A DNA stretch of 64,000 nucleotides, taken from a virus. Its lineage: Duplodnaviria > Caudoviricetes. This document shows, piece after piece, positions 1 to 64,000 of the stretch; positions within the stretch are counted from its first letter, which is position 1; each line of letters starts with the position of its first letter. The position numbers were made by a program, and so were the translations under genes. Location of the stretch: the IMG/VR virus record IMGVR_UViG_3300037067_026718, positions 1-64,000 of that record. The stretch is one strand, 5' to 3'. The notes under the pieces are model-generated. The model was not told the DNA's origin. It did not search any database and worked only from the letters and a program-made list of their open reading frames with translations.

Positions 1-237
1 GATGTGGGAAAACACATCCTGATACTCATGTTTGACTACGAACGGGTAGTCTTTTCTGCCGGAATATCCGAGGTAAACACATGGCAAAAATCGAGGGTCA
101 CCATGTGTGTTCCTGCAGCGACGGTATGGACATTCTGTTTCCGACTCAGGCTGTGGTTTGACTACTCTCCTCACCACCACCCGCCCCGTCTCCAGCACCT
201 CTCGCACTTTAGGGCTGGTCAGGATTATGCGCTTCAT
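1..237 (-). CDS. ASCH/PUA-like phage protein, N-terminal part (runs off left edge)
   Basis: Not in ORF track; ATG at 237 gives MKRIILTSPKVREVLETGRVVVRRVVKPQPE, resembling the family N-terminus ILF..MVRAIL.GRKT.TRRVVKPQP. Confidence 0.55.
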   Translation of the reverse strand, partial: MKRIILTSPKVREVLETGRVVVRRVVKPQPESETECPYRRCRNTHGDPRFLPCVYLGYSGRKDYPFVVKHEYQDVFSHI

Positions 238-239
238 GA

Positions 240-464
240 TTACCTCTTTTCCATCAATTCTGCAGGGGTGGGGATGTCTTTCGGTCTGCTTTGTGTGTCA
301 GCAAACTGAAACCCCACCCTCTGCTCAACAAAGGTCTTTGTTCGACCCTGCAGTCCTTCCGTCCATACATACCGGCAGCTTTGGCAACGGTAAGCTCTGC
401 GCCCATCCATGGCTCTACCTTTGTCTATGCCGGTATGCTTACAACTCGGGCAGATGCGCTTCAC
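240..464 (-). CDS. small zinc-ribbon protein (InsA-like CxxC...CxxC)
   Basis: CPSC...YRCQSC; GTG overlaps the upstream stop codon. Confidence 0.55.
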   Translation of the reverse strand: MKRICPSCKHTGIDKGRAMDGRRAYRCQSCRYVWTEGLQGRTKTFVEQRVGFQFADTQSRPKDIPTPAELMEKR

Positions 465-874
465 TCCCCGCCCCCGTTCTGCTCTTGCTTTTCGTACCAA
501 AACACAATTGGCTGTTCTTTGATTTCGAGAAACCCGAACCGCTTGGCTGCTCTTGCTATTGAGTGATGGAAAATTGAGGTTTTGATACGCTCAAGCAAGT
601 AGCGAAAATCCTCTGCAGTATTGCCACCCTTTAGTATGTTGCATGCAGAACACGAAGGAACAAGGTTATCGATGTTCTCACGCTCGGGATAGTTTACTTC
701 CCCGGTAGGAACCAGTCTGTCATATCCGTTTTTGCGTTCGGACTTGAGTTTCCGCTCGACTGGCAAGAAATGGTCAGCATGCCATCCGGTAGCAGGGAGG
801 TCGCAACCGCAGTACCAGCATTTGCCTCCAGACTTGTTCCACACCTGAAGACGCTGTGCTTTGCTCAGCTTCAC
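461..874 (-). CDS. HNH endonuclease
   Basis: CWYCG...HADHFLP...NLVPSCSACNILKG; likely GTG start at 874. Confidence 0.85.
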   Translation of the reverse strand: MKLSKAQRLQVWNKSGGKCWYCGCDLPATGWHADHFLPVERKLKSERKNGYDRLVPTGEVNYPERENIDNLVPSCSACNILKGGNTAEDFRYLLERIKTSIFHHSIARAAKRFGFLEIKEQPIVFWYEKQEQNGGGE

Positions 875-1404
875 TATTGTTCCCCGTTCTGCTCGGCGTC
901 GAGGCTGCTGCATCCTCCGCACTGTGTTCTACCTTCGCCCTTGCAGCCTCCGATGGGCATATCTGACGGCTTGAGTTCGACGAATCTGCTGCATCGTTCG
1001 GCGTCGAGGCTGGAGAGAACATCCTTAGCAAGTTTGTACGGGCAGTCGGACGCATGGCTAATGTGCGCAAAGTCATCACAATCCCAATTCCCGCACGCAC
1101 GACAGTACACTCTTTCAGCCACATCAGAGTAATGATCGAAACTGGCATTCTTCATAACCCTACGAAGAACCTCCGCCAGTTCCTTCTTGTCCACGAGCAG
1201 CGCTTTCAGCTTCCGCATGACGTGGGCGTTCCCTTTGGTCGGGCTGGGATTAGCGAAGGACGGCAGGCAGTCAAGCGCAGCAGCCACAGCGGCCATGAAT
1301 GCTTCGAGAGATTGGATGTACCTCACCGTACCGCTAATTTCACGTTCATGTTTTTCGATGGATAACCGAAGGAAATTGTTCGTTTCCTGATCAATGTCAG
1401 CCAT
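874..1404 (-). CDS. hypothetical phage protein, Cys-rich C-terminus
   Basis: Start refined to MADIDQ (1404); fits the tiling of adjacent genes. Confidence 0.6.
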   Translation of the reverse strand: MADIDQETNNFLRLSIEKHEREISGTVRYIQSLEAFMAAVAAALDCLPSFANPSPTKGNAHVMRKLKALLVDKKELAEVLRRVMKNASFDHYSDVAERVYCRACGNWDCDDFAHISHASDCPYKLAKDVLSSLDAERCSRFVELKPSDMPIGGCKGEGRTQCGGCSSLDAEQNGEQ

Positions 1405-1648
1405 TATTGGCCGTCCCTTCCGATTTCCGCATGGAGGCATTGCATGTGTTGTTCTTCCCCACCGGTATGGTGCAGGTATAAGCGCCACCCTTGCAAGGAT
1501 TCTTGCCAACGAAGAACTGGCAAGAGTAGCACTTTCCCCAGCATCTGCCTCTTGTTTGGTTGTCGCCTGGGGGCCTGTAGCATCGGCACTCTTCACATGG
1601 AATGTCTCCGCGTTTTGCTTTCCTGTAGTGGGGAGCTGGCCAGTTCAT
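1397..1648 (-). CDS. Cys-rich hypothetical protein
   Basis: MNWPAPHYR...; TGATG overlap with the upstream gene. Confidence 0.55.
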   Translation of the reverse strand: MNWPAPHYRKAKRGDIPCEECRCYRPPGDNQTRGRCWGKCYSCQFFVGKNPCKGGAYTCTIPVGKNNTCNASMRKSEGTANNG

Positions 1649-2298
1649 CACTCCCCGCTTTCTCCGTCCTGGGCTTCGTAGATGGCAAGAAGGGTAAGAG
1701 CACGCAGAATGCGGCGGCAATGGGAACACTCGTCCACGGAACAGAGTCCGTAATGGCATGGGGCATTTTTCATGTGTTCTCGATACTGCTCGGGGGTCAT
1801 ATGATAGCCCACCTGTTCCTTCAGCGCCGCTGCCAGAATCTGCATGGTAATCTTTTCTGAGATCGGCTCCGCTGAAGTAATAGACCCTTCTTCGCTCCTG
1901 GATGGGCAGGCAATCCATCCATAGTCAGGCTCTGATAGATCGCCGTCTGGGTCTTCGTGTACCCATAAGCCTTCACCGTTTATGCGGATAGGCTCTCCGC
2001 AGTGCTTGCAAATGCTTTTGATAAGGGGCTCTCTTTTGCTTGGTGTCGCTTCCAATTGACTCATGAAAGCAATGGCCTTATCGCGCTCCTCTTCTTGCAT
2101 CTTCAGCATGGCATCGTAATCGTCTGCGGCGATGATGACAACGTTGAGTCGGTATAGGTTACGAGGATATGCCTTGAGATGGCCCCAGTCAGATACGGCC
2201 ACGTTGACACGGTTGTAGCCGCCCTCGAGTTCGGGGGCTACCACTCCGGCTTCCAGTACGTAGCCACGGATAACACTCGGCGTTTCGTTGTTACTCAT
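1648..2298 (-). CDS. hypothetical phage protein
   Basis: 216-aa ORF with overlapping start/stop junctions; CxxC motifs. Confidence 0.65.
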   Translation of the reverse strand: MSNNETPSVIRGYVLEAGVVAPELEGGYNRVNVAVSDWGHLKAYPRNLYRLNVVIIAADDYDAMLKMQEEERDKAIAFMSQLEATPSKREPLIKSICKHCGEPIRINGEGLWVHEDPDGDLSEPDYGWIACPSRSEEGSITSAEPISEKITMQILAAALKEQVGYHMTPEQYREHMKNAPCHYGLCSVDECSHCRRILRALTLLAIYEAQDGESGE

Positions 2299-2597
2299 TT
2301 ATGCACTGTCCCTTCATGTTCTGCGATCAAAGCCTTTTCCGCACACGCATCGCAGAGAACTACGTTTGGGCCTTTACTCCTGAAGGCAATAGCCATCTTA
2401 TCGCCATTCTCGAATGGTTTTTTGCACCAGAAGCACTGGTCCATGGGGCGCCTGGATTTGGACCTGATGGCTCTGAACCTGTCGCTCATCACCATCCAAT
2501 CCCTCTTTATTGCCGTGAACTGAATCGTCTTCGTCCTGGCAGGCACCCTTTTTGTAAGGACGCCAGGCTTTGCTGCTTTTTCTGTCGCAGTTTTCAA
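2295..2597 (-). CDS. zinc-finger hypothetical protein
   Basis: CFWC...CDAC. Confidence 0.6.
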   Translation of the reverse strand: MKTATEKAAKPGVLTKRVPARTKTIQFTAIKRDWMVMSDRFRAIRSKSRRPMDQCFWCKKPFENGDKMAIAFRSKGPNVVLCDACAEKALIAEHEGTVHK

Positions 2598-2887
2598 TCC
2601 GGAAATCCTTTCTTGGCTTTATTGCCGGGGGTTCCGCACATGCAGTGTTCTTCATTCTCGCCGCATGAGCAGCCTCTTCGATATGTTCCTGCGGGTGGCA
2701 GAACGCCGTCATCCAGATCTGTATCAAGCATGGCTTCGTAGCACTCGGGGTGCATCCTGGTCATGACCCTCTCATCGTAGCAAAACCATCGCCAGTACGT
2801 CGTACCTTTCTCGATGACTTCGTTGCACCAGTCGCAGGTATGGGCCTTGCGGGATTTTTTTACCTGGAGCGCGTCACTGGTTTCCAT
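2594..2887 (-). CDS. zinc-finger phage protein
   Basis: RKAHTCDWC...MHPEC; GGAGG SD. Confidence 0.7.
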   Translation of the reverse strand: METSDALQVKKSRKAHTCDWCNEVIEKGTTYWRWFCYDERVMTRMHPECYEAMLDTDLDDGVLPPAGTYRRGCSCGENEEHCMCGTPGNKAKKGFPD

Positions 2888-2904
2888 TATTCCTCCTAGA
2901 ATAA

Positions 2905-3255
2905 TTAGGCATAACCGACCGCCTTGCCGGTGTTGTGCTCAACTTGAACAGCCCTGTCATCCCAGAGCTCAATCATTTTGAAGTCTTTCTCGGCTGTTAC
3001 ATCAAGGCGGGGAAGACCGTTTTCTTCGAGCCAGTCCTGGATGGCCTTCCTCGCCTTTCCAGCGAATCCTTCAGGCTGAGAAGAGCAAACCCTGGCGGTC
3101 ATTATCTTGACCTCGACCTGGCCACTCGACAGCCACTCAAGAATTCTATCTTTCATGAGTGGAATTATCGGACCTATTGAACAAGGGCCATTCCATTCGG
3201 CATATACAGCCAGTGTCCCGTCGAGGTCTACACCTATCCAAGGCTTTCCCGTCAC
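2905..3255 (-). CDS. HAD-superfamily phosphatase (PNK 3'-phosphatase-like)
   Basis: GVDLDGTL motif I, IMTAR motif II, K...LWDDRAV motifs III/IV. Confidence 0.85.
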   Translation of the reverse strand: MTGKPWIGVDLDGTLAVYAEWNGPCSIGPIIPLMKDRILEWLSSGQVEVKIMTARVCSSQPEGFAGKARKAIQDWLEENGLPRLDVTAEKDFKMIELWDDRAVQVEHNTGKAVGYA

Positions 3256-3602
3256 GGTTTCTCCTTCGGGAACAGGGCGACGGCTTCGTCAAAGATTCTG
3301 CCAAAGAATTGGTCAGATGTTCTATCGCAGAACATATCACGATTGGCCGCCAGCTTACGGCAGATAGCCACTGCCTTCTGTTCCCGTGTCGTCTCCGCAG
3401 CGGGGGCGTCGAGGCTGAATAGAATGTGGTCGGCAGCCGCAAGGGTTCCGCGACATACCTTGACGCACGCCATGTATTCAGCCTTCGATGCGTCACCGTG
3501 GAGGTCTACAGCGTACTGGACATTCATCTCTATGATGCGATTCAAGGCTGTTCGCATCATGTTGATCGACTTCGCCATCTCCTCGCGTGTTACAGTTTCC
3601 AT
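3252..3602 (-). CDS. hypothetical phage protein
   Basis: ORF with SD; fits gene tiling. Confidence 0.6.
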   Translation of the reverse strand: METVTREEMAKSINMMRTALNRIIEMNVQYAVDLHGDASKAEYMACVKVCRGTLAAADHILFSLDAPAAETTREQKAVAICRKLAANRDMFCDRTSDQFFGRIFDEAVALFPKEKP

Positions 3603-3620
3603 CTCTTCCTTTCTTCGGCA

Positions 3621-3869
3621 TCAGAATGCCGTCGGGAAAACCATCTCACCTTGAGTGATCTCCTCGAGCGTTGAAATGGTATCCTCAAGTTGATCTATGG
3701 CATCCCCCAGTTCTTCGTATTTGGCGCTGCCCTGAAGGTTCTCAGGCATGTTGTCCTGCCAGTCCTGGAGCTCGTCGCGCAGCTCAGTGATGCCATCAAT
3801 GACGGCCTGCAGATTCTCCTGGAGATCTGCATACCTTGTAGCTCTACTTTTGGGCTTGGGCTTGGGCAT
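3621..3869 (-). CDS. acidic coiled-coil phage protein
   Basis: ELRDELQDWQDNMPENLQGS pattern common in large phages. Confidence 0.7.
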   Translation of the reverse strand: MPKPKPKSRATRYADLQENLQAVIDGITELRDELQDWQDNMPENLQGSAKYEELGDAIDQLEDTISTLEEITQGEMVFPTAF

Positions 3870-3879
3870 CTTCTATCCC

Positions 3880-4581
3880 TCACAGCATATGTTTTCGGTC
3901 TGCGATCTCACTCAGGAATACGTAGGGGTTATCTGAGTATCGAAGCCCGGGTTGTTTGTAAAGCTGGTTCCAGTGCGTCTTGAACCTTTCGATGATCTGG
4001 CCGGCTGTCGCTCCACATGTCGAGCAGGAACCGTCTATGCCGGCACGGAGGCATTGATCAAACCTGACTTGCTGGACGCGAAGGACTTTGTTCCGTGCTA
4101 CCATCCATTCAAGACGGGAAGCCCATCGAGGCATGTGAGTAGGAGATCTCCACTTTCCGCGGGTGGCCTTGGTGTCGAATCCGAACCTGGGACTGTTGGA
4201 GTAGTACTCATTATCGGCATCGAACCATACCGGCCAATGGAAGATATCCTTGGGCTTGACTGTGTCCAGAGAGTTTTCGACTGCCCACTTCTCCTTGCAC
4301 CACATCGTTGTTGCCGGAGGTCCGAAGGGAGGCCAGATGCGCTGGATGGTGGGCTCTCCGTATTTGCCGCCGCCTTGGGAAACGTGAATGTACTGGTCTT
4401 CTGGAGGCCCATCGATCCAAGCCTGGTCCCAGTCCGGAGCGCCATAAAAGATATTCGGCTTGACCGGTCTGATGATCAACGACCCCACGGCTTGTGTTTG
4501 CATGAGGATGCCTCGGAGGATCGCCCGGACTTCATCACCACGCAGGCATATGGCTTGTTCCTCGATGTCAGTCATAGTCAC
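3880..4581 (-). CDS. ASCH/PUA-like phage protein
   Basis: VRAILRG...WCKEKW...WRSPTHMPRWASRL...W...NPYV. Confidence 0.75.
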   Translation of the reverse strand: MTMTDIEEQAICLRGDEVRAILRGILMQTQAVGSLIIRPVKPNIFYGAPDWDQAWIDGPPEDQYIHVSQGGGKYGEPTIQRIWPPFGPPATTMWCKEKWAVENSLDTVKPKDIFHWPVWFDADNEYYSNSPRFGFDTKATRGKWRSPTHMPRWASRLEWMVARNKVLRVQQVRFDQCLRAGIDGSCSTCGATAGQIIERFKTHWNQLYKQPGLRYSDNPYVFLSEIADRKHML

Positions 4582-4696
4582 CTTCTGTCTTTCTGTTCTC
4601 TCTCTTGTGATAGATCGTCAGTGCAGCCAGAAAGCCCAGGACGTATCCCACCATGCCGGCTACGATGGCCACAGCAAGCCATTCGGATGGAGTCAT
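4568..4696 (-). CDS. 42-aa single-TM protein
   Basis: Not in track: MTPSEWLAVAIVAGMVGYVLGFLAALTIYHKRENRKTEGDYD; fills the intergenic gap. Confidence 0.55.
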   Translation of the reverse strand: MTPSEWLAVAIVAGMVGYVLGFLAALTIYHKRENRKTEGDYD

Positions 4697-4699
4697 CTG

Positions 4700-5068
4700 C
4701 TACTCATCATCGGGATCGGACTCGTTGAGACCGTCATCGAGGAAGTCGTCATCCTCTCGAATGTCATCAGCAGGGTCGCTGTCATCGATTGCATTCAGCT
4801 CATCGAAGTGGAGCTGCACGTTGGCGGCTATCTCTGCCACCTTCTTCTCAGCGGCTTCCACGGCCGCCTTGAGCTCTGCCATGGATGAAGGATCCCCGTT
4901 GTTGATGATGTCCTGGAAGGAATCCTTGATGAGGTCGCTGAGCTTGGGGTAATGCCCGACCAGGGATTTGGATTTGCCTTCGCTTTTCCTCCGATACATG
5001 GACCAGCAAAGAGCATCATGGGACATAAAGTATTCAGAGCCTAAGATTGGGATTTCTTTCTGGGACAC
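4700..5068 (-). CDS. hypothetical protein with very acidic tail
   Basis: GTG at 5068 after AAAGGA; D-rich C-terminus. Confidence 0.6.
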   Translation of the reverse strand: MSQKEIPILGSEYFMSHDALCWSMYRRKSEGKSKSLVGHYPKLSDLIKDSFQDIINNGDPSSMAELKAAVEAAEKKVAEIAANVQLHFDELNAIDDSDPADDIREDDDFLDDGLNESDPDDE

Positions 5069-5094
5069 GAAGGTATTCCTTTCTTTTTTATTGG

Positions 5095-5195
5095 GGCGCC
5101 CACTGGTCAACCACGCGCTACCCGTCCTCAGTTCGACCCCGATTTGATTATCGACGGAGTCTGTTGGCCTAAGCCTTGTCCGTTGCGTGGGCGCC
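5095..5195 (-). ncRNA. structured RNA motif A, copy 1
   Basis: GGCGCCCAC...GTGGGCGCC 9-bp closing stem; shares GCAACGGAC and GGTTGACCA with 6506-6629. Confidence 0.6.
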
Positions 5196-5203
5196 TTGAA
5201 CGT

Positions 5204-5386
5204 TCATTTCTTTCTGTTCGCCTTCCTGGAGTTGGTGGCGATCTTGGCCTTACGTTTGGCCTTCTTATCCCTCTTCTTCGGCCTGGGGGGTGTTCGATCA
5301 TCGGGCATGTTGTATCCGTCGTCCCCTATCCCCATGGCTACCGCTGCTGCCATGAGAATCGCTGCCCCTGTTCTGCCAGACATCAT
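5204..5386 (-). CDS. small protein, hydrophobic N-terminus and very basic tail
   Basis: K/R-rich C-terminus; overlap junction. Confidence 0.5.
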   Translation of the reverse strand: MMSGRTGAAILMAAAVAMGIGDDGYNMPDDRTPPRPKKRDKKAKRKAKIATNSRKANRKK

Positions 5387-5688
5387 TCACTCACAGGCCA
5401 GAAGCCGTAATCGGCTCCGTCGCCCGGGTGAGCCCCGAAGAAGCAGCCTTCCGGGGCCAGCGCGTTGAGCTTGGTGAAGAGCTCATCGAGGAAGAACCCG
5501 GCTTCCTCGGAATCCCACCATTCGTCATCGTCGTCCTTTTCCTGGGACAAGATGTACAGTGGATCCGTGGCTACCAGGTCCATCTGCTCTTCATCAAGAA
5601 ATTCCAGTTCGGCAAGGAAAGCCGGAATGAGCTCCTGTGGCTTCATGGTGCCGGCCAACACCGTTCCGCATACCGGGGTAGGCATCAC
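5383..5688 (-). CDS. conserved acidic early phage protein
   Basis: GTMKPQELIPAF...FGAHPGDGADYGFW. Confidence 0.7.
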   Translation of the reverse strand: MMPTPVCGTVLAGTMKPQELIPAFLAELEFLDEEQMDLVATDPLYILSQEKDDDDEWWDSEEAGFFLDELFTKLNALAPEGCFFGAHPGDGADYGFWPVSE

Positions 5689-5924
5689 TTCCTCCTGTTT
5701 ATCTTACGGGATTTGCTGGCCTGGACGTCAATTGAGGGAGCCTGCTTCAGAGGACCGAAGACTCGGAGGATCTCCCGCATTCGGTTTATGTCATGGGTGA
5801 GATCCTCACAACTCGCGTTGCCCTTAGCTTTCTCAAAAGTTATGCTGAATCTCTCTCCAACCTTCTTCCTCTGCTCTTCGTGCTCCAGCAGAAGCGCCTT
5901 ACGAGTTCCGAAAACTCCGCCCAT
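5685..5924 (-). CDS. hypothetical protein
   Basis: Fits gene tiling. Confidence 0.5.
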   Translation of the reverse strand: MGGVFGTRKALLLEHEEQRKKVGERFSITFEKAKGNASCEDLTHDINRMREILRVFGPLKQAPSIDVQASKSRKINRRK

Positions 5925-5984
5925 GCCCTACCTTCTTATCGACTTGGATGCCGCCGTGTAGGCCTCTGGATCGGCAGCCCGTTT

Positions 5985-6356
5985 CTAGCCCATGACCTTC
6001 GAGTAATATGCTCCGACCTTCCCGGCAAAGAAAGGATCTCCAGATTCAGCCAATCTCCACTTGGAGAGAAGCTGCTGGATGTCGGATCTGTCAATCCATC
6101 TTCTCATTTCCAGCTCTTCTGGTGTCCAGTCGGGTAGGCTGGTGTCGTAGATGATCTTGCTGGTACGCATGTAATGCGTATGCTCAACTGCCAGAAACTC
6201 CATGTGGGGGTACAGCCGCTTCTTCTCCTTGGCGAGGTCGATCACCTCTTGAGCTGTTTGCCACTCTCCCCTGCTCCGGCTGTCCCTTTCATCCACGATC
6301 AGAACCGTGCTGCCGTCGTCGTTTTTGTGCCATAGCTTGTAATAGATTATTTCCAT
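5985..6356 (-). CDS. hypothetical phage protein
   Basis: MEIIYY start after AAGGAG; WRLAESGDPFFAG motif. Confidence 0.6.
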   Translation of the reverse strand: MEIIYYKLWHKNDDGSTVLIVDERDSRSRGEWQTAQEVIDLAKEKKRLYPHMEFLAVEHTHYMRTSKIIYDTSLPDWTPEELEMRRWIDRSDIQQLLSKWRLAESGDPFFAGKVGAYYSKVMG

Positions 6357-6438
6357 CAGTACTCCTTGTTGATCATGAAACATGGTTTTGTGAGACACAA
6401 CTGATCTTGTTGCTCACGGATGAGACTCAAAAGAGAGA

Positions 6439-6499
6439 TGCCCCCGAGCGTTTCCGTTGGTAGTTGGAGGCTTCCATACGAAAACATTGCCCGGGGGCA
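6439..6499 (-). ncRNA. structured RNA motif B, copy 1
   Basis: GCCCCCGGGCAATGTTTTCG...CGGAAACGCTCGGGGGC; homologous to 29957-30011. Confidence 0.55.
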
Positions 6500-6505
6500 A
6501 TTCGA

Positions 6506-6629
6506 AGCGCACACTGGTCAACCGCTCGCTTCCCACCCCGGATTTCTGGCTTGTTTCCTTCGAAGAACACCCTAACCCCGAAGGCGGCTGGGCCTGCCGG
6601 GCACTGGCTTCGTCCGTTGCGTGTGCGCT
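6506..6629 (-). ncRNA. structured RNA motif A, copy 2
   Basis: AGCGCACAC...GTGTGCGCT stem, compensatory changes relative to copy 1. Confidence 0.6.
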
Positions 6630-6640
6630 GTTTTTTATCC

Positions 6641-6847
6641 TGATACCGAGGCAGGATTCGAACCTGCACGAGATATGCTTGGTGTTAGTCGGCACCCATT
6701 GCGGGGGCATTCGTTATTATTTTCACCAAGTTTTTAAGGACGGCCTACCTTCCGGCTGCTTACCCGACTTGTCTTACAACGTAGGCTTTTGCCCGTCCTC
6801 CTCTAACCCGATAAGCGTAGCGTCTTCTTTTCCGCCACTCGGTATCA
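6641..6847 (-). ncRNA. tRNA-shaped RNA with a large structured insert in place of the anticodon loop
   Basis: 10-bp terminal stem TGATACCGAG/CTCGGTATCA, Leu-type D arm TGGCGGAA...AGACGC, perfect T arm GCAGGTTCGAATCCTGC. Confidence 0.7.
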
Positions 6848-6858
6848 GCGTTGTTCTT

Positions 6859-6944
6859 TGGTACCGGAGAAGGGAGTTGAACCCTTACGCCCCGAAGAGC
6901 AATAGAGTTTGGGTCTACCGCGTCTGCCATTCCGCCACTCCGGC
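6859..6944 (-). tRNA. trnL: tRNA-Leu(CAA)
   Basis: GCCGGAG/CTCCGGT-A-CCA, long variable arm, anticodon loop CCCAAAC (atypical C33). Confidence 0.85.
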
Positions 6945-7379
6945 ATCTTTTCTCTTATTCCTTCGAACAGTACTTCTCTTGCCATGCCAAGTCTTCTTTG
7001 CTTTCAAGCAAATATCACATTGGCACTTCTTTTTCATCCAACCGTACAGAGTCCCATGCGTGAAGCCCTTTTCTTTCCCTTTTAAGGGGCTCGGTCTTCC
7101 AGTTAGCGATAAAGTGGCATGCTCACTGGCTGATAGTATCTCCAGGTTCTCTATACGGTCGTCAGTTACATCTCCGTTGATATGATGGATATGCTCGTCA
7201 GGCCGCAGTGTTCTTCCAATGTCCTCTTCTACTATGCGACGCGATCTCAGGACGTGCTTTTTTCTGCCGTCTGCATACGTATATTGGAAAAAAGCTCTTC
7301 CAGCTCTAGCCTTGTCCTTAATACGCGCTCCATAGAAGTATGGGCCATCGATTTTAATGACTTCATCTGGATTATTCAT
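6915..7379 (-). CDS. free-standing HNH homing endonuclease
   Basis: HIHHINGDVTDDRIENLEILSASEHATL; HGTLYGW..KCQCDIC; last 10 codons lie inside tRNA-Leu. Confidence 0.85.
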   Translation of the reverse strand: MNNPDEVIKIDGPYFYGARIKDKARAGRAFFQYTYADGRKKHVLRSRRIVEEDIGRTLRPDEHIHHINGDVTDDRIENLEILSASEHATLSLTGRPSPLKGKEKGFTHGTLYGWMKKKCQCDICLKAKKTWHGKRSTVRRNKRKDAGVAEWQTR

Positions 7380-7393
7380 GCGACCTCTTAAAG

Positions 7394-7718
7394 TGGTGGA
7401 CCCGTCGGGATTCGAACCCGAGTCCGAATTGAAACGTCATAAGTCTTCTACGTGCGTAGTCCGTTTACGGATGGACTTCCGAGGGCGGGTCTCCCCGCCT
7501 CCACCACCTGCTTTTTACGGAGCAGGAACCATCTCCAGCGTTCCCCGTGCATTAACGTCCCGACCTTTTCCCCGGGGAAGTACTCAGCGGGACGGTCGCT
7601 TACGCGACTCGGAGTTCTCTTGTGCCAGTTATTGGCTGATCCTTGTTTTACGTCTCCTGGATCAAAGACGGCACGCTTACTCATAACATCCTTCAACCCG
7701 TCGAGACCTGTCGGGCCC
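7394..7718 (-). ncRNA. ssrA: tmRNA
   Basis: GGGCCCG/CGGGTCC-A-CCA with G3:U70, T arm GGTTCGAATCC, ATAACT resume context, tag ORF GTRELRVA-stop at 7626-7600. Confidence 0.93.
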
Positions 7719-7728
7719 ACTGAAAGAT

Positions 7729-8091
7729 CTAGGTTTCACAGTCCTGGTGACCAAGGTGTTCTTCCAACTGAGCTATGCTCTCAATCGGTTCATGGCTCTT
7801 GGCCTTCTGAGCTTCTTCGAACTTCTTCATGTGTTCGATGTATTCAGTCGCTACCTTCCTGGCATCCTTGGCTATCAAATTCGGATCCCTGATCTGGTCC
7901 GCCGACTCAATGTAAAACTTGATGTAGTTGCTTACCTCTGGAACGTATATGAACATGCACAAGCGATCGCTCGCATATCCCAGCCAGTGAGAATCAATGT
8001 CGCAGGGGAACTCCACCCTGATGGCATCCAAGATGTCCTTGAGATACCCGATGAATTCGATGGCCTCTTGTGTCGTCCTCGTCATGCCCAT
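7729..8091 (-). CDS. hypothetical protein
   Basis: GAGAGG SD; 120 aa. Confidence 0.6.
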   Translation of the reverse strand: MGMTRTTQEAIEFIGYLKDILDAIRVEFPCDIDSHWLGYASDRLCMFIYVPEVSNYIKFYIESADQIRDPNLIAKDARKVATEYIEHMKKFEEAQKAKSHEPIESIAQLEEHLGHQDCET

Positions 8092-8376
8092 GGCTGGTTC
8101 CTCTCTTGATTTTCATGTTGTCAACGCCCACCCGGGATATCATACGGATGAAGGCAGAGAAAAGGGAGGCCGTCCATGGGTAGTGGCGAGCCTCCCCGCT
8201 TCAAAATGTAAACCCTGTTGTTTACCTGTTTCGTAGCACTGAGAAAAATGAGATTATTCCGCACGACAGAAAACATCTCCCTGCATAAACTTGGTGATTG
8301 CAGTTGATTTTCGTCGGTTGGTATCTGTATCATGGTCTCAGGGGTGATTGACCTTCCGATGTTGATCATTTTCTTT

Positions 8377-8724
8377 TTACTTGTTCGCCAGCAGGGCGGC
8401 CAGGGCGCCGAGGATAGCAGCGCCCCCCAAAGCCACTCCTCTTCTGGTGCCTCCTACAGGAAGGCGATCGATGAGAGAACCAAGTCGTTCCCTTGCTCTG
8501 CCGGCAAGCAGCTCATTAAAGACCACTCCGGTTCCATAGCCAAGGCCGGCACCGACGGCAGCTCTCTCCATGTCAGAGAACTGCCTGGTGTTGTTGGTGA
8601 ACATGAGGGGTACGCTGTACCCTGGTACGTCAAAGGTCTCGAAGGCCTGGTTCTGGTAGAAGGCTTTCTTTACCAACTGGCCCATGAGCTTCAAAGAAGC
8701 TTGCTTGCTGATACGAGAGTTCAT
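8377..8724 (-). CDS. Gly/Ala-rich hydrophobic protein with KxA motifs (possible virion or membrane protein)
   Basis: MNSRISKQAS...VKKAF; AAVGAGLGYGTG; GGAAILGALAALL; GGAGG SD. Confidence 0.65.
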   Translation of the reverse strand: MNSRISKQASLKLMGQLVKKAFYQNQAFETFDVPGYSVPLMFTNNTRQFSDMERAAVGAGLGYGTGVVFNELLAGRARERLGSLIDRLPVGGTRRGVALGGAAILGALAALLANK

Positions 8725-8749
8725 TGTTACCTCCATGGATGACTCACTC

Positions 8750-9001
8750 TCATAATATCTCAAACGGGCTGGGATGCAAGCCGGTATCAGCGAGCTTCCT
8801 TTTGTTGTAGTCATCCAGGGTGTTGTCGAGTTTGATGACCTTGATTTGTTTCTTGGGGGGGTTGGAGGAAACAACACCGATGCCGGTTGTCCTGGATACC
8901 CTGACCTGAGGTATCACTTTGGTTGCGATGTTGGAATCCGCCAGCTTGAGAAAACGATGGTATTTGGCGGGGACAATCTTCTTCAAAATTTCCTTGGTCA
9001 C
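8750..9001 (-). CDS. basic hypothetical protein
   Basis: GTG after GGAGG. Confidence 0.55.
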   Translation of the reverse strand: MTKEILKKIVPAKYHRFLKLADSNIATKVIPQVRVSRTTGIGVVSSNPPKKQIKVIKLDNTLDDYNKRKLADTGLHPSPFEIL

Positions 9002-9067
9002 GGCCCCCTCCAATCTTATGACATGCTTTCTGTTCAGAGTCTCGAGGGGAATATAAACGGACTAGAG

Positions 9068-9096
9068 AAAAAGAAAAAGAGGGGCGGATGCCCCTC
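9068..9096 (-). terminator. intrinsic terminator
   Basis: GAGGGGC/GCCCCTC stem followed by TTTTTCTTTTT. Confidence 0.8.
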
Positions 9097-9099
9097 CTC

Positions 9100-9237
9100 T
9101 TAGTAGACGATGTAGTAGACCGGTACCGGTTTTGGTTTTGGCCTGATGACTTCAACCCAGATCTGGATGGCTGAGACAACAAGCGTGGCGATGACCAGAA
9201 ACAGATCGAATCCATCAACCTTATTACGACGCTTCAT
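9100..9237 (-). CDS. 45-aa single-TM peptide
   Basis: Not in track: MKRRNKVDGFDLFLVIATLVVSAIQIWVEVIRPKPKPVPVYYIVY; AAAGGAGG SD; flanked by promoter-like motif and terminator. Confidence 0.75.
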   Translation of the reverse strand: MKRRNKVDGFDLFLVIATLVVSAIQIWVEVIRPKPKPVPVYYIVY

Positions 9238-9276
9238 GAGAAGCCTCCTTTGAATGGTGACGAGAGATACGAATAA

Positions 9277-9317
9277 TCTCTCAGTATATTTATACCTGTT
9301 TTATCATATTTTTACAC
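9277..9317 (-). promoter_or_regulatory. putative phage promoter, copy 1
   Basis: GTGTAA-N17-TATAAATATACTGAGAGA; same layout at 20163-20203. Confidence 0.6.
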
Positions 9318-9365
9318 ACTACATAAAAGGCTTGAAAATAAAAACGAGCAAGTTAATGTACGGAA

Positions 9366-9538
9366 GCCCCCAAGGATTTCTCCAAGGGGGCCAGGCCGTG
9401 TAACTGCCCCTTGCATACTGACTGTTGCGGGGCCCTGAACAGTCAGCACCCTCTGGACCCAGGACATCCGCTCGAGGGCAGCGGACAGGGTACTCCCCAT
9501 CAAAGTTCGGAGGACTCCGATTGAACTCGATGGGGAGT
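9366..9538 (-). ncRNA. putative multi-stem structured RNA
   Basis: Four adjacent stems plus a possible GCCCC/GGGGC pseudoknot in an intergenic gap. Confidence 0.4.
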
Positions 9539-9556
9539 GATGGTTAAAACGGATCT

Positions 9557-10102
9557 TTAGGGAAGGATCCCCGATCGTCTCGAAGGCGAAAACCGAAGGA
9601 CTGCATCGACAAGCCTGGGCGGAACCGTGAGTAGGTCCGCCATGAACATCATTGGAGCTTCCGAAGAAAGTGCTTCAGTGATGCTCTTGCAGTGAGCAAA
9701 CATAGGGATCAAATGCTCTTCCTTGCGGATCGCATCTATCCCTTCGATGAACGCCTTCGAAGCTGCGGAGATATTCTTGATGGACTCCGGGAAAAACTCA
9801 CCGATATCCTTTTCGTGCTCGAGTATGCACTTGGAGTCCGCCACCAGGAGATCCATGACCAAGAAGAAAACCGCGCCGGCGCTCATGATATCCCTGATGG
9901 AATTGACGCTCGACATATATCGAGCTTTGGAAGGCATGAACACTCCGGATTCCGGAACTGTTGATGCCTGTTCTTCAGCCAGGAGGGAATCAAGCTTGTC
10001 ATCGCCTGCAGCCTTCCTCTGGCTGTCGAGGTAATCGGCAAACTCACCCATCGTCATCCCGGAAGCAGCAAGCTCCCGGATCTTCTCTGCTGTCATGTCC
10101 AT
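9557..10102 (-). CDS. hypothetical protein
   Basis: AAAGGAG SD; 181 aa. Confidence 0.65.
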   Translation of the reverse strand: MDMTAEKIRELAASGMTMGEFADYLDSQRKAAGDDKLDSLLAEEQASTVPESGVFMPSKARYMSSVNSIRDIMSAGAVFFLVMDLLVADSKCILEHEKDIGEFFPESIKNISAASKAFIEGIDAIRKEEHLIPMFAHCKSITEALSSEAPMMFMADLLTVPPRLVDAVLRFSPSRRSGILP

Positions 10103-10132
10103 TGAAGGACTCCTTTCATGCCGGATGGCGCT

Positions 10133-10900
10133 TTAGATGCGGGACTGAATGAAAGCCGCTGCCGATTCTCCGTAGTGCTTCGTAATGACGTCCTGCGTGG
10201 ACATCCCTTCCTCGGAAAGCCCCTCTTGTTCCAACCAGTTGTCCAGATTGATGACGTCTATGGAAAACGTCCCTCTGGCGTTGGTCATCGTTTGGTCGAC
10301 AAACAAAGGAACTCCAGGCAGATACCTTTTGTAGAGGTTGTAGACATCGTGAAGGCTTTCCTTATAGCTGACACCAATCTGACAGGGCATCACAGCGCCT
10401 ACCCCACCGTCGAAAGCGAAGTGGATGATGTCGACATACGAAGAACGGGTATTGCCAAGCTGTACTGCAGCTATGTCCGGTCTTACGAAACGTACGTTCG
10501 GCAGTGCAACGATCTTCTTGTGGTATGCAGTGCCTATGTAAACACCTGGTATCAGGATGTTGTAGCGGATATCCTTATTGCCGGTACCGCCACAGACTTT
10601 GCACTTGGGATTTTCGCAACAGAAGGGGATGATGGGATGATGAAGCTCTCGTCCCCAGGGCTGAAGATTGCTCATCTTCCATTCATCTATGGCGTAAGAA
10701 CCAAGGCGCTGAGCTGTGGAGTCTTCTGTCAACGGTTCAGGATCACACGGCACCCTTACCAAAGCATGGGCATCACTGTAGTACCGGTAATGCTGGTCGC
10801 CATGCTTCAAGACGATGGGCTTGTTGAGCCAGTCCCGAGCCTCCTTCTTGCCGCAGAACCTCAACAGCTTGCGCTCTGTGAGAGGCGGTGCTTTGCTCAT
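10133..10900 (-). CDS. hypothetical protein with CxxCxGxG finger and clamp-like ...GAVMP motif
   Basis: YSDAHALVRV; CKVCGGTG; FAFDGGVGAVMPC. Confidence 0.65.
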   Translation of the reverse strand: MSKAPPLTERKLLRFCGKKEARDWLNKPIVLKHGDQHYRYYSDAHALVRVPCDPEPLTEDSTAQRLGSYAIDEWKMSNLQPWGRELHHPIIPFCCENPKCKVCGGTGNKDIRYNILIPGVYIGTAYHKKIVALPNVRFVRPDIAAVQLGNTRSSYVDIIHFAFDGGVGAVMPCQIGVSYKESLHDVYNLYKRYLPGVPLFVDQTMTNARGTFSIDVINLDNWLEQEGLSEEGMSTQDVITKHYGESAAAFIQSRI

Positions 10901-11067
10901 TTCTTCACCGGCCTTATGCAGCGAACATCAACCGGTCCGTCAACGCCTTCCAGCGTGGCCACAGCATACTTCCAGCCGCGGATCCACTCGACCTTGAGCA
11001 GCTTGTGCTGTCCAACACTGTTTGCGTCAATCACCGGTCGATACTCGACCATATCTCCGATCTTCAC
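10897..11067 (-). CDS. small hypothetical protein (KOW-like start)
   Basis: Not in track: MKIGDMVEYRP...; overlaps both neighbours by 4 nt. Confidence 0.5.
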   Translation of the reverse strand: MKIGDMVEYRPVIDANSVGQHKLLKVEWIRGWKYAVATLEGVDGPVDVRCIRPVKK

Positions 11068-11522
11068 TTTCCTCCCTGCTCGGCCTTGAACGCTGCTTCA
11101 TCGCACGTCGTACACAGGCCGTGGTTGTCGTCGTACGTCCCATCGTCGACGGGTGCCCCGCATCGTATGCAGGGCGCACGGTCGTCAGGGTCTTCCGGCT
11201 CCGGGTCCAAAGCTTCTTCCATGGCGCCGGCGCCGAAGTCTCCCACCTCAACCATGTTCTGAGGAAGCTCGTTGGGCCTTATGCAGATCCAATGAGCTCC
11301 ATCTTCCTCATGGCTGTAGGTGCCGTTCTTGTAGAGACTGACAGCCAGGTCGAAGCAGTCATCAACGCTCAACATGACGTCACCCACAAGAACGGCCTCT
11401 ACGTCACCGGCCATGATCAACAGTCGGTAGATCTCAGCAGGGCTACCTGGTTGTCTCAAAGTGATAGGAACACACCTTGAGTCCGTTGATGTCCCTGATT
11501 GTTCCGCTGCGGGTCTCTCCAT
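11064..11522 (-). CDS. hypothetical protein with C-terminal Zn finger (true start probably downstream)
   Basis: CIRCG...CTTC. Confidence 0.5.
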   Translation of the reverse strand: MERPAAEQSGTSTDSRCVPITLRQPGSPAEIYRLLIMAGDVEAVLVGDVMLSVDDCFDLAVSLYKNGTYSHEEDGAHWICIRPNELPQNMVEVGDFGAGAMEEALDPEPEDPDDRAPCIRCGAPVDDGTYDDNHGLCTTCDEAAFKAEQGGK

Positions 11523-11691
11523 GCCTTATCTCTCTTTCTTTCAACTGGAGGACTACTTCGCCCAGGATCCTTTCGATCTCCTGGACGTTCACGGTCTCCA
11601 GGCCTTCTTCGCCCTGCAGCAGAGAATCGTCCTCTACTTCCACCATCACCCTGAGGACGTACTTTCCCCCGGGCTTGCCTGCCTCACTCAT
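11443..11691 (-). CDS. conserved small phage protein
   Basis: EIERIL...GTIRDINGLKVC. Confidence 0.6.
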   Translation of the reverse strand: MSEAGKPGGKYVLRVMVEVEDDSLLQGEEGLETVNVQEIERILGEVVLQLKEREIRHGETRSGTIRDINGLKVCSYHFETTR

Positions 11692-12944
11692 GGTTCCATC
11701 GCCTCCTCTTGAATGTCCTTCATGGTCGTTAAGAACCGCTCTGCAACGATCTCCTTGAACCTGATGTAGACCTTTCTTTCCTTCGCCAGGTCTTCGGATG
11801 TTGCCTTCAAGCTTTTCTCGAGGTCGTCGATCCTGGCCTTGAGCTTATCATTCTCTCCCGAGTAGGCCTCAGCCAAAGCATCGGATTCGCGCAGCGATGC
11901 TCTCAGCCTGCGGTTGTTCTCCTTCGCACCCTCGAGATCGGTGTGCATCTTTCGAAACAACCTCTCGCGCTCCAGGCTGACCTTCTGCAGAGTTTTCATC
12001 CTGGCCAAGGCAGGCGGAACGACGTGTTCGATCAACTTCAGGCAGTCTGTCGTCCGTCCGAGCTTCGTGTAGAAGTCGGGGTTGAGCAGATCATCCGGCG
12101 ACATACCTTCAAAGTTGAGTTCATCGTTCTCTTCGGAAGTCGGTGGTATGACGGAATCGACAACCGTTCTCTCCGGAGGGCTTACGGATGGCTCTGGGAT
12201 TGGAGGCTCGGCAGGAGGAACGACTTCGGCCTTTGGCGGCAGCGGTGCTTTCACAGCTTGAGGTACGTCGCCTGATACTCGATATTGCTCGATGGCCTTC
12301 TCCTGCACTTCCATGTACCAAAGGAATGCCTCGGAGTAAGTCAAGCCTGCGCACTCTGCTATGGCCCCCAAGGAAGCTTTGGAGAGCAGACCTTTTGTGT
12401 TTGATCGCAGAGCCTGAAGAAGGCTTTCGGATGCCTTTCCTTTGACAAAGGATAGAACCTCAGAAGAAACTAATCCTCTAGTCCCCCATCTATCTGCAAC
12501 TTCTTGCAGATTTACGGTGGGCATTCTGGCGGCAAAATCCTTATCCGAAACTCCGAAGGCTTGAGCCATTTCTCGGAACTGGTCGAAGCTCTTGAAGGGT
12601 CGAAGGACAGTCAATGACCTGGTTTCGTACAGTATCGGATAGCACTTGCACTCGCGCAGTACATCCTTGACACTGCAGCGATCCAATATCGCTTTCCTGA
12701 GCACCAAATACCGAAAGGTTTGGTCGTCTTCCTTCGGTATGTACTCAAGTTCCCGGCACGCAGCCATCCGATCTGCCTTGAAGTAATCAAGGATCTTGAA
12801 AATGGTAAGGAGAGTCGGGATGTTTTTGCCTTTCTCAGCGCTGGCATAAACCGTCCCGAGGTCCTGACAGACCTGTTCTATCGTTAAGCCCTTGGCCTCC
12901 CTCAATATTTTGAGGAAGGCCCCGATCTTCATCTGGCGGGTCAT
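11688..12944 (-). CDS. XRE-type HTH protein with Pro-rich linker and C-terminal coiled coil
   Basis: IGAFLKILREAKGLTIEQVC...AEKGKNIPTLLTIFKI. Confidence 0.75.
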   Translation of the reverse strand: MTRQMKIGAFLKILREAKGLTIEQVCQDLGTVYASAEKGKNIPTLLTIFKILDYFKADRMAACRELEYIPKEDDQTFRYLVLRKAILDRCSVKDVLRECKCYPILYETRSLTVLRPFKSFDQFREMAQAFGVSDKDFAARMPTVNLQEVADRWGTRGLVSSEVLSFVKGKASESLLQALRSNTKGLLSKASLGAIAECAGLTYSEAFLWYMEVQEKAIEQYRVSGDVPQAVKAPLPPKAEVVPPAEPPIPEPSVSPPERTVVDSVIPPTSEENDELNFEGMSPDDLLNPDFYTKLGRTTDCLKLIEHVVPPALARMKTLQKVSLERERLFRKMHTDLEGAKENNRRLRASLRESDALAEAYSGENDKLKARIDDLEKSLKATSEDLAKERKVYIRFKEIVAERFLTTMKDIQEEAMEP

Positions 12945-14005
12945 GACAGGCTGTCAGTCAGAAGGATGTACTCCGCGTTCCAGTTGGCGTTGCCTTTGAG
13001 GACGTTACGGAACGCAAAGTCGCTCCTGCGAGCGATAGCAGCCATCAACTTGCAGCGCTCCGACTCGTCCATTTGAGCGGAAGAATGACTCAGGCTGGCC
13101 AAGAACTTCTTCAGCTTCTTGGCTGACATCGTCTCGATACTGCCTCTTTCCTCCTTGACAGCAGGAGCGTCCGCTGACGCCTCTACGGGCATCTCCACGT
13201 TCTTGGCAAGGGCTATCGGGGCCACAGCCCTGAGCACGTACATGGTGCCCTCAGTGCCGGCGATGATACCGCTGACCAACTGCCCGATCTCGAACTTGAA
13301 GTTGATCTCGGACCGTGGAACTTTCGCCATGGCGCCGGTCTTCAGTCTGACCAGCGTAACGTCGGCTCCGGTATCCATCAAGCCGTCCTTAGCCGGGATA
13401 CTGACTATGCGGCCGGCAACTTCTTCCCCGACCTTGCGCTCGAAGCGCGGGGTGTGGCTCCTCGCCCGGAACTCGTAGTCCGGGGAACCAAGGGAAACCT
13501 TGCCGTTGTCGCGGTCGATGGACACAATTCTGACCTTCAACTCGTCTCCCACCTTGAAGGTCTGGTCTGCCAGACTTCCAAGGTTGGAGAAATGAAGAAG
13601 GCCATCTATATCTTCGTTTATGGCTACAAAGAAGCCGTAGTCCATGCAGGACTTCACGACGCCGTCCTTGAGCTGTCCGACGCAGAGTGTCGATACGGCT
13701 TCCTTCGCCTTTTCTTTGCGAAGCTGCATCAGCACTTCTTTACGGGAGACGATGATGATGGAGTCCTCCCGGTCGGTTTCCACGATCCTGCAGGGAAACG
13801 CTTCCTTCACCTGGGGCATGGATACCCCGGCGATGGAAGACAGGCTCTTCGGCAGGAATCCGCTAAAGCTGTCCATGACGACTACCCGGAAGCCGCCCTT
13901 GACTATCTGGGTTACCGTTGCTTCGACCTCTGCTGCCTGGTCCCTGAGGCTTTCAAGGATGTCCCAGTCCGCCTCTGTGATTCCGACTACCTTCTTCATG
14001 CTCAT
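12941..14005 (-). CDS. rpsA: ribosomal protein S1-like protein (2 clear and 1 degenerate S1 domains)
   Basis: VKGGFRV...GFLPKSL...IIVSRK; GVVKSCMDYGFFV...DGLLHFSNL...KVGDELKVRIVSIDRDNGKVSLG. Confidence 0.85.
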   Translation of the reverse strand: MSMKKVVGITEADWDILESLRDQAAEVEATVTQIVKGGFRVVVMDSFSGFLPKSLSSIAGVSMPQVKEAFPCRIVETDREDSIIIVSRKEVLMQLRKEKAKEAVSTLCVGQLKDGVVKSCMDYGFFVAINEDIDGLLHFSNLGSLADQTFKVGDELKVRIVSIDRDNGKVSLGSPDYEFRARSHTPRFERKVGEEVAGRIVSIPAKDGLMDTGADVTLVRLKTGAMAKVPRSEINFKFEIGQLVSGIIAGTEGTMYVLRAVAPIALAKNVEMPVEASADAPAVKEERGSIETMSAKKLKKFLASLSHSSAQMDESERCKLMAAIARRSDFAFRNVLKGNANWNAEYILLTDSLS

Positions 14006-14036
14006 TACGAGCTCCTTTCAGCCGCATAGCGGCGTC

Positions 14037-14073
14037 AAAAAAAGAGAGGGCCCGGGCATCCACCCGGACCCTC
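14037..14073 (-). terminator. intrinsic terminator in the S1-gene leader
   Basis: GAGGGTCCGGG/CCCGGGCCCTC followed by TCTTTTTTT. Confidence 0.8.
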
Positions 14074-14074
14074 C

Positions 14075-14143
14075 GTTGCTTTATCCCCTGCGGCAACACC
14101 TCCGGTCGGGGTATTCCGGAGCGCAAGACCGGTTATCGGCCTC
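14075..14143 (-). promoter_or_regulatory. three-hairpin leader or small RNA preceding the terminator
   Basis: Stems GAGGCCG/CGGTCTT, CTCCGG/CCGGAG, GTTGC/GCAAC; CCCC and GGGG in complementary loops. Confidence 0.45.
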
Positions 14144-14176
14144 GTTGTTTTTATAACATTTTTTATGAGTTTTAGA

Positions 14177-14252
14177 TGGTGAGTGCGGAGAGAATCGAAC
14201 TCTCGACCACCTGATTAAAAGTCAGGTGCTCTACCAACTGAGCTACGCACTC
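14177..14252 (-). tRNA. trnK: tRNA-Lys(TTT)
   Basis: Canonical 76-nt cloverleaf GAGTGCG...CTTTTAA...CGCACTC-A-CCA. Confidence 0.96.
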
Positions 14253-14258
14253 CTGTCA

Positions 14259-14468
14259 CTAGGGAAGAATACCGCCAAACTTGCTGAAAGTAAAGAACAG
14301 CCGGATTCTCCCATCGAAAGATTCATCTTCATCTTTGATGTTGAACTCTGCCCTGGCCGCTCTTTCTCCTGGCCAGGGCTTGGGATAGCGGGATCGCTGA
14401 TATGTATTGGCAGCCTCTATCTTACGATCTACTGCCTCTCGATACCTTTGCTCTTTGGTCTTGGGCAT
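14259..14468 (-). CDS. hypothetical protein
   Basis: MPKTKEQRYREAV start after AAAGGA. Confidence 0.5.
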   Translation of the reverse strand: MPKTKEQRYREAVDRKIEAANTYQRSRYPKPWPGERAARAEFNIKDEDESFDGRIRLFFTFSKFGGILP

Positions 14469-14469
14469 T

Positions 14470-15384
14470 TCATCCTTCCTGTGCCACACGGACACCTTGT
14501 ATGGCCTCAGCGGCTGCTTGCCAATCAGTGAGATCAAGCTTGCCTATCTTCTCGAGACGACAGAAGAGCGAGTAGACTTCGATTACCATGCCATCCAATG
14601 CCAGGCACCGCAGAAACCGGTCTTCATCGCTGAGAAAAACCAGGACTTTATGGGGGTTGCCGTCGCCGGCATGGTGGTTGATTACGATGTCGCCGAACTT
14701 GAGGCGGTCCTTCATGCCTTTGGCGCCTCCGTTTTGCATGCGATCGTACTGCTCGATGGTCCATAAGATGGCATAGCAGCACCAGATGAAGTGCCAGGTG
14801 TACTCGGTGAGGCCGACTTCGAAGAAGTCCTGAAAGTCGTAGCGCTCAGCGTCATCTTCGGTTTCAGCGCTGAACTGTGCGGCTGCCGATCGCAAGGAAT
14901 GTTCGTATTCCATATGAGGGGAGAGAAATTCCAACGCCTGCTCTCGGATAACGTCAGGCCATTCCGTCATCCAGTCTGCAAGAGCTCGCTTGGCTGTTTC
15001 AGGGGAATACTCCCGTATTCCTTCCCTTCTGTCCACGGCCTGGCATTTTTCCGCCCAGTAGCCGAACGAAATCATCCAGGGTTCCTTGCCGGTTCTGAAG
15101 AACTCGAACATGTCATTCACCCTGGAGAACAGAAAAGCACCCATGTCGCCGGTCACAGCCAGGTAACCAGGCCATGTGGTGATCTCAAAGCTGTGTATAC
15201 TGGTGCCGGGCTTTGCGCATACCAAGTGCCTGAAGACTCCTTGATCCAGCTCCACTGTCACCTCGTGGTCTTTGACGTCCTGCACGAACGCCTCATAGAC
15301 CTCCTTGTAATCCATTTTGCTTTGCCTTCCTTGGGCTTCGGGAGGCAGATTGCCTTCAATCGTATTCGGCAGAGAATACTTCAC
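14470..15384 (-). CDS. conserved phage protein (possibly two fused domains)
   Basis: TWPGYLAVTGDMGAFLFSRVNDMFEFFR...YWAEK...WCCYAI; internal SD and ATG at MKDRLKFG. Confidence 0.75.
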   Translation of the reverse strand: MKYSLPNTIEGNLPPEAQGRQSKMDYKEVYEAFVQDVKDHEVTVELDQGVFRHLVCAKPGTSIHSFEITTWPGYLAVTGDMGAFLFSRVNDMFEFFRTGKEPWMISFGYWAEKCQAVDRREGIREYSPETAKRALADWMTEWPDVIREQALEFLSPHMEYEHSLRSAAAQFSAETEDDAERYDFQDFFEVGLTEYTWHFIWCCYAILWTIEQYDRMQNGGAKGMKDRLKFGDIVINHHAGDGNPHKVLVFLSDEDRFLRCLALDGMVIEVYSLFCRLEKIGKLDLTDWQAAAEAIQGVRVAQEG

Positions 15385-15387
15385 GAT

Positions 15388-15801
15388 TTATCCTTTCTTG
15401 AAGGTGTACCCTTCGACCTTTAAGACTGGGTTTGTGCTTTGGTGCCTGAGCACAAAGCGCTTGGTACGATCGATCTGCTCTGAATGGATGTCGAACCATA
15501 AAGCCCTATGCAACTTGGATGCTATTGAGCGCAGGTCGTCTCCCTGCAGATCTCCCTCGATTCGGTACTCCATTGCTATGGCAATGAAGAGAGTCGGTTC
15601 CTGGGGTTGTTCTTCTGAAGGCTCGATCTCGGGATCGTTTGCATTCCTGTTCTTGAGGGCTTTGTCGATGGCGGCGTTGTTGTAGTGTTCCGATAGATAC
15701 TCCCAGACTCCTGGGATCCTGGCAACTGCGGCCATTCCGTCTTCGGTTGCCAGGTCTAACACAGCCTGATCGAACTCGGCGTCAGTGATCTGCTTTCCCA
15801 C
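15388..15801 (-). CDS. hypothetical protein
   Basis: IPGVWEYLSEHYNNA motif. Confidence 0.6.
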   Translation of the reverse strand: MGKQITDAEFDQAVLDLATEDGMAAVARIPGVWEYLSEHYNNAAIDKALKNRNANDPEIEPSEEQPQEPTLFIAIAMEYRIEGDLQGDDLRSIASKLHRALWFDIHSEQIDRTKRFVLRHQSTNPVLKVEGYTFKKG

Positions 15802-16267
15802 GATCTTTCCCTTCTGCCAACATCAACATGAATGTCGGTTCTTCACCGCGGTTTAGCTTCGGAAGCTCTTCAGCACTCCACTGGGCCATGGTGCGGCCAG
15901 TTGGAAGCATAAGGTCTCCCAGAAACTCTTTCTCAATTGACGAGCCTATGGAGCACATCTCCATCTTTGCTTTCACCGAAATGAGAAGCACCCTGGCTCG
16001 GCGCCGGTATTCGTCCTCGTACGCTTTCTTGATGCCATCAGAGGTCCTCCTCTGCCTGGTTGCCGGCAGTTCGAAGTTTCCTTCGTCTGGAGGGATGACG
16101 CTCATCTTGTAGCTGTACCCACCGTGGGCGAACATGATCTGGTGGACTCCACGTTCAACGGCAAAGGCGTACGAAGAACATCCGTGCGCCTTCAGCACTG
16201 ACAAGATCTCAGCCATGGTTCGCTCAATGGGTACGGAAGTACCTTCAGCGTACTTTTTCTGCGTCAT
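15782..16267 (-). CDS. conserved phage protein
   Basis: YAEGTSVP...RVLLISVKAKME...EFLGDLMLPTGRT. Confidence 0.7.
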   Translation of the reverse strand: MTQKKYAEGTSVPIERTMAEILSVLKAHGCSSYAFAVERGVHQIMFAHGGYSYKMSVIPPDEGNFELPATRQRRTSDGIKKAYEDEYRRRARVLLISVKAKMEMCSIGSSIEKEFLGDLMLPTGRTMAQWSAEELPKLNRGEEPTFMLMLAEGKDRGKADH

Positions 16268-16703
16268 GCCGTTCCTCCATAATCTCATCGAAGGCCTTCA
16301 GGCCTTCTTTCGTCAGCCGGTAGAAGGGATCAGGAACGAAGGACTTCTTGCCTACGCACTCCATGAGCCCTTTCTCGACCAAAGCCAACAGCTCGGGGTT
16401 GTCTCCGCAGTAAAGCCCCTGTGCAGCCCTGGTGGCAGTATGGACGATGATTTCCTTTTCCTCGGCGGTAAGAGCTGTCCTTTCCGGAGCAAGAACCATC
16501 ATCTCAGGAAAATAGACTCGCTCAGCCGGTCCATCGCAATCAATCCTTCGAAATTTGGTGATCTCCTCGCTGAGCTCAGGATCCAGGCCTCTGATGTGGT
16601 TGTTCAAAGCCGTGTAGGCTTCTCCGGAGAGGTCGTCATTTCCAGCCATGAGAAGGTTGACGAGATCAACCAGCTTGGCCCTTTGCTCTGTCCAGTTAAG
16701 CAT
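16245..16703 (-). CDS. hypothetical protein with winged-helix-like C-terminus
   Basis: LVEKGLM...YRLTKEG; N-terminus similar to 40240-40671. Confidence 0.6.
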   Translation of the reverse strand: MLNWTEQRAKLVDLVNLLMAGNDDLSGEAYTALNNHIRGLDPELSEEITKFRRIDCDGPAERVYFPEMMVLAPERTALTAEEKEIIVHTATRAAQGLYCGDNPELLALVEKGLMECVGKKSFVPDPFYRLTKEGLKAFDEIMEERHDAEKVR

Positions 16704-18114
16704 AGCTTCCTTTCATCGGCCTTTGATCCCAGACCCTTCCATCTAGAAGAGGCATGCTTCGGACTATTCCGTCGTCTCCAGGCCCCTGCTTGTAGAACAG
16801 CGGGACGTTGGCAGAAACGCACTGCTCCTTGACTGACCGCGCCCATTCGATCTTCATGGGCCTTGCACCCGGGCCGGATTCGCAGCCCATGACCACAAAT
16901 GTTATGGAGTTTGGCCGCGTTTGCTCCGCCGTTGAGTGTAGTCCCCCGTCGGACCTCCTTGCATCTGGCGACTTTCGCCTCTCATAATCTTCGACAGTGT
17001 TTGATAAGTCACACCGTACATTTCTGACAGATCCTTCAGTGACTTCGTTCCTGATTTGTATATCGCTCTTGCCGCTTCTACTTGAGCATCGGTCAGTTTC
17101 GATGCATGATTTGTCTGCCCCCATTGATTGGCGGTGCGCCCCTTCTTCAATATCCGGACAGCATGCGTTATGTTCTCCGAGAGCGTAAGGATTTCGAGGT
17201 TTTCCGGCCTGTTGTCCTGCTTCATCCCATTGATGTGGTTGACCGTCATCCCTTCTGGGATGTTTCCGTTGTAATGAAGCCATACAAGCCTGTGAGCCAA
17301 GCAGTGAACTCTCTTCGCTTCGGTCATCCAGCGAACCTGAAGATATTGTCCGGAGTCGTGTTCTGCCCTGTGCCTTGGAATCTTCTTCAGCGTCAATCGT
17401 TTGTTCCATCGATTGCCTCGAAGCTCCGCGACTTTCCATATCGTCCCGTCTGCTTCTATCTGGAGAAGACCCAGTTTCACTGCTTGGTAGACTTCTACTT
17501 CTCGATTGAGTGCTTTCATACATTGGATAATACCCAATGTATTTTTGCAAGTCAACACTTGATAAACAAGGTTCAAGGCTGACCACCCGGCAGGCTGCGG
17601 GTGTCTGGAGCAGAAGCGGGATGCGCTTGTCGGCAGTTGCCTGATCCTCGATGGAGACGCCCACGATTACATTGGGGAGGGGCCACGGCACTTCTTCCCT
17701 AAGACATGACGCGAGCCTCATTGCCGAGTGCATCCATTCATCCAGAAGCATCTGCGCCCTCGAAGACCTCTTTGTCAACACGATAAACGTGTGTTGGGGC
17801 GCGTTCAGCATGGCAAGCCATACCCGCAGAATGAAGTCACTTGAAACGTTACTATGAAACAAGTCGCCCATGAACTGTACGCCGATGACAGCCGGTTTCC
17901 GTATCCGCATCGGAGCGGTCAACTCGTCCATTAGCATCAGGGGTGTTCCCCCGCCATACGCCTGTCTACGTTCATCGCTCAGGATCGGGTTCGCTGCAAG
18001 CCTGTCCGCCATGCTCAAGTGCCAGCAACGACGGCAGCCCTCCGAAACCCGACTGCACCGCATTGCGATCGGGTTCCAGGTGTGCGTCAAATACTCAATG
18101 CGGGTCGGCTGCAT
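16696..18114 (-). CDS. Gp37Gp68/DUF5131-family protein with a ~205-aa in-frame insert
   Basis: TRIEY..HTWNP..CSRVSEGCRRCW; MGDLFH; HTFIVLTKR; NVIVGVSIEDQ; SLEP; VVMGCESGPGARPM..W..SVKEQC....VPLFYKQ. Confidence 0.88.
   Translation of the reverse strand: MQPTRIEYLTHTWNPIAMRCSRVSEGCRRCWHLSMADRLAANPILSDERRQAYGGGTPLMLMDELTAPMRIRKPAVIGVQFMGDLFHSNVSSDFILRVWLAMLNAPQHTFIVLTKRSSRAQMLLDEWMHSAMRLASCLREEVPWPLPNVIVGVSIEDQATADKRIPLLLQTPAACRVVSLEPCLSSVDLQKYIGYYPMYESTQSRSRSLPSSETGSSPDRSRRDDMESRGASRQSMEQTIDAEEDSKAQGRTRLRTISSGSLDDRSEESSLLGSQACMASLQRKHPRRDDGQPHQWDEAGQQAGKPRNPYALGEHNACCPDIEEGAHRQSMGADKSCIETDRCSSRSGKSDIQIRNEVTEGSVRNVRCDLSNTVEDYERRKSPDARRSDGGLHSTAEQTRPNSITFVVMGCESGPGARPMKIEWARSVKEQCVSANVPLFYKQGPGDDGIVRSMPLLDGRVWDQRPMKGSYA
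16902..17519 (-). CDS. HNH endonuclease with C-terminal HTH, nested in the +1 frame of the DUF5131 gene
   Basis: LAHRLVW...IPEGMTVNHINGMKQDNRPENLEILTLSENITHA; HASKLTDAQV...LSEMYGVTYQTLSKIMRG. Confidence 0.9.
   Translation of the reverse strand: MKALNREVEVYQAVKLGLLQIEADGTIWKVAELRGNRWNKRLTLKKIPRHRAEHDSGQYLQVRWMTEAKRVHCLAHRLVWLHYNGNIPEGMTVNHINGMKQDNRPENLEILTLSENITHAVRILKKGRTANQWGQTNHASKLTDAQVEAARAIYKSGTKSLKDLSEMYGVTYQTLSKIMRGESRQMQGGPTGDYTQRRSKRGQTP
17527..17555 (-). promoter_or_regulatory. sigma70-type promoter for the nested HNH (likely leaderless mRNA)
   Basis: TTGACT-17 nt-TATTAT-7 nt-ATG. Confidence 0.7.
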
Positions 18115-18286
18115 TCTCTTCCACCCTCTCCCACTCAGACTCCATGATTGTGTATCCACAAGCCTCGCAGTGATGGATGTACGTCGGCCATGGACAGGAA
18201 TGCTGTACTTCTGCGTCCTGCTCTTTACCGCACTCAGGACAGCGGATGCGTTCGCAATGGCATTCTTCGCTCACGCCTTCCTCCAC
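18095..18286 (-). CDS. zinc-ribbon protein
   Basis: IRCPECG...HHCEACGYTIMESEW. Confidence 0.6.
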   Translation of the reverse strand: MEEGVSEECHCERIRCPECGKEQDAEVQHSCPWPTYIHHCEACGYTIMESEWERVEENAADPH

Positions 18287-19203
18287 TCACCTTTGTTGGT
18301 ATCGAATTCGTAGCCTTGAGGAACCAATGTCTCCTTCGCTTCTTCATGGCTTTTGTACTTTTGGAACGACCTTTTGCCGTCGACTATGATGCATTCGGTC
18401 ACGTAGGAAGGATTCTTCTCGGATATGTATGATTGTTTGATAACATCCTTCCATCGCCCTTGGTAAAGCCAGGTAGCTGGATTGGGGATAAATTCTTTTC
18501 CATCCGAGCGAAGAAAGTGTTTTGCCGCGACCTGAGCTTTTATAGCCTCGAGGATCACTGACGCTGCAGCTCCGTTCTTTTTCGCAGCAAGATATTTTCG
18601 GTACGCATCATCCTTCCCTCTGGAGATAGGGTAGACTTTCCAGAACTCCACGAAGTCGGAGTCGTATTCGTCGTCCTTCTTCCTGGGGGATCGCTGAGTC
18701 TTCCCGGTGGCCGGTTCCGGTTTCTTCTCACCCAGTTCAATCGAGAGGGAGAAATCCGGTATTACTTCTTCAATTTCTTTAACTTCTTCAACTTCTTTAG
18801 TGTGTCCGTCTGTTGTACTGTTTGCTGTACTGTCTGTTGTACTGTTTGCTGTACCGTCCGCTGTACCGTTACCTTGGTATGCGCTCCAGTTAAGTATTGA
18901 TACTACAGTACATACGTTTGTTTTTTGCTGTACCGTTTGCTGTACCGTTTTTGACTCTAAATAAGACAAAAACCTTCGTACTTTTCCGCGAGACCACTTC
19001 CAGCGACTGGCAAGAAAATCCTCTCCTGCCAAGACGTCTCCTGGTTTCAGGTGTACAGCAATCCCGCGCACAAAGACTGTTGTATCCTTGTAGGCGGCCA
19101 GAATCAGGAGGTCTGTCCACGCCTGCCAGTGGGTAAAAGGATCTGCGAAGTAAAGCTCGTTTTCCTGGCTAGATCGCCAGTACTTGATATATCCAATGGC
19201 CAT
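18271..19203 (-). CDS. phage replication initiator / replisome organiser
   Basis: GYIKYWRS...QAWTDLLILA...WKWSRGKVRRFL; FVEFWKVYP...FIPNPATWLYQGRWKD. Confidence 0.8.
   Translation of the reverse strand: MAIGYIKYWRSSQENELYFADPFTHWQAWTDLLILAAYKDTTVFVRGIAVHLKPGDVLAGEDFLASRWKWSRGKVRRFLSYLESKTVQQTVQQKTNVCTVVSILNWSAYQGNGTADGTANSTTDSTANSTTDGHTKEVEEVKEIEEVIPDFSLSIELGEKKPEPATGKTQRSPRKKDDEYDSDFVEFWKVYPISRGKDDAYRKYLAAKKNGAAASVILEAIKAQVAAKHFLRSDGKEFIPNPATWLYQGRWKDVIKQSYISEKNPSYVTECIIVDGKRSFQKYKSHEEAKETLVPQGYEFDTNKGEWRKA
18808..18946. repeat. seven 12-bp iteron-like repeats (5+2), candidate origin
   Basis: Unit GTYYGYTGTACY at 18808-18867 (x5) and 18923-18946 (x2). Confidence 0.75.
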
Positions 19204-19205
19204 GG

Positions 19206-19406
19206 TTAATCACCAGAGTCACTGGCGCCGTCAACCTTCCCGGCATCGCGCACTGCATAGTAAAGGTATTTCTTGATCGAATCCTTTATCATGCGGAGAG
19301 CAGCCGGAGGGATGCTTTTGTCAAGGCACTCAATTTCTTCCATGCACTTGGCAACGTGCCTCGACCTGATACTGTCTAATTCAGGGGGGAGCTTGGGACG
19401 GTCCAT
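19206..19406 (-). CDS. hypothetical protein
   Basis: AAAGGA SD. Confidence 0.55.
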   Translation of the reverse strand: MDRPKLPPELDSIRSRHVAKCMEEIECLDKSIPPAALRMIKDSIKKYLYYAVRDAGKVDGASDSGD

Positions 19407-19457
19407 AGTTGGGATCCTTTCAGCAGGTCAGATATCAGTTCTTCAGTGAACGCGGGG

Positions 19458-19487
19458 AGTATGGGAGGGGGCAGGGGGGTGCGTCAA
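19458..19487 (-). promoter_or_regulatory. sigma70-like promoter
   Basis: TTGACG-18 nt-CATACT upstream of the initiator operon. Confidence 0.5.
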
Positions 19488-19561
19488 GGGGCCCCAAGAT
19501 ATTGTTTTCGGGTTTATTGATGGACAACAGAAAAGAAAAAAGGGGATGTTAAATATGCAAG

Positions 19562-19585
19562 AGGGCAGGTTGTTATGCCTGCCCT
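19562..19585 (-). terminator. hairpin or terminator after the secreted-protein gene
   Basis: AGGGCAGG/CCTGCCCT; weak U tract. Confidence 0.55.
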
Positions 19586-19591
19586 ACATGC

Positions 19592-20134
19592 CTAGAACGC
19601 GGCCTTGATGGAGGCCCAGGTGGAGGGGGAGAGGTCTTGAGACTCTGGGATTGGGAAGACCATGAAGATATGGGTGTAGTTGGTGGACTGATTCACGAAC
19701 CTAAACCTCAGGGTGTCGTCATCAATCAGTCTCCAGCTCACGGAGACAGGCCAGTAAGTAAGGGAAATGCTGTCGAACCAGTCTTCGGTGGGGACGGTCG
19801 GAACGGTGATCTCGTCTACCGGAAACCACTGGTTGATGGTGTAGAGCGGCCAACTTCCTTCAGCCAGCCGCACAGAGTAGGTTACACCCTTATCAAACCA
19901 AAGGTCATCATCGTAACCGGTCTCCAATGGGTAGTTAAACTCAAACGCTCCCCCAGGAAGAGGTTGTCCATTGAGGTTACAGAGGCTGGAGTCGTCGCTT
20001 ATCTCGAAAGACGACTCGCCCCATACCCCTTCGCCCCAAGCGTCAAGGTTATCATTGCCGACCATGAATACCTGATGAGTAGGATATGCTACCGCCATAA
20101 CAGCCATCACCATCATCACGATGAGAGCTTTCAT
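19592..20134 (-). CDS. secreted protein with C-terminal STWASIK motif
   Basis: Signal peptide MKALIVMMVMAVMAVA; ends LSPSTWASIKAAF; GAAGGAGG SD. Confidence 0.75.
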   Translation of the reverse strand: MKALIVMMVMAVMAVAYPTHQVFMVGNDNLDAWGEGVWGESSFEISDDSSLCNLNGQPLPGGAFEFNYPLETGYDDDLWFDKGVTYSVRLAEGSWPLYTINQWFPVDEITVPTVPTEDWFDSISLTYWPVSVSWRLIDDDTLRFRFVNQSTNYTHIFMVFPIPESQDLSPSTWASIKAAF

Positions 20135-20162
20135 TGTCATACCTCCTTCAAAAGGGTTGTTT

Positions 20163-20203
20163 TCTCTCACTATATTTATATCGCAGATATGAAGTATTTA
20201 CGC
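20163..20203 (-). promoter_or_regulatory. putative phage promoter, copy 2
   Basis: GCGTAA-N17-TATAAATATAGTGAGAGA. Confidence 0.6.
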
Positions 20204-20236
20204 TATTCATAAAGAATAAGATAATCAATGATCGTC

Positions 20237-20265
20237 AAAGAAGAAGCCCCCTCCGAAGAGGGGGC
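20237..20265 (-). terminator. intrinsic terminator
   Basis: GCCCCCTC-TTCG-GAGGGGGC followed by TTCTTCTTT. Confidence 0.8.
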
Positions 20266-20282
20266 CCATTCTTGAGCAGGGA

Positions 20283-20672
20283 TTAGTACCCCACTGCTCC
20301 GACGCCGTACACAGCCTGGCTGTGAGTGAAGCCGTCGTACTCGAGCTGCTCGATCAATCCTGACCGAGAGAAACTCATGATGTCCAGGTAGCGTGCGGCC
20401 TTTTTGGCGGCCTGTTCATTCCAGTCGGCGCCGCAGTTGTTGACGGCATAGAGGGCCTCGCTGTTGGAGTACCCGTCGTACTCAAGCTGCTCCAGCAGGC
20501 CGGTCCTGGAGAAAGCCATGATGCTCAGGTAGCGTTCGGCTTTGTTCAGGGCATTCCGTTCGCCCATGGTCACGCTGGATATGACATTGGAAGACGTCGT
20601 CTCGGGGCCGTAGGCCACTCCGCTGCCGAAAACCATGGAGGCCATCAGCACTATCAGGATCAGGTATTTCAT
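20283..20672 (-). CDS. Ltp-family surface protein (superinfection-exclusion-like)
   Basis: Two repeats A..KA.RYL.IM.FSR.GL.EQLEYDG...A.Y.V; signal peptide. Confidence 0.85.
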   Translation of the reverse strand: MKYLILIVLMASMVFGSGVAYGPETTSSNVISSVTMGERNALNKAERYLSIMAFSRTGLLEQLEYDGYSNSEALYAVNNCGADWNEQAAKKAARYLDIMSFSRSGLIEQLEYDGFTHSQAVYGVGAVGY

Positions 20673-20737
20673 TCTCTCTCCTTCTGGGTAAAATGGCACT
20701 ATTGCCATGCTGCTTGGATCGTTATCTCAATGGAAAC

Positions 20738-21139
20738 TCACAACTCAATAAGCTCAGACCTGGCAATCCCCGATTCATCGTCGGTGATGTCGGAGCGCAG
20801 CATACTGAGCTCATCTTCGTTCTGCTTTGCCCATTCCAGGACGTGGGGAGGGAAGAGCGGTTCATCCCCTGGCATAATGTCAGGCTCGCAGGTCAGGAAA
20901 CACAGGAAATCATCGAAGGCATGAACGATATCGCCATGCGCTGTGTTGAGGTCCTCGTTGATGTAAACGAAGTCAGGAGTGAATATCTCAAATCCCCAGT
21001 CCTGGCTGGCGATGTGACATTTTTCTCCGCCGCGGTTTTCTCCTGCCTTTGCGCTTAACAAGGATATCCAGGAGTGATCTCCTATCCTGAGACCGGCGCA
21101 AAGACTGGGAGTAATCTTGAAGGGGGGATGGAGGATCAT
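20738..21139 (-). CDS. hypothetical phage protein
   Basis: MILHPPF start; LFPPHVLEWA..N.DELSML. Confidence 0.6.
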   Translation of the reverse strand: MILHPPFKITPSLCAGLRIGDHSWISLLSAKAGENRGGEKCHIASQDWGFEIFTPDFVYINEDLNTAHGDIVHAFDDFLCFLTCEPDIMPGDEPLFPPHVLEWAKQNEDELSMLRSDITDDESGIARSELIEL

Positions 21140-21510
21140 AACGCTACATCTGCGTTGACGTCTGCCTTGAGCACGATGGGTTCTCCGATAATGGGGTAGA
21201 CCGACTTGTATGATTCTCTCAGCATCTTCAAGAGATTGACCAAGAACAGGACTTCTCCTTCTTCTTTGATCAACCCCGCTGCCGTAGCTATCCACGTCTC
21301 GTCCGATATGATCGTAGGAAAGGGAGTAACGCCGGCGAAGATGGGGTTGTGGAGAACTCCCATGATGTCAGAACCGGACAGTGTTGCGGCATCCAAAGCA
21401 ACCAAAGTAACCGTTGGCTCGGGAAGAGGAGATATCGTCTCCTCCTCGCCAACAACGGCTTCCATGGCTTCTTTGAGCATCTTCTTGAACTCTTCCATAT
21501 CGAATGACAC
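21136..21510 (-). CDS. hypothetical protein
   Basis: Fits gene tiling. Confidence 0.55.
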   Translation of the reverse strand: MSFDMEEFKKMLKEAMEAVVGEEETISPLPEPTVTLVALDAATLSGSDIMGVLHNPIFAGVTPFPTIISDETWIATAAGLIKEEGEVLFLVNLLKMLRESYKSVYPIIGEPIVLKADVNADVAL

Positions 21511-21525
21511 AGACAGACCTCTCTT

Positions 21526-21861
21526 TCAGTGTAACATGTCTCCAAGACCGAGACGCTTCCATGGTTCCTGGGCTCCTTCACGCAGGCCTGCATCGACCTT
21601 GCAGAAGCCGCCCATCTTGATGTTCCATTCCTCGAGCTCACGCATTTCAGCGATGAACTCTTCGTCGGTATCGCACGTTGTCGTTGTGCAGTCTCCTTCG
21701 CAGTAGTTGAAGATGGTGCGCTTCTCTGGGTTTGCCCAGGTACCGTAGAACGAAGCATCCTGGCGGGTGTCGACCTGGGCAAAGCCATTACTGGAAGAGC
21801 ACGTGCCCCAGTCGTACTTGTATCTGTCTGCAGGGCAGTGCTCGAAAGACTTCTTGACCAT
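21526..21861 (-). CDS. conserved early phage/plasmid protein
   Basis: DRYKYDW..CS...GFAQVDTRQDASFYGTWANP...YCEGD. Confidence 0.7.
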   Translation of the reverse strand: MVKKSFEHCPADRYKYDWGTCSSSNGFAQVDTRQDASFYGTWANPEKRTIFNYCEGDCTTTTCDTDEEFIAEMRELEEWNIKMGGFCKVDAGLREGAQEPWKRLGLGDMLH

Positions 21862-21863
21862 TG

Positions 21864-22196
21864 TCAGCCTTCCTTGCGGATGGTCTCCGGGTTCTCGATC
21901 AGCAAGGGGCATCGAAGCGCCCGGGCGTGGCCTGCCGGATACGACCCGACTGCTTCGCCGATGATTCCGGCAGCCACGAGGGCTTCGTAGATGCCTTCGT
22001 TCTCGGACCAGTTTTTGATCCACACCTCTCCGTCCTGAAGCATGGCTTCCGGGATGTTGACCGTGGCTACAGTCATTAACTCTCCATCGGGACAAAAGAG
22101 AAGGATGGCGTCTCGCTGGTTTTCGTCTTTGTAGCGGGACATCTCTACTTTGCATTCCTGGCCGAGGAACTTGACTGTCTTGTCGATGAATGCCAT
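21864..22196 (-). CDS. DUF4313-like protein
   Basis: VATVNIP...VWIKNWSENEGI..AL..AGII. Confidence 0.6.
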   Translation of the reverse strand: MAFIDKTVKFLGQECKVEMSRYKDENQRDAILLFCPDGELMTVATVNIPEAMLQDGEVWIKNWSENEGIYEALVAAGIIGEAVGSYPAGHARALRCPLLIENPETIRKEG

Positions 22197-22201
22197 TGGA
22201 T

Positions 22202-22225
22202 TCCTTTCTTGTTCTACAGAAGCTC
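22202..22225. repeat. 24-bp direct repeat, copy 1 (flanks thg1)
   Basis: tcctttcttgttctacagaagctc; 22/24 identical to 23035-23058. Confidence 0.7.
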
Positions 22226-23035
22226 TTTGGCTACAATGGGGTCAGCTCCATCGAAGATGACCGCCTCGCGGTTTGTTACGGTACCCAGCGGCGGCATGTC
22301 CAGCACGCTGCACACCGAACGCTCCACGACTAGATCGGGGTTAGTCCGGGCTTCGTGCTTCAATGGCAGGCGGTCAATTTCTTCGGTGCTGAACGGAATA
22401 GCCACGGTACGCCTCTGTACATAGGCGCCGCGCTTAAACAGAGCCGGGTAGTCGTTCCAGTTCACGCCCTTGACGTGCAGCATGTCATGCTTCTGAGAGC
22501 TGTTCTTGCCCATCAGCGCTTTATGACTGTAGTACGCCGACGAGGCCATGCTTATGCTGTTTTTCGTAGCGTCATACTCGCGCCACAGGAACACGTTTGC
22601 TCCCTCGGCGCGGTTTGGAACGTTCCACACTCGAGCATCGAAGGTCGGCAGACGATGGGCATACTGAGGCATGCGCTCCAGCACCAGTCGGTAGAAGATC
22701 AACGTGGCTTGGGCAGCAAGCTGGCTCGTCATCTTCGCCACGCGACCATCGAAGTAAATCTGGCTTTGAGTTGTTTGTGCATGCCAGGCCAAAGTGATTT
22801 CATCGCTTTGCGTGTATCCCATGCAGGCACCGGTATCGCGCACCAAAGCTACAGTAGTGTCCAGCACACAGGCCGAGAAGGTGGCATCGAAAGGCCTCTC
22901 CATTCCATGTGTGAATCCGTGGAATGCACGACCGTCGATGCGAGCCAGCGCGGGAAGCAATTGCATCAGGCGCCGGCCAGACTCTACTCCTTCATACAGC
23001 TTCATGCGGTCGCCAAGACTGTCTTTCACTTTCAT
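22214..23035 (-). CDS. thg1: tRNA-His guanylyltransferase Thg1-like protein
   Basis: SLGDRMKLYE; RIDGRAFHGFT; GYTQSDEITL; FDGRVAK; FDARV; WREYDATKNSI. Confidence 0.92.
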   Translation of the reverse strand: MKVKDSLGDRMKLYEGVESGRRLMQLLPALARIDGRAFHGFTHGMERPFDATFSACVLDTTVALVRDTGACMGYTQSDEITLAWHAQTTQSQIYFDGRVAKMTSQLAAQATLIFYRLVLERMPQYAHRLPTFDARVWNVPNRAEGANVFLWREYDATKNSISMASSAYYSHKALMGKNSSQKHDMLHVKGVNWNDYPALFKRGAYVQRRTVAIPFSTEEIDRLPLKHEARTNPDLVVERSVCSVLDMPPLGTVTNREAVIFDGADPIVAKELL

Positions 23036-23058
23036 CCTCTCTTATTCTACAGAAGCTC
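23035..23058. repeat. 24-bp direct repeat, copy 2
   Basis: tcctctcttattctacagaagctc. Confidence 0.7.
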
Positions 23059-23319
23059 CTCGACGATGAAGTCTCCGTAGACAGACCGAAGGGCTCTTAT
23101 GATAACGGCTCCAACGGTAATGCCTCCCGGCAGCAGCCTGGTTTTGTTCAAAGGCATGGTTTCTGCTTTGTTCCAGACGCACCTCGCCTTGGACAGTACC
23201 GTCCCGACCGACTGCCTGAGCCCCGGGTTGTGAGTTGTGGTGAACGCCTTGGGATCTCCGCCGAGCCGACGGTAGGCATCCATGACCTGGTCTTGCGTGA
23301 GCTTGTGCATTGGTTTCAT
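23047..23319 (-). CDS. hypothetical protein
   Basis: Fits gene tiling. Confidence 0.55.
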   Translation of the reverse strand: MKPMHKLTQDQVMDAYRRLGGDPKAFTTTHNPGLRQSVGTVLSKARCVWNKAETMPLNKTRLLPGGITVGAVIIRALRSVYGDFIVEELL

Positions 23320-23690
23320 TGCTCCTCTGCTTTTATGCTGTACAGCTCTTCGTTGATTTCCTGAATTGTTGCCCTGATCTCTGGAACGATGGCAGGAAGC
23401 TCATCATCATCGGTGTACTCGGCATCATAGTAGAGGATCATGTCTACCGCTTTTTCAAGGAGGCCCTTGAGGCCTTCGAGCCTCCTCCTGTGTTCCATCA
23501 TGAACTTCTTCAGGTAGACGCTGTGATCGAGTGATTCTTCCAGGGCGTGCTGGGCCCACTGTAGCGTACCGAGGTCTTCGCGCTCCATGGTTTTCTTGTA
23601 CTTGTCGCGCCCCAAGTCACGGCGCCGGCGGATTTCCTCGATGACGGCTTCTTCGATCTCGAGGTCTTCTGGTGTAATTGCCTTCATCAC
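23316..23690 (-). CDS. all-alpha NTP-pyrophosphatase-like phage protein
   Basis: R...G..KY..TM.R.DL...QW.QHA.EE.LD..VYL. Confidence 0.6.
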   Translation of the reverse strand: MMKAITPEDLEIEEAVIEEIRRRRDLGRDKYKKTMEREDLGTLQWAQHALEESLDHSVYLKKFMMEHRRRLEGLKGLLEKAVDMILYYDAEYTDDDELPAIVPEIRATIQEINEELYSIKAEEQ

Positions 23691-24595
23691 TCTTCCATTC
23701 CGTCGGCTAGGTCCTTCAGGATCTGCCGTTCCTGCCGTTCTTGTTCAAGGGAGGCATCAAAGGCGTCGAGATCGATCATCCGCTGAATGCCGTGCTCAAC
23801 CAAAGAGTTGAGTACGTCTGGAGGCAAAGCGTCAACCTCCCAGCTTACCGGTCCAAACTCGGCGATGTAGGCCTCGGCCCTGGGATCGGTTACCTTGGCT
23901 GGGTTGGGCGGAGGAGAGTACTCCTCGATCTGGTCCATGGTCAGCGCCAGCCGCTCTATTTCAAACGTAGCTCTGCTCTCGTTGACCTCGGTTGATCCAC
24001 GGACGAATGTCTCGATCCGGGCGCTGATGTCTCGCACCATGTCCATCCCTGAAGGGTCGTGGTCTCCCAGGTAGAGGATCTTGACTGCCTGCCCTTGCTC
24101 CCACGGTTCTATGAACCGTTTGAAAGCATCGTGCATGGCCGTAGTACTCGAGTATCCCCTGTTCACCATCAGCCGGCAACCATAAGGCTCAACGGCTCGG
24201 CGCAGCACGGCGCTAAGGGCATCTTTTTCCACCCAGGTTTCAAGGTAGACGCTCTGATTCTCCATGCGATCACGGCGATACTGATTGGCACAGGCGTTGA
24301 TGATCTCTCTGGGACTCTCCCATGCTCCATGCCGGAAGGGTTCCCGGAGACGGTCTTCAATGGCTTCCCAATCCACCACTCCGGCCATGCGCCCCTTGGT
24401 GAGGATGGTTGACAGCTTCGAGTATTCAGCCTGCTGGTTAGGGATTACTTCCCTGACAACGAGCTGATAGAAAAGTTGCCTCAAAGATAGTTTATATCCT
24501 TGATTGTGATAATCATCGATGATGTCGTTAATGGCCATGAGAAGAGACTGGTTGGGACCACCGAGGCGAAGGTTGGGGACGTAAGCTATTTTCAC
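23687..24595 (-). CDS. TOPRIM-domain protein (Topo VI-A / DUF2399-like)
   Basis: LSLRQLFYQLV; ETWVEKDAL; ILYLGDHDPSGMDM; WEVDALPP. Confidence 0.8.
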   Translation of the reverse strand: MKIAYVPNLRLGGPNQSLLMAINDIIDDYHNQGYKLSLRQLFYQLVVREVIPNQQAEYSKLSTILTKGRMAGVVDWEAIEDRLREPFRHGAWESPREIINACANQYRRDRMENQSVYLETWVEKDALSAVLRRAVEPYGCRLMVNRGYSSTTAMHDAFKRFIEPWEQGQAVKILYLGDHDPSGMDMVRDISARIETFVRGSTEVNESRATFEIERLALTMDQIEEYSPPPNPAKVTDPRAEAYIAEFGPVSWEVDALPPDVLNSLVEHGIQRMIDLDAFDASLEQERQERQILKDLADGMEE

Positions 24596-24813
24596 GATGG
24601 CTCTCCTTCCACCGGCCTGAACTGAACGATAACCCCTCCGTCTCTGAGAGGGCACCATTCAGGTAGATGATAGAAGTCTCCGTTGTCGTCCAGCTTGGGG
24701 CATACGTTGACTCCGTTCAGTGCGCTGACTTCTGCTCCACATTCATTGAGGTCCGATCGTAAAGGGCAACTCGGATAGTCAGGGCCATCGCGGTCGGCGT
24801 AGATGGTTTTCAT
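24592..24813 (-). CDS. Cys-rich small protein
   Basis: CPL...PEWCPL. Confidence 0.55.
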   Translation of the reverse strand: MKTIYADRDGPDYPSCPLRSDLNECGAEVSALNGVNVCPKLDDNGDFYHLPEWCPLRDGGVIVQFRPVEGEPS

Positions 24814-25394
24814 ACCTTCACCGCCACCCAGTCATGGCGTTCAAAGCTCACCGACCGGCCGAGGGCAATCCCGGGGATCCCGCGCCGCATAAGCTGCTCG
24901 AGGGCATAGTGCAAATCCTGGTCCCATCCGCAGGCCTCTCCCTTGGATCCCGGGCAGGTAGCGACGCCCCAGCGCCCTGTCTCATTGACGGTCTTGATGA
25001 TGTACTGCTTGACGTCTTCCCGCTTGATGTCGACCAGCGAGACCAGATCTGCAGGCTTGCAGCCGTAGTAATCCAGGATCTCGTTGACCCTTGAGGACGG
25101 CATTTCGCTCTGCTCGCACTTGCAGATCGAACATCTGCTCTGGAAGGATGGGTGGATGAAGTGCTCCTTGCACTCACAATCCCAGAAACGGTCGTCGGTT
25201 ACGATTCGGTCTTCATGGCCTTGCATCTGAACAAACTCGAACTCTACGATTCCGTCGTAGTTATCGAATTCATCCGTCTCTTCGGCTTCACCCAAGGCCA
25301 AGGCCTTTGCCTCCTCGAAGCTCCCATGCTCGGTCTCGACCTCGATGTCGATGGAGACCGTTGTGACCCTGGCTACTGTCACGATGTGCTTCAT
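24810..25394 (-). CDS. hypothetical phage protein
   Basis: FWDCECKEHFIH...CSIC...PSSRVNE. Confidence 0.65.
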   Translation of the reverse strand: MKHIVTVARVTTVSIDIEVETEHGSFEEAKALALGEAEETDEFDNYDGIVEFEFVQMQGHEDRIVTDDRFWDCECKEHFIHPSFQSRCSICKCEQSEMPSSRVNEILDYYGCKPADLVSLVDIKREDVKQYIIKTVNETGRWGVATCPGSKGEACGWDQDLHYALEQLMRRGIPGIALGRSVSFERHDWVAVKV

Positions 25395-25624
25395 ATTCCT
25401 TCGTCCTCCTCATCTTCATCGTTGTCGAACTGCGAAGAAAGGTTGTCGTCTATCTGAAAGTCCATCGGCCAGCCTCGTCTCGTGGTTTCCTGGCTGGCTT
25501 CATCATAAGCCTCTTCTCTGGTGTCACCACGGACAGTGATGGCCCGTTGCTCATCACATCGATCGTCGGCGTCGTTGTAGAAAAAGATCCTCCAGCGAGG
25601 CTTCAGTTTGGTTTCGCCTGGCAT
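25391..25624 (-). CDS. acidic hypothetical protein
   Basis: Fits gene tiling. Confidence 0.55.
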   Translation of the reverse strand: MPGETKLKPRWRIFFYNDADDRCDEQRAITVRGDTREEAYDEASQETTRRGWPMDFQIDDNLSSQFDNDEDEEDEGI

Positions 25625-26310
25625 TCCAGCTCCTTAATCCTCTTCTTGAGGCGTTGAGTTTTCTGTTTCTCGAGAGCAAGGTGCTTTTTGACAGACCATA
25701 CTCTCAGAGTCAGCAAGCGTTCAAGCTGAGATCGTTCTTCATCAGTGATCTTACGGGCGCCTTTGATTTTTTTGGGGAAGCGGTGAACTCTGGCGCAGTA
25801 CCAAGGATCCCCAGAGAATGCAGCCCTAACTTCAGACTCTAGCATATAGCATGAAGAATAATGATATGTCATCATGAACAAACGGTAATATTCATCTCTG
25901 CTATAGCCGTTTTCAAAAGGCACTTGATGCCCATTGTTTTTCAGCCATGCCATATGGTTCTTGAGTTTTTTGAGCGCATGCTCATTTCTGTCCCATACAG
26001 TATAGATGCCGGCATGCTCGGGTATGTCCGGATGGTCCTGGAGTGCTTCTGGAACTGCAAACCAGAATTGATGTATGCGGGGATCTTGCCAACCGATCAC
26101 CCATTTCCGTTTGCCTTTGTCGGCTTTGATGTCCTGGGAAGTGACTTTGATCTCTATTTCGTGCATCCAGTTGCTTGGATACACGATAAGCAGGTCAGCC
26201 TCTTGCCCATGCAGCAGTCCCCAACTCACGTTGGGGACCACCAGGTTTTTGCGTATATGCAGAGCGGATACGACAGCCAGCTCTACATCGAGGGCGTTGA
26301 TCTTCATCAT
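25603..26310 (-). CDS. PD-(D/E)xK nuclease (MmcB-like)
   Basis: VPNVSWG...EADLL...EIEIKVTSQDIKAD..K...FWFAVP. Confidence 0.75.
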   Translation of the reverse strand: MMKINALDVELAVVSALHIRKNLVVPNVSWGLLHGQEADLLIVYPSNWMHEIEIKVTSQDIKADKGKRKWVIGWQDPRIHQFWFAVPEALQDHPDIPEHAGIYTVWDRNEHALKKLKNHMAWLKNNGHQVPFENGYSRDEYYRLFMMTYHYSSCYMLESEVRAAFSGDPWYCARVHRFPKKIKGARKITDEERSQLERLLTLRVWSVKKHLALEKQKTQRLKKRIKELECQAKPN

Positions 26311-26696
26311 TCCTGTACGCAGCTTCCGTCGTCGTTGTGGACGCTGAAGTCCTCGCCGCACTTGGGGCAGACGTTGTGTCGCACCAGGCATTTTTCCAGT
26401 TCCATGATGAGGTTGTTGTTGTTCGGATCCTGCTGGGATTTCAGCCCGTCAATGAGGGCAACAGTGTAAGCGATGATCTCTGTCTTCCTGGCTGTCTTTG
26501 GGATAGGCCGCCAGTGCTCGCAATTCCACTTGGTCATACCCAGGTCTACGATGATCCGCGCATGGCAGCCCTTATGGACACAGTCATCGGAACCGTTGTA
26601 AGATGGACTGTCGAGAACGCATTCGTCTGGAGCCTCCCCGGGCTCCAACTTGCGGTGACATCCAAACACGACTCCATCTCTTACGTTGTCAGTCAT
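26307..26696 (-). CDS. Cys-rich hypothetical protein
   Basis: FGCH...CVLD...CEHWRP; CPKCG...HNDDGSCV. Confidence 0.6.
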   Translation of the reverse strand: MTDNVRDGVVFGCHRKLEPGEAPDECVLDSPSYNGSDDCVHKGCHARIIVDLGMTKWNCEHWRPIPKTARKTEIIAYTVALIDGLKSQQDPNNNNLIMELEKCLVRHNVCPKCGEDFSVHNDDGSCVQE

Positions 26697-26846
26697 GGAT
26701 TTCCACCGGTATTCCTACCTCAAACTCGGCGTTCCCGCTGCCGAACTCATAGTTTCCAGCCTCGGCTTCGGCCTCCACTATGGCATCGGCTGGGTTTGCG
26801 GCTTCCACTATGAATTCAGTGCTGGCCCATTCGGTCCGTTCAACAT

Positions 26847-27266
26847 TCACTCGATACTTGGGCATGGTCCTCCATTCTGCTCCGTCAGAGCATCCAATGC
26901 TGCTTGGTGCATTACTTCCCTGGCTTCTCCTATAGACTCCTTAGTCTCAATGCTGTAGAAGGCTACTGGTAACCAGTGCGGCTTCTTGTAGCCGTTCTTC
27001 GGAACTTTCTTGGCTATCGGAAGCTTAATCATTGCGCCGTCGTGAACGTAGCACAGAACATGAGAGGGACGCATGGCTATCTTCTTCTCATCCAAGAGCT
27101 GTTTGAGCGCTTCCGCTCCTTCTTCCGACACCCTGGACCACAGAACGATATTCTGCTCAGGCATAGTCATTTCCATCTCGCCACAGAACCCGTCAATGTG
27201 TTTTTCGAGATCTGGAAACGTGACGTTCTGCCAGCCTCTGATGAAGTTGTATATTGCTTCTTTCAT
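26847..27266 (-). CDS. conserved mobile-element protein (SaPI pathogenicity-island-protein-like)
   Basis: VTFPDLE...NIVLWS...Y..DG...LPIAK...YKKPHWLPVAF. Confidence 0.65.
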   Translation of the reverse strand: MKEAIYNFIRGWQNVTFPDLEKHIDGFCGEMEMTMPEQNIVLWSRVSEEGAEALKQLLDEKKIAMRPSHVLCYVHDGAMIKLPIAKKVPKNGYKKPHWLPVAFYSIETKESIGEAREVMHQAALDALTEQNGGPCPSIE

Positions 27267-27309
27267 GACTCCTCCTTATGCCAGTTGATCATTAAGCGTT
27301 TATGTGGGT

Positions 27310-27648
27310 TCAGATGCGATTCCAAGCATCTTGCTTTGCTCTTTCGGACTCCCATCCTGCCCAGAAGAACTTGAGCACCATGAGCGTCTCGTTGAACTCG
27401 TGCTCTATCTTCAGCCCTATTATTGACCGCGCCTTGTTCTCGACGGCTATGGCCAGCTCATGCATCATTTTTGCGTCGAGAATCCTCCAGCTAAATCCCT
27501 GGGAAGCACGGTCGTACATGATCATGAACTGAGTGACCTCTTCAGAAGAGACTCCAGTGGGTTGGTTTACTTCTGGAATCAGACCATTGTGGTCCTCGTT
27601 GACTACCACTCTCAGGACTTCGGTGTCGAAAGAATGCTCTATGCTCAT
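27310..27648 (-). CDS. hypothetical protein
   Basis: AAGGAG SD. Confidence 0.55.
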   Translation of the reverse strand: MSIEHSFDTEVLRVVVNEDHNGLIPEVNQPTGVSSEEVTQFMIMYDRASQGFSWRILDAKMMHELAIAVENKARSIIGLKIEHEFNETLMVLKFFWAGWESERAKQDAWNRI

Positions 27649-27658
27649 TCCGATCTCC

Positions 27659-29116
27659 TTACGCCAATTGATCCATCATGGACCCACAAAGCGCTTCGGC
27701 TGGTTCAACCGCTACAGCGTTGCCTATCTGCTTGACCTGTTCGGTCTTATTGCCTTCGAACTCGTACTCTTCGAAGCCCATGGCGGCGGCAAGCTCATGA
27801 GGCTGCAGCATCCTGAAAAGGATGTCTACTCCCATGGGCTGAACAAGAGCAAACCGGTCTCTGGCAGTAATGGTATCCAAGGGCTGTGTGACAGAGTAGG
27901 AACCTTCCCCGGACTTTCCGTAGTACTTGGTCAGGAAAGGCTGACAGAGGGCTATAGCACCCGCCGTTGACACCGTAGGGAGAGGATTGTCCACTGATCG
28001 CGGAACAGCCCCGGACTGCTGGCCTATGACGAATGGTTCACACAGAGCAAATTCTCCACGATGTCCAGCCGGTATAGTCCCGAGAGGAACATCGCAGCTA
28101 CTCACCCGGTCTCCTCCTTCGTGCGCGACGTTCAGCACAAATGGCTGGCACAGCCCGAACCGGTTCTCACAGCCCTGCGTACGCAGCGGCTCGTCCACCG
28201 GATGCACTCGCATGGCCTTCTGATCGGACCCGCCCTGGTACTGCACAAGGAATGGCTGGCACAGAGCTGCATGGATACCGCCGGCACTGATCGTCTTCAA
28301 CGGGTCATCCAGCGACGCTGCCCAGCCTCCTGCCTGATCGTCTGCCGTACCACGAAGGCATGCGATGAACGCTTCGCCTCCGAACTTCCTCAACCCGGTC
28401 TCAATGCGATCCAGCGTCTTGGGTTTCAAGGGAATTTTCCTGTTGAAGATGCTTTTCCCCTTCAGATCCCAATCGATAATCGATCGAGCTGACTTCCATT
28501 GCTCCAACCCGTCTTGCCCTGAAGGGTCATGCGTGGGGACAGGCCATGAGATTTTCCCGATCTTGCTGGCTCTTACGAACAGCCGGCGGCGGGACGTGGC
28601 CGATCCGAAGTCGGCAGCATTGATGATCTTCCACTCCACGGTGTATCCCATGCTCTCGAGGGCAGCAATCCATGCCATGAAGGTAGCACCCTTTTTGGTT
28701 TTGTCCGGCCTGCCTTCAGCATTCAGCGGTCCCCAGTGTTGGAACTCTTTGACGTTTTCCACCAGGACTTCGGATACATTGAGCCTTTCGCACCAATGAA
28801 GCACATGCCATGCGCTGGCCCTGCTTTGATCGTTGCAGGGCTTGGCCCCCCTTGCTGTGCTGAAATGAGTGCATTCCGGAGAGGCCACCAGAATGTCCAG
28901 CTTGCCCCCCGGAACCAGTTTGTTGGGGTCGGCGCCGGTGCTGGCAAGGTCGGCACAGACATGGGTAGCCCAAGGGTGATTCCGGGCATGCGTCTTCACC
29001 GCGGTAGGCCAGTGGTTGATTGCCACCAGGTCAAGGGGAAGGCCACGTTTTATCGCGGCCTTCACCATCCCGGTACTTGTCCCACCGGCGCCGCAGAACA
29101 GGTCGGCGGCGTTCAT
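27659..29116 (-). CDS. C5-cytosine DNA methyltransferase with five repeated TRD-region segments
   Basis: DLFCGAGG, ASPECTHFS, VENVKEF, RRRLF, QIGNAV. Confidence 0.93.
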   Translation of the reverse strand: MNAADLFCGAGGTSTGMVKAAIKRGLPLDLVAINHWPTAVKTHARNHPWATHVCADLASTGADPNKLVPGGKLDILVASPECTHFSTARGAKPCNDQSRASAWHVLHWCERLNVSEVLVENVKEFQHWGPLNAEGRPDKTKKGATFMAWIAALESMGYTVEWKIINAADFGSATSRRRLFVRASKIGKISWPVPTHDPSGQDGLEQWKSARSIIDWDLKGKSIFNRKIPLKPKTLDRIETGLRKFGGEAFIACLRGTADDQAGGWAASLDDPLKTISAGGIHAALCQPFLVQYQGGSDQKAMRVHPVDEPLRTQGCENRFGLCQPFVLNVAHEGGDRVSSCDVPLGTIPAGHRGEFALCEPFVIGQQSGAVPRSVDNPLPTVSTAGAIALCQPFLTKYYGKSGEGSYSVTQPLDTITARDRFALVQPMGVDILFRMLQPHELAAAMGFEEYEFEGNKTEQVKQIGNAVAVEPAEALCGSMMDQLA

Positions 29117-29124
29117 GCTTCTCC

Positions 29125-29391
29125 TTACGTGGAATGAGTCAGAAAGACCTGGTAGCCGTCTCCGCTGTCCCAGTTGTTGTCTTCCAAGGCTATATCGATC
29201 TCGATGCCTTTGGCTCCGTGTTCACGGAGTATCATGGCAAAGAGTTTTCGGGCTTCCTCCTTGCCTTCCGGGTTGTTATGGAATGCGACTACCTGTTGAA
29301 TGGTATGTCCTTCGTACTCAATCACGTTGACGGTGTTGAGCTTCACGACACATACCCCAGTTTCTTCAGGGCGAAGTAGATGACCCGGCAT
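29125..29391 (-). CDS. hypothetical protein (start likely about 29346)
   Basis: Fits gene tiling. Confidence 0.5.
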   Translation of the reverse strand: MPGHLLRPEETGVCVVKLNTVNVIEYEGHTIQQVVAFHNNPEGKEEARKLFAMILREHGAKGIEIDIALEDNNWDSGDGYQVFLTHST

Positions 29392-29933
29392 GCCCGTACA
29401 TCGTTGACGGCGTTGTGGGCACCTTCCAGTACTTCCCCGGTGAGGGCGAGGTAGGCTTCCTCGAGCGTCGGCAGCTTGCCAATGTTTACGGCTTTCCTAC
29501 TGCCATAGCACGTGCAGAATCCATCCCCTTCCTTCCAGAGGTCGGACGGCTTGAGCATATCGGTTTCAGGCGCCAAGGGGTCAAAGAAGCGTTTCAGGGC
29601 GATACGGACAATCCGGTCATCGAAGGTCCTGTTGTGGGCGACACGCAGTCCTGCCTGTTTTCTGAGGCCCAGGAGGGAGCTTACAGCCTCTTTCTCCGGA
29701 ATGCCGTGCTGCAAGGCGTATTCATGGGAGATGCCGTGGATTGCCGTCATTTCCTCAGAGATAGTCCAGCCGTCAGGCTTGATTACGACATTGACGGCAT
29801 CGAGTACATCCTGGCTGTCCAGGTCGACAAGCTCTGCTCCGATTTGTACAATGTGGGGCTGGATGGGATCATCGGATGGTATCTTCCATTCCGGAAGACC
29901 AGATGTTTCAGTATCAAAGAACAGTCCGTACAT
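29343..29933 (-). CDS. DEDDh 3'-5' exonuclease (DnaQ-like)
   Basis: FFDTETSG, VAHNRTFD, AHNAVNDV. Confidence 0.88.
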   Translation of the reverse strand: MYGLFFDTETSGLPEWKIPSDDPIQPHIVQIGAELVDLDSQDVLDAVNVVIKPDGWTISEEMTAIHGISHEYALQHGIPEKEAVSSLLGLRKQAGLRVAHNRTFDDRIVRIALKRFFDPLAPETDMLKPSDLWKEGDGFCTCYGSRKAVNIGKLPTLEEAYLALTGEVLEGAHNAVNDVRACRVIYFALKKLGYVS

Positions 29934-29956
29934 TTCTACTCTTTCGTTGCGGGGGA

Positions 29957-30011
29957 ACCCCCGGATGTCTCCGTTAGAGGAAGGCGTCCTTCGGAGACAT
30001 TGCCCGGGGGC
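29957..30011 (-). ncRNA. structured RNA motif B, copy 2
   Basis: GCCCCCGGGCAATGTCTCCG...CGGAGACATCCGGGGGT. Confidence 0.55.
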
Positions 30012-30017
30012 CAAGTG

Positions 30018-30713
30018 TCAGTCGTCACTGTTTTCTTCGTCTTCTTCAGGATCGCTGTCTTCTTCGTCTTCTTCCGAGTCGCCGACGATATTGTGATAGT
30101 CTTTGCCAGCGCATGTTTCGCTGCAGAACCGTTCACCATCAGAAAACGCATGGGAGAAGGTTTCTTCTTCAAGGAGATCTCCGCAGACCGGACAGCAAGG
30201 TCGGCCTTCGTCGAACTTTTTGGCTTTCTCCCTGAGATCGGCATAAACTTCTTCATCGGCCGGCCGGCTTTCGAAAGGGATGGTCATACCACCTGTGCAG
30301 CCCAGGGCGATGAGAATAGGATCCGAGGTATCCCATTTCCATGTTTCGGCAATGGAGATCGCTGTTTCCACTGCTTCCACAAGACTTGTGAATTCACCGA
30401 ACTCGCCGGGATATCTTGCCACCAAGGCATTAGGATTGCAGTAATCTCTTCCGCCCTGAGCGATCTCAACAATGTTTCCCCCATCAGGCCAGTAGCACTG
30501 CCTGGTGACTACAAACTTGTTGGGATTCATCTGGACGACTTGGTAAGGGTCGTCAGCCTGGGATGGTATACCAGGCTGTTCGTCTTCTTCGATGGACTTA
30601 AAGAATGGGCATTGGTTGGGAGATTCAGAGTATTCGCAGCTTTCTTCGCACTCCGTTCCGAAGGAAACGCAGCCACGGCATTCGGCGTGGAAGTATAAAC
30701 CTCGCTCATCCAA
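30018..30713 (-). CDS. acidic Cys-rich hypothetical protein
   Basis: CPVCG...FCSETCA; acidic tail. Confidence 0.65.
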   Translation of the reverse strand: MDERGLYFHAECRGCVSFGTECEESCEYSESPNQCPFFKSIEEDEQPGIPSQADDPYQVVQMNPNKFVVTRQCYWPDGGNIVEIAQGGRDYCNPNALVARYPGEFGEFTSLVEAVETAISIAETWKWDTSDPILIALGCTGGMTIPFESRPADEEVYADLREKAKKFDEGRPCCPVCGDLLEEETFSHAFSDGERFCSETCAGKDYHNIVGDSEEDEEDSDPEEDEENSDD

Positions 30714-30906
30714 AATCTATCCCCTTGAAGTTGTAGTTCCCACTCTTAACCGCTTCGTGCTCGGCACGCCTTGCTTCTTCGTAGCCAGGCTGTTTCGTCT
30801 CCTTCTTCTTGCAGTCCATACAGATCAGATCTTCGTTGAACATGGACATTATGTAAGATCGGCCTTCCTTGCCGCACCGCTGGCAGGTTCCAGTCCAGTC
30901 CCTCAT
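30706..30906 (-). CDS. small Zn-finger phage protein
   Basis: CQRC...MSMFNEDLICMDC...GNYNFKGI. Confidence 0.7.
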   Translation of the reverse strand: MRDWTGTCQRCGKEGRSYIMSMFNEDLICMDCKKKETKQPGYEEARRAEHEAVKSGNYNFKGIDFG

Positions 30907-31232
30907 GTCTTTTCTACCCCCTCTATCTCAGGTAGTTCTGGAAGCATGGCCTTGAGGAAGTGGGCGTCCTCGACTTCGTATTTCTCAATGGACTGTCCGT
31001 CCGCGACGTACATTAGGCCACCCGAAATATTCCAGACCGTCATGAACATCAGTTCCGGCTTGCACTTGTAGCCGCAGCTTACCCGCCCATACCGGAACCC
31101 ATAGAACAAGTAGTGGCCTGGCTCCGTGGGAAACTCGGTGCTCCATTGCTCTTTTTCGCTCAAGCCTTTTCTCCTTTCAGCTCTCGCACTTGTTCTTTGG
31201 GGACCACGAAGACTCCCAGCTTGGGTTTCCAA
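30903..31232 (-). CDS. hypothetical protein (start likely about 31163)
   Basis: WSTEFPTEPGHYLFYG. Confidence 0.5.
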   Translation of the reverse strand: METQAGSLRGPQRTSARAERRKGLSEKEQWSTEFPTEPGHYLFYGFRYGRVSCGYKCKPELMFMTVWNISGGLMYVADGQSIEKYEVEDAHFLKAMLPELPEIEGVEKT

Positions 31233-31417
31233 AATCCAGCCTTGGGGAAGTCGACAAGAAGATGAGTGGCCCCCGTGGCAGGCCTGATGAGATTGCCAGG
31301 GCTCACCGGCTCTCCGGCATGCACTACATTCACCTCGCCTATCGCCCAGATATCCGCTACGAACATTCCGTCGTGGCCGCAGAACTGAACGTACGCTCCC
31401 ATTGCTGGCTCACTCAT
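31160..31417 (-). CDS. hypothetical protein
   Basis: Fits gene tiling. Confidence 0.55.
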   Translation of the reverse strand: MSEPAMGAYVQFCGHDGMFVADIWAIGEVNVVHAGEPVSPGNLIRPATGATHLLVDFPKAGFWKPKLGVFVVPKEQVRELKGEKA

Positions 31418-31767
31418 ATACCCTCGCCTTCGTCAACCCCCGGGGGTGTACCTACCCAATCCGGACCCTTGATACACCACATGTGTACTTCGCCTTTGTG
31501 GGATCCAAGGCATAGAATGAACGTGTGGCCTTGTTCGCACCACATAGGGATTGCCAAGACATCCCCACGTACCATAGGAGAGGCTGTGTATCCATCGTTA
31601 CCGTTCAACTTCTGTGGATCTGCGTAGATGTGGACGTAGCATTCATGACACACAGGGCACTCTATGCTTTGAGTACCATCAAAAATGGTATCAGTCGAAA
31701 AAGTGACTATCCTGGGGTCACTCTGGCCGACGTCGTTCACGATAGCCGCTATGTCTTCTTTGTTCAT
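31414..31767 (-). CDS. Zn-binding hypothetical protein
   Basis: CPVC...YVH...RG...IPMWCE.GH...HKG. Confidence 0.6.
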   Translation of the reverse strand: MNKEDIAAIVNDVGQSDPRIVTFSTDTIFDGTQSIECPVCHECYVHIYADPQKLNGNDGYTASPMVRGDVLAIPMWCEQGHTFILCLGSHKGEVHMWCIKGPDWVGTPPGVDEGEGI

Positions 31768-32006
31768 ATCCCCTCCACCTCCTGGTCGTCCGTTTCGGGC
31801 CAACCGAAGGCTCTGAGCCCGGGCCTGGCCAGTACTCTCAGTTGGAGTTTATGCATGTCGTGACATGTTTCCTCTCGCTCCATGGGATGTAGTTTGGGGA
31901 GGGAGAGCAACTTGTTTGCCGCATCGGTCAAGGCATCCATTGCCGCTATCTCGTCTTCGGTGAAGCCGAGTGCCAGCAACGCCAAGTGTGTCTTTTCTGG
32001 TTTCAT
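31764..32006 (-). CDS. hypothetical protein
   Basis: LPKLHPME...HKLQ..VLARP. Confidence 0.6.
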   Translation of the reverse strand: MKPEKTHLALLALGFTEDEIAAMDALTDAANKLLSLPKLHPMEREETCHDMHKLQLRVLARPGLRAFGWPETDDQEVEGI

Positions 32007-32269
32007 ATCCCCGTCACCTCCTCGGCCTCATCCAGTAGCGCCCTGGCGTCTTCGATGAGGTTTTTGGTGTGGAGATCGTCGTACTCCTCGGGAAGGGCTT
32101 CGAGGAAACTTCGGAATCCCTCCTTCAGCTTCTTGAAGTAGGTGGAGTAGTGAATGGAAAGAATGGCGGCAAGGAAGGTTTTTCTGGCCTCCCTCTCTAC
32201 TGATGGCCCCTCGAGGATCGAATCACGGTATAGGTTCGAGAATTCAGCCTTCACGTCTGCGAGCTTCAT
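32003..32269 (-). CDS. hypothetical protein
   Basis: ATGA overlaps. Confidence 0.55.
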   Translation of the reverse strand: MKLADVKAEFSNLYRDSILEGPSVEREARKTFLAAILSIHYSTYFKKLKEGFRSFLEALPEEYDDLHTKNLIEDARALLDEAEEVTGI

Positions 32270-32592
32270 GGCCGTTCTCCATCCATGATCTGCTTCAGGG
32301 TGTACTCCCCGATCGGGAAGCTGCGATCTCTTTCGATTTTCAGCCCCATTGGGCCTTCGATGGACTGCAGCTCATCTATATTGAAGGGGCCTGCTTCATC
32401 GTTGTTATCGCCGAATAGCGATACGAAGCCGTTGAAGTTTCCAGAAACAGGTGTGAACTCACATGCATACCAAGTGGCAGAGCCCCAGGGGCAGAAGAAC
32501 TTGGCGATGACCTTTACGTCCTCGGGCTTCTTCTCGGATGTGTCACCTTGCTCAACGAAGGCGTCGAGGATCTCTTTCGTGAGTAGTTTCAT
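32266..32592 (-). CDS. DUF2958-family protein
   Basis: KFFCPWGSATWYACE...E.G.F...EL.SI.GP.GL.IERD. Confidence 0.8.
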   Translation of the reverse strand: MKLLTKEILDAFVEQGDTSEKKPEDVKVIAKFFCPWGSATWYACEFTPVSGNFNGFVSLFGDNNDEAGPFNIDELQSIEGPMGLKIERDRSFPIGEYTLKQIMDGERP

Positions 32593-32876
32593 GCTTTCTC
32601 CGCTTCTGCCATCTTATTGGCCGTTTCAAGAATGAATTCATGCCATGCTTTATCGTCCCAGATACCGTGTTGGTCAACACAAAAACTCTGGGGGCTTGCC
32701 TTCCAGAACTCCTTCTTCATTTCCGACATCCAGAGAATGAACCCGGTCATGCATCCGCCTGGATAAGCTTCTGCGTCGTGCTTCATCATTTCTTCCGGCG
32801 TTCTGCCGTGAGCTTTTGCGTACGCGACGTACTTGGGATTGAAACCGGGGTGTTCGTCGATGATGATTGCATCCAC
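32589..32876 (-). CDS. conserved small phage protein
   Basis: FNPKYVAYAKAHGRTPEEM...PGGCMTGFILW. Confidence 0.65.
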   Translation of the reverse strand: MDAIIIDEHPGFNPKYVAYAKAHGRTPEEMMKHDAEAYPGGCMTGFILWMSEMKKEFWKASPQSFCVDQHGIWDDKAWHEFILETANKMAEAEKA

Positions 32877-32898
32877 CGCTTTTCTCCCTGTTTAATAC

Positions 32899-32922
32899 GA
32901 GAAAGGGGCCTGGGTAGGCCCC
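32899..32922 (-). terminator. intrinsic terminator
   Basis: GGGGCCT/AGGCCCC followed by TTTCTC. Confidence 0.6.
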
Positions 32923-32939
32923 CTATCTCTGTGACAGAA

Positions 32940-34130
32940 CTACGGAAACACATCCACTCGAATAGGCATCACCAAGCATACTCGCTTGGGTACGCATACG
33001 ATATGCTGACGCAGATGCTCTTTGTTCGCCTGAAGAGTGATGACCGGTACCTCGAGATAATTGAACACTTTCTCGAGCAGTTTTGTTTCGAAGCCCACCT
33101 TGAAGGCTTGGTCCTTGGGGTAAGCAGCGGACAAAGTGACTGCAGTGATTGTTTTTTCTGCTTCAGGGAACTTGCTTTTATGGGTTATCATAGACAAAGT
33201 TCCGTCTGATGCTTCGATGGCTACTGACTTGGAAGTGCTGGAAAAGACGCTCACTACATCCTTTTTGAGAGAGATAGACGTCCCTTCATATTCATTGAAA
33301 AGCTGGTAGATAGAAGGGTATGGAGCATCGGTGATGAACGGAAGAGCTATTTTCCATGAGCCCGACTGGATCATCATGTACTGTGCGCTGATAGTGCCGT
33401 CCTCTGGGTTTCTGCAGAAAGCTTTGGAAACCAAAGCAAGCGGCCCTGAGTAACGCTTCAGAAACGACATCAGCTTCCACGGTGGGGAAGTGACAGTGAA
33501 GTCCTGCAGTGCTTCGTGATCGAAAAATCCGGCTATCTCCGGATAGTCTTCAAGAGCCAGGCAGTAACCGTCAGTTGCTACAGCTCTGATGCCTCCAAGG
33601 TTGGCAACAGGACTGATCTCTGCCGTCGATTTGTGGAAGTTGATGCCTCCAAGATTCGTTCTGTATGGATCTGTGGCCAGAAAGGGCTTCATCCTGTTGA
33701 AAAACCCAAGGATGCTTTCGGACGTCGTTGTGTACATGTCTTCAATGATGAGATCATGAATGTCAGGTTTGTCGCAGCATCTGATATGCTTGCTTGTCTG
33801 CGTCCTGACAGCGTTGATTAGGATCAACAAATAGGCATGCTTATCGTTGATTTTGTTGTATTCGATACTGACGTATGAATCGTTGCGAACAGTTGCCAAT
33901 GCAGTTTTCATGGCCCCTGCATCGACATACACTTCTTCGACTGGGGTGTCGTTTGGCAAAGGGCTTGGTGATACATTGAGCCACACCCTGGGATTCTGAA
34001 GCATGAACCCCTGTCTTGAGATACGCAAGGCATTCTTCCGCCCTGGATAGCTCGAGTATCTGTGAAGTCGCTCAGCCCCGATCCCGGCTACAGGGGCCAG
34101 TAGACCCTTCAAAATCGACGCCTGAAACAT
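32940..34130 (-). CDS. dnaN: divergent DNA polymerase III beta sliding clamp
   Basis: ATDPYRTNLGGI, AVATDGYCLAL, DAPYPS, VGF..KLL, C-terminal LVMPIRV; 396 aa. Confidence 0.7.
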   Translation of the reverse strand: MFQASILKGLLAPVAGIGAERLHRYSSYPGRKNALRISRQGFMLQNPRVWLNVSPSPLPNDTPVEEVYVDAGAMKTALATVRNDSYVSIEYNKINDKHAYLLILINAVRTQTSKHIRCCDKPDIHDLIIEDMYTTTSESILGFFNRMKPFLATDPYRTNLGGINFHKSTAEISPVANLGGIRAVATDGYCLALEDYPEIAGFFDHEALQDFTVTSPPWKLMSFLKRYSGPLALVSKAFCRNPEDGTISAQYMMIQSGSWKIALPFITDAPYPSIYQLFNEYEGTSISLKKDVVSVFSSTSKSVAIEASDGTLSMITHKSKFPEAEKTITAVTLSAAYPKDQAFKVGFETKLLEKVFNYLEVPVITLQANKEHLRQHIVCVPKRVCLVMPIRVDVFP

Positions 34131-34152
34131 TGTTCCTCCGTTGCAATGATAT

Positions 34153-34175
34153 GAGAAAGGGGCCATACAGGCCCC
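34153..34175 (-). terminator. intrinsic terminator
   Basis: GGGGCC/GGCCCC followed by TTTCTC. Confidence 0.55.
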
Positions 34176-34180
34176 GTTCT

Positions 34181-34447
34181 TCAGTTGGAATCTTCCAGCA
34201 GAGCCTGGGCCCTGGCCATCCTGGCGTTCACCCGCTCGATCTCCCTTTCGACCTGCTTTACTATGAACTGGGCAGCAGTCTTTTGATCGTCGCAGATAGC
34301 CTGGTTGTATTGGTAGCTACGTTTGGCCATCCTAAAGGGGTTCATATTCAATCTGAAGTTGACTACCCAAACGGACAGCTCGGTCTCCCTTACAACCTCG
34401 AGAGGGCGGATCTCGATCTTCTTGGCATCGGCAAGGTATTTTGTCAC
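34181..34447 (-). CDS. hypothetical protein
   Basis: GGAGG SD. Confidence 0.55.
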   Translation of the reverse strand: MTKYLADAKKIEIRPLEVVRETELSVWVVNFRLNMNPFRMAKRSYQYNQAICDDQKTAAQFIVKQVEREIERVNARMARAQALLEDSN

Positions 34448-34448
34448 G

Positions 34449-34925
34449 CTACACCTCCACTTCGCCGTCGAAGGGACTGCCGTAGACGTGCTTCAAGATT
34501 CGAAGCTTCTTCTCTGGCGACATGGCGCCGATGTCTCCGTGGCCCAGATCTTCATCGATGTTCTCGGCCATGTATTCAAAGGCTTTATCGAGAGCTTCTT
34601 CCCGTGTCTGGCCCAGGAACACCCGGTATCCGTCATCAGGACCGTTGCCTGCATCAGGATCGTCGATGACGATACAGTGCAGCTTGGCCTTGATGTCCGT
34701 GGGCCCGATGTCGTCCGAGTTGTCTTCTACTCCTGCCTCTTGACAGTTGTTGAAGTAGTAGCTAATGGCTAAGTCCGGATTCTCGGGAATGGGAACGCCT
34801 GGAAAAGCATCATCCCATTCTCTGACCACGTAATCGTAGATCTTGGCATTTACGCCTTGCTCTGTGGCTGATATGTAGGTATCCGTCCCATGCTTGTGGG
34901 ACACGGTGCCGGTGAAGATTTTCAT
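34449..34925 (-). CDS. acidic hypothetical phage protein
   Basis: HKHGTD...YV..EW...AI..YF. Confidence 0.6.
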   Translation of the reverse strand: MKIFTGTVSHKHGTDTYISATEQGVNAKIYDYVVREWDDAFPGVPIPENPDLAISYYFNNCQEAGVEDNSDDIGPTDIKAKLHCIVIDDPDAGNGPDDGYRVFLGQTREEALDKAFEYMAENIDEDLGHGDIGAMSPEKKLRILKHVYGSPFDGEVEV

Positions 34926-34934
34926 ACGTTCCTT

Positions 34935-35282
34935 TCAGCTCTCGAGATCTATGTAAAGGCAGCAGCCCAGAGAGCGCACCTCCTCGATCCAGGCGTCAGC
35001 TTCCTCGGTCCATTGTTCTTCGTCACCGAGGCAGCGCTCGATTTCATCCGCCATCCTTTCGGCGGTGACCAGCGTTCTGCTGTTGTCGCCGAAAGAGAAT
35101 TTTATATCGCCGCCAAAAAAGTCTTCTGCCATCCCGGGCCAGAAAGATTCGGCTGTCTCAAAAAGGTCGTTGGCTCCGATGAAGAAAGCGTGGTTCATCG
35201 TCAAGTCGAGACCGATTTCCGCTGCATCTTTGACGATGTTGTTCCGGTCAATGCTCATCTGCAAGAAGTTGTGGTTTATCAT
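34935..35282 (-). CDS. acidic hypothetical protein
   Basis: FSFGDNSRTLVT...YIDLE. Confidence 0.6.
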   Translation of the reverse strand: MINHNFLQMSIDRNNIVKDAAEIGLDLTMNHAFFIGANDLFETAESFWPGMAEDFFGGDIKFSFGDNSRTLVTAERMADEIERCLGDEEQWTEEADAWIEEVRSLGCCLYIDLES

Positions 35283-35292
35283 TTCTTCTCCT

Positions 35293-35646
35293 TCATGACG
35301 TCACTGTGACGTCTGAGTTCCACTCCTCGACTGAAAGCTCAGTTTCCCCGGAAAGAAGACCTACGTCATAAAGATGCTCAGCGGCTGCAATAAGCAGGTC
35401 TTCAATCTTCTGTCGTGGATCCGGAAGGTCCTTGGCTTCGCTGACATCGTACTCCACCGTGATGGTGAGCACGGCTTTCATTGGATTCTTCCAGTCCGGG
35501 GAATTGCCGGAGGCTCCGCATTCTTCGCATTTGAAGCTGTCGTATGAGGTCACCATCTCCTTTTGCTGTGTAACCGGATCCCATACGGCAGTTGCATCAA
35601 AGAACAGCTTCGTAGAGCCGCAACCAGGGCATACTGGTGTTTTCAT
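35293..35646 (-). CDS. Zn-ribbon protein
   Basis: CPGCGS...DA.A.WD...CEECG. Confidence 0.6.
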   Translation of the reverse strand: MKTPVCPGCGSTKLFFDATAVWDPVTQQKEMVTSYDSFKCEECGASGNSPDWKNPMKAVLTITVEYDVSEAKDLPDPRQKIEDLLIAAAEHLYDVGLLSGETELSVEEWNSDVTVTS

Positions 35647-36092
35647 ATTTGGTCTCCAACCTGGTATTCGATACCGTCATGGGTCCGGAAGACAGGAGCA
35701 AAGGAGAAGTTGTTGCTGGTTTTGATGGAGTAGGTGTCGTTGAATCCTATCTTGTAGTAATGCTCGTTTACTCCTATCTGGTCGCCTATGCTCTGGCCGT
35801 AGCTTGTCTTCCTCTCGGTTACCACAACGATTAGTTTTACCTTTTCAATGAAAACTATCCACCGAGGGTTTATCTTCATCGTTGTGGACTTGGGCGGGGA
35901 GAGGGTAACCAAGTAGAACATGGGTTCATTGCCCCACGCCCTGCCATCCTTATGAATGCTCTTGGCGTAATACTCCCGGTAGGCACCCCCCATGCCTCCG
36001 CCATGCGTAACGGCGATCTTGTAGGCGGTCAACTCACGGCTACTCACCAGCTCCACTGGAGATGACTCGATCCCTATGACATGATGTTTCAT
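35643..36092 (-). CDS. hypothetical protein
   Basis: ATGA overlaps. Confidence 0.55.
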   Translation of the reverse strand: MKHHVIGIESSPVELVSSRELTAYKIAVTHGGGMGGAYREYYAKSIHKDGRAWGNEPMFYLVTLSPPKSTTMKINPRWIVFIEKVKLIVVVTERKTSYGQSIGDQIGVNEHYYKIGFNDTYSIKTSNNFSFAPVFRTHDGIEYQVGDQI

Positions 36093-36436
36093 TGGTCTCC
36101 TTCAGAGTACCTTTGATGGATCTTCATGGCCACCGGACAGCTCTTACGGAGTTCGTTGGCGTGCTTGCCATCGTATGACTTCAGTATCGACTCAACGGCG
36201 TAGTAGACCTGCTTTGCTTCCCAAAGCTCAGGCCATGTTACCGTGGCGAAAGCCCAGTCACAGTCTTCTTCGAGCCAGCATGCCCCAGCGAATGGAGTGA
36301 ATGTTGGAAACCTGCGTTCGATCTCCAGCATCCGCTCCGCAGACAGCCGGTAACCGCCATGGCCGGCAGTGGAAACACTGATGATCCCAGGAGCCTTAGT
36401 CTCCTGCTGCTGCGATGGGCCCCACGGGGTGTGCAT
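36089..36436 (-). CDS. conserved early phage/plasmid protein (DUF7007-like)
   Basis: TPWG...VSTAGHGG..LS...EEDCDW. Confidence 0.7.
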   Translation of the reverse strand: MHTPWGPSQQQETKAPGIISVSTAGHGGYRLSAERMLEIERRFPTFTPFAGACWLEEDCDWAFATVTWPELWEAKQVYYAVESILKSYDGKHANELRKSCPVAMKIHQRYSEGDQ

Positions 36437-36680
36437 GATCCTCCATTTCCTTGGCTTTGCTTTCGCAAGCTTTCAGTGCGTCGGGAAAATCGTTGAAGCT
36501 TCCATCAACACCACAGAGGAACGCCAACTGATAAACCATCAGCCGAATGGCCGGGTCCTGGCGCATTGCCGTCATACCGCCAGGCATCATATCGAGCAGG
36601 TGTTTGTGAATTACGTCGGCGACGGCTATGGGGTTGCATGCCCCTGCGGAGATGTCGATGGCGTCCTGGAAGCGGTTCAT
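36396..36680 (-). CDS. hypothetical protein
   Basis: ACNP...DPAIRLMV.QLA.L. Confidence 0.6.
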   Translation of the reverse strand: MNRFQDAIDISAGACNPIAVADVIHKHLLDMMPGGMTAMRQDPAIRLMVYQLAFLCGVDGSFNDFPDALKACESKAKEMEDHAHPVGPIAAAGD

Positions 36681-36843
36681 TTCCCCGCCACCGTCAGGAT
36701 AGCATCGACTATCACTTCCGCTTTTTCGCGTGTACGAGTACGCGCCACTTCCCGGGGCTCATGGAAATCGTCTCCTTCGATGCAGTCGCCATTTTTGTCT
36801 AGTCCTTCGATGTGCAACCACACCTTGTAGTGAGTGACTTTGC

Positions 36844-37152
36844 TCATTTCGGTCCTTTCTCGATCGGAAGCCAGCCGCCCAGCTTTTCAGCTACGGCGTT
36901 AAGGATCTCGACCCACTGCTCCTCTGTTTTCATGGGATGAGCGACCAGTTCGTCAATCACCACTTCCCACTCAACGCCTTCTTCGCCGTAAACAGTGTTC
37001 TGCGCGAGGAAGCATGCCATCTGGTAACTTACGCACTGCAGCTTGTCCTCCCGGTCGATCTCTTCTGTTGACCAAGCCTGAGGATCGTCTATGTGCTCCT
37101 GGGCGTAGTTGCAGGCTTTAGCCATAAACAAGACAAGGTCTTCGGGCTTCAT
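36844..37152 (-). CDS. hypothetical protein
   Basis: Fits gene tiling. Confidence 0.55.
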   Translation of the reverse strand: MKPEDLVLFMAKACNYAQEHIDDPQAWSTEEIDREDKLQCVSYQMACFLAQNTVYGEEGVEWEVVIDELVAHPMKTEEQWVEILNAVAEKLGGWLPIEKGPK

Positions 37153-37361
37153 GAGTCACCCCCTTCGTCGTCTTCAGGTTTGTAGTCAGGATCTTTATTC
37201 TCCTCAATGAAGTCCCAGGCTCTGGTACGCATTACATCTTCGCAGTCCCCGGGATCTGCCCCCTCGAGTTCGTTGGAGAGAAAGACGGCAACGGCAGCTC
37301 CCTTGTTCCTGATGGAGTCAAGAGCTGCCCTTTCCTCTGGAGTGAAGAAGCTGTCAGGCAT
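37149..37361 (-). CDS. small protein, similar to 38700-38915
   Basis: MPDSFF start after AAGGAGG. Confidence 0.6.
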   Translation of the reverse strand: MPDSFFTPEERAALDSIRNKGAAVAVFLSNELEGADPGDCEDVMRTRAWDFIEENKDPDYKPEDDEGGDS

Positions 37362-37638
37362 GGTCCCTCCTTGTGCATCGAGGAGAGAATCGCCTTTCGA
37401 GTTTGCCGGTACCGCGGTCGAGGCAGTTCCTGATGCCGTAGATGTCATGGGCGAAATCAAAAGACGGGAAGTTCTTCAGCCGCTCGAGATCCAAAGGAAC
37501 AGTTGCATGAACGGCTGACAGATCCATCTCGAGTTCGAGCGGATCAATATCACGTAGCTCAAGCCTTGCTCTTCTGATGATGGCGTCCATCCAGCCCCGC
37601 TCGGCCACTGTAAGGGTTGCGAATTCAACAGGCATCAT
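37354..37638 (-). CDS. DUF6874-like protein
   Basis: MDLSAVH...LDL..L.....DFAHDI.GI...LDR.TG.L...F.PR. Confidence 0.7.
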   Translation of the reverse strand: MMPVEFATLTVAERGWMDAIIRRARLELRDIDPLELEMDLSAVHATVPLDLERLKNFPSFDFAHDIYGIRNCLDRGTGKLERRFSPRCTRRDHA

Positions 37639-37970
37639 TCACCTTTTCCTGAGGCTTGGTCCTCTATTTGAGCTTTGACCCACTCGGCATAGCCGCGCTG
37701 AGTATTGCCAGCCGCGACTTCCTGCTGCCAATCCGAAGCAGGAAAGTCAGGATGATCCTGCCACGGCTCGAGGTCGAAGGTGACGTATTCTTGGATATCG
37801 GCGTCGGAGACTAGTTTCTCGAAACCGATCCACATGGGAAGAGTTACCTTTTCGTCTCCGGCCTTGATGTCGTCGATATCAACGAGCCTGAGGTCGACGT
37901 GGCTGGGCGAAAAAAGTTCGGCTACTCCGCCTTTTACTACTACCAACCCTATTGCTGGAATCTGGGGCAT
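37635..37970 (-). CDS. hypothetical protein
   Basis: VVVKGGVA; HPDFP.SDWQ.EVA.G.T..GY.EWV. Confidence 0.6.
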   Translation of the reverse strand: MPQIPAIGLVVVKGGVAELFSPSHVDLRLVDIDDIKAGDEKVTLPMWIGFEKLVSDADIQEYVTFDLEPWQDHPDFPASDWQQEVAAGNTQRGYAEWVKAQIEDQASGKGE

Positions 37971-38260
37971 TTGGGGCTTCCTTTCTGGTTGCAACCAAGG
38001 TCTGGTATCAGCATCAGAGTGTCGTTGGAAAACAAGTCGCACTCAAACCCTGGCAGGCCTTCATCATGTGTCCAAGTGTGCTCTTCTATGCCCGGGCGGT
38101 ATGCATTCCCGTGTACCTTGGCTCGCCCTTGGGATAGGCAGTTAAGGATGAGCTTCTGCGTTTCTTGCTCTGAAGGATCATTCCTCAACTGCTCTACTTC
38201 TTCGTCAGTGAGCGAAAGAGTCACCCCGAGGCGCATCCATAGCTCTTGGAGGCTCATCAT
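37949..38260 (-). CDS. hypothetical protein
   Basis: LWMRLGVTL motif. Confidence 0.55.
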   Translation of the reverse strand: MMSLQELWMRLGVTLSLTDEEVEQLRNDPSEQETQKLILNCLSQGRAKVHGNAYRPGIEEHTWTHDEGLPGFECDLFSNDTLMLIPDLGCNQKGSPKCPRFQQ

Positions 38261-38700
38261 TCCACCTTCACTACTTGTTCTTTGCCCAGATGCCCCAGTA
38301 CGGCCTTCACGATATCAATTGTTCCGGAGTCTCCGGTCTGCTGTGTTATGAAGCGTACCTGGCTGCTGGAGCTGCTGTTGTTGACATTGGAAGCCATGTG
38401 GCTGGCAACGTCATGTACCGTGTCGTCGAGAAGGTCTGTGTTCATCACTCCAGCCTCATCCAAGAGAGACATGATGGATGCGTCCCTTTGTTCAGCCTGG
38501 AAATCCCTGACACAGTCGCAGGGATTGAGTGACACCGGGAAATGGCCTTCATTACGGATCTCTATTGTCAGGCCCTCGCTTACCCACTGGACAAGTTTGA
38601 CCCTCATGAAGTCGCATTCCAAGGCAGACCATAACATTAGCTTCGTAACGTCGACGACCCGACCGCACATGGGGCAGATAGCTATGATCCATCGGTTCAT
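38257..38700 (-). CDS. hypothetical protein
   Basis: LDD.VHD.AS.MAS.VNN motif. Confidence 0.6.
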   Translation of the reverse strand: MNRWIIAICPMCGRVVDVTKLMLWSALECDFMRVKLVQWVSEGLTIEIRNEGHFPVSLNPCDCVRDFQAEQRDASIMSLLDEAGVMNTDLLDDTVHDVASHMASNVNNSSSSSQVRFITQQTGDSGTIDIVKAVLGHLGKEQVVKVE

Positions 38701-38915
38701 TAAAGCCCTCCGTTGCTGTTTTCTATGCGCTGCATGGCTTCATGGACCATGGCTCTTTCAAGCGCTTTGGATGATTGACCCACGATTTCTTCAGGGCTCA
38801 GTACGACCACGCACCCGCCCCGGGAACGAATGGCCTGCAGAACACTCCGTTCTTCCGGACTCAGAAAGTGGCTGCCTACCTGAACCACCTTCTGCGTTTC
38901 TCTTTGAGCAGCCAT
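38700..38915 (-). CDS. small protein, similar to 37149-37361
   Basis: GGAGG SD. Confidence 0.55.
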   Translation of the reverse strand: MAAQRETQKVVQVGSHFLSPEERSVLQAIRSRGGCVVVLSPEEIVGQSSKALERAMVHEAMQRIENSNGGL

Positions 38916-39094
38916 GAGTCACCTCCCAAGAGGATTATGACACCCGCTATGGCAACCAAACCCGGATAGATCGGGATGCCAAGCGGGTTGATCTCAAAAC
39001 ACATCATCGCCGAATAGACAAGAGTGATGAGTCCGAAGGTCATGAGGAAGCAGGGCCCTACGAAGTTAGGTTCTTTCATGGGGGTTCTCTGCAT
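38876..39094 (-). CDS. two-TM membrane protein
   Basis: Two hydrophobic segments and a basic tail. Confidence 0.5.
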   Translation of the reverse strand: MQRTPMKEPNFVGPCFLMTFGLITLVYSAMMCFEINPLGIPIYPGLVAIAGVIILLGGDSWLLKEKRRRWFR

Positions 39095-39521
39095 TTTCCT
39101 TGATATCCTGGGCTTGGGCTGCGATGTGGGACGGAGTGTCTTCGTCAGGCCCCATCTCGATCACTGCGTCAAGAAGAGCTTTCTCGATAAGCTTGAAGTT
39201 GGTATCTGCATACCGGTGCGGGATGGCGTTCAACCGCTGCAGTGCGTGGCCCAGCGCCTGGCACATTTGAACCATCAAAGGATTGGGGCCGATTACTTTG
39301 TGCATGGCCCGTATGACCTCGTCGGCGTCCCCCAGCGGGATGTCTATGGAGCAGTTGGCCCCGTTGCCCTTCGATGTCACCGGCTGAATGGTGATAGTTG
39401 CGGCATCGGGCTCCCGGTCAGTGTATTCATTGAGCCAAAGATTTACCCCTCTGCACTTTCCGGTTCCATTCCTGCCGTGAAATGTTACGTTGTCGTGGGC
39501 AGCCTTGAATTCTACGCGCAT
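39066..39521 (-). CDS. hypothetical protein
   Basis: MRVEF start after AGGAGG. Confidence 0.6.
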   Translation of the reverse strand: MRVEFKAAHDNVTFHGRNGTGKCRGVNLWLNEYTDREPDAATITIQPVTSKGNGANCSIDIPLGDADEVIRAMHKVIGPNPLMVQMCQALGHALQRLNAIPHRYADTNFKLIEKALLDAVIEMGPDEDTPSHIAAQAQDIKENAENPHERT

Positions 39522-40183
39522 ACTTCCTCCTTGATTGAGAGTGTGTATTCTTCGTTGTCTTCGCAATGACAGCACTGCCCGAAGCACCATTCATCGGGTA
39601 TTCTCGGTTCGAACACAGTTCCGAAGGTAGGTGCGTCGTCGCAGCCACAGGCTTTGATGGTTCCGTCAGGCATGATGATCATGTCTTCACACACGCAGTC
39701 GATTACTCCCCAGTCGCACCGGCCAGCACACATCTCCCTGCCCTCAACGTTGCGTATCGCCCTTTGGTCATCTGCAGGAGTGGGTACGTAGAAAGTATCG
39801 ATGCCTGAAGACTTTGTTTCCCTTGTGAACGCTTTCAGCACTTTGGGGTCGATAGGGTCGTGGTAGCTGTCCTGGCTCAGATCACAGCCTATTACTCCTT
39901 TCTGGGCCATCTTTGCCAGCGCCAAAGCGGTGTTCGTTATGCTGCCATTGGTGGCCAGCCAGACGTAGTCTATGTTGGCAATCGATTCCCCAAGAATCTG
40001 CCAGAACAGCGGATGCAATGTAGGCTCTCCTCCGCCCAAGGAGATAGCCTCCCCGCCCCAATCGAGAACGAACGCCAAGGCCTTCACCCAGGTTTCGTAA
40101 GACATGTCCTGGCCTTCCGCGGTGCAATTGCTGCAGCAGTGCTCGCAGCTCATGTTGCAGCGCGAAGTGATCATTACGTACAT
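39512..40183 (-). CDS. radical SAM protein with SPASM/twitch-like tail
   Basis: ITSRCNMSCEHC; GGGEPTLHP; ATNGS; CVC...MPDGTIKAC. Confidence 0.88.
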   Translation of the reverse strand: MYVMITSRCNMSCEHCCSNCTAEGQDMSYETWVKALAFVLDWGGEAISLGGGEPTLHPLFWQILGESIANIDYVWLATNGSITNTALALAKMAQKGVIGCDLSQDSYHDPIDPKVLKAFTRETKSSGIDTFYVPTPADDQRAIRNVEGREMCAGRCDWGVIDCVCEDMIIMPDGTIKACGCDDAPTFGTVFEPRIPDEWCFGQCCHCEDNEEYTLSIKEEVCA

Positions 40184-40192
40184 AGGCCTCCT

Positions 40193-40223
40193 AAAGAAAA
40201 AGGCCCCGGGATTAACCGGGGCC
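40193..40223 (-). terminator. intrinsic terminator
   Basis: GGCCCCGG/CCGGGGCC followed by TTTTTCTTT. Confidence 0.75.
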
Positions 40224-40239
40224 CATGCTTCAGCAGAAG

Positions 40240-40671
40240 TTACTTCTCTATGGGAGCAAGCCCCATTCTGTTCAGCCAGTCAGAGCAGAGGTCGACACAG
40301 TCTCCGGCATCGACGTCCTTGTCGGGATTGACTCGCCCCGGGTATGCCTCGTCATAGTAGAACATTTCCTGCAGCGTCTGGAGGAACTCTTCAACTATGG
40401 GACGATTGGGCATTGACGGAACAGGAGGAAGAACATAGAGAGGATCCGGAGCGGGTTCCTCGGGCTCCTCGAGACAGATCGGGTTTTCGAGGTGCGCTCT
40501 GTCAGTACCAACCACGACGGACAGCAAGTGACTTGAAAGATCGAGGTCAATGCTCGCAATGTGATCGTACAGCAGGTTGAAAGTGTCTACATCAACACCA
40601 AACGCATTGTTGAGCAAGCCGTTGATGAGATCAACAAGCTTTTCCCGTTCGGGAGTTCTTTCAAGATCCAC
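40240..40671 (-). CDS. hypothetical protein
   Basis: N-terminus similar to 16245-16703. Confidence 0.6.
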   Translation of the reverse strand: MDLERTPEREKLVDLINGLLNNAFGVDVDTFNLLYDHIASIDLDLSSHLLSVVVGTDRAHLENPICLEEPEEPAPDPLYVLPPVPSMPNRPIVEEFLQTLQEMFYYDEAYPGRVNPDKDVDAGDCVDLCSDWLNRMGLAPIEK

Positions 40672-40864
40672 GGTTGACCTCAGCGATGGCTTTTGCTATG
40701 CCGGATTCCGTGGCATGGTCTTCAGGGATCCTTACGGATTCTCGGCGCTCCAGCTCGGCCAGCTTTTCTGCTTGAGTGAAGTCCGGGCTGGCGACAAGCT
40801 TCTTGAGCTTGAGTGATCCGATTTCAGGTTTCAACATAGCCTCTCTTTCTTTTCCTTCTTTGCG

Positions 40865-41419
40865 TTATTGCTGACTTTTAAGCCACTTTTTAAGGGCGCC
40901 GGTATCCATCAGGCATTTCTCTTGTCTCGCGTAACACAGGGTCCGGATGTCCATGTTGGCGTATCTGAGAAGAGATGAGATATCTACATCAGTGAGCCTG
41001 TAAGCTTCTTTAATGAACGATATTTCTATCTCTTGGCCTTTTTTGCTAGCTATATACTGCAGTATCGGTAGGAACTTCGATGTAGCTTTCTCGTCGTTCA
41101 CTACTTTTGCATTGGATACATCGACCCAAACCTTTAAGCCTTCCCAATCCTTGTCCAGGGATCGGCAGTAAAGAACAACTTCAAAACTGTCTTTGTTGGA
41201 CAATTTCTGCATTATCTTCGGCTTGGGTATCAAAGCTACGAATTGCAGCCTTTCTCCTGCCGGAACGTCCCTGGAGCCAGTCATGTCTTCCGGACATTCG
41301 CCTCCCGCAGGTACCTTGAGAATAGGAGTAACAACCGTTCCTGGCACAAGGTTTTGTGCTTCGTGCAGATTCATAATAACCTCCATTTCATGGCTTTTAC
41401 CTAAAGATTCTTGATCCAC
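40865..41419 (-). CDS. hypothetical protein
   Basis: 184-aa ORF; probable start MNLHEA after GGAGG. Confidence 0.6.
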   Translation of the reverse strand: MDQESLGKSHEMEVIMNLHEAQNLVPGTVVTPILKVPAGGECPEDMTGSRDVPAGERLQFVALIPKPKIMQKLSNKDSFEVVLYCRSLDKDWEGLKVWVDVSNAKVVNDEKATSKFLPILQYIASKKGQEIEISFIKEAYRLTDVDISSLLRYANMDIRTLCYARQEKCLMDTGALKKWLKSQQ

Positions 41420-41715
41420 ACCACGCAGAAGGTGGTGTAGCTGGGTAATGAGGAGCGAACGGCGGCAGTTATCTCATTCCATATCTCTTCCGAGAGGAAG
41501 TCTTGTTCGCTGCCTTCTTCACCCTCCCAGGTCATGAAGACGTCGCTGTCTACATCCGTCGGAGTGCCGGCAACATGCCAAGTGGCCGCTCGGCGACTTC
41601 CGTGCTTATTGGGCTCTTCCCCGTTGTAGTTGAGCATTTTGAGGAACCCGGGATCCTTGAACCACTCGGGGGCGTGAATCACAACGCATGGGACTGGTTT
41701 TTGTACCTCAATCAT
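41401..41715 (-). CDS. conserved phage/plasmid protein
   Basis: IHAPEWF.DP.F...ATWH...SDVF. Confidence 0.6.
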   Translation of the reverse strand: MIEVQKPVPCVVIHAPEWFKDPGFLKMLNYNGEEPNKHGSRRAATWHVAGTPTDVDSDVFMTWEGEEGSEQDFLSEEIWNEITAAVRSSLPSYTTFCVVWIKNL

Positions 41716-41965
41716 TGCCTTCCCCGTTCTTGATCCTGTTGATCCTCAGGGCGTAGGCTTCGGCATCCAGCCAAGCCTGAGTTTCCAGCAGCTCTGCAAT
41801 GTCGCACTGCCTGTTGATCTCATCAACCAAGGCCAACAGAATGCCGGCCACCTTGTCCCCGGAGTGCATTCCCCGCAGGATCGAAACCTTGGCGCTCTTC
41901 ACTGCTGCCAGGATGTCTTCGTTCGAAACAGGTTTTACCTCTACGGGTTCTTTCTTTCTGGGCAT
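41708..41965 (-). CDS. hypothetical protein
   Basis: AAAGGA SD. Confidence 0.55.
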   Translation of the reverse strand: MPRKKEPVEVKPVSNEDILAAVKSAKVSILRGMHSGDKVAGILLALVDEINRQCDIAELLETQAWLDAEAYALRINRIKNGEGND

Positions 41966-41981
41966 GTCATTCCTTTCAGCG

Positions 41982-42011
41982 AAAAGAAAGGCCGGAGCAA
42001 AGGCCCCGGCC
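41982..42011 (-). terminator. intrinsic terminator
   Basis: GGCCGGGGC/GCTCCGGCC followed by TTTCTTTT. Confidence 0.7.
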
Positions 42012-42031
42012 CTGCAGCCGCTTGCTTTCTA

Positions 42032-42220
42032 TCACTCGCTCTTAGAAAACGGAACAGTACACCAATCCGGTATCTCCGGATTCTTCTCCCGGCCTATGTC
42101 TCGGTTTTCTTTCAAGCATCTGGCCACACCTGGATGATGGGGACGACCCGGTATGTACTTATACAGCAGGCAGTCCCCACATCGCTCCAGGTAGATGACT
42201 TCGATCTCGTCACCCATCAT
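42032..42220 (-). CDS. small Cys-rich protein
   Basis: CGDC...IPDWC. Confidence 0.5.
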   Translation of the reverse strand: MMGDEIEVIYLERCGDCLLYKYIPGRPHHPGVARCLKENRDIGREKNPEIPDWCTVPFSKSE

Positions 42221-43509
42221 TCGGAGGCTTCCTTTACTGCACCTTCCTCGATGATGATGCTGCACTCGTCTCCGGTACTTACCCGGGTGGCGATGATCTG
42301 CAGCTTCTGCTCTTCGGCCCAGGCTGCGAACTTGGCGAGCTCCTGCAGGTCGTAGCGCTCCAGCTCATCGAGCAGGATGAACCCGCACTCCGGCCGGAGT
42401 TCCTTCACGATGGCAGCGGCCGTGCTGATCTGCTCGACGCCACTCATGCAGTCCCAAGCTTTTCCGTTGTACAGCAGCTCGCCGTCAACGACCTTGAGCT
42501 CGGGAAGAGGCATGGCGGAAGACTCCAGCAGGGCGGTCTTCATGGTCCTGAGGTTCTCGATCTGCAGCTCCGCGGCCTGGCGCTCTCCCGTGGCCTCGGC
42601 ATGAAGGTCTACCAGCTCCTGATGCCTGACATTGGCCTCCACCATCTTGTTGGTCTCCTGGGCGGCATGTATCTCATTGTACAGGAGAGAGGTGTCGAAT
42701 TTCTGCTTGCCGGACAAGTCCTTGGCGAGGATGTTGATTTCATCGGACATGTCGTGCAAAGCGTCTTGCTTCTCGGAAATATCGGCCTCTATAGCGGCAA
42801 TATCGGCGTACAGCTTTTCGCGCTGCTCCTTGAGGTTGTCAATTCTGACGCTGAGAGAACGATGATCCTCCTCGACACGCTGCTTTGCGCGTTCCGACTC
42901 GGCTATTCTGGCGTTGTGTTTGTTGCCTTCCTCCATCTTGACAAGCAGATCACTGATGGATACCGGTTCACCGGGTGCATCGGGAAAGAACGGGGCTGCT
43001 TTGACCCTGGCGAGGACATCCTTTTCCCTGTTGGCGGCAGAGGCTCGCTCGGTCATGCGATATTTCTCCATGCCGTCGAGCTCGTCGATCCGGTCCTGAA
43101 CTCCGATGACCTTCAGCAACGTCCTGGCTTTGTCCGGGTTGTTCATCTGCATGAACTTCCTGGGGATCAATGCCAGCTCGTCGATGAAGGCACTCAGGAG
43201 CTCCTGGCCGGCCTTCATCCCTCTTGGGTCTCTTACTGTCAGGTCGGAGTTTTTGCCCTTCCTGATGACCTCCAGGTCATTGGAAAGTAGGATCCTGATG
43301 TAAGGGTCGGTTTCTGCTCCGTCTCGCTTGGGAGAGGATGGTTTCATGCGGTTGCTGCCAAGGGCGAAGCAGATAGCGTCCAGAATTGTAGTCTTGCCCT
43401 GCCGGTTGCCGCCTCCGATGATCGTAAGGCCGTTCTGGTTGATATCCATCTTCACCAAGGCGACCTTCTTGAAGTTTTCGATGTGGAGTTCAACTATCTT
43501 GACTGACAT
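42217..43509 (-). CDS. SMC/RecF-like AAA ATPase with central coiled coil
   Basis: IENFKKV; GGNRQGKTTILDAI Walker A; MSG signature; ILLDELE Walker B. Confidence 0.88.
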   Translation of the reverse strand: MSVKIVELHIENFKKVALVKMDINQNGLTIIGGGNRQGKTTILDAICFALGSNRMKPSSPKRDGAETDPYIRILLSNDLEVIRKGKNSDLTVRDPRGMKAGQELLSAFIDELALIPRKFMQMNNPDKARTLLKVIGVQDRIDELDGMEKYRMTERASAANREKDVLARVKAAPFFPDAPGEPVSISDLLVKMEEGNKHNARIAESERAKQRVEEDHRSLSVRIDNLKEQREKLYADIAAIEADISEKQDALHDMSDEINILAKDLSGKQKFDTSLLYNEIHAAQETNKMVEANVRHQELVDLHAEATGERQAAELQIENLRTMKTALLESSAMPLPELKVVDGELLYNGKAWDCMSGVEQISTAAAIVKELRPECGFILLDELERYDLQELAKFAAWAEEQKLQIIATRVSTGDECSIIIEEGAVKEASE

Positions 43510-43544
43510 TATTTCTCCAGTTCTCCTTTCGGGTTTGTTAAGGG

Positions 43545-43733
43545 TTACTCGTCTTCTTCTGCCAGGAACTCTTCGGCTTCGTCAGCGTTGGCTACGAGAT
43601 ACTTGAGGGCAAACAGAAGAATCTCATGGTCATCTTTGATGTGAAGCGATGGTATTTCCTCCCTGGCCTGCTCCACCAGCTCTTCAATTTCAGTCAACGT
43701 TTGTTCCTTCCTCTCCGTTAGAAGGTCGGCCAA
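43545..43733 (-). CDS. small acidic protein
   Basis: Fits gene tiling; start uncertain. Confidence 0.45.
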   Translation of the reverse strand: MADLLTERKEQTLTEIEELVEQAREEIPSLHIKDDHEILLFALKYLVANADEAEEFLAEEDE

Positions 43734-43974
43734 CCCTTCGCTTTACGATGCCAAGGTCTTCGTGTGTAAATTCGCCCAGCTCGATCTCGACTGGACCGTT
43801 CCCCACGGAGAAAGCTTTGATCCAGAAGACAGTTTCCCTCTGAGGGTCGATTTTACCGCTGCGGATAAGTGTCTTGGCTCTATCCAGGGCGCCCTCTTGT
43901 GTCCACATGGACTCCTGGCCCATCTCGAGATTTCTCCCTTTCCTTATTACGATCAATCGGTAGCCTGGCATCAC
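43690..43974 (-). CDS. hypothetical protein
   Basis: Fits gene tiling. Confidence 0.55.
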   Translation of the reverse strand: MMPGYRLIVIRKGRNLEMGQESMWTQEGALDRAKTLIRSGKIDPQRETVFWIKAFSVGNGPVEIELGEFTHEDLGIVKRRVGRPSNGEEGTNVD

Positions 43975-44714
43975 CTTGCTCCTGCAAGCGCAGCTTGCAT
44001 CACAACTGCCGGGTCTACTCCCTTACCAACGGGGTCCCGGAGCCATGAGTCATACTTGCTTTCATGGATGTACACACTGAAGTCCAAGTCAAATTGCCCT
44101 ACGCTGTCGATCTTGAACAGGATACGAGTTGCTCCCTTCTCTTTCAAGACCTTTGCGATGGCAGCGGGATCGTCATTCTGGCCACCATAAAGCCCGTGTT
44201 CATAGGCTTCGCTGTTGAGTTTGATGTATCCGTAATCCTCTGGGTTGATGTCAATGGTCATGGCTTGACGGACTTTGCCTTCAAAGCTCTCCAGGTATTC
44301 ACGGATAATGCTTTCATCGGATTTGACGCACTGATGACAAGTAAGGGATCCGTCCTGAATCCAGTAGGACCCAGTCCATCCATAGCTGTCTGGAGAAGTG
44401 CGAACAAGCTTGCCGCATTCATCGCATGCATACCACTCGTCACTCCATTCCAGGTTTACTCCGAAGCGGTATTCAAGCATTTTGCCCAAGTTGCACAGCG
44501 TATGGTCTTCCTTCTCAGGGCTGATGGTAATCGAGTTCCAGTCACCGGTGGCTATGATGCCTGATGCCGGGTCTTCGTACCCAGGCTCAGCGTATCCATC
44601 GTAGAAACTGATTTCATCAAGCCGGTTTTGTACTTCGCGTATTTTGGTTTTTTCCATCATACGTTCTATGAACTTGTGGAGCGTTCCGATGTCAGTTGGC
44701 TCGTGTTCTCTCAT
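43971..44714 (-). CDS. conserved early phage protein
   Basis: GYAEPGY...GDWN...LEWSDEW..C..C. Confidence 0.7.
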   Translation of the reverse strand: MREHEPTDIGTLHKFIERMMEKTKIREVQNRLDEISFYDGYAEPGYEDPASGIIATGDWNSITISPEKEDHTLCNLGKMLEYRFGVNLEWSDEWYACDECGKLVRTSPDSYGWTGSYWIQDGSLTCHQCVKSDESIIREYLESFEGKVRQAMTIDINPEDYGYIKLNSEAYEHGLYGGQNDDPAAIAKVLKEKGATRILFKIDSVGQFDLDFSVYIHESKYDSWLRDPVGKGVDPAVVMQAALAGAR

Positions 44715-45739
44715 GCCCAACCTTCCTGTTTGGCAAACCGATCGATCTCCGGCCAGTCTATGTGATGGCAACCTATGATCACGCCGTCAGAGTTGATCTC
44801 GTTGACCGAGTAGTGCCCGACTTTGATTTCGGGAGACCTGATCTTTTTTCGCCTGTCGATAGCCCTCAAGATACGCCAGGCTCTTCTGGCGTGGTCGTAT
44901 GGCACCGTGACTCCCCAGGAAGTCTGGACCAGCATATGGTCCTTGGGGTTGTCTGCGTCCGTCCGGTCTTCCAGCATCACCGGTCTCAGAAGGATCGGAC
45001 CCGCGACTCTGTCTATTCTCGGATCTCCCGATATGAATGCCTCCCGGTCGGCTTTGATGTCTTCCATGAGCTTGGCCTGCCGCTTGGCTTCTTCCTCGGC
45101 TCTTCTCTTGCTTTCAATCCTTGCCTTTTTCAAGCTTTCCCGGTCGATATCATTCACTTCCGGGATCAGGTTCTCGAGGATCGGGATGTCTTCCGTGGCA
45201 AGGGTGAGAGCCTTTATACGCTCTGCCTGGGCCAGTTTGTCGTTGGCGTTACGGATCCAGCTTTCCTTCGTCCAGTCACTCCTGGCCCGAAGGTGTTTAC
45301 TGGCGCAGTCCATCGCCCTGTTGATCAAGTGCCTGATGATGGCATTGCCGGCTATTACGGCATCCTCTCCTCGGACGGTTCTACTGGCTTGGGGGGAGGG
45401 ATCCCAATCTCGTCGCCGAGGCAGACCACGCGGCCTTCACTCCTCAAGACTCATCTTCTCCACAGGGAAGTAAACCTTCTCAGCCAGCAATGGCGTCGCA
45501 TGTAGTGCTATTCGAATGTGTGCTGAGGTAATGGGGGAGTGCGTTCCCGCATTGATCAAGTAGATCGGCGTGTCGTCGATGTAGACGATGTCAGCAATGA
45601 GCATGTCGTATGAATACAGTTCCGTTCCCTCGAACCGTAGTCTGGACGCCTTCGCTTTTTCCTTGATCTGATGTGCCCAGTCATGGACCAAAGCTTCCTG
45701 GAGACGACCGGGGGTGCCTCCCCATGCATTGTAGCTCAC
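44711..45739 (-). pseudogene. early phage protein interrupted by one in-frame TGA (45437-45439)
   Basis: Track ORFs 45437-45739 and 44711-45328 share a frame, and the 36 codons between them are open. Confidence 0.6.
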
Positions 45740-45788
45740 TTCTGCCTTCCTCCATTTTCATTGCGACTACGATCTGATTCGTGTCGTC

Positions 45789-46037
45789 TTACCAAAGTTC
45801 CTCTGAGAGCAGTGTCCTCTGACTCTCGAAGTAAGCCTTACTTATTTGCCCACACCTGAAGGCCTCTATTTTGGCTTGCTTTCGATTGTAGTACCTGCCG
45901 GTGTCATCTACGAAGCCTTGTTCCTTCTGAGTCACTGGAGGCTTCCATCCTTGGGCCATAGCTGCCTTGATGCAATCACAGTGGCGGCGCCCGGTGATGA
46001 CCTCGTCTCCTCTTCTGATTGCTGCCTTGGTGATCAT
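45789..46037 (-). CDS. conserved small phage protein
   Basis: GRRHCDC...QGFVD..GRY.NR..A...L.SEELW. Confidence 0.7.
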   Translation of the reverse strand: MITKAAIRRGDEVITGRRHCDCIKAAMAQGWKPPVTQKEQGFVDDTGRYYNRKQAKIEAFRCGQISKAYFESQRTLLSEELW

Positions 46038-46063
46038 TCGTTGTGCCTACCCCTTTCAGACAG

Positions 46064-47431
46064 TCAGGCCCGATGCTTTTCAAGGATCTCATCAAAGGTC
46101 ATGCCTCTGACTACTTCTTCCTGGACCTTGGCCGGCATCAGATTCGCTTCGACATGGTAGTCATCGGAAGGAAAGGCTTTACCGGGGAAGAACCTGTGCA
46201 GCATGCCGCGGAAGCATTCGTCATCAAGGTTGCCTATCTCGAGGCAGAGGTCAATGCGGCCTGGCCGCATAAGAGCGGGGTCGATGCTGTCGATGGAGTT
46301 TGCTGTCATGATGATCACTCTGCCATGAGTGGCTTCCAGACCATCGAGGACATTGAGGACAACCGAGAGTCCGGATGACGACTGCAGGTCTTCGATTAAG
46401 TCAGATGACCGGTCGACATAGTTAAACCCACCGGGCATCAGTACCTTGCCGGGGCTATCCGAAGCGCCTGCTGGACCTACTGTGTTTGGAGCGCCTTCTT
46501 TGCTGTGAGCTGCTTTGTCGGCTTCCCTCAACTGCTTCAGCAGTTCTTCCCGGGCCTGCACAGTCCAGGAAGTGTCGATGTCTTCAATGGCAACTATGCA
46601 CTTGGCTTCGGCTGTAGCCAAAGCTGTATCGACCCAGTACAACCGATGTGCAGGAAGGATATTGATGTTGCGACCGAGATAGTCGGCAATGGCCCTGACA
46701 AGAGAGGATTTTCCGGTCCCCGGAGGGCCGTACAGCATAATGCCGAGGTGCCAGGGGATACCGTGTTGTATGCACCACTGCTCAGACGACAGAAACTTGT
46801 TGATGCGGTCGAGCAGCAACTGCTTCTTGGACTCCGGCAGCACTATCGAGTCCATCGACCTGTTGGGAACATTGCCGAGATCCATCCAGTATTCGCCGTA
46901 CTTCCTTATGCACGTTCCTTCATAGGTGATGGCCGCTTTTTTACAGTCTTCGAGAAGATTGTCGAGAGGGGCATGGGAGCGGCCCAGGACACGGATGGTG
47001 AGGCGTTCCTTCTCTACATCGGTAAACGACTGGTCGATCTTCTCGAGATTGAGAACAAACGGCCTTCTTTTGAAGATGCTGCCTCTCAACGGATGCCAGA
47101 TGACATGTTGGCCGTTGCCGACTCCCTTGGTTGCTTTGTCGTCATGGCCCCAGCGTCCGTTGCGGATCTGGATGCGCCTGATCTTGGTTGAATGCCCATT
47201 TTTATCAAGCCATTTCATGAAGTCATGAAAGCTGATCTGGGCTGATGTCAGCATCATTTCAGTGGAGAAGTACCGGATGATCAGTGCGCCGATCTTTCTC
47301 GGAATGCTTCTCAGCATCAACGTGAGGATGCTCAGCAACCCGGTGATCAGCATGCCGTCGAGAAACTGATTGCCGGTGTTGGGTATGATGCCGTTGAAAG
47401 CTCTTCCTATTGAGCTCAGTATGTCGCTCAT
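46064..47431 (-). CDS. BCS1-like membrane-anchored AAA+ ATPase
   Basis: N-terminal TM; GIPWHLGIMLYGPPGTGKSS; IEDID; SGLSVVLNVLDG; IDPALMRPGRID. Confidence 0.88.
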   Translation of the reverse strand: MSDILSSIGRAFNGIIPNTGNQFLDGMLITGLLSILTLMLRSIPRKIGALIIRYFSTEMMLTSAQISFHDFMKWLDKNGHSTKIRRIQIRNGRWGHDDKATKGVGNGQHVIWHPLRGSIFKRRPFVLNLEKIDQSFTDVEKERLTIRVLGRSHAPLDNLLEDCKKAAITYEGTCIRKYGEYWMDLGNVPNRSMDSIVLPESKKQLLLDRINKFLSSEQWCIQHGIPWHLGIMLYGPPGTGKSSLVRAIADYLGRNINILPAHRLYWVDTALATAEAKCIVAIEDIDTSWTVQAREELLKQLREADKAAHSKEGAPNTVGPAGASDSPGKVLMPGGFNYVDRSSDLIEDLQSSSGLSVVLNVLDGLEATHGRVIIMTANSIDSIDPALMRPGRIDLCLEIGNLDDECFRGMLHRFFPGKAFPSDDYHVEANLMPAKVQEEVVRGMTFDEILEKHRA

Positions 47432-47454
47432 GTGTTGTCACTTCCTTTGATGAA

Positions 47455-47640
47455 TCAGTCTTCTTTCCAGTTGCTGACCCATACCCGTTCGCCTCCGGGA
47501 ATCTCGACCAGCAAGTCCTCTCTTTGTTCGTTATTGAACAGACTGCCGACCATTTCGCTGGCGATCACTTTTGCGCGTGTCCAGACTTCTAAAGGGCCGT
47601 AGCCCAGATCCACGGACACATATCGCACTGGTGCTTTCAT
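47455..47640 (-). CDS. small hypothetical protein
   Basis: MKAPVR start after AAAGG. Confidence 0.45.
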   Translation of the reverse strand: MKAPVRYVSVDLGYGPLEVWTRAKVIASEMVGSLFNNEQREDLLVEIPGGERVWVSNWKED

Positions 47641-47656
47641 TTTTACCTTTCTGGGG

Positions 47657-48277
47657 TTATGGATAAACCCCTTCATTCTCGATGGAAAGCTCAAGACGCC
47701 TCTCCATTTCTTCCTCTATGGCTTGCCTGTTGCTGGTCATGTAGTGGATGGCAAAGGACAGGATGTCTTCATCGCTCCAGTCTGCAGGGATGTTGAGTAT
47801 CGTTTGCCTGACTCCCTCCACCAGGCCAGCGATTCTTTCTCGGGGCGGTGTAGTGCTGCTTTCCTGGGGCTGCACTTTGTCGGGCATGAAGATTGCCCAT
47901 CCATCGTTGGGCGACTGGCAAACCGTGAAGGCGTCGAACCGAAGCCAGCCTCTGAGCATGATGTCGGTCATACTGGCAACGTAAGCTGCGACTTCACATG
48001 GGACGCCGGCCTGCAGCTTGTCGCGCAACTCGCCTCGAGTCTTGGGGCGATAGATGCTGCTGATATTGTTTTCTTCTATCTGCTGGGATGCGATTGTAGC
48101 CATCACATTCATCAGCTCAGATCTCCGGAACCGTTCTTCGTCACAGAGCAGGTTGTGGTCCATTGAATAGAGGATGCACTGGTGGAGAAGATCAATGCGC
48201 TTTCTGATGGTATCCTGCAACTGTTTGATGTCGAAGGGTGCAATCAGTTGCTCGGTGTCATCATTCGGAACTGGCAT
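47657..48277 (-). CDS. hypothetical protein
   Basis: MPVPND start. Confidence 0.6.
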   Translation of the reverse strand: MPVPNDDTEQLIAPFDIKQLQDTIRKRIDLLHQCILYSMDHNLLCDEERFRRSELMNVMATIASQQIEENNISSIYRPKTRGELRDKLQAGVPCEVAAYVASMTDIMLRGWLRFDAFTVCQSPNDGWAIFMPDKVQPQESSTTPPRERIAGLVEGVRQTILNIPADWSDEDILSFAIHYMTSNRQAIEEEMERRLELSIENEGVYP

Positions 48278-48333
48278 GCCATATCCTTTCCTTTGGTATT
48301 TTTGCGATTGCTTCCTCAAACCGGAACAGCCTT

Positions 48334-48747
48334 TCATTCATCCACCGGGCATCGGACCGGTTCTTCGCAGTTGTCGGGGTCTGTAATGCCGATTTCACAG
48401 CAGGAGTCCTGGCAGTGGTTTTCTCCGTGGCGCCAGTAGGAATGGCTGCAACCAACGCAGTTCTGGTTCTGCGGCCAGACAAAGGATGTAAAGCCGGCGA
48501 AGGCTTCCGCGTTCTCGGCGGCGAGCTCGGCATCAAGCAGTTTCATGCGCTGAACCGCGATGTCATTGAATATCATCTGGTTGAACTCATCCCGCTGATT
48601 CCCCACGAACACAGCCAGGACGTCAACCGAATGGTGATAGATTTTCTCTGTCAAGTAAGCGGCATGCGCGGGTGTCATGGCCCTGATGTGGTCAACATAG
48701 GATTTTCTATCCACGCCTATGCTGACGACGGTGTAGGTCTTGCTCAT
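48334..48747 (-). CDS. hypothetical protein with Cys-rich tail
   Basis: MSKTYT start after GGAGG. Confidence 0.6.
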   Translation of the reverse strand: MSKTYTVVSIGVDRKSYVDHIRAMTPAHAAYLTEKIYHHSVDVLAVFVGNQRDEFNQMIFNDIAVQRMKLLDAELAAENAEAFAGFTSFVWPQNQNCVGCSHSYWRHGENHCQDSCCEIGITDPDNCEEPVRCPVDE

Positions 48748-48755
48748 TCTATTTC

Positions 48756-49022
48756 TCAACCTCCATGTTCTTTTGTCTGGTTCACTACTTCCCATTTCCC
48801 GTTCTGAAACCGGTGAAGAACGTTTCCGGGGAAGGTGACGCTATCAAGGCTGAAGCCTTCGATGAGGTTGCAGTGCTTCATTGAATTCAGAGCGTCATAA
48901 TAGGCTTGTCGGGCTTCCCGGTGCTTCCACGGATCTCCGCAGGCCATTTTCTCCTGCTCATTCCAGAGCTGAACAAGATCTCTGGCATGGTGAACAATTC
49001 GACTTCTGTCGAGAGAGTTCAT
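48756..49022 (-). CDS. hypothetical protein
   Basis: ATGA overlap. Confidence 0.55.
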   Translation of the reverse strand: MNSLDRSRIVHHARDLVQLWNEQEKMACGDPWKHREARQAYYDALNSMKHCNLIEGFSLDSVTFPGNVLHRFQNGKWEVVNQTKEHGG

Positions 49023-49366
49023 ACCGCTGAAACCTCATCAGCAATGGTTGAGAGGGTCTCCGTATCGACGCATCTCGTAACAAGACGTGTGTCTTCGGAG
49101 TGCTTGACGTAAGCCGTCCAGAAGACTGAGGTGCTGTCTATGTGCAGCATGCCGCCTTCCGTACGAACCAACTCCTGGCATTCTTCGTCTTCGTAGAAAT
49201 CCGGACTGCTTTCATACCAGCTCATCTTCGATGGAGGGCCGAGCGGGGTTATCATCTCGGGGAACATTGCGATTGCCGTCAGCAACTGCCTGGCTCGAGC
49301 AGGGCTGATATCGACTCGAGCGAAAAGAGACTGATCGTTTCCCGATGCTTCGATGATTATCGACAT
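49019..49366 (-). CDS. hypothetical phage protein
   Basis: RTE...L.I.....FWTAY.KH motif. Confidence 0.6.
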   Translation of the reverse strand: MSIIIEASGNDQSLFARVDISPARARQLLTAIAMFPEMITPLGPPSKMSWYESSPDFYEDEECQELVRTEGGMLHIDSTSVFWTAYVKHSEDTRLVTRCVDTETLSTIADEVSAV

Positions 49367-49644
49367 GTTTCTATTCCGTCCTTCCAGGTGACGTCGGTAT
49401 CGTAGTCTTTGAAGACGCCTCCATCAAAGGGAACGCATTCATTGACAAGAAAGCTAATGATAAACCGGTCACTTTTTATCTCGACCCCTATGCCTTCTCG
49501 TCTTCCTCCAAAGTGAGTGCAGATCAGGTCCCCCAGGTCTTCAAGGAAATGGATATAGGAGTCTTGGCATTGAATCAGTTCCGGATCATGAGTGGCTTTC
49601 CAGATTATATCACCCAACTCTTTGTCAGTCAGTATTTTGGGCAT
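49357..49644 (-). CDS. hypothetical phage protein
   Basis: FLEDLG.LIC.HFGG...VP.DGGV...YD. Confidence 0.6.
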   Translation of the reverse strand: MPKILTDKELGDIIWKATHDPELIQCQDSYIHFLEDLGDLICTHFGGRREGIGVEIKSDRFIISFLVNECVPFDGGVFKDYDTDVTWKDGIETCR

Positions 49645-49984
49645 CGCACTCCCTCCTCCAGAAAGAACGGATGATCCCTACAGGGACTCTGGCGATGGAA
49701 TCGTTGTAGACGATCTTGTCTTCAGGGTACATGGCGTTCCATATGTCGGCCAGTTGTTCGCCGCTTTTCCCTCGCAGGCCGTTGTTAATGCCTGTCACGA
49801 CATCAGTAAGCGTCAAAACCTCTTCCTCGAACTCTGGGATACCCGCCCACTGAGCAAGCTCGACGTCATCCGGGTCGATATGTTCTGCCAGTGACTGCAG
49901 CTCGGAGATCTCTTCGTAACTGATGCACTCGGCCCTGATCTGGCTGCGCAGATACTCAAGGCGGCCTTTGATGTCTTCCGGCAT
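49625..49984 (-). CDS. hypothetical phage protein
   Basis: RLEYLR.QIRAE.ISY.E..ELQSL..HI...DVEL..WAG.PE. Confidence 0.65.
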   Translation of the reverse strand: MPEDIKGRLEYLRSQIRAECISYEEISELQSLAEHIDPDDVELAQWAGIPEFEEEVLTLTDVVTGINNGLRGKSGEQLADIWNAMYPEDKIVYNDSIARVPVGIIRSFWRRECDAQNTD

Positions 49985-49993
49985 TGTTCCTCC

Positions 49994-50024
49994 AAAAGAA
50001 ACGGCGCCGACCGAAGCCGGCGCC
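49994..50024 (-). terminator. intrinsic terminator
   Basis: GGCGCCGG/TCGGCGCC around CTTCGG, followed by GTTTCTTTT. Confidence 0.75.
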
Positions 50025-50173
50025 TGTCCATTGAATAGGGTTATTGATCCGGCTGTGTTGAAGAGGACACACCGGCCTTCTTGCCGATGAAGAAAGAAAC
50101 GAAGCAGAGAGCCACCACGACTGCACCGACCACCAGCCCCCCGACTAGGGCTCCATCTTCCTCCCTCACGATT

Positions 50174-51019
50174 CTAACCACAGCACAACGCTCCTTCCAT
50201 GATGTCGGCATAGGCTTCAGCTTCTGCCGTCACAACTTTGTTCTTGTATTCCGGGCTCTCCAGGTACTTGATGTTGGCATCGACTTCCAGTTTGGCTGAC
50301 TCGATGCAGTCGTCCATGCCGAAGAAGCCCCAGCAAGAATTGCCTTCTTCGTCATCCAAGCCCTCTATGACGAAGCCGTAGACGTCGCCAGTGAGGTACT
50401 GATCGTATGTCTTTACTTCTCTTCGAAGGTACTCCTCGGCATGAGCAAGGTCTTTCTTGGTGACGTTCTTGATGGGCTTATAGTCCTGTCGTTCCTGTCC
50501 CTTTTTAAGCGGTTGCGGACGGCTCAATTCCTTGCGGATGGTTTCCTTGGTGCAGTAGATGAACCCCACCTGTCCGCTATCCCATGGACACGAGAAACGA
50601 CCGGTGCTCATGGTGATGCCGCTGTGGTCGTAGAGGTAGAGCGGCAGTATGACGATGTGCTTGTCGAGTACGCTTTCTATCATGGAGTCGCACTTGCTCT
50701 CTGCCTCTGCCCTGGCTTCCTTGACCATCCGGCTGCCGCTGTCATAGCCCTGGCTTATGAGCTGTTCCCTACGATCCCATGCTTTGTCTGACATCCGCTC
50801 TATTCGAGCAGTGATCCCGGGATCGAACTCAGCGGCCAACGCAGCCTTCCATTCCGTAGGACTGCATTTAGGCTGCTCATCACCGAGCTTGTAATTTCGA
50901 TGCCAGCAGACCATGGTCCCTACGTTGTCCCAGTCTCTCGGAGACTCCGGAGATTCATCCTGAAATACCTTGATGCGGTGACCGCGGTAGGTTTCCTCGT
51001 GGGCGGGATGGTCCATCAC
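50174..51019 (-). CDS. conserved early phage protein
   Basis: SPRDWDNVGTMVCWHR.Y.LGD; LPLYLYDHSGITMST..FSCPWDSGQVG; EV..YDQYLTGDVYG; SCWGFFG. Confidence 0.75.
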   Translation of the reverse strand: MMDHPAHEETYRGHRIKVFQDESPESPRDWDNVGTMVCWHRNYKLGDEQPKCSPTEWKAALAAEFDPGITARIERMSDKAWDRREQLISQGYDSGSRMVKEARAEAESKCDSMIESVLDKHIVILPLYLYDHSGITMSTGRFSCPWDSGQVGFIYCTKETIRKELSRPQPLKKGQERQDYKPIKNVTKKDLAHAEEYLRREVKTYDQYLTGDVYGFVIEGLDDEEGNSCWGFFGMDDCIESAKLEVDANIKYLESPEYKNKVVTAEAEAYADIMEGALCCG

Positions 51020-51504
51020 TTCACCTCCTTATAGGTGTTGTAGTGCCGGATGTCAAAGATGGTCTTGATACAACATCCGTGCTCCCTGGCCAGTCTTCGG
51101 GTGCTGGTCTGGCAGGTCCTGATATGGATGATCTGCTCGTTTGTGAATACTCTCTTCTGTGGCGAGGGGAAGTACCCGCTAAGGTCTGTTGGCACTGGAC
51201 AAGGAATAGGTGGATACCTGTTTTCCATAGAATACTGCTTTGCCCAGTACCCTCTTGGCGGCTTGTCGATACCGTAGGTCTTACACCATTTGCCTACAGC
51301 CACATCAGACACGCCCAGCTTTTGAGCGATCTCAGTGACAGGATAAGACCATACCATGCGATGGAGTTCTTCTCGAGAAGGCCTTTCGGCTCTACGATCG
51401 TGAATCCCTCTGCAGTCTTTACTGCAGAACCTGCTGGTAGATTTGTGGGGATTGAATTCACCCCCGCAGATTTCGCATTTAGCTACTGGACTGGCAGCGT
51501 TCAT
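51016..51504 (-). CDS. Zn finger plus two HTH-like modules (DNA-binding protein)
   Basis: CEICG...FCSKDC; IAQKLGVSDVAVGKWC..PPRGYW; LAREHG...TIFDIRH. Confidence 0.7.
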   Translation of the reverse strand: MNAASPVAKCEICGGEFNPHKSTSRFCSKDCRGIHDRRAERPSREELHRMVWSYPVTEIAQKLGVSDVAVGKWCKTYGIDKPPRGYWAKQYSMENRYPPIPCPVPTDLSGYFPSPQKRVFTNEQIIHIRTCQTSTRRLAREHGCCIKTIFDIRHYNTYKEVK

Positions 51505-51558
51505 TATTGCTTTCCTTCTATTCCATCATAGATGTTGAGTGCTTCAGCGCTGGCATTG

Positions 51559-51966
51559 TTATAGTGACTGCGCTCCACTCAGCTTCGGGTTTCTTTCTAC
51601 CAGGTCTCCCCATGAACAGACCCTTACAGTCTTATTTTTCAGATCATGGATGACAGTCGGTGCATAGGAATCTCCGGCGTTTAGATACTCATAAGACGGC
51701 CATACCGTGTCGTTGGGGCCCCAAAGAGCTTCCACTCCACAGGTCTCGGCCACTACGTTGAGGGCCTCCATTATGATCTCGCGTCTTCGTGGTTTGTGGT
51801 AGCAGGATTCCACCCATTTCCTTACCGATTCATAGTTCATTGGATCTCGGCTGCCCTGCAGTATCTCCCGGGCTTCCTGCGACCGCTCCTTGAACACGGG
51901 CTCAAGGGTCTTTACCGATGGCACCCTCCGGAACGGTGCATTATCCAGCTTTAGCCTTGTCATCAA
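51559..51966 (-). CDS. conserved early phage protein
   Basis: L...AET.GVEAL...YLNAGDSYAPT...SWGD.VE. Confidence 0.65.
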   Translation of the reverse strand: MMTRLKLDNAPFRRVPSVKTLEPVFKERSQEAREILQGSRDPMNYESVRKWVESCYHKPRRREIIMEALNVVAETCGVEALWGPNDTVWPSYEYLNAGDSYAPTVIHDLKNKTVRVCSWGDLVERNPKLSGAQSL

Positions 51967-52189
51967 TATCTTCCTCCACTAAAGAGAAAACCATTGCTTT
52001 CTCATGGTTGTTGAGATATTCAATGCAGAAGATATCCTTTTCTCCATTGTTGTAAGTATCACACCATCCGCTGTTTCCGCTATTACAGGCGCATGATGTA
52101 TAGTCGTGACGGCAAGACCAGTTCTTACCTACATCGTGTTTTTTTATAAGCTGTTCTGCTGTTTTCTTTGAAGTTATTCGTTTGCGCAT
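51941..52189 (-). CDS. hypothetical protein
   Basis: GAAGGA SD; SCACNSG. Confidence 0.5.
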   Translation of the reverse strand: MRKRITSKKTAEQLIKKHDVGKNWSCRHDYTSCACNSGNSGWCDTYNNGEKDIFCIEYLNNHEKAMVFSLVEEDIDDKAKAG

Positions 52190-52210
52190 AGTCTTCCTTC
52201 CAGATGGTGG

Positions 52211-52269
52211 GCCCCCGGCGCCGGCCTGCGGTAATCGCCAACGTTTTAACGATTTCCGACGCCGGGGGC
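52211..52269 (-). other. long intergenic stem-loop resembling motif B
   Basis: GCCCCCGGCGTCGG...CCGGCGCCGGGGGC with apical ATCGTTAA/TTGGCGAT stem. Confidence 0.45.
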
Positions 52270-52276
52270 TTTTCGG

Positions 52277-52531
52277 TTATTTCTGAAGCAGCCGGTCAAG
52301 CTTGTCGTTGATGCAGAACAGCACCAGGACAAACTCGAAGTAGATCCGGAGCAGGAGGGGAGCGACGGCGCCATAGGCGACCAGAAGCAGCAGAGCAAGA
52401 CCGGCCTGGTCGTTGACCAAGCCAGCGATGAAGCCGATCAGCGCTGCCAGGAGACACAGAACGACCAGCACTCCGAAGATGGCCTTGATGATCGACGGTG
52501 CGATCATCTTCTCGAAGCTGAAGAAATTCAT
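52277..52531 (-). CDS. DUF4282-family membrane protein
   Basis: FFSFEKMIAPSIIK...RIYFE...VLF.IND.L. Confidence 0.8.
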   Translation of the reverse strand: MNFFSFEKMIAPSIIKAIFGVLVVLCLLAALIGFIAGLVNDQAGLALLLLVAYGAVAPLLLRIYFEFVLVLFCINDKLDRLLQK

Positions 52532-52557
52532 GGAAAATTCCCCTTTCTATTGGGGGG

Positions 52558-52749
52558 TTATGCTCTGTTCTCGCAGAGCTTGAAAAAAGGGTCTTCTTGT
52601 TTGCGTCGAGGTGGTCTATTAGAAAACAGCAGCACTATGACGCCTGCCGTGGACTTTCCGAGGATCCACCACATGCTGGTGCCAAGGTCGAAGATGAAGC
52701 TGGCGGCCAACGCCGCCAGGATCAAGACTCCGATCAACACTCTCTTCAT
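52558..52749 (-). CDS. two-TM small protein
   Basis: MKRVLIGVLILAALAA... Confidence 0.5.
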   Translation of the reverse strand: MKRVLIGVLILAALAASFIFDLGTSMWWILGKSTAGVIVLLFSNRPPRRKQEDPFFKLCENRA

Positions 52750-53048
52750 TGCATCCTCGCTTCCTTGGCAGCCGTGCGAGCTTTCTCTCTGTTGATGGAG
52801 TCGACCCTTCCCATGATCAGGAAAAGGTCTATCAGCCACCAGACGCCGAGACCGCCAAGAGTGAGCAGCTTACCGAATCCTAGGCCGATATCACCGACGT
52901 AGAACCGGTCAATGCCGAGCTCACCCAGAAAGATGCTGAGAATGAGAGCCAGAGTTCGGTCTTTTTTCTCTCCGTTGTAGGTCGAAAGAAAGACCATTTT
53001 CTGGGCATCGGTCATCCCAGCCTGGAGGCCGCTGAGGTTGTCACTCAT
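52746..53048 (-). CDS. TM2-domain protein
   Basis: KDRTLALILSIFLGELGIDRFYVG...KLLTLGGLGVWWLIDL. Confidence 0.9.
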   Translation of the reverse strand: MSDNLSGLQAGMTDAQKMVFLSTYNGEKKDRTLALILSIFLGELGIDRFYVGDIGLGFGKLLTLGGLGVWWLIDLFLIMGRVDSINREKARTAAKEARMQ

Positions 53049-53379
53049 CGACGTTTATCCAGGAGGTTATACCGTTGGCAATGGAACCGTGGTCGCCGGG
53101 GCAGGCAACAGTGAAAAAAGTCGAATTGTTCTCCACTGTTATGACATATGATCCATGGGCAGGACATTTCATGTCAGCCAATCCCAGGTCTGCCATACTT
53201 TCGGCGTATCTACGTCCATGCTGGGCAAAATAGATCAATTCCTCGCTGGCGATGGTTCGCATGTTGGCTCTGCATATGAGCTTCTGGTTGAGAGCCGTCT
53301 CTCCCCAGTTCGGTCTTTCGATGTCGCATGCGGCAGACATAACCAGCATGCACACCACGATCATCACGATTGTCTTCAT
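53041..53379 (-). CDS. lipoprotein with pilin/pseudopilin-like globular head
   Basis: Lipobox SAAC; CRANMRTIA...Y....Y...L; CP..GSY...CP.DHG. Confidence 0.6.
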   Translation of the reverse strand: MKTIVMIVVCMLVMSAACDIERPNWGETALNQKLICRANMRTIASEELIYFAQHGRRYAESMADLGLADMKCPAHGSYVITVENNSTFFTVACPGDHGSIANGITSWINVDE

Positions 53380-53678
53380 TTCTTCCTTCCTGGTTTACCA
53401 TGCGCTCGAGACCGTCTCGGCACACTCATCCGTTTTTCTTGCTTTTGCAACTTCGCTTTCTGGAGTATGGTATTGGCATCACCACCCTTTCTGCATGCCA
53501 ACTCTTCCTCGGAAGTTCGGCATCTCCACCACCAGTACACAAAGGCTATGGCTTCAGCAAACGTCAGTATCAGGAAAATGATCACGACCGGCCAGAGGTC
53601 GTTGACCAAAGTCCTGTATGCATCCGCTGTCTTCACCAGCGCTGCGTACTCCACGGTGGGGATCGTTACCGAACTCAT
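53376..53678 (-). CDS. single-TM protein with basic tail
   Basis: LWPVVIIFLILTFAEAIAFVYWWW. Confidence 0.55.
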   Translation of the reverse strand: MSSVTIPTVEYAALVKTADAYRTLVNDLWPVVIIFLILTFAEAIAFVYWWWRCRTSEEELACRKGGDANTILQKAKLQKQEKRMSVPRRSRAHGKPGRKK

Positions 53679-53977
53679 TCGCCCTGGGATTCTCTGATGT
53701 CGCGCAGCATCTCTTTGACCTCTTCTTCAGTGGCCCGTCCTACGATCTTGTTGTGGATGGCCAATAGAGCATCTTTCGCGTCCTTGAGCAAACTTGAGTC
53801 CCAGAGGCGGCAGAATCTGCAGTGCATGTCTTGCCCGGGCTTCTTAATGCCTTCGTACTTCTTTTGGCACCAAGGACATTGCTCGGGAGGCATGTCAGTA
53901 CATTTTCCGCACATGTCCATTCCTACACACAGCTTTGACCGGTCTATGCTACAGCTTCCGTAGTCGTGGCCTGGCAT
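53675..53977 (-). CDS. Cys-rich hypothetical protein
   Basis: Multiple CxxC motifs. Confidence 0.5.
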   Translation of the reverse strand: MPGHDYGSCSIDRSKLCVGMDMCGKCTDMPPEQCPWCQKKYEGIKKPGQDMHCRFCRLWDSSLLKDAKDALLAIHNKIVGRATEEEVKEMLRDIRESQGE

Positions 53978-54333
53978 GTATCCTCCTTCAGATTCCAGAT
54001 TTCCTTGTAGTCTGCTATCACCACTTCCTGGCAGTCCGGAGGAAGATCATGGAAAGCGATTCGAACGCCAAGATGGTTCTTCCTTCCAATGGCAGGGGCC
54101 CATCCGTCTGCATTGACATCGATAGGCCTGTCGGAATCCCCATGCTGCCCAAAGCCCTGAGGATGGTACGGATGCTTGGACATGCCGATGTAGAAGAAGA
54201 ACCTCCGGCCTCTGCAAGGCCATCGTCCACAGTACACCACGGTATACCGGTCGAACAGTTCTTCCCCGCCGTCGTAACACCGGACATAGCGGGGGACGCC
54301 GTCAGGCATCAGACGTTGTTCTCGGCTGCTCAT
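53944..54333 (-). CDS. conserved early phage protein
   Basis: YDGG...DRYTVV...MS..P.HPQG.GQ...HLG.RI.F..LP.DCQ. Confidence 0.7.
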   Translation of the reverse strand: MSSREQRLMPDGVPRYVRCYDGGEELFDRYTVVYCGRWPCRGRRFFFYIGMSKHPYHPQGFGQHGDSDRPIDVNADGWAPAIGRKNHLGVRIAFHDLPPDCQEVVIADYKEIWNLKEDTCQATTTEAVA

Positions 54334-54875
54334 CTCTTTGCTGCCCTTGCCTGGATCTTGGCGAGGATGTCCTTGCCAATGCCCACCATGCACTCCTGGG
54401 GGATCAACGCTCCCGGATTGTCTTCCGGGGGCTGCTTCGCCCAGTGCTGGGCATAGCTTTCAATGGCTGACATGATGAAGCCCTGACAAAGAGCTCCATA
54501 GGGTGAAAACTCCATGAGCTCGGTGACGAACTCGGTGTTGGTCAGACGATGGGGATCTTCCTTGTGTCCGAACATCATCTCCGGGCTCCAGAGAAGGGCC
54601 CTGGTGTCGGAGTAGTAAACGCCCCACCCATGGGCTACGAGGTCCTCGAGGAAACGAATGAACTCGCATTCTACATAGCCGCCATTCTCTCCGTAGGTGG
54701 CGCTTACTTCATCTATGAACCTGTCGATATCAGGATGGAACCCCCTGTCTGGAAGACGATCGAAGAGGTCCTTCCATCTCAGTATGGTCGGCTCATCCTC
54801 AAACCAGAGAGCTATGCTGACGTTGTCAGTCATGGTCTCGGGTTCAATATCGTACATCACTCCTCGCATCGACAT
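54330..54875 (-). CDS. hypothetical phage protein
   Basis: TNTEFV.ELMEFSPYGAL.Q.F motif; AAAGGAG SD. Confidence 0.65.
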   Translation of the reverse strand: MSMRGVMYDIEPETMTDNVSIALWFEDEPTILRWKDLFDRLPDRGFHPDIDRFIDEVSATYGENGGYVECEFIRFLEDLVAHGWGVYYSDTRALLWSPEMMFGHKEDPHRLTNTEFVTELMEFSPYGALCQGFIMSAIESYAQHWAKQPPEDNPGALIPQECMVGIGKDILAKIQARAAKR

Positions 54876-54879
54876 CTCC

Positions 54880-55430
54880 TTTCGCTTTCCCTCAAGATTG
54901 ATTCAGCTACATTCTGCACCATAGCATCCTTTCTGATTATAGGCTGTTTCATATGGTAATACCATATTTTATTGTTTCGGAATGTTTCGCTATACAACAC
55001 TTTATACAAAGCTAATGTATCTATATACACCATGTAGGCACTTTTTGACTGCTGGAATAATGAGGATGGGCCTGTTTTCAACTCGTTGTCATAGTTGATC
55101 TTGCATAGCAATGTTCGATAATGACATGTGCTTTACGTACATTGAATGTACGTACTGTGCATGGCTTGATCTCACATATACGATGTATTCTTTACTATGC
55201 ATTAAGAATCATAGAACAGACAGCTCTCGGCTCCATGTAACGCCAATGTACTGTTTATTCATAAATGAACGCAGACACCCCCGGCAGCCAAAAACAGGGG
55301 GTCCCCTGCTGTGCAGTAAGACTTTATCGTCTTCGACAACAGGCTTTTCGGACCCCCCATTTATGACTTACTAACAGATTGATACGATCGTTAGACCGTA
55401 TATGTTGAGACCATAGAGTACAATTTTCAA
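54880..55430. other. AT-rich non-coding island with a perfect palindrome
   Basis: Visibly AT-rich; TACGTACATT-G-AATGTACGTA at 55134-55154. Confidence 0.55.
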
Positions 55431-55440
55431 CGTGCGATGC

Positions 55441-55842
55441 TCAGATATCGGCGATCACCGGTTTCATCACAGACGGAACTTTTGTTCTCTGTACCATGAA
55501 CCCGTTTATCTCGCAGAATATCATGATATCAAACGTCTCCTTTTTGATCCGATGGCCTCTGATCTTCTCCATCGTACACAATCTTGGATTGGTAAGCTCC
55601 AAGCCGTGCCGTCCACGCCTCAATACTATGTATCTCGGCCTGGTGTTCGGGCCCTTCGCTTTGCCTGCAGGGAAAGTTGCTCCGTAGAACTCCTTGAGCA
55701 TCGTGATACGGTGAGCGGGAACAACAGATGCCGGGATGATGTAAACCACCACCCCTTCATACGACTTGCCAGAGGCTGCTACTTTCACCAGTTGTCCGAC
55801 CGATATTTCACTCCCCCTGTCTGGCTGTGTACTTGTCTTCAT
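55441..55842 (-). CDS. hypothetical protein (KOW-like N-terminus)
   Basis: VGQLVKV...G.VV. Confidence 0.55.
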   Translation of the reverse strand: MKTSTQPDRGSEISVGQLVKVAASGKSYEGVVVYIIPASVVPAHRITMLKEFYGATFPAGKAKGPNTRPRYIVLRRGRHGLELTNPRLCTMEKIRGHRIKKETFDIMIFCEINGFMVQRTKVPSVMKPVIADI

Positions 55843-55848
55843 GGAAGA

Positions 55849-56103
55849 CTACCTGGGGTCCTTCCCGACGAGAACGACGGATCCCGGACTGTAGAAGTAC
55901 TTCTTGTTGCGCTCGCACCTCACCAATATGGATTCCGGCGCCTCGACTGCGTTTTGCTCTACGGAGCAGACAGCAAGGCCTGATGCGCAGCCGGTCATCA
56001 TATTGGAAACCACGATCATCTCGCCCGGGACTATGTCTTCCACTTTTTTCAGGTACACGGCTTGTTCTCCTTTGTTCATGGCATGTGAATCAATAGCCGG
56101 CAT
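55849..56103 (-). CDS. hypothetical protein
   Basis: Fits gene tiling. Confidence 0.5.
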   Translation of the reverse strand: MPAIDSHAMNKGEQAVYLKKVEDIVPGEMIVVSNMMTGCASGLAVCSVEQNAVEAPESILVRCERNKKYFYSPGSVVLVGKDPR

Positions 56104-56109
56104 ATCCGA

Positions 56110-56547
56110 CTATTTTCCTTTGTGCTTTAAGGCCGAGATGAGAATGGCTTCCTTGCCTTGCATGCTCGGCACTGTTTCGTAAATGCTTAGGATGGCATTG
56201 ATGAGTTGTTTTCTTGTGAGTTTCGCCGGCGTTGATGGGATGAAACCCCTTATTACCTCCACGCCTCCAAAAAGACTCACAATACTCTCGGTACTGGCTT
56301 TTTGTAAAGCCTGTTTCAGGGGAGATAAAGGCTCCTGCTTCCCAACAACAGCAACCTTTCTGACCTTTTCCTTCTTGGCTTCTGCCGGTGAGTCGTCAAT
56401 GTCGATGCTTACTGACCTGACGTTCACCACCTGGATGGCCTTCATGTCATCGGGGAAGAAAATAGTTCCTGGCCCCGTTATGATGCATGGACGCCACTCC
56501 CTAAGCGTCCGGTGAAGGTGCTCCATGAAGCCATCATTGTGATTCAT
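56110..56547 (-). CDS. hypothetical protein
   Basis: MNHNDG start after GGGGG. Confidence 0.55.
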   Translation of the reverse strand: MNHNDGFMEHLHRTLREWRPCIITGPGTIFFPDDMKAIQVVNVRSVSIDIDDSPAEAKKEKVRKVAVVGKQEPLSPLKQALQKASTESIVSLFGGVEVIRGFIPSTPAKLTRKQLINAILSIYETVPSMQGKEAILISALKHKGK

Positions 56548-57193
56548 ACTTCCCCCCAAGCGGAAGTTGCTGTGTATGGTCGGCTTTCTCGACCATGACC
56601 GGGGTGATACCCCTCTTGCGCAGACTTTCGATCTCATCGTCAGTCTCTTCGCCACTGCAGACATATTCGATGGCTCTTGGTCTGAACAGAGAGAAAGCCC
56701 CGGGTTTTGGAGCTTCTGGGTCATCGGTGGGAATGGCGTTCTGATGTGCGAGAAGGATGAAATGCTTTCCTACTTCGAATCCTCGAGGCAGAGCTTTCAT
56801 TCTCCTGGATATGCCCATATCCCTGGCTTCGGTCAAGAATGCATCGGGGCTGGCATAGAACTTCTTGCCGACCCAGATCATGAGCACCTTTCCGATCTCT
56901 CCGATGACGTCATCGCTCAACGGGCACAGCGCACACTGCCTCAAGCTGTAGTCACACTTGATGCCTTGCGTCAGCTTGACCGGGTCAACCCATTTCGGAG
57001 CCATCGAAAAAGGAATGCCTTCTCCGCAGGTAGGGCATATCCCCAACTCGAACGGCAGTTTGCCGCAGGTGGCATTGGGGGGATCCCCGCGGAAGTACAG
57101 ACCGCCTTCCTTCCGGTAGCCACAACCCCTGGCCTTTTCGACGAACACAGGAACATTGTTTGCCAAAAGCCTTCTCTTCGATTCGCTGTTCAC
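56534..57193 (-). CDS. conserved Cys-rich phage protein
   Basis: RGCGYRKEGGLY...CPTCG...WVG..FY..P..F..EA..MGISRR. Confidence 0.7.
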   Translation of the reverse strand: MNSESKRRLLANNVPVFVEKARGCGYRKEGGLYFRGDPPNATCGKLPFELGICPTCGEGIPFSMAPKWVDPVKLTQGIKCDYSLRQCALCPLSDDVIGEIGKVLMIWVGKKFYASPDAFLTEARDMGISRRMKALPRGFEVGKHFILLAHQNAIPTDDPEAPKPGAFSLFRPRAIEYVCSGEETDDEIESLRKRGITPVMVEKADHTQQLPLGGKYESQ

Positions 57194-57232
57194 ATTTTCT
57201 TTCCTTTCTTATATAAGTGCATATAAAACATT

Positions 57233-57267
57233 AAAAGACAAAGCCCTTCGTGGAAAAACAAAGGGCT
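57233..57267 (-). terminator. putative terminator
   Basis: AGCCCTT/AAGGGCT followed by TTGTCTTTT. Confidence 0.5.
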
Positions 57268-57315
57268 CAGTCTCGACGCAAGAAGTTTATAACTTATTTT
57301 GCTGATATTTTCTAT

Positions 57316-58044
57316 CTAAACCCGGGGGATCCTTCGTAGATAGTTCATCGTATTTTTGCGCAGCAATGCCGAGGCCAGGGCTCCTGCTGCGGCACCAATG
57401 AGAGTAGTCCTTGCGGATAGCAAATAGTTTCTGTAAGTGGCCAATGCGGACATGCGGACTGGGCTGTTCTCGGGGACCCCGGCCCTGTTCCAGGCTTCTA
57501 CTTCCTGCCTGTACAAAGGAGTGTTTTCTGGATCCGAGAACATGGAAGATATCATCGACCGGTACTGGCCTCGTCTTTTCGTAAGAGATCCCGATTCCTT
57601 CCAGTCGCTGTAATGCCCCAGTTCATGGCGCATGACTTCATCAACCACTGGAGGCTTCACGGATATGGCTGGCTTGCCTCCCTTGACAGGAGGTTCAACA
57701 AAGAAACCGTGCCCTGGTCTTGTGGAGTTCAAAGCTTTGCGGTAGAGCATCCGCTTCAGAACATTCACGCCTGGCTGCTTGAGCCATTTGTTTATCTCTT
57801 CTTTGTTGGAAAGTACGCTGATATCTTCCGGGAATGATGTAACATCGAATTTCTTCGCTTTTCCAAATTCTCGTTCCACTTTCGACAACGCTACCAATGA
57901 GATAATCGTGTTGGCGAGCATTCCAGCCATGGATCCAGCTACTGCTCCTCCGAATATTTCCCTGCCTGGAACAGGGCCACTCGACCATCCCGCACGCTTC
58001 TCGAGCTCTATCCTGGCTGCAAGCTTGATGATGTGGTGGTTCAT
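57316..58044 (-). CDS. HExxH zinc-metallopeptidase-like protein with two hydrophobic segments and KxA motifs
   Basis: VMRHELGH...QEVEAW; IKLAA...EKRAG; GGAVAGSMAG; IGAAAGALA. Confidence 0.65.
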   Translation of the reverse strand: MNHHIIKLAARIELEKRAGWSSGPVPGREIFGGAVAGSMAGMLANTIISLVALSKVEREFGKAKKFDVTSFPEDISVLSNKEEINKWLKQPGVNVLKRMLYRKALNSTRPGHGFFVEPPVKGGKPAISVKPPVVDEVMRHELGHYSDWKESGSLTKRRGQYRSMISSMFSDPENTPLYRQEVEAWNRAGVPENSPVRMSALATYRNYLLSARTTLIGAAAGALASALLRKNTMNYLRRIPRV

Positions 58045-61000
58045 CAGTACTCCCCTGTTCTCCAGAGATCTCTTCCGAAGTCGATGCCTTGCAGGAACGG
58101 AGTAACTGGCTTTACTCCTTTTGAAGGACTCATGGCGCCCATGGCTGCGCTTTCCTGAAGCTGTCGAACCATGTCTCTACCCAGCATCTTGAGTGCCCAG
58201 TCAGGTTCGTTTTTTGCCAGATCGTAATCCATGCCGTCAAAGACCGGTTCGTACTTGATCAGCGCATCGCTGTCGCCTATATCCGCATTGATCGCCTGCA
58301 GCTCTTTGATGTCCTTGATGTCACCTGTCATCATGTCCTGGCTGCTGCCGGGATCCAAAACCTTGCCGTATCTCGTAAGGGCCGCCACTACTGTCTCTAT
58401 GTACCGGCGGTCTGGAGCCTTGCCGCCGTAGTTCCTTTCGATTTCGTCAACAAGGTAGTTCTGCATGGCCCTAAGGCCGTTGTATTTCATGACATCGTTG
58501 GGATCCGGAAGACCTTCATTGATCTGAAATCCGGCCTTCAGGCGATCGCCTACGGCAACCTTGAGCGGAGCATTGGTAGACGTGGTGAAAGACGTTCCGT
58601 CCTGCATGATGATTTCGTAGCCGCCGCCTCGCATCTTATTGATCTTGCCCACCACGCCGGCCTCAGGAGCAAGAGTGGCCTTCGCTCCGGCAGGGGCTCT
58701 TCCATTCAAGAGAGGCCAGATGGCATACAAGCCTTCTATTTTGTTGCTGGAAAGAGCGGAGCCTCCACCATGGAAAGCCTTCAACGTGAGCTGAACAGCC
58801 GGCTCGGTAAGGGTGTGGGCCGATATGACTCCTATGTCGGCGCCGACCTTCGGCTTCTCTCCATCCGGGAGTCTACCGAAATCCTTGGCGTAGAACCCGG
58901 TTTTTGCCACTGACGTCAAGGGAGATCTTACCATCACCGTCTTGATCTTGTTCGAACGGGCTGATGCTATCAGCTCTTCTGTTATGGGATCCCCGGCCAC
59001 GGCCAATGTTTTCCCCGCCGGGGTTACCAGGTCGAAAGCCAGGTATCTCTGAAGCACGGTGGGATGGTCAATGGGATACTCGATACCATCGGTAGGGTTT
59101 GCATCTCCGGGTGCCACTACGCTGCCCAGGGTAGACCTCAGAAGCTGCTTGCTGAAATAGCCGGGCTCCCTGACTTCAATGCTCTTCGAATGCAGAGCAG
59201 GCCGGTTGCCTTTCGATGCCACCCAGTAGTCCATGAAATCGAGTCCTTCTCCGTATCCGGTGCGGATCAGATGAGGGATAGGGCCGTCGAATCCGTTCAC
59301 CGTCATGGGAGAAAACTTGATCTGCATGACATTGGACCAATTCCCCTTGGCTCCGGAATCAGCAAGGACGGCAACTGCCGACCGAGGGTCTATTGAAGAC
59401 CTGAGCCTGGAGTAGACAGAGTCGGTTTCCTTCTGAGCCAAGAAGCCGCCAACGGACTTGGACATCTCTTCCTTGCTTATCGGCATGAAGTCCTTCAGGC
59501 TGAATGACAACCCAACCCTGGTGTTGAAGGCATTGCCCAGATCGGTGAGTTTCATCAAAGTGTTGACGTAATCCCCGGGAGCATGCTTACCCACAGCGTT
59601 GAGTATCTCGCCTATCTTCTTGTCGTTGTAGACTACATTGTAACCCTGTCTGAACTGCTCAGGAATGGCTTTGTTCACCAAAATACGACCGGCAGTGACA
59701 ACGACATTGCCTTTGTCTGTTTTGAGGGTTACTCCGTCATTGAGGGCTATTTCATTGGCTTCGTAAGCCTCTATGACTTCCCTCTCGGTGGTGTACTTCT
59801 TGTCGGGCCTCGGGTCTACGAAGTGAGTACCGTAATAGAGGCCGGCAATGGTGTCTTCCTCGGGACGCATGATCGTCTGGTCCAGCCCGGGCTTGAACAG
59901 GTTCTTGGATGGCAGCAGCTTTTCTCTGGCTTCCCTCACCGCTTCGTCGGAAACCGGGACGGAATAGCCCATTGCATCGCCATCGAAGTCGGCATTGAAG
60001 CCACGGGCTATCAAAGGACTGATCTCCATGGACTTGCCCGGTATCATCTTGGCCCAGAAAGCCATGACGTTGAACTTGTGGAGCTTGGGGTCCCTGGTGA
60101 TCATGACCGGACGATGTTTCATCTCGGCCTGCAGAGTTGCTTCAGCCAAAGCTTCCCTGTCTTCTATCATCCGCCTGGCTTCCAGAGGGGGGATGCCTTC
60201 CTTGGTCAGCCTGCGCATTACGAAAGAATGGAAGAGCGGCCATGCTGATTCTTCGGGAAGTCCGATCTCGTCTACGGACAAACCGGGATTGGGCCTGATG
60301 ACTGCACGGCCGCCAACCGACTGACGTTTGTCGAATATCTTATCCTGGAAATGCCCCCAGGAGGAAGACTCCCCCTTGAGATATTCGAGGATCCCGGTCC
60401 TCGGCTTGGCTCCGTACCCTATGCCCGTGGCCCCTATCTGGATCGCCTTTACGGCATCGTAGAGGTTCGTCCTCACTTCATCCAGTACGGAGGCCGGCAT
60501 GCTGCCCTGGCCGTCCTTGAGCGTCATGGCAAGCGTTCCTATGTCCTGGTACAGAGCTGTGAAATCACTGACCCTTATCCCGTTGTCTTTCGTGAGGTAC
60601 ACCGGTCTGAACTGCGGAGGAAGAACCGGAACCTTGGATATGACGTAAGCGTTCTCCGGTTTGATGCCGATGCGCTGCAGAGCGTTCAGGTACCGCAATT
60701 TCTTGACCATGGCATCCTTGGCAGTACCGGTGTGATTGGGGATCATCTCCTTCAAAGACTTGATGGAAGACTCTACGTCAATGGACGAAAGCATGGCTTT
60801 GAAAGCATGGCCACCGGTGATGGACTTGTCCCCCTTTACCCGGGGAGCCAGTACTCCGTCTTTGTACCCTACCCTGCCGGCGATGATGTCATCATAGGCG
60901 CCCTGCGTCAGGCCCAGGATGGCTCTGATAGCCTTTTCGTAAACCGGGTTGGGAAGAGGCTCCGCCAGGGAGATATGCCCCCATTTGTCTCCCTGCATGC

Positions 61001-64000
61001 CTCCAAGAAGCTTTTCATCGTAGAGGCCGCCTTCGTATGACTGCAACATCTCGTATTTACCGGGACGCCCGATCCGGGTGGCCATCGCTGGATTGGGTAT
61101 TTCGCCCGAACTCATCCTGTCGACTTCTCTGTCGGTGAGAGGCAAAAGCTGGTAATTGTCGCCTTGCTTGCGGACATCAATGCCGGCGCCTTTGAGTAGT
61201 GCCTGCAACTTTTTGAACGCAAAGGTCATCTGGGGCGATGGAATGTTGCTGCCTTCCTCAACGGCCCTCCAGAAATCATCGTTCTTCTCGCTCTTGGTGG
61301 TCGCTATCTCCCGCAGGTTGCTCGTGGCTCCATGGGCCAACAGAGCGTAGAATCCCAGGCCTCCCATCTTGGGTCCCTTAATGGGGCGCTGGCTGACTAT
61401 GTCGTAAGGATCGCTTCTGTTGCGAACATTGAAGTACGGCTCGGCCTCCTGCTTCTGCCGGGTAAAGTACTGATACCCGGTCATTACCTTGATGGGCCTG
61501 TCACCATCCTTGATGGGATTGCCGTCCTTGTCGTAGATCTCTTCCTGGTCTTCAAGACCGTATTCCTTCATTTTCTTGTATACGGCCTCCGGAGAGCTCC
61601 CCTTCAGGTTGAAAAGCTCCACAATGAAAGGTATACCGGTGTGGGCGGCTATCTTCGAAGCTGCGGCCTCGATTACCTGGCCGGTGTTGTTCCTTGAGGT
61701 GACGGCGGCCGGGTTCTGAAGAATGTCGAACGGCTGACCACTTTTGTCATGAGGCATTTCATCGTCGGGAAGGATCGCAGATACGACGCCCTTCGCCTGA
61801 TGACGATTGGAATTGCCAGTCCAGCATGCCTTCCCGTTGCGACGGACATACATCACATGGTTGGGAACAGTGCAGCAATACACCAGGCCGTCGTAATCAA
61901 CCAGTTTTTCCTCCTGGATGTGCTGTGACTTTGTATGGCCATGGTTGACCATGGGCTCAGTTTTCTTCCTGATAACAGAAACCCTGTATCGATCGGCATG
62001 GGCTTCATTGTCATCCCTAAGGCACGGAGTTACATTGGCAGCCATCCCGGCTTTCAATGCTATTTCCTGAACGTCATCAGCCAAGCGCTTACTCGTAGTG
62101 GAGTAACTCACACATGAAAAACTGGAGCCGTCGCAAGAAAGCAGTGCATCCAAAAGAATATTCATCTGCCTCTGCGACAACTCCATGAACTCCCTGGGGA
62201 CATACTTGTCGTTGGCGTGTCCGAGTACCGATAGATACTCATTGAGCTGCCTTGAGGATATGATGATTTTGCCTTCCCTGGGATTGTACGGCCACTTCAT
62301 TCTATCAAGGCATGCTGTGATTCTGTGGTAGACGTAACCACCATACGAATTCTTTGTTGTTTTATTCTTATTGATAGTTACGTAATATCCATCTTTCGAG
62401 AAATGGCCATCAGCTATGTAATACCCCAGGAATTCCAGCCAGTCATCCATGGCTACTTCAGGAAGCCCATGGGGGCTGAAGCCATGATGACGGCCATCCA
62501 CAGTCAGCAGGCAAAACTCTGATGCTTCCTTACCTATCCAAGTTCCATTCTTCTTGTACTGGACTCGTCGGCCCATAATATCCTGAGCCTGATGCAAGGC
62601 GAATGATTGAGCTCTCCGCGTTTTGACCAGCATGTTGTGATTGAGAGTCGTCAGCAAGTCGATCTGCTGAGACCGGATGCCATACATTTTTCCGGTGTGC
62701 CAATAGGAGAACACAGCCTCTGGATGCTGGTATTCCACAATTCCGGTATCCTGGTTGAGCGTGCATACCTGCTCATTAACGGTGAGATCAGAAACCGGGA
62801 TCCAACCCCTCTGGGTAAGGTATTCGTGGTCATCTGAAAGACACAGCTTATCCCCTGTCTTTACCGACCGCTCCGACCGCACGAAAATCTTGATCCCGGT
62901 GGGAGTACGGACTATTCTTTCGACGACGCCCGGGTCGCTGGCTTCCCAGACCTTGTCATCCCTGATCAGTTGCTGCTTCATTACCTGGCTCACATTGCCT
63001 GCCAGGATATCCTCCTGGGTCAAGCTTTTGGGGGTGAGCTTGAGGATGATAGGGTCACCGGTGTTCAACACGGTGCCTTCTTTGACAACTCCGTCATCAT
63101 CTATGTTGTCGAGCTGCATGGCCCGGTACTCTTTGGGATAGAGGGCCTTGAACCTGTTCTTATTGAAAACGTCATGCTTCCTGGAGCTGGCTTCCACCTG
63201 GTCTACGTGGATGGCTTTCATCTTCTCGGCAGCGCTCTCGGATATCAGCAGGCCGTCCATGAAGTTCCAGCCCTTGTATGGAAGAAAGGCCACTCTGAGA
63301 TTGCGCCCCATAGCCAGCATGCCGTTCCTGATGAAACTGTTGGTGGCGACTGCCTGCCCCTTCTTTACTATTTCACCCGCCTTTACAACGGGTATTTCAT
63401 GGATGACATTGCCTCCGTTGAGAGGGTAGTTTGTGTAAAGCTCTATGTCTTCGGTATCGCCGGTCTTGATGTCGCGCAGGGTGATGGAGTCCTTCTTCAC
63501 CTTCACGACTTCGCAATCGCCCATGTAAGAAGGAACGCGCCGAGAGAATCGGTTGCCGAACTCTTGTTCCGCGGTGAAGACGGATCCATCCGCGTTTTTG
63601 TGAACCCCGGCCAATACCAAGGGGTTTTCCGGCTCTGCAAGCATGAGAGCATGTGTGCTTTGCTTGACGGACATAGTGCTTCTTGTAGGAATGTTGTTGG
63701 GAAGGAATGGGATCAAAAGGCTTGCCCAGTCAAAAGCATGGTGGGGGGAGGCTATGACGTAATCGATCTTCGAGTATGGAACCTCAACTATCTCGCCGTG
63801 ATGCAATGCCTTTACCTTGGCCTTGTTGGGAAGGTACACCCCGGTTTCGCGCATGCTGTACTCACCAGGAATGGCGGTGTACTTGTCGTATATCTCCCGG
63901 GGGGTAACCGCCTTTGTTCCGGATTGCTTGCCCGTGGTGAAATCGAGAACGGAAGCCTTGAGCTCCCTCCCCACCTTCCGGGCGCCGGACGACAGATGCA
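58044..64000 (-). CDS. rpoBC: fused beta-beta' multisubunit-type RNA polymerase (5' end beyond window), intein-containing
   Basis: beta: GRNLRVAFLPYKGWNF.D, GDKL/SNRHQAKGVV, NP..V.SR.N.GQ; beta': WGHISL, VPVLPPQFRP, RAVI.P.P.L, R.P.LH, NADFDGD (59976-59996), SGAKG, EPAVQLTLKAFH; frame open to 64000. Confidence 0.95.
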   Translation of the reverse strand, partial: HLSSGARKVGRELKASVLDFTTGKQSGTKAVTPREIYDKYTAIPGEYSMRETGVYLPNKAKVKALHHGEIVEVPYSKIDYVIASPHHAFDWASLLIPFLPNNIPTRSTMSVKQSTHALMLAEPENPLVLAGVHKNADGSVFTAEQEFGNRFSRRVPSYMGDCEVVKVKKDSITLRDIKTGDTEDIELYTNYPLNGGNVIHEIPVVKAGEIVKKGQAVATNSFIRNGMLAMGRNLRVAFLPYKGWNFMDGLLISESAAEKMKAIHVDQVEASSRKHDVFNKNRFKALYPKEYRAMQLDNIDDDGVVKEGTVLNTGDPIILKLTPKSLTQEDILAGNVSQVMKQQLIRDDKVWEASDPGVVERIVRTPTGIKIFVRSERSVKTGDKLCLSDDHEYLTQRGWIPVSDLTVNEQVCTLNQDTGIVEYQHPEAVFSYWHTGKMYGIRSQQIDLLTTLNHNMLVKTRRAQSFALHQAQDIMGRRVQYKKNGTWIGKEASEFCLLTVDGRHHGFSPHGLPEVAMDDWLEFLGYYIADGHFSKDGYYVTINKNKTTKNSYGGYVYHRITACLDRMKWPYNPREGKIIISSRQLNEYLSVLGHANDKYVPREFMELSQRQMNILLDALLSCDGSSFSCVSYSTTSKRLADDVQEIALKAGMAANVTPCLRDDNEAHADRYRVSVIRKKTEPMVNHGHTKSQHIQEEKLVDYDGLVYCCTVPNHVMYVRRNGKACWTGNSNRHQAKGVVSAILPDDEMPHDKSGQPFDILQNPAAVTSRNNTGQVIEAAASKIAAHTGIPFIVELFNLKGSSPEAVYKKMKEYGLEDQEEIYDKDGNPIKDGDRPIKVMTGYQYFTRQKQEAEPYFNVRNRSDPYDIVSQRPIKGPKMGGLGFYALLAHGATSNLREIATTKSEKNDDFWRAVEEGSNIPSPQMTFAFKKLQALLKGAGIDVRKQGDNYQLLPLTDREVDRMSSGEIPNPAMATRIGRPGKYEMLQSYEGGLYDEKLLGGMQGDKWGHISLAEPLPNPVYEKAIRAILGLTQGAYDDIIAGRVGYKDGVLAPRVKGDKSITGGHAFKAMLSSIDVESSIKSLKEMIPNHTGTAKDAMVKKLRYLNALQRIGIKPENAYVISKVPVLPPQFRPVYLTKDNGIRVSDFTALYQDIGTLAMTLKDGQGSMPASVLDEVRTNLYDAVKAIQIGATGIGYGAKPRTGILEYLKGESSSWGHFQDKIFDKRQSVGGRAVIRPNPGLSVDEIGLPEESAWPLFHSFVMRRLTKEGIPPLEARRMIEDREALAEATLQAEMKHRPVMITRDPKLHKFNVMAFWAKMIPGKSMEISPLIARGFNADFDGDAMGYSVPVSDEAVREAREKLLPSKNLFKPGLDQTIMRPEEDTIAGLYYGTHFVDPRPDKKYTTEREVIEAYEANEIALNDGVTLKTDKGNVVVTAGRILVNKAIPEQFRQGYNVVYNDKKIGEILNAVGKHAPGDYVNTLMKLTDLGNAFNTRVGLSFSLKDFMPISKEEMSKSVGGFLAQKETDSVYSRLRSSIDPRSAVAVLADSGAKGNWSNVMQIKFSPMTVNGFDGPIPHLIRTGYGEGLDFMDYWVASKGNRPALHSKSIEVREPGYFSKQLLRSTLGSVVAPGDANPTDGIEYPIDHPTVLQRYLAFDLVTPAGKTLAVAGDPITEELIASARSNKIKTVMVRSPLTSVAKTGFYAKDFGRLPDGEKPKVGADIGVISAHTLTEPAVQLTLKAFHGGGSALSSNKIEGLYAIWPLLNGRAPAGAKATLAPEAGVVGKINKMRGGGYEIIMQDGTSFTTSTNAPLKVAVGDRLKAGFQINEGLPDPNDVMKYNGLRAMQNYLVDEIERNYGGKAPDRRYIETVVAALTRYGKVLDPGSSQDMMTGDIKDIKELQAINADIGDSDALIKYEPVFDGMDYDLAKNEPDWALKMLGRDMVRQLQESAAMGAMSPSKGVKPVTPFLQGIDFGRDLWRTGEY
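61812..62843 (-). mobile_element. 344-aa intein with LAGLIDADG homing endonuclease
   Basis: Starts CLSDDHEYLTQRGW; block B TTLNHNM; FLGYYIADG and LDALLSCDG; ends VYCCTVPNH..VRRNG..WTGN followed by Ser. Confidence 0.93.

Follow-up and report, generated by a model that had tools for sequence, protein, structure and literature searches.

On the minus strand of the window, the 64,000-nucleotide stretch of viral DNA analysed here, two segments share a set of short strings around different centres. Are they copies of one folded RNA, and what could such an RNA do for the phage? A sequence-only reading had proposed a repeated RNA motif with compensatory base changes, acting as an antiterminator, a processing site or a decoy. 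We find that both repeats are genuine copies of one small folded RNA, a member of a widespread and uncatalogued family carried by hundreds of uncultured phages and some cultured ones.

Both copies are present with the letters quoted earlier (Table 1). Two double compensatory changes, one from G-C to A-U and one from C-G to A-U, set their closing stems (P1) apart, and their apical domains are indeed unrelated, comprising 36 nt in copy 1 and 59 nt, branched, in copy 2. Two strands are common to both: (G)CAACGGAC(R)A.GC and GGG(U/A)AGCG(N)G(Y)GGUUGACCA. The CAAC/GUUG helix (P2) described earlier exists, but it is longer than described and runs on past a GGA bulge into a C-G and an R-Y pair. The R-Y pair covaries between the copies, being A-U in copy 1 and G-C in copy 2. 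Two 12-mers of the motif have exact matches in the window at copies 1 and 2 only. The likeness of the two copies is far beyond chance. Their scores in Table 1 come from a covariance model, CM R1, built with sequences of other phages only.

Table 1. Coordinates of the motif copies, their parts and their neighbours (window positions unless another record is named).
Feature	Position	Strand	Basis
Motif copy 1, 101 nt	5095..5195	-	sequence read; CM R1 62.6 bits, E 7.7e-14
Copy 1 P1	5195-5187 GGCGCCCAC pairs with 5103-5095 GUGGGCGCC	-	
Copy 1 unpaired G	5186, facing ACCA 5107-5104	-	
Copy 1 P2	CAAC 5185-5182 / GUUG 5111-5108	-	
Copy 1 GGA bulge	5181-5179	-	
Copy 1 pairs beyond the bulge	C-G 5178/5112, A-U 5177/5113	-	
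Copy 1 3' core GGGUAGCGCG	5123-5114	-	
Motif copy 2, 124 nt	6506..6629	-	sequence read; CM R1 52.2 bits, E 3.9e-11
Copy 2 P1	6629-6621 AGCGCACAC pairs with 6514-6506 GUGUGCGCU	-	
Copy 2 unpaired G	6620, facing ACCA 6518-6515	-	
Copy 2 P2	6619-6616 / 6522-6519	-	
Copy 2 GGA bulge	6615-6613	-	
Copy 2 pairs beyond the bulge	C-G 6612/6523, G-C 6611/6524	-	
First gene downstream of copy 1 (122 aa, C-terminus acidic)	4700..5068	-	weak phrog_154 match
Terminator-like hairpin and U-tract directly after copy 2	6486..6501	-	consensus scan, sequence read
Stable-RNA genes upstream of copy 2, same strand	6641..7718	-	Rfam, ARAGORN, sequence read
tmRNA	7718-7394	-	Rfam/ARAGORN
tRNA-Leu	6944-6859	-	Rfam/ARAGORN
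tRNA-like stretch with canonical T-arm	ending near 6641	-	sequence read
Motif copy 3	C3:154873-154992		CM search
Motif copy in phage StarPlatinum (MH576965)	94920-94998		CM R1

Both copies lie between plausible genes, as had been claimed, and bracket a four-gene block. Copy 1 is found 9 nt past the stop of the ORF 5386-5204 and about 27 nt ahead of the GTG start at 5068. Copy 2 is located between the tRNA-like T-arm (about 6660-6642) and the terminator-like hairpin, which suggests that copy 2 is the end of a stable-RNA transcription unit. This setting within an RNA island is also seen in other phages.

The ~149-kb phage contig that holds copies 1 and 2 carries a third, allelic copy at its far end. 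This copy is the sole further match of the covariance-model search in the 4.85-Mb assembly, and every motif copy of the window's own assembly is on the phage contig. Copy 3 precedes a 90%-identical counterpart of the 122-aa gene, and its P1 contains a U-G pair. Between the allelic copies the apical domain is swapped, with flanks that are 90-98% identical. Exchanged wholesale between 98%-identical phage variants, this variable domain may serve as an accessory or specificity module.

The family extends well beyond the window. Built from 19 minimal relatives, CM R1 has 85 + 74 matches in IMG/VR phage loci (about 150 instances, 120 distinct sequences) and also matches one unannotated copy in the cultured Streptomyces phage StarPlatinum. 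Minimal members measure 73-75 nt (e.g. L143:537-609 and L136:319-393). There is usually one copy per locus and one per genome. The host phages span 35-72% G+C, and members are found across phages of hosts from many phyla. The family is phage-specific, since nearly all matches to a 3'-core pattern in viral contigs are true members, only 3 of the 118 matches listed from 185,579 bacterial species genomes are, and the copies in the window's assembly are all on the phage contig. Searching viral contigs with a loose two-anchor DNA pattern, like searching bacteria with the 3'-core pattern, yielded mostly chance matches in GC-rich coding DNA, which were filtered. Mycobacterium phage Phabba, whose tRNA-Leu resembles that of the window, carries no motif copy. 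Among 1,756 ORFs of 120 loci, no protein family is linked to the motif throughout, none occurring in more than 12 loci. Literature searches on the core strings and on RNA motifs of phage tRNA arrays returned nothing relevant. The phage-wide spread of the family and its tie to tRNA/tmRNA islands had escaped the sequence-only reading.

The members share one fold, a single irregular and unbranched hairpin. P1 comprises 9-11 bp of free sequence which are always paired. Above it follow, in order, a purine/ACCA loop, P2, the GGA bulge, the covarying R-Y pair, purine-rich loops and an apical hairpin (P4). P4 may be of any size; its sequence is free but always paired, and the slot takes from 4 to more than 100 nt. 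All pairs of P1 covary (11/11), and the swaps between the two window copies are part of this general pattern. Paired cells make up 93.5%, compared with 66.5% in shuffles, with covariation scores of 0.68 and 0.16 respectively. In a set of 112 unique sequences, 86 have A-U and 25 have G-C at the R-Y pair, while 98 have A-U and 14 have G-C at one pair of P2. At least 96% of the members have ACCA directly 3' of the CAAC/GUUG helix, with a single purine facing it. A divergent member has UAGC/GCUA as P2 and GCCA in the loop, and thus keeps CCA.

About 40 nt of internal loops and short helices are near-invariant across the family. Judged from the aligned members, the core appears as invariant as that of a ribozyme, although part of this invariance is ascertainment, as the members were gathered with exact patterns of one core strand. 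Each core strand is still invariant when the other strand served as bait. Covariation and mutual information reveal the nested helices of one hairpin only. The checks set out in the sequence-only reading turn out in its favour, with many homologs, massive covariation and no Rfam match: the motif is a structured RNA module in the minus-strand sense with genuine compensatory changes, as proposed.

Rfam 15 has no match to the window region or to a minimal member at the gathering threshold or at E <= 10, in line with the earlier view that no known family is involved. An identity as tRNA or tmRNA is rejected, since neither ARAGORN nor Rfam finds a cloverleaf or tRNA-like domain. K-turn, loop E/sarcin-ricin, SRP domain IV and 5S loop E, as well as GEMM-I, yybP, archaeal BHB and integron attC, show a misfit in strand order or pairing, and Rfam lends them no support. 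The T4 stable RNAs species 1 and 2 (rnaC, rnaD) are non-tRNA products of a tRNA cluster, presumably released by tRNA processing, whose function has been unknown for decades. The motif resembles them as a small non-tRNA RNA inside phage tRNA arrays. However, homology is rejected: with filters off, CM R1 reaches at best 11 bits in the T4 tRNA cluster, and the whole T4 genome is negative. Moreover, rnaC/rnaD are confined to T4-like phages whereas the motif family spans phages of many host groups.

The genomic contexts of the motif are varied. A tRNA lies within 300 nt in 21 of 65 instances (about a third), mostly at 0-5 nt, and roughly two thirds have no tRNA next to them. Where a tRNA is a neighbour, the motif is always on the same strand (23/23). 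Within tRNA arrays it often occupies a position like that of a tRNA, spaced 1-5 nt from the tRNAs beside it, and often in the middle of the array rather than at its head. In four phages a sigma70 promoter, the motif and a permuted tmRNA succeed one another, the motif beginning at the predicted transcription start. In StarPlatinum an unannotated unit of promoter, motif and terminator is embedded in a tRNA array. Other instances are stand-alone promoter-RNA-terminator units, and some lie 5-20 nt ahead of the ribosome-binding sites of unrelated genes. Of 120 loci, 12 encode a PNKP-type phosphatase near the motif and one encodes an RNA ligase. The alpha_tmRNA model meets the motif only through its unstructured leader columns.

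These contexts bear directly on the roles proposed earlier. As a cis-acting element of the nascent RNA, the motif could modify RNA polymerase (processive antitermination, like HK022 put) for read-through of untranslated tRNA/tmRNA arrays and operons. Its position at the predicted sigma70 start before the tmRNA in four phages would suit this role, as would its presence at operon heads and in long untranslated arrays, where Rho termination may be a risk. We nevertheless regard this function as very improbable. A terminator directly follows the motif in StarPlatinum and in the window, and the mid-array positions are also awkward. In addition, a single RNA polymerase surface is an unlikely common target, given hosts of many phyla and the window phage's own beta-beta' enzyme. 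The stand-alone promoter-RNA-terminator units and the terminator after copy 2 thus argue against a dedicated antiterminator, while a processing site and a decoy or protein-binding RNA are compatible with the contexts.

An element acting at the DNA level, such as a recombination site or a folded single-strand signal (an integron attC-like site or an origin), is hardly credible. It would draw on the imperfect inverted repeat with a variable centre which brackets the four-gene block of the window, and on the CAAC/GTTG pair, which we take to be reminiscent of attC core sites. However, G-U pairs are formed on the gene-sense strand only (the U-G of copy 3 P1 and 18 U-G at one core pair) and correspond to A-C on the other strand. 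The strict co-orientation with tRNAs also opposes this explanation, and the usually single motif of a genome does not flank cassettes.

The reading we prefer, tentatively and with well under an even chance, is that of a stable trans-acting RNA in which the helix-NCCA loop mimics the acceptor end of a pre-tRNA. The two repeats would encode a small stable RNA specific to phages, either as genes or as modules embedded in transcripts, and this RNA is probably transcribed together with tRNAs, tmRNA or mRNA leaders. The enzymes which process the flanking tRNAs could release it, RNase P on its 3' side and tRNA 3'-end processing on its 5' side, and the released RNA would then act in trans via its invariant loops. 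The 1x4 loop, a purine facing N-C-C-A directly 3' of a 4-bp helix, may be mapped onto the pre-tRNA layout as N-1, the 1-72 pair, N73 and CCA; P1 would then be formed by the leader and the trailer. Given this layout, the likeliest partner would be a factor that reads tRNA acceptor ends: either RNase P, which would cut ahead of the CAAC helix, or an acceptor-end-directed enzyme or toxin. The RNA may thus be part of the phage tRNA/tmRNA/RNA-repair toolkit as a substrate mimic, a decoy or a scaffold.

Several observations are consistent with this acceptor-end mimicry. The helix end, the single-stranded N-C-C-A on the 3' strand and one unpaired base at -1 are the layout of an RNase P substrate, and the divergent member keeps CCA. 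The motif is co-oriented with tRNAs and abuts them, it forms units with permuted tmRNA, and in StarPlatinum it lies within the tRNA array. In the window, copy 2 follows a tmRNA and a tRNA-Leu and is itself followed by a terminator. Furthermore, RNA-repair genes lie near some loci. RNase P also has non-tRNA substrates, namely the precursors of 4.5S RNA and of the phage P1 C4 RNA, and the motif sits among RNase P substrates in the genome. However, it has no elbow of T-arm and D-arm, its acceptor-like helix is interrupted by a bulge after 4 bp, and its flanks are sealed by the 9-11 bp helix. A leader-trailer helix of this length is unusual for an RNase P substrate and would impede 3' trimming. 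The base facing ACCA is a purine, whereas position -1 of pre-tRNAs is often U. Lastly, the instances away from tRNAs or just before ribosome-binding sites suit a role in cis at least equally well.

The same contexts could fit a self-cleaving ribozyme of a new class, or some other RNA-processing insulator, which would cut polycistronic phage transcripts at the border of the motif. Cleavage might free tRNA 3' ends, the 5' end of the tmRNA acceptor piece, or mRNAs with a defined, hairpin-protected 5' end. As in small ribozymes, the helices are free in sequence while some 40 nt of the internal loops hardly vary, and the two conserved loops, split by a bulged helix, could dock. HDV-like theta ribozymes, which are likewise small and highly conserved phage RNAs, directly abut phage tRNA 3' ends (PMC10879173). 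The motif shares the contexts of phage ribozymes, next to tRNA 3' ends, intergenic or just before ribosome-binding sites, and it directly adjoins the first position of the permuted tmRNA model. About 10 loci encode, 25-600 nt upstream, a stand-alone 3'-phosphatase of PNKP type, an enzyme that would heal 2',3'-cyclic ends. This linkage is, however, limited to 10% of the loci, from related phages. We consider the ribozyme unlikely. Rfam ribozyme families have no match at E <= 10, which includes HDV and, with permissive filters, the hammerhead, twister, twister-sister, pistol, hatchet and hairpin models. Theta ribozymes are nested double pseudoknots (P1/P1.1/P2/P3/P4) that cleave at their own 5' end, whereas the motif is an unbranched hairpin in which covariation and mutual information identify neither a pseudoknot nor a candidate cleavage site. 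Moreover, the stand-alone promoter-RNA-terminator units offer nothing to process.

A further candidate is an analogue of Y RNAs, which would bind a ring protein of the Ro60 type through its closing stem and conserved loops; this protein could be a phage TROVE or DUF2828 protein or the host Rsr. By analogy with bacterial Ro60-Y RNA-PNPase complexes, the variable apex could tether an effector such as PNPase. The architecture is Y-like: the 5' and 3' ends pair, purine-rich loops close to the stem are conserved and the apical module varies. The closure of the RNA by a long end stem is found in P1. The Ro site of vertebrate Y RNAs carries the strand GGUCCGAAGGUAG. The motif strand GGAC(R)AGGCUUAG resembles it, the other motif strand has UUGACC where the Ro site has UUGACU, and there is also a likeness to the bacterial Ro-binding motif GNCGAAN0-1G (PMC4201824). 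The resemblance of GGAC(R)AGG and GGUUGACC to Ro-binding strands, either a GGUCCGA/UUGACU bulged helix or CGAA in a bulge, is partial; CGAA is absent, and covariation joins CAAC to GUUG and R to Y, in another register (PMC4201824, PMC12135203). In size, about 75-160 nt, bacterial and phage Y RNAs (YrlA; Yrl1/Yrl2 of Thermus phage phiLo) are like the motif (PMC12135203; PMC4201824).

Ro-like genes do occur in the phages concerned. Among 49 motif-bearing records, TROVE is encoded in 7 and DUF2828 in 6 without overlap (13/49, a quarter), and RNA-repair genes lie nearby; of the 19 records that are at least 90% complete, 6 have a Ro-like gene. StarPlatinum encodes TROVE, and contig C72 of the window's assembly carries a TROVE gene. 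A DUF2828+DUF7788 protein has a predicted Ro60 fold, its top 13 PDB fold matches all being Ro60/TROVE; this fold search alone was informative, as a PDB sequence search with the DUF2828 protein gave nothing useful and a literature search found no functional paper on DUF2828. At two loci (L124 and L190) a DUF2828 gene follows on the same strand, 100-170 nt downstream of the motif. Nevertheless, these are the only 2 of the 49 records in which a Ro-type gene adjoins the motif. Two thirds of the complete motif-bearing phages have no Ro-like gene, and the window's phage contig has neither TROVE nor DUF2828. Conversely, the motif occurs in none of 80 DUF2828 loci (+-10 kb), in none of 50 whole DUF2828-bearing records and in one of 50 TROVE-bearing records (1/100 jointly, thus absent from 99), the latter gathered by an alignment query because a single-protein query gave only close relatives of StarPlatinum. 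Close DUF2828 homologs are also found without the motif.

The fold itself departs from that of Y RNAs. Covariation supports a helix of CAAC with GUUG rather than the bulged GGUC/GAC helix that Y RNAs form, and the motif has no tRNA-like module. The Rfam models Y_RNA (RF00019) and YrlA (RF02553) do not match the window copies or a minimal member at E <= 10. In one phage a YrlA-like RNA is present beside the Ro gene in addition to the motif; the Rfam test is therefore able to find such an RNA. A Y-RNA analogue thus appears distinctly unlikely.

What would such an RNA mean for the phage? An RNA of ~75 nt with ~40 invariant nucleotides across hosts of such different G+C must contact something universal or do chemistry of its own. 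The motif is located in the part of the genome which keeps translation going under host attack, among tRNAs, tmRNA, end-healing phosphatases and RNA ligases. We see it as possible, if on the whole rather doubtful, that it is a new RNA class of one of two kinds: a self-cleaving ribozyme which cuts tRNA, tmRNA and mRNA precursors in phages of many host phyla, or a helix-NCCA decoy released by RNase P against host defences that target acceptor ends. Even cultured phages, the Streptomyces relatives of StarPlatinum, carry no annotation for the motif, which is thus testable at the bench at once. Under any mechanism, whether ribozyme, RNase P-dependent mimic of a tRNA end, Ro-type partner or decoy, phage biology would gain a new functional RNA class, and with it a compact modular RNA scaffold with an apical slot.

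The window holds two copies of a hairpin RNA, both on the minus strand as they had first been written and as the sequence read bears out. Their 9-bp closing stems (P1), for which the sequence-only reading had proposed two compensatory swaps, are indeed two double changes apart, both compensatory, and an extra covarying pair is found past the GGA bulge (A5177-U5113 in copy 1 versus G6611-C6524 in copy 2). Within the window, the two conserved 12-mers have exact matches solely at these copies. A search of the full assembly with R1, the covariance model of the family, returned three matches only, all on C3, the 157,672-bp contig of a 4.85-Mb metagenome bin whose first 64 kb constitute the window.

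C3 is a phage. In a contig self-comparison its head (1-4696) recurs at its tail (149068-153766) with 98.4% identity over ~4.7 kb, and beyond this only patchy likeness is seen; the contig is therefore a ~149-kb element assembled over its own end from two close strain variants. In this comparison, which takes in window 1-5721, an extra ~700 bp and blocks of 90-95% identity follow past the head/tail repeat. The apical domain of the motif is one of the segments replaced between head and tail: flanks and downstream gene of copy 3 are 90-97% identical to those of copy 1, whereas the apical domain is wholly different. This wholesale swap between near-identical variants marks the apical domain as an accessory module. 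C3 carries one tmRNA and three tRNAs (Rfam, ARAGORN), and also encodes an S1-domain protein, a DUF5131 protein, a cytosine methylase and a fused RNA polymerase. Upstream of copy 2 lie the tmRNA, a tRNA-Leu and a tRNA-like stretch in which neither ARAGORN nor Rfam calls a tRNA; copy 2 itself ends at a terminator-like hairpin, 3′ of which stands a second hairpin element.

Location of the motif copies and associated features
Feature	Location	Strand	Description
Motif copy 1	window 5195-5095	-	sequence read
Motif copy 2	window 6629-6506	-	sequence read
Motif copy 3	C3:154873-154992		allele of copy 1 within variant overlap
Second hairpin element	window 6433-6499	-	U-tract (GGGGGCAUCUCUC-UUUUGA)
tRNA-like stretch	window 6641-6847	-	between tRNA-Leu and copy 2; terminates in canonical T-arm (GGTTCGAATCC) and acceptor-like 3′ strand
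One-piece tmRNA	window 7394-7718	-	125 bits; short predicted tag peptide GTRELRVA
Fused RNA polymerase ORF, 1,976 aa	window 58044-63974	-	beta (Rpb2 domain 6) and beta′ (Rpb1 domains 2, 3, 5); intein/LAGLIDADG insert
StarPlatinum motif, single copy	94,920-94,998 of MH576965		unannotated, inside tRNA array
StarPlatinum small-RNA gene	L314:2945-3135 (MH576965 about 94,873-95,063)		TTGACA-17-CATACT promoter-like site, motif, ~70-nt terminator hairpin with U-tract
Phosphatase-motif cassette	L124:10860-13092
DUF2828+DUF7788 proteins	L190:8959-10383; L124:11746-13092		phrog_850 'RNA-binding protein'; predicted Ro60-like fold, TROVE ring and vWA
TROVE gene (Ro60/Rsr-type), 644 aa	G000:C72:6588-8522		separate 10.5-kb contig, 56% G+C
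YrlA-like RNA	L414:508-618		44.9 bits, under the Rfam gathering score (69); immediately upstream of TROVE gene

Members of the family were gathered from IMG/VR by exact-pattern scans with either conserved strand as bait, and the matches are true members for the most part, with a different closing stem in each. Nineteen minimal members of 73-83 nt, aligned on a hand-written structure (alignment A1), form the seed of R1 and covary at 11 of 11 P1 pairs. The window copies, neither of which is in the seed, match this model with E-values of 7.7e-14 (copy 1) and 3.9e-11 (copy 2). The search of other phage loci, which the sequence-only reading had called for, yields 85 and 74 matches in two sets (120 distinct sequences), one per locus as a rule. 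In the larger alignment A2 (72 distinct rows), paired cells amount to 93.5%, against 66.5% when shuffled and 26-47% with slid partners, and the covariation score is 0.68 versus 0.16. Each member was fished by one invariant strand, which is an ascertainment caveat; against it stands the bait-swap, in which the 3′ strand is nearly invariant with the 5′ bait, and likewise the 5′ strand with the 3′ bait.

From stem to apex, the consensus fold comprises P1 (9-11 bp, sequence free), a 1x4 loop in which A-C-C-A faces one purine, the CAAC/GUUG helix P2, a GGA bulge, a C-G pair followed by an R-Y pair, a loop of AG facing GNG, the pairs GC/GC, a loop of U(U/A)AGG facing R-U-G-G-G-W, and P4, which extends from a bare tetraloop to an apical domain of more than 100 nt. 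One P2 pair switches from A-U to G-C 14 times, and a divergent member has UAGC/GCUA as P2 and GCCA in place of ACCA. Mutual information over 112 unique sequences detects nested helices alone. A subgroup of members shares the apical loop G-UAAACAAU-C (A1 columns 33-54; e.g. L151:12569-12648, L142:9614-9694, L185:1086-1166). Larger members have a hairpin inserted at this position, with UGA on one side and ACAAG on the other, which suggests a second functional site that is optional.

For the window copies and a minimal member alike, Rfam 15 has no match at E<=10. This rules out the riboswitches, ribozymes, Y RNAs, 6S RNA and SRP RNA catalogued there and agrees with the initial failure to recognise a known class. 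T4 rnaC and rnaD are the classic case of RNAs other than tRNAs within a phage tRNA cluster; homology to these was rejected, as R1 finds no homologue there. Phages are essentially the only carriers of the family: across 185,579 prokaryotes (one genome per species), the 5′ core is present in just 3 of the 118 3′-core pattern matches listed, the remaining ones listed being chance matches in GC-rich coding DNA. The G+C content of members ranges from 35 to 72% in the two phage-locus sets, and many host groups are therefore represented. As for cultured phages, a BLAST search yields 20 Streptomyces phage records with the motif, relatives of StarPlatinum.

A tRNA lies within 300 nt at 21 of 65 instances, most 0-5 nt away as measured from the 12-nt flanks, and the strand is shared at all 23 instances having a tRNA within 1 kb. 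In tRNA arrays the motif fills a tRNA-like slot with spacers of 1-5 nt, and in four phages a sigma70-type promoter precedes the motif at start-site distance, followed without gap by a permuted two-piece tmRNA. Other instances, copy 1 included, stand between protein genes, some 5-20 nt ahead of the ribosome-binding site of unrelated genes. No linked protein family exceeds 12 of the 120 loci searched. Found most often beside the motif are homing endonucleases, an RNase H-like protein, a phrog_3754 protein and a PNKP-type phosphatase that stands alone, and an RNA ligase is near the motif at one locus. In a recurrent cassette (L124, L148, L173, L191, L349), a stand-alone PNKP-type HAD phosphatase of ~155 aa is followed by an ORF of ~95 aa, the motif and a variable gene, which is Ro60-like DUF2828 in L124 and ParB-nuclease-like in L191; at L136 and L349 the gene downstream of the motif encodes a 705-719-aa protein without assigned function. 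The main rival explanation, a new self-cleaving ribozyme or a processing insulator, would fit this 3′-phosphatase next door, the abutment on tRNA and tmRNA ends and the degree of conservation. Antitermination, one of the roles first proposed, and a role at the DNA level are both unlikely.

A minor rival is a Y-RNA analogue that would bind a Ro60-type protein. The motif lies closely upstream of a DUF2828+DUF7788 gene in L124 and L190, and the AlphaFold model of the protein (pLDDT 75) has a Ro60 fold: the 13 best PDB matches are Ro60/TROVE structures without exception (E 1e-7 to 1e-4). Whole-record searches covered 49 motif-bearing phage records, of which 6 have DUF2828 and 7 others TROVE; the latter include StarPlatinum, where the TROVE gene is ~12 kb upstream of the motif. 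At >=90% completeness, 6 of 19 motif-bearing records have one or the other. The motif strands also resemble Ro-binding sequences (PMC4201824, PMC12135203). However, the motif occurs in 0 of 80 DUF2828 loci (±10 kb), in 0 of 50 whole DUF2828-bearing records and, as a single divergent copy, in 1 of 50 diverse TROVE-bearing records, and it is missing from the vicinity of DUF2828 homologs that share 57-60% identity with the L190 protein. C3 has neither TROVE nor DUF2828, the sole TROVE gene of the bin being on contig C72, and the covariation-proven pairing register differs from the Y-RNA bulged helix. We conclude that the co-occurrence reflects a common home in tRNA-rich, RNA-repair-equipped phages and no obligate partnership.

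The vicinity of the C72 TROVE gene has no match to YrlA, a bacterial Y RNA, or to the motif. The contig L414 bears a YrlA-like RNA and the motif instance L065; this phage thus has both a Y-RNA candidate and the motif. With 4,337 of 8,000 scored proteins at E<=1e-10 and at least 469 loci in IMG/VR, the DUF2828+DUF7788 family is very large, and a literature search on DUF2828 found no functional paper.

The most telling invariant is the helix-N-C-C-A with a single base facing. A pre-tRNA is laid out in this way where RNase P acts, and P1 would correspond to its leader and trailer, paired with each other. Because of this layout and the home among RNase P substrates, we tentatively favour a stable trans-acting RNA that would be released with the tRNAs and engage a factor that reads tRNA acceptor ends. 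Its partner could be RNase P itself, in which case a hairpin ending in CCA would result; alternatively, it could be an enzyme or toxin directed against the acceptor end.

Follow-up and report, generated by a model that had tools for sequence, protein, structure and literature searches.

The window analyzed here is a 64,000-nt stretch of viral DNA (Duplodnaviria; Caudoviricetes; IMG/VR record IMGVR_UViG_3300037067_026718, positions 1 to 64,000). On its minus strand lies a DUF5131 gene whose unbroken open reading frame (ORF) contains a second, complete ORF for an HNH protein, shifted by +1 (Table 1). A sequence-only reading of this DNA had proposed exactly such a nested HNH and helix-turn-helix (HTH) gene of 205 amino acids, and ORF analysis and Pfam searches agree with it. 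In blastn searches of cultured phages, nothing beyond an 8% match was found.

At its full extent, the host ORF covers 16696..18159(-) (487 amino acids) and is open back to a GTG at 18159; judged from where homologs start, the true start is likely the ATG at 18114. Its match to PF07505 (E = 7e-56; 189.8 bits versus a gathering cut-off of 28.9) is split around the insert into residues 19 to 205 and a C-terminal stretch. The cysteines of the N-terminal three-Cys motif (C35, C42, and C45) are nearly invariant, and the core residues flanking the insert on both sides are invariant across filled and empty forms of the protein. A Foldseek comparison of the host model with the PDB yielded weak radical-SAM matches only, and the predicted fold weakly resembles spore photoproduct lyase.

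The nested ORF is open over 16902..17576(-), with its ATG at 17519, and encodes an N-terminal beta-rich domain, an HNH_3 motif, a linker, and a C-terminal HTH. HNH_3 (PF13392) is matched with an E value of 9e-17 (60.9 bits versus a gathering cut-off of 24.8), HTH_3 weakly, and the PHROGs assignment is phrog_59, HNH (E = 6e-31). Among nine homologs, the HNH catalytic columns N94, H95, G98, N107, L108, E109, and H119 are invariant, and AlphaFold2 predicts a confident fold for this frame (pLDDT of 80 to 94 over residues 5 to 122). A PDB search with the HNH profile returned I-HmuI (1u3e) as the sole match (E = 4e-7). This enzyme of Bacillus phage SPO1, a nicking homing endonuclease of the HNH type, likewise combines an HNH_3-type core with N-terminal beta-rich and C-terminal helical DNA-binding parts. 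Its gene resides in a self-splicing group I intron, whereas the HNH gene in the window has no intron and is overprinted on host coding sequence. Among the matches listed by tblastn against cultured phages, only free-standing relatives with about 27 to 34% identity appeared. The TAA of the HNH gene (16904..16902) overlaps the host codons S-I-T, five codons ahead of the conserved G-x-E-S-G, in line with the earlier remark that it coincides with the codons where the host motif resumes.

Table 1. Positions of the host gene, the nested gene, and associated features in the window
Feature	Position	Strand	Basis
DUF5131 host gene (Gp37/Gp68, radical-SAM-like three-Cys protein)	16696..18114	-	Unbroken ORF; Pfam PF07505
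Host 5' part, N-terminal core ending with S-L-E-P codons	17570..18114	-	Allele comparison
Imported or replaced segment, holding the promoter-like signal and the HNH gene	16893..17569	-	Homology breakpoints versus empty allele
Sigma-70-like promoter (putative), TTGACT-17 nt-TATTAT, in host codons S-V-D-L ... I-G-Y-Y	17527..17555	-	10/12 consensus match
Nested HNH (putative homing-endonuclease) gene, 205 aa, +1 frame of host	16902..17519	-	Pfam HNH_3
Host 3' part, C-terminal core, G-C-E-S-G-P ... K-Q	16696..16892	-	Allele comparison

Stop depletion and recurrence of the nested layout

Both frames had been described as open for 618 nt, and over this overlap we counted 0 stops in the host frame and 16 in the third frame. 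The chance of such openness had been put naively at (61/64)^205, about 5e-5. Synonymous-codon shuffling of the HNH gene (20,000 shuffles), a better null, gave a value of the same order or smaller: shuffled genes had a mean of about 9.1 to 9.2 host-frame stops, and the host frame was open in 0 of 20,000. Each of the 21 nested loci tested likewise had 0 host-frame stops, against 2.9 to 11.3 expected. The HNH frame was better conserved than the host frame in 208 of 210 pairs (e.g., 82% versus 50% identity), which bears out the view of the host-frame insert as a by-product frame; identity among the host-frame inserts is only 21 to 30%, without conserved blocks. Selection on the shadow frame beyond stop avoidance was not detected, as its hydrophobic/polar content barely differs from that of synonymous shuffles and no separate selection for disorder was seen; the size of the shift is that expected from about 8 stops swapped for Gln, Arg, or Glu codons. 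These data support the conclusion that both frames are held open by selection and not by chance. Chance or an assembly artifact is excluded by the shuffles together with the recurrence of the layout in independent assemblies.

This recurrence extends to all 22 related loci for which DNA was examined. They span GC contents of 41 to 60% and HNH identities down to about 30%, and none has a host-frame stop. To these we added a search that started from the HNH and is not biased by ORF calling. Among its 80 viral loci, the HNH lay within a DUF5131 gene in 16, with an open host frame in every case, and no interrupted host gene was seen. Free-standing HNH genes behave differently: the corresponding frame holds 5.8 stops per 100 codons at 48 viral loci (6.7 expected, i.e., no depletion) and 2 to 42 stops at each of 32 genomic loci. 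Of 80 free-standing relatives, all but one short match have stops in this frame. The comparison of nested with free-standing HNHs that the sequence-only reading had suggested thus turned out in its favor, and neither of the two observations it had named as speaking against itself, frequent host-frame stops in homologous inserts and open shadow frames common in free-standing HNHs, was made. The 32 genomic loci come from species-representative genomes, in which the HNHs found were distant and free-standing and none was nested. At least 29 proteins have the shadow-frame insert, and most of these represent 50%-identity clusters of their own. At every locus examined, gene callers reported the long host ORF alone, which leaves the nuclease systematically unannotated.

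Allele breakpoints and splicing signatures

Homology to the closest empty allele (L090) stops after the S-L-E-P codons (17570/17569) and resumes at 16892, which delimits an imported or replaced segment of 677 nt, compared with 83 nt in L090. The start of the insert, previously placed just after SLEPCLSSVDL, therefore has to be moved to directly after S-L-E-P. Over 17899..17610, the host 5' part is 94 to 97% identical to L090 at the nucleotide level and only 58 to 63% identical to the filled allele L004. The inserted segment is 98.9% identical to L004, a value that overstates the recency of transfer relative to the 3' flank because dual coding slows divergence. The host 3' part is 90.9% identical to L004 and about 83% identical to L090 and looks like a 3' co-conversion tract. 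As judged from these comparisons, the mosaic of empty (L090) and filled (L004) alleles shows an apparently recent cassette transfer. Across loci, the identity of the host correlates poorly with that of the HNH (r = 0.25), and a second insertion site in DUF5131 was found in L013, L017, and L033.

One locus (L011) carries a related free-standing HNH gene directly downstream of an intact DUF5131 gene. This would suit a domesticated HNH partner of DUF5131, for example in DNA modification or defense, with the overlap serving compact co-expression. However, a free-standing endonuclease beside its target gene is also the classic layout of intronless homing. Domestication is further at odds with the patchy distribution, the existence of a near-identical empty allele, the occurrence of one cassette in host genes whose 5' halves are about 40% divergent, the decoupled host and HNH trees, and the use of two different insertion sites. 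Moreover, most DUF5131 genes lack the cassette: the family counts 25,291 representatives, and long forms make up only a few dozen of the 150 best-scoring ones. We consider domestication improbable.

The sequence-only reading had described the element as one without splicing, and neither an intron nor an intein signature was found by Rfam or Pfam. With regard to RNA, Rfam, which covers described families, gave 0 matches at E ≤ 1. Of the 677 inserted nt, 618 belong to the HNH ORF, and the remaining 59 nt leave no room for a ribozyme core. A self-splicing intron, of group I or an undescribed type, that carries the HNH ORF and keeps the host frame open incidentally would match the usual residence of I-HmuI-type HNH genes in group I introns of phage genes, and Rfam is blind to undescribed ribozymes. 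Nevertheless, a spliced insert gives no reason for 0 host-frame stops in 22 of 22 loci, where 3 to 11 are expected in each, and among the readings weighed here the intron is the least credible.

With regard to protein, the host-frame product of the inserted segment is a polar stretch of about 200 to 225 residues without any Pfam match at E ≤ 10, Hint and intein families included. AlphaFold2 assigns this insert a pLDDT of 30 to 55, without a folded domain, and the DUF5131 core values above 90, consistent with the earlier suggestion that the insert is carried as a disordered loop. The alignment underlying the predicted disorder of the insert is shallow and fast evolving. Some actinophage inteins encode their homing endonuclease out of frame (bioRxiv 10.1101/2025.01.02.630785); as in the window, the endonuclease is read from a further frame of an insertion that stays in frame with a phage gene, and annotation pipelines overlook it. 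A noncanonical intein of this kind, with protein splicing that removes the host-frame insert, could be imagined here too, the more so as the residue after E-P is a Cys in the window. This residue, however, belongs to the host motif E-P-x-L, which is also present in empty alleles, and other filled alleles have L, M, or A at this position. Whereas splicing blocks remove the insert in those inteins, the segment in the window has neither a Hint domain nor the His-Asn plus Cys/Ser/Thr expected at the 3' junction, and an intein is also hard to reconcile with the missing folded domain and the low, block-free conservation of the host-frame inserts. An intein thus appears very unlikely.

Our preferred explanation, which we hold to be probable, is a selfish homing-endonuclease gene (HNH, I-HmuI-like) that resides in the phage DUF5131 gene without intron or intein and is read in two frames. 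The cassette would sit in a variable surface loop, between the strand ending in E-P and the strand preceding G-x-E-S-G. Its +1 frame would encode the endonuclease and be under amino acid selection, and the host frame would be selected for freedom from stops only. As the host frame is kept stop-free by selection, the host protein probably contains the insert as a flexible loop, with no splicing involved: we infer that ribosomes read straight through, which would give DUF5131 a loop of about 200 polar, disordered residues. The endonuclease would be made separately from the host protein and presumably nicks or cuts empty DUF5131 alleles in co-infection, after which the cassette would be copied in together with flanking sequence. 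Stop depletion, recurrence, the AlphaFold2 models, and the promoter geometry described below lend support to this mechanism, which the sequence-only reading had put forward, at the level of sequence and structure prediction. The stop statistics and the unbiased census suggest that splicing is not required for a homing endonuclease to survive within a coding gene; its only cost may be one shadow frame kept stop-free.

Relation to known homing elements

The sequence-only reading had presented the arrangement as a further strategy of homing endonucleases. The design is not new, as HNHs concealed out of frame in DNA methylase genes of mycobacteriophages, namely the ShiLan domain and the insertion in Pacc40 gp60, were published in 2025 (Arsenault, Gosselin & Gogarten 2025, Genes 16:178, PMC11855218). 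As in the window, a conserved phage gene has an insertion that is taken up by an HNH ORF (about 160 to 200 amino acids in those phages) in another frame, the host frame is free of stops, no intron or intein signature is present, and translation in the host frame is predicted to give a loop. Further shared traits are a disjunct distribution, suspected leaderless expression, an element end consisting of TAA followed by C, and related free-standing HNHs beside uninvaded genes, as in L011. The features that define the ShiLan type were accordingly found here as an insertion relative to an empty allele, a stop-free host frame, an HNH ORF on the same strand, and no recognizable intron or intein.

Differences concern host, nuclease, and expression. 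The host gene is DUF5131 instead of a methylase, and the elements occur in uncultured phages with 41 to 60% GC instead of Mycobacterium phages. The ShiLan HNH is described as a zinc-finger-flanked HNHc, whereas the protein in the window combines HNH_3 with a C-terminal HTH and lacks the paired CxxC motifs described for ShiLan, so that it likely belongs to a different subfamily. The frame offset is +1 here and given as the "third frame" for ShiLan and Pacc40; the start codon is an ATG with an upstream -35/-10 pair here and a GTG there. The ShiLan paper contains no stop-depletion statistics, promoter or Shine-Dalgarno analysis, or second site (PMC11855218). New relative to that work are the host family (DUF5131), the subfamily of the HNH, a second site of insertion, and start signals that are embedded in host codons and conserved. 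The loci described here carry the ShiLan observation to another host enzyme and another HNH subfamily, and into a broad range of uncultured phages.

Free-standing homing endonucleases of the T4 seg/mob type split or flank their targets, as does mobE between nrdA and nrdB in T-even phages. They share with the element proposed here homing without intron or intein and co-conversion of flanks, and their layout is seen in L011. In their case, the endonuclease gene lies between genes or splits the host into two separately translated halves, whereas the host ORF in the window is continuous.

Whether frame-hidden HNHs represent a widespread and old third lifestyle, beside introns/inteins and free-standing genes, with start signals embedded in host codons and DUF5131 as a major hotspot with at least two loops in use, is in our estimate evenly balanced. 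If so, an unannotated nuclease gene would lie hidden behind thousands of "long-form" phage proteins in databases, and the read-through loop would be a natural experiment on the disordered insertion that an enzyme tolerates.

Start signals of the nested gene

The near-consensus promoter that had been proposed in the host codons, TTGACT-17-TATTAT-7-ATG, was confirmed as a motif, and diverged relatives show it with unchanged spacing. Only 7 nt separate its -10 hexamer from the HNH ATG downstream, so the predicted mRNA is leaderless or nearly so. Matching -35/-10/ATG geometry was found in six or seven other nested loci (L001, L004, L007, L008, L009, L012, and L098), i.e., it is kept in 8 of 22 nested loci, compared with a background of 0.0006 per position. 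Within the 2.2-kb region, promoter-like matches are about as frequent as chance predicts (2 versus 1.5 expected), and the argument for a promoter is hence one of comparative geometry.

No Shine-Dalgarno sequence precedes the HNH ATG in the window, where about 20 of 32 other genes have one. A sister clade (L002, L015, L025, L028, L031, L032, L014, and L006) carries strong GGAGG-type Shine-Dalgarno sites 5 to 9 nt before the HNH ATG and, in all eight loci, no well-placed promoter. This indicates that internal initiation on the host mRNA is one solution used by these elements. It is possible, though in our view doubtful, that the HNH gene of the window also has no promoter of its own and depends on internal initiation, in which case the hexamers would reflect host codons or common ancestry. 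The -35 (TTGAC) indeed owes part of its sequence to the common V/I-D-L host codons, and the regional match count fits this reading as well. What speaks for a promoter instead is the missing Shine-Dalgarno sequence among neighbors that mostly have one, together with the spacing kept at far above background in L001, L007, L012, and L098, the last with a perfect 12/12 match. L008 and L009 keep the spacing even though the sequence between the elements and the phase of the host codons both differ. In the window and its clade, the HNH would thus most likely be expressed from a promoter in host codons, with a transcript starting at or next to the ATG, and in the sister clade from a Shine-Dalgarno site embedded in the host mRNA. 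The conserved embedded signals offer a testable answer to the question raised in PMC11855218 of how hidden nucleases are expressed.

Two further candidates were rejected. A programmed frameshift fusing the DUF5131 N terminus to the HNH is contradicted by the HNH frame, which is open for only 3 to 49 codons upstream of the ATG across loci, and is further disfavored by the presence of an own HNH start signal at every locus. A 378-amino-acid form (P0137, locus L098), considered as a decayed HNH in a still-open host frame, turned out to carry an HNH that is short and lacks the HTH tail but is intact.

Architecture and conservation of the nested HNH gene

The sequence-only reading had placed a complete HNH+HTH ORF inside an unbroken DUF5131 ORF with a +1 shift, and ORF coordinates together with Pfam and PHROG matches bear this out (see table). 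The PF07505 match of the host ORF is split in two, with about 215 residues between the halves lacking a match. The nested ORF matches HNH_3 (E 9e-17) and, weakly, HTH_3 at its C-terminus, and it has a strong PHROG HNH match. A profile of the nested HNH and eight homologues matched a single solved structure, I-HmuI (1u3e, E 4e-7), and AlphaFold2 predicted a good fold for the HNH frame, with pLDDT 80-94 for residues 5-122; the HTH reached 71-84.

Over the 618-nt overlap, the host frame contains no stop codon and the third frame 16. When synonymous codons of the HNH gene were shuffled with protein and codon usage kept (20,000 shuffles), the host frame averaged 9.2 stops and was open in 0/20,000, confirming that both frames are open beyond chance. 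Since the GC content of the window is 52.7%, the double open frame is not a high-GC artefact. The nested arrangement is confirmed and strongly non-random. The antisense frames of the HNH gene contain 3, 13 and 5 stops, and the antisense ORF opposite the HNH and promoter region gave no sign of being coding.

Features of the window and of related loci
Feature	Location	Strand	Remarks
DUF5131 host ORF	18159..16696	-	homologues start at ATG 18114; PF07505 E 7e-56
Nested HNH ORF	ATG 17519, TAA 16904..16902	-	205 aa; wholly within DUF5131 ORF, shifted +1
Antisense ORF	17082-17582	+	166 aa
Thg1-like tRNA-His guanylyltransferase gene	22214-23035	-	PF04446 E 2e-24
C5 cytosine DNA methylase	27659-29116	-	485 aa; Pfam match in two stretches
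ORF at window end	58044-63974	-	1976 aa
DUF5131 gene without insert	C7:12011-12907		contig of assembly G000
DUF5131 remnant	L018:2419-3219		266-aa ORF around related nested 191-aa HNH
Short nested HNH	L098:2048-2482		~140 aa
Intact DUF5131 gene with adjacent HNH	L011:1635-3118		the HNH is a free-standing relative of the nested one

When the 487-aa product was used as a protein query, it retrieved short, empty DUF5131 forms of ~270-300 aa and long forms of 450-520 aa that are only 34-39% identical and align across the insert. DNA was retrieved for eight long forms (GC 41-60%); all eight have an HNH ORF at this position, likewise shifted by +1, and 0 host-frame stops compared to 4.4-10 expected. 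Because such a DUF5131-first search sees open frames only, the census was redone HNH-first with an HNH alignment (A2), yielding 80 viral-contig loci. Sixteen of them have the HNH nested in a DUF5131 gene, all 16 without host-frame stops, and no DUF5131 gene interrupted by a stop was found among the 80. Nested HNHs recur in long-insert homologues, and stops are depleted relative to free-standing genes: in 48 free-standing viral relatives, the shadow frame (corresponding to the host frame) has 5.8 stops per 100 codons versus 6.7 expected from shuffles. Another 32 free-standing relatives, taken from species genomes, have 2-42 shadow-frame stops each. Among 1.84 billion representatives searched exhaustively, 25,291 DUF5131 proteins were found, and similarity to the shadow-frame insert of the window was detectable in at least 29 proteins.

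At one further census locus, the high-GC L018, DUF5131 is reduced to ~19 N-terminal and ~45 C-terminal residues with the frame still open, which looks like a host gene that lost its middle. The short nested HNHs at L098 and L014, both of ~140 aa, lack the C-terminal HTH domain.

Selection on both frames and probable read-through of the host gene

Over the same DNA, identity was higher in the HNH frame than in the host frame in 208/210 nested-element pairs (e.g., 82% versus 50% and 54% versus 28%), and the HNH catalytic columns are invariant. The host-frame product of the insert is polar, with ~16% hydrophobic residues, a composition that comes mostly from the HNH sequence and stop removal; no extra selection on it was found. 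On both sides of the insert, invariant core residues are kept in filled and empty forms (T19, W46, D99, L-T-K-R 128-131, E196-P197, G425, E427, G429, R433 and K457), which suggests that the whole host protein is under selection.

Removal of the insert as an intron or intein was considered, and neither accounts for the purging of stops from the host frame. With both strands of 16400..18400 searched, Rfam gave no match at E<=1, and the HNH ORF takes up all but 59 of the 677 inserted nt. Pfam found nothing in the host-frame insert at E<=10; the insert also has no conserved blocks, and Cys/Ser/Thr or His-Asn residues were not found at its junctions. AlphaFold2, run on the host protein with 80 sequences, predicts no structure for the insert (pLDDT 30-55), against values above 90 in the DUF5131 core. 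The most economical reading, which we infer from these comparisons, is uninterrupted translation of the host protein, with the insert forming a loop that lies between two strands of the core. Comparative evidence supports the mechanism first proposed, in which the host protein would be made without splicing and carry a disordered loop.

The suggestion that this is a further, novel strategy did not hold, as the same design was published in February 2025 as the ShiLan domain of mycobacteriophage DNA methylases, with a second such element in Pacc40 gp60 (PMC11855218). The ShiLan insertion likewise hides an out-of-frame HNH, has 0 host-frame stops and lacks intron or intein features, whereas its HNH has flanking zinc fingers that are absent from the window HNH. 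A companion preprint (bioRxiv 10.1101/2025.01.02.630785) describes out-of-frame endonucleases within true inteins. DUF5131 appears in one of the papers searched, in a radical-SAM context. The window element is of the recently described ShiLan kind; DUF5131 as host family, its HNH subfamily, the use of two insertion sites and the conserved start signals embedded in host codons are new. The ShiLan paper covers no DUF5131 case, stop-depletion statistics or promoter analysis (PMC11855218).

Insertion sites and mobility

The closest relative of the 5' half of the window gene is an empty allele, L090 (94-97% nucleotide identity over 17899..17610). Homology is lost at 17570/17569 and regained at 16892, which bears out an insert in the host gene but places the break directly after the Glu-Pro codons and not, as first read, after SLEPCLSSVDL. 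L004, a filled allele of a different metagenome, matches the window at only 58-63% identity in this 5' half, but at 98.9% in the insert, at 90.9% in the gene's 3' part and at 94.9% in the downstream region. These identities mark the window gene as a recombinant, in which an L090-like gene received cassette and 3' flank from an L004-like donor. Such a pattern is as expected for homing with co-conversion; ordinary phage recombination here would look identical. Host and HNH similarities correlate poorly across 18 loci with the insert at this site, between E-P and G-x-E-S-G (r = 0.25).

In three viral contigs (L013, L017 and L033), a related out-of-frame HNH with 0 host-frame stops occupies a second insertion site, the variable loop of DUF5131 that follows L-T-K-R-P. 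A free-standing HNH right behind an intact target gene is the classic layout of intronless homing. At L011, such an HNH, related to the nested one (45% identity, 2 shadow-frame stops), follows an uninterrupted DUF5131 gene; this position next to the target may be the ancestral arrangement.

Start signals and surroundings

The promoter-like sequence TTGACT-17 nt-TATTAT-7 nt-ATG is present in host codons upstream of the HNH gene as claimed. By itself it does not stand out, since promoter-like matches are as frequent in shuffled sequence as in the region. When only -10 boxes ending 5-9 nt upstream of the start codon were accepted, 8/22 nested loci reached a promoter score of at least 10/12, versus a background of 0.0006 per position, and this recurrence makes the putative promoter more convincing. 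Examples are TTGACC/TATAAT (L001), TTGACA/TATAAC (L007) and a perfect TTGACA-17-TATAAT-7-ATG (L098); L008 and L009 share TTGACT-16-TAGAAT-6-ATG, with intervening sequence and host codon phase that differ from those of the other loci. No Shine-Dalgarno sequence was found before the window HNH, compared to ~20/32 neighbouring genes with one. Overall, we lean slightly toward a promoter for the window HNH. A second element clade has no such promoter; there, AGGAGG or GGAGG precedes the HNH ATG by 5-9 nt. There thus seem to be two ways to make the nuclease, a separate leaderless transcript or internal initiation on the host mRNA.

The window is phage-like, with small co-oriented genes, a C5 methylase, an S1-domain protein and, as unusual cargo, the Thg1-like gene. 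The whole assembly (G000) comprises 4.85 Mb in 295 contigs with 6.4% contamination, compared to 0.9-2.0 Mb for same-genus genomes, and the window contig, C3, may be a mis-binned phage and not bacterial chromosome. At least two other DUF5131 genes in this assembly, on contigs C7 and C148, are without insert.

What the first reader, a model, noticed from the sequence alone, without database searches (positions are those of the whole stretch)
58044..64000. Single-chain beta-beta' RNA polymerase that has lost both beta' zinc sites
Seen: the beta end (FKKLQALLKGAGIDV) runs straight into the beta' start (YQLLPLTDREVDRMSSGEI) near 61150-61190. The region for the N-terminal Zn-binding domain is reduced to GLYDEKLLGGMQGDKWGHI with no Cys, and the second site reads GDANP...RSPLTSVAKTGFYAKDFG with all four Cys positions replaced. 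Known: E. coli beta' uses C70/72/85/88 and C814/888/895/898; rpoBC fusions occur in Helicobacter and Wolbachia; phiKZ-type phage RNAPs are split rather than fused. Inference: a streamlined, bacterial-like phage RNAP with altered promoter recognition and termination behaviour.
Basis: partly seen in the sequence, partly recalled or inferred. Interest (0 to 1): 0.7.

Follow-up and report, generated by a model that had tools for sequence, protein, structure and literature searches.

The report
Zinc-free single-chain phage RNA polymerase
A roughly 150-kb uncultured phage encodes both large subunits of a bacterial-type RNA polymerase as one protein, interrupted by a self-splicing intein; once spliced it has one cysteine in 2048 residues and neither of the two structural zinc sites of cellular enzymes, probably because it is carried in the virus particle.

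Summary
It is a continuous minus-strand ORF with its stop at 58044. The ORF runs past the window to contig position 65222 and encodes 2392 aa: beta, a 6-residue linker, then beta'.

It holds 10 of the protein's 11 cysteines, so the spliced 2048-aa enzyme has one Cys, against 1.78% in the rest of the phage proteome.

Alignment with the bin's own bacterial rpoC shows two changes:
- The N-terminal zinc-binding domain is deleted.
- The second-site ligands are replaced by A2041, S2104, Y2111 and D2114.

The two zinc sites have different histories:
- The zinc-binding domain is absent in all 120 fused homologues and all 61 IMG/VR loci examined.
- The second site is kept as CCCC in most, which usually have no other Cys. 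It was lost at least three separate times, each time ending in Tyr-Asp.

The contig is a tailed phage distantly related to Salmonella phage Arash, whose homologous polymerase gives more spectra than any other protein in purified virions. It encodes two sigma factors and no detectable alpha.

This scan has found the fused family before on other DNA. The zinc-free, nearly Cys-free state, the convergent replacement and the intein are the added points. Virion carriage and all activity are inferred.

The parts
58044..64000 (-). Part of the fused beta-beta' RNA polymerase gene inside the window (aa 409-2392 plus the TGA stop). The whole gene is contig C3:58044-65222, 2392 aa.
   Evidence: Pfam hits: Rpb2_6 143 bits, Rpb1_2 70 bits, Rpb1_5 43.7 bits.
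62844..64000 (-). Beta N-extein, window part (aa 409-793), ending in ...VKTGDKL.
   Evidence: Aligns to host rpoB ...EGDKV.
61812..62843 (-). 344-aa intein with a LAGLIDADG homing endonuclease. It starts at Cys1 (CLSDD...) and ends ...CWTGN. The +1 residue is Ser. It holds 10 of the protein's 11 Cys.
   Evidence: Pfam LAGLIDADG_3 25.7 bits (cut-off 22.5) and Intein_splicing 21.5 bits, below cut-off. It is the only insertion of 20 or more residues relative to host rpoBC. Intein-less relatives read GDK[LI]-[ST]xR straight through. NCBIfam matches intein-containing DnaB, GyrA, RFC and Tes.
61173..61811 (-). Beta C-extein (aa 1138-1350): SNRHQAKGVV... through the beta C-terminal helix FKKLQALLKGAGIDV.
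   Evidence: AF2 pLDDT about 92 at the helix.
61155..61172 (-). Six-residue linker RKQGDN that joins the beta C-terminus covalently to the beta' N-terminus.
   Evidence: Alignment with host rpoB end and rpoC start. The junction is conserved in all 120 family members. pLDDT 94.
58047..61154 (-). Beta' moiety (aa 1357-2392). It contains no cysteine.
   Evidence: The AF2 model has mean pLDDT 88.4 and matches bacterial beta' chains at TM 0.74-0.79.
60963..61028 (-). Site of the missing N-terminal zinc-binding domain. GLYDEKLLGG-M-QGDKWGHISLA stands where bacteria have GLFCERIFGP plus about 33 residues carrying CxC...CxxC, then RRERMGHIEL.
   Evidence: The domain is gapped in 120 of 120 homologues and 61 of 61 IMG/VR loci.
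60465..60605 (-). Beta' clamp helices (aa 1540-1586), retained. This is the predicted docking site of region 2 of the phage sigma factor.
   Evidence: alignment to the bacterial clamp-helix region. The complex prediction interface covers residues 341-387 of the chain, equal to aa 1540-1586.
59976..59996 (-). Catalytic Mg-binding motif NADFDGD (aa 1743-1749).
59100..59102 (-). A2041, at the position of the first ligand of the second zinc site (E. coli C814 equivalent). This position is variable within the clade.
58881..58913 (-). S2104, Y2111 and D2114 in SVAKTGFYAKD, replacing the other three ligands of the second zinc site (E. coli C888, C895 and C898 equivalents).
   Evidence: Y and D are invariant and the first position is S or T in the 17-member clade. 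pLDDT 92-95 without metal.
57316..58044 (-). Downstream gene g103 (242 aa, no Cys, HELGH motif, hydrophobic ends). Its ATG shares one base with the polymerase TGA (TGATG), which suggests translational coupling.
   Evidence: No Pfam hit.

Best explanation
The gene encodes the catalytic core of the phage's own transcription machine, with bacterial beta and beta' joined in one chain.

How it is made. The 2392-aa precursor carries a 344-aa intein inside the beta active-site loop (GDKL|SNRHQAKG). It must therefore splice to a 2048-aa enzyme before it can work.

What the mature enzyme keeps and lacks. It keeps the catalytic motifs, the clamp helices and the overall beta' fold. It lacks both structural zinc sites:
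- The N-terminal zinc-binding domain is deleted. This is a trait of the whole phage family.
- The second Cys4 cluster is replaced by A/S/Y/D. Here Tyr and Asp, with Ser, presumably fill and hydrogen-bond the former metal pocket.

The result is a polymerase that needs no zinc to fold and has almost no oxidisable thiols.

How it probably works. It acts with the phage's two sigma-70-type factors and without a phage alpha subunit; the covalent beta-beta' link may replace alpha-guided assembly. Most likely a copy, together with the Cys-free sigma g152, is packed in the capsid and delivered with the DNA to start early transcription. That would explain the family-wide purge of cysteines.

My odds for each step:
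- Fused phage polymerase with an intein: about 0.95.
- No zinc at either site: about 0.85.
- Uses the phage sigma factors: about 0.75.
- Virion-carried, and that is the reason for the Cys and zinc purge: about 0.5.
For: SHOWN BY SEQUENCE AND TOOLS

Identity of the gene:
- Continuous ORF with Pfam beta and beta' domains, NADFDGD and GDK...KG.
- The intein is bounded exactly by comparison with host rpoB and with intein-less relatives.

Loss of the zinc sites:
- The zinc-binding domain is deleted and the second-site ligands are A/S/Y/D, both against solved beta' chains and against the bin's rpoC.
- The AF2 model, built without metal, has mean pLDDT 88.4 and pTM 0.86. pLDDT is 91-95 at the substituted site and 92-94 at the junction. 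It matches bacterial beta' at TM 0.74-0.79.

Cysteine purge:
- The spliced enzyme has 1 Cys in 2048 aa against 1.78% in the other 215 predicted proteins of the contig (binomial P about 4e-15).
- Among intein-less homologues that keep the second site, 63 of 83 have exactly four Cys, namely the four ligands.
- Among intein-less homologues that lost it, 11 of 17 have none and 6 have one.

Polarity and recurrence of the second-site loss:
- The Zn2-less forms are nested among CCCC forms. They comprise a 17-19-member clade (support 0.97-1.0) that includes this gene, P0074 (H-S-Y-D), and the trio L074/L078/L087 (x-G-Y-D).
- P0074 and the trio each sit inside well-supported CCCC clades.
- Around the site, P0074 is 66% identical to its CCCC sisters and 33% to this gene, so recombination does not explain it.

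Phage context:
- The portal, large terminase, five structural proteins and both sigma factors are homologous to those of Salmonella phage Arash.
- Pfam hits: GpA_ATPase, Baseplate_J, Sigma70_r2 plus r4 (g133) and Sigma70_r3 (g152).
- No alpha (PF01000, PF01193) on the contig.

Sigma docking:
- Complex prediction of g152 with beta' aa 1357-1899 scored 0.69 against a best of 3 controls of 0.00. That mark was reached by 58 of 80 solved complexes and 2 of 110 mismatched pairs.
- The runs agree in at least 57% of contacts, and the partner's pLDDT is at least 73. My own alignment was used, so the counts hold only roughly.
- The interface is the canonical one between sigma region 2 and the clamp helices, so the pass may reflect likeness to solved holoenzymes.

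SUPPORT FOR VIRION CARRIAGE (INFERENCE)
- Arash Gp206 and Gp216, the homologues, give more spectra than any other protein in purified virions, and sigma Gp10 is also detected there (PMC10585845).
- In Arash, virion-detected proteins are Cys-poor: Gp4 0 of 1097, Gp10 0 of 234, Gp206 1 of 1525, Gp229 2 of 2548. Replication enzymes have 1-2.4%.
- Here g152, the homologue of the virion-detected sigma, has 0 Cys in 244 aa. g133, the homologue of Arash's other sigma (Gp196), has 10 in 334 aa.
- In phiKZ, the non-virion beta'-N subunit gp55 has the C58/C60/C73/C76 cluster. The virion paralogue gp180 has only two distant Cys (the gp55 zinc domain is confirmed in PMC7618050).
Against: - No measurement exists of splicing, zinc content, activity or virion content for this phage.
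- The Arash authors themselves note that abundant enzymes may simply co-purify with particles.
- Some structural proteins on this contig are not Cys-poor: portal g135 has 10 Cys and g173 has 19. Cys-poverty is therefore not a general virion signature.
- The AR9 non-virion polymerase also lacks the zinc-binding domain (PMC7618050). Loss of that domain is thus not tied to packaging.
- Unlike many relatives, this polymerase gene is not next to the portal gene; it lies about 19 kb away.
- AF2 models no metals, so high confidence at the substituted site does not prove a stable metal-free fold.
- In this clade the beta motif RHGNKG is relaxed (RHQAKG here; MYGQKG or RAGAKG in relatives). This could mean altered catalysis.
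- The intein's penultimate residue is Gly rather than the usual His.
- The promoter-motif search found nothing.
Confidence: 0.7

Rival explanations
1. The polymerase is a purely intracellular (non-virion) phage enzyme. In this reading, the purge of cysteines and zinc sites reflects some other pressure. Candidates are oxidative or zinc-limited hosts, or immunity to a phage factor or host defence that attacks the zinc domain or thiols of the host polymerase.
For: - The AR9 non-virion polymerase also lacks the zinc-binding domain (PMC7618050).
- The Arash authors allow that abundant enzymes may co-purify with virions.
- Only one polymerase gene is found on the contig, so the same enzyme must in any case act inside the cell for late genes.
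- The portal and some structural proteins here are not Cys-poor.
Against: - In Arash, Cys-poverty follows virion detection, and it separates the two sigma paralogues in both phages.
- The phiKZ virion beta'-N subunit lacks the Cys cluster that its non-virion paralogue keeps.
- The gene sits in one co-oriented block with Cys-free neighbours g103 and g106.
Confidence: 0.3
2. Zinc or another metal is still bound at the second site through non-cysteine ligands (Asp2114, a nearby His, or Tyr). On this view the site is remodelled rather than lost.
For: - Asp is invariant at the fourth position in the clade.
- One independent lineage has His at the first position (P0074, H-S-Y-D).
- Intermediate forms CCCD and CCCS exist in IMG/VR loci.
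Against: - In this gene only one of the four positions (Asp) is a usual zinc ligand.
- The first position is unconstrained in the clade: A, E, K, S, Y, P, V, R or T.
- Ser, Gly and Tyr are poor zinc ligands (general coordination chemistry).
- The family trend is towards removing every Cys.
Confidence: 0.07
3. The gene is a decaying or non-functional copy, or the fusion is an assembly or frameshift artefact. On this view the zinc-site loss is simply degeneration.
For: - Loss of a site that is needed for assembly of the bacterial enzyme (my recollection of the literature; not checked here).
- A relaxed RHGNKG motif.
- Raw reads could not be inspected.
Against: - A 7.2-kb ORF with no stop.
- All catalytic motifs are present.
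- 17-19 clade members at 43-70% identity keep full length and the S/T-Y-D triad.
- The junction is identical in architecture in 120 homologues and 61 IMG/VR loci.
- The model is confident.
- No other polymerase gene was found on the contig.
Confidence: 0.03

Closest known systems
RNA polymerase of Salmonella phage Arash (Gp206 + Gp216, with sigma factors Gp10 and Gp196; OQ632216, PMC10585845), and of Vibrio phages D69, D181 and D148
   Same: - Closest cultured relatives: tblastn E 6e-101 to 2e-90 at 27-33% identity.
- The same covalent beta-to-beta' junction, and the same absence of the N-terminal zinc-binding domain.
- The same pair of sigma factors, and homologous portal, terminase and structural proteins.
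- Cys-poor as well: Gp206 has 1 Cys in 1525 aa.
   Different: - Arash and D69 split beta' after the catalytic half. The break is at P0002 residue 1834, about where cyanobacteria split gamma from beta''. Here the protein is one chain.
- They keep the second zinc site as CCCC: Gp216 has C232, C284, C291 and C294, and these are its only cysteines.
- They have no intein at this site.
- The Arash paper labels Gp206 simply 'beta subunit' and does not describe the fusion.
mReC, the multi-subunit-RNAP-encoding Caudovirales of Weinheimer and Aylward 2020 (PMC7481178)
   Same: Metagenomic tailed phages, some over 200 kb. They have full-length COG0085 and COG0086 homologues that form a deep clade apart from bacteria. 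The family found here matches that description: at least 852 proteins and at least 484 IMG/VR contigs of up to 219 kb.
   Different: - The text I could search uses 'fused' only for crAss-like phages. It does not mention zinc, cysteine, intein, sigma or virion.
- Whether this contig falls inside their clade was not tested.
phiKZ and AR9 jumbo-phage multisubunit RNA polymerases (virion and non-virion sets)
   Same: - Phage-encoded relatives of bacterial beta and beta', without alpha.
- One set is packed in the virion.
- AR9 nvRNAP lacks the zinc-binding domain (PMC7618050).
- phiKZ virion gp180 lacks the Cys cluster that non-virion gp55 has.
   Different: - Those enzymes are split into 4-5 polypeptides, use no sigma factor (PMC7824862) and are far more diverged. 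Pfam and phmmer found only gp74 in phiKZ.
- phiKZ gp74 and gp80 keep Zn2-like Cys clusters.
Bacterial fused rpoBC of Helicobacter and Wolbachia (NCBIfam PRK09603 and PRK14844)
   Same: The beta C-terminus is joined to the beta' N-terminus in one ORF.
   Different: - This protein scores 388 and 304 bits against curated cut-offs of 5372 and 4632, so it is not a member. This is an independent fusion.
- The models for those proteins are about 2840-2890 positions long, against 2048 aa here.
- Those enzymes work with alpha and omega, as far as I know. I did not check their zinc sites.
Inteins in the second-largest subunit of eukaryotic and viral RNA polymerases (Goodwin et al. 2006, PMC1635734), and intein-bearing RNAP subunits of Staphylococcus jumbo phages (PMC10638138)
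   Same: - The intein sits at a highly conserved site close to the active site, so splicing must precede function.
- Some of those inteins also end in TGN.
   Different: Whether any is inserted at the homologous position (allelic) was not determined. This one lies in a bacterial-type fused gene.

Membership tests
Bacterial-type two-barrel multisubunit RNA polymerase core (beta/beta') | Beta' Mg-binding motif NADFDGD | tested here: met
   aa 1743-1749, window 59976-59996.
Bacterial-type two-barrel multisubunit RNA polymerase core (beta/beta') | Beta active-site loop GDK...(R)(H)G.KG with both lysines | tested here: met
   GDKL|SNRHQAKG is contiguous only after intein removal. Both Lys are present, and the middle of the motif is relaxed relative to RHGNKG.
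Bacterial-type two-barrel multisubunit RNA polymerase core (beta/beta') | Pfam beta and beta' domains above gathering score, and a beta' fold | tested here: met
   Rpb2_6 143 bits, Rpb1_2 70 bits, Rpb1_5 43.7 bits. The model matches bacterial beta' at TM 0.74-0.79.
Bacterial-type two-barrel multisubunit RNA polymerase core (beta/beta') | N-terminal beta' zinc-binding domain (CxC...CxxC), said to be shared by all such polymerases (Lane and Darst, cited in PMC7618050) | tested here: not met
   Deleted: about 33 residues are absent and there is no Cys in beta'.
Bacterial-type two-barrel multisubunit RNA polymerase core (beta/beta') | Second beta' Cys4 zinc site (E. coli C814, C888, C895, C898) | tested here: not met
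   The positions read A2041, S2104, Y2111 and D2114.
Bacterial-type two-barrel multisubunit RNA polymerase core (beta/beta') | Alpha dimer as assembly platform (phage-encoded alpha) | tested here: not met
   PF01000 and PF01193 hit only the host rpoA on contig C1 and nothing on C3 at E <= 1. Use of host alpha cannot be excluded.
Bacterial fused rpoBC (NCBIfam PRK09603 Helicobacter type, PRK14844 Wolbachia type) | Score above the curated equivalog cut-off | tested here: not met
   388 bits against 5372, and 304 bits against 4632.
Arash-type phage RNA polymerase family (probably the mReC phages) | Sequence homology to Arash Gp206/Gp216, with a covalent beta-beta' junction and no zinc-binding domain | tested here: met
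Arash-type phage RNA polymerase family (probably the mReC phages) | Companion genes: two sigma-70-type factors, plus Arash-like portal and large terminase | tested here: met
   g133 and g152 are sigma factors, g135 is the portal and g181 is the large terminase.
Arash-type phage RNA polymerase family (probably the mReC phages) | Polymerase present in purified virions | not testable with these tools
   Known only for Arash, by mass spectrometry (PMC10585845). Here there is only the indirect Cys-content signature.
Arash-type phage RNA polymerase family (probably the mReC phages) | Placement inside the deep-branching mReC clade of the RNA polymerase tree | not tested
   No tree was built with bacterial, archaeal and mReC reference sequences.
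Class 1 intein with LAGLIDADG homing endonuclease | N-terminal Cys/Ser, C-terminal Asn, and a +1 Cys/Ser/Thr, inserted in frame at a site that is contiguous in intein-less homologues | tested here: met
   C794 ... N1137 | S1138. The insertion is exactly 344 aa relative to host rpoB and relatives.
Class 1 intein with LAGLIDADG homing endonuclease | Penultimate His (block G) | tested here: not met
   The intein ends TGN. Most of the family's inteins likewise end in GN or CN.
Class 1 intein with LAGLIDADG homing endonuclease | Pfam endonuclease and splicing-domain hits above gathering score | tested here: inconclusive
   LAGLIDADG_3 scores 25.7 bits against 22.5 (met). Intein_splicing scores 21.5 bits against 35.8 (below). 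No solved relative was found by sequence.
Class 1 intein with LAGLIDADG homing endonuclease | Protein splicing and homing activity | not testable with these tools
   Needs expression.

The most novel reading that the evidence does not exclude
A whole lineage of phage polymerases has been purged of cysteine because the enzyme is stored in the capsid and delivered through the tail.

On this reading:
- The last four cysteines, the ligands of the second zinc site, were replaced at least three separate times by the same Ser/Gly-Tyr-Asp solution.
- That gives nature's own recipe for a bacterial-type RNA polymerase core that is a single chain, needs no alpha subunit and folds without any structural metal.
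- It would overturn the view that the beta' zinc sites are indispensable.
- It would offer a simple recombinant multisubunit-type polymerase.
Probability: 0.4. Interest if true: 0.75.

Novelty: new variant of a known kind. Interest (0 to 1): 0.58.

Why it matters
Structural zinc in beta' is treated as a universal feature of cellular-type RNA polymerases. From my recollection of the literature (not checked here), the second site is needed for assembly of the E. coli enzyme, and the N-terminal domain modulates termination and antitermination.

This is a natural, apparently functional lineage that lacks both sites. It has 0-1 cysteine in about 2050 residues, and there are closely related forms that still keep one site. 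That makes a ready comparative system for several questions:
- What the zinc sites are for.
- How they can be replaced. The recurrent Tyr-Asp solution is a directly testable design.
- Whether covalent beta-beta' linkage removes the need for alpha.

If the virion-delivery idea holds, it also suggests a simple sequence signature, cysteine depletion, for finding proteins that phages inject. That signature separates the two sigma paralogues in two phages.

Practically, a single-gene, sigma-dependent, thiol-free polymerase could be a convenient tool enzyme.

Tried and rejected
I therefore could not inspect the contexts of the stand-alone-looking beta' relatives P0123 and P0127. BLAST showed that they all start inside the beta C-terminal region, at P0002 residues 1294-1342 (P0128, from about 1374, aside). 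They are thus truncations or secondary splits, not classical rpoB|rpoC pairs.
- PHROGs on ten large proteins of the contig gave almost nothing. The phage nature was established instead by local tblastn against the Arash genome and by Pfam.
- Promoter search: counting 9-mers in 101 intergenic segments gave no recurrent motif. No claim is made about promoters.
- A regex for the beta flap-tip helix hit an unrelated motif. The sigma region 4 docking surface was therefore not assessed.
- A regex call of the second zinc site in IMG/VR loci was too strict. It was replaced by BLAST-mapped positions.
- phiKZ subunits could not be found with Pfam models, phmmer or motif regexes. I used the record's annotation for gp55, gp68, gp71, gp73, gp74, gp80, gp178 and gp180. 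gp123 and gp149 were not fetched, so that comparison is partial.
- Literature searches for a description of a fused beta-beta' phage polymerase found none. One search was rejected for syntax. Absence from the searchable library is not proof that it has not been described.
- The intein had no sequence relative among solved structures.
- A contig-end overlap that would have shown a complete circular assembly was not found. There is only a 3.6-kb internal exact repeat.
Full report
**1. What is there**

The finding lies on a minus-strand ORF whose TGA stop is at window 58044-58046. The ORF is open to the end of the window. The window is the first 64 kb of a 157,672-bp contig (C3) in a 4.85-Mb, 295-contig bin.

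In the contig the ORF continues to an ATG at C3:65222, which is preceded by AAGGA. That gives a 2392-aa protein, P0002. Pfam finds:
- beta domain 6 (143 bits);
- beta' domains 1, 2, 3 and 5;
- a LAGLIDADG_3 domain and a weak intein splicing domain.

NADFDGD is at aa 1743-1749.

**2. The junction**

I aligned the protein with the bin's own bacterial rpoB and rpoC (C2:570049-577783). The beta C-terminal helix aligns with LQALLKGAGIDV. Six residues (RKQGDN) follow, and then comes the beta' N-terminus.

The same short junction is present in all 120 homologues aligned. Even the relatives listed as 'shorter' start inside the beta C-terminal region, at P0002 residues 1294-1342 (P0128, from about 1374, aside). 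They are truncations or secondary splits rather than separate rpoC genes.

AF2 models the junction with pLDDT 92-94. NCBIfam places the protein far below the cut-offs of the Helicobacter and Wolbachia fused rpoBC models, at 388 against 5372 bits and 304 against 4632 bits. This is therefore an independent fusion.

**3.

Residues 794-1137 (window 61812-62843) are the only insertion of 20 or more residues relative to host rpoBC. The features are:
- The insert starts with Cys and ends TGN, and the next residue is Ser.
- It carries two LAGLIDADG-type motifs.
- It interrupts GDKL|SNRHQAKG, which is contiguous (GDKV-SGRHGNKG) in the host and in intein-less relatives.

The primary product therefore cannot be an active polymerase until it splices to 2048 aa. 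Splicing is inferred, not shown. The penultimate Gly is atypical, but most of the family's inteins share it.

The family is riddled with inteins at six or more conserved sites, including inside NADFDGD. Inteins at active-site-proximal positions of the second-largest polymerase subunit are known in eukaryotes and their viruses (PMC1635734).

**4. The zinc sites**

HMMER alignments to solved beta' chains, MAFFT with host rpoC and a four-way alignment with Arash and D69 agree.
- The N-terminal zinc-binding domain, about 33 residues with CxC...CxxC, is missing between GLYDEKLLGG and QGDKWGHISL.
- The four ligands of the second site read A2041, S2104, Y2111 and D2114.
- The beta' moiety has no cysteine. 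Ten of the protein's eleven cysteines are in the intein, and the eleventh is C570 in beta.

**5. The two sites have different histories**

The zinc-binding domain is absent in 120 of 120 fused homologues and in 61 of 61 IMG/VR loci that cover the region. It is also absent in the cultured phages Arash and D69. Its absence is a trait of the family.

The second site is CCCC in 99 of 120 homologues, in 61 of 68 IMG/VR loci, and in Arash and D69. FastTree trees rooted on the host enzyme give these Zn2-less groups:
- a clade of 17-19 members (support 0.97-1.0) that contains this gene (x-S/T-Y-D, plus two x-D-A-D);
- P0074 (H-S-Y-D), nested in a CCCC clade with supports of 0.94-1.0;
- L074/L078/L087 (x-G-Y-D), nested with supports of 0.93-0.999;
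- P0058/P0085 (A-S-Y-S), whose position is poorly supported.

Around the site, P0074 is 66% identical to its CCCC sisters and 33% to this gene, so gene conversion is excluded.

The site was therefore lost at least three times. Each time the third and fourth ligands became Tyr and Asp. Cys to Asp needs two nucleotide changes, so this is selection for a particular replacement, not mutational proximity. The first ligand position is free to vary.

AF2, which knows no metal, models the substituted region at pLDDT 91-95. The whole 1193-residue model (mean pLDDT 88.4, pTM 0.86) superposes on bacterial beta' chains at TM 0.74-0.79.

**6. Cysteine avoidance**

The spliced enzyme has 1 Cys in 2048 aa. 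The other 215 predicted proteins of the contig average 1.78% (binomial P about 4e-15).

Across the family:
- 63 of 83 intein-less CCCC members have exactly four cysteines, which are the four ligands.
- 11 of 17 intein-less Zn2-less members have none, and 6 have one.

Loss of the second site is the last step of a family-wide purge.

**7. Context**

The contig is a densely packed tailed-phage genome: 216 ORFs, 92% coding. Local tblastn against the whole Arash genome matches the following:
- the portal (g135, 8e-34);
- the large terminase (g181, 2e-31);
- five structural proteins;
- two sigma-like proteins (g133 to Gp196, g152 to Gp10).

Pfam confirms GpA_ATPase, Baseplate_J, Sigma70_r2 plus r4 (g133) and Sigma70_r3 (g152). 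No alpha homologue is on the contig, and no second polymerase was found.

The polymerase gene lies in a co-oriented run g106-g105-polymerase-g103. Its stop overlaps the start of g103 (TGATG), a Cys-free HELGH protein.

**8. How it probably works**

The retained clamp helices and the two sigma factors argue for sigma-dependent initiation.

A complex prediction of g152 with beta' aa 1357-1899 scored 0.69 against a best of 3 controls of 0.00. That mark was reached by 58 of 80 solved complexes and 2 of 110 mismatched pairs. The runs agree in at least 57% of contacts, and the partner's pLDDT is at least 73. My own alignment was used, so these counts hold only roughly. The interface pairs sigma residues 55-70 with clamp helices aa 1540-1586. 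That is the textbook interface, so the pass may only reflect likeness to solved holoenzymes.

The virion-delivery idea rests on indirect evidence:
- Arash Gp206 and Gp216 give more spectra than any other protein in purified virions, and Gp10 sigma is also detected there (PMC10585845).
- In Arash, virion-detected proteins are Cys-poor and replication enzymes are not.
- In both phages the Gp10-type sigma has no Cys, while the other sigma has 3 (Arash) or 10 (here).
- In phiKZ, the non-virion beta'-N subunit gp55 has the C58/C60/C73/C76 cluster. That zinc domain is confirmed structurally in PMC7618050. The virion paralogue gp180 has only two distant cysteines. Both phiKZ sets keep Zn2-like clusters.

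A plausible rationale, which is my inference, is this. An enzyme stored in particles outside cells and passed through the tail must work at once after delivery. It would then benefit from having no oxidisable thiols and no need to reload zinc.

Several points count against it:
- AR9's non-virion enzyme also lacks the zinc-binding domain.
- Some structural proteins here are Cys-rich.
- The Arash authors caution about co-purification.

I put this part at about 0.5.

**9. What is known**

Weinheimer and Aylward (PMC7481178) described metagenomic Caudovirales with full-length beta and beta' (mReC). In the text I could search, the only fusion mentioned is that of crAss-like phages. There is no mention of zinc, cysteine, intein, sigma or virion.

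The Arash paper calls Gp206 'beta'. Jumbo-phage reviews describe only split enzymes without sigma. PMC7618050 states that the N-terminal zinc domain is shared by all multisubunit polymerases except AR9 nvRNAP.

This scan has already reported the fused family on other DNA several times, with the same closest relatives. I reached the same reading independently before seeing those notes.

New here, as far as I could find, are:
- the family-wide lack of the zinc-binding domain;
- the near-total absence of cysteine;
- the recurrent Ser/Gly-Tyr-Asp replacement of the second site;
- the intein in this gene.

**10. Verdict**

This is a new variant of a known kind. No function has been measured.

Noticed in passing
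Family alignment; P0002 positions 401, 794, 1146, 1310, 1748/1749 and 2148-2151 (window 61812-62843 for this gene's copy): Inteins occupy at least six different conserved sites in the fused polymerase family, including inside NADFDGD and next to the trigger-loop FHGGG. Some proteins carry two or three (P0029, P0037, P0116). The site used here is shared by six members from distant clades.
   Followed up: partly
Contig C3:1-3647 (window 1-3647) and C3:149068-152714: An exact 3647-bp direct repeat with no mismatches. The sequences are unrelated beyond it. It could be a terminal repeat joined by assembly or a real long repeat; the contig is not a simple circular overlap.
   Followed up: partly
Window 57316-58044 (-), gene g103: A 242-aa Cys-free protein with an HELGH (HExxH) motif and hydrophobic N- and C-terminal segments. 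Its start codon overlaps the polymerase stop (TGATG). It has no Pfam hit.
   Followed up: partly
Contig C3 beyond the window: g106 65983-68487, g155 106371-109913, g149 98934-100046, g174 126814-127932, g152 102343-103077: A set of large proteins with no cysteine at all (834, 1180, 370, 372 and 244 aa) in a proteome that averages 1.8% Cys. They may mark particle-borne or ejected proteins. g152 is the homologue of Arash's virion-detected sigma, whereas the other sigma, g133, has 10 Cys.
   Followed up: partly
Beta motif after the intein, window 61785-61811, and homologues P0005, P0007, P0008 and P0010: In the Zn2-less clade the otherwise invariant RHGNKG loop is relaxed: RHQAKG here, and RYYAKG, RAGQKG, MYGQKG and RAGAKG in relatives. 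The flanking GDK and KG are kept.
   Followed up: no
L004 (Vibrio phage D69, OZ195729: 143288-150339); hits H2 and H3 (D181, D148): In the Vibrio phages the beta-beta'N gene and the beta'C gene are separated by about 640 bp carrying two tiny ORFs. In D181 and D148 the match additionally covers an annotated homing endonuclease. This suggests the beta' split arose from insertion of a mobile element.
   Followed up: no
phiKZ NC_004629: gp55 47923-49185; gp180 187786-189258: The non-virion beta'-N subunit gp55 has the CxC...CxxC cluster (C58, C60, C73, C76). The virion paralogue gp180 has only two cysteines (152 and 430) and so no such cluster. Overall Cys is 13 in 2390 aa for the virion subunits examined, against 26 in 2307 aa for the non-virion ones.
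   Followed up: partly
Genome bin, contig C262:1824-2837: A second, partial bacterial-type rpoB fragment (26% identical to the phage beta), in addition to the rpoBC operon on C2. This is consistent with the bin's 6% estimated contamination.
   Followed up: no
Contig C3:65237-65875, gene g105, directly upstream of the polymerase gene: A 212-aa protein with 7 cysteines and no Pfam hit, lying between the Cys-free g106 and the polymerase gene.
   Followed up: no
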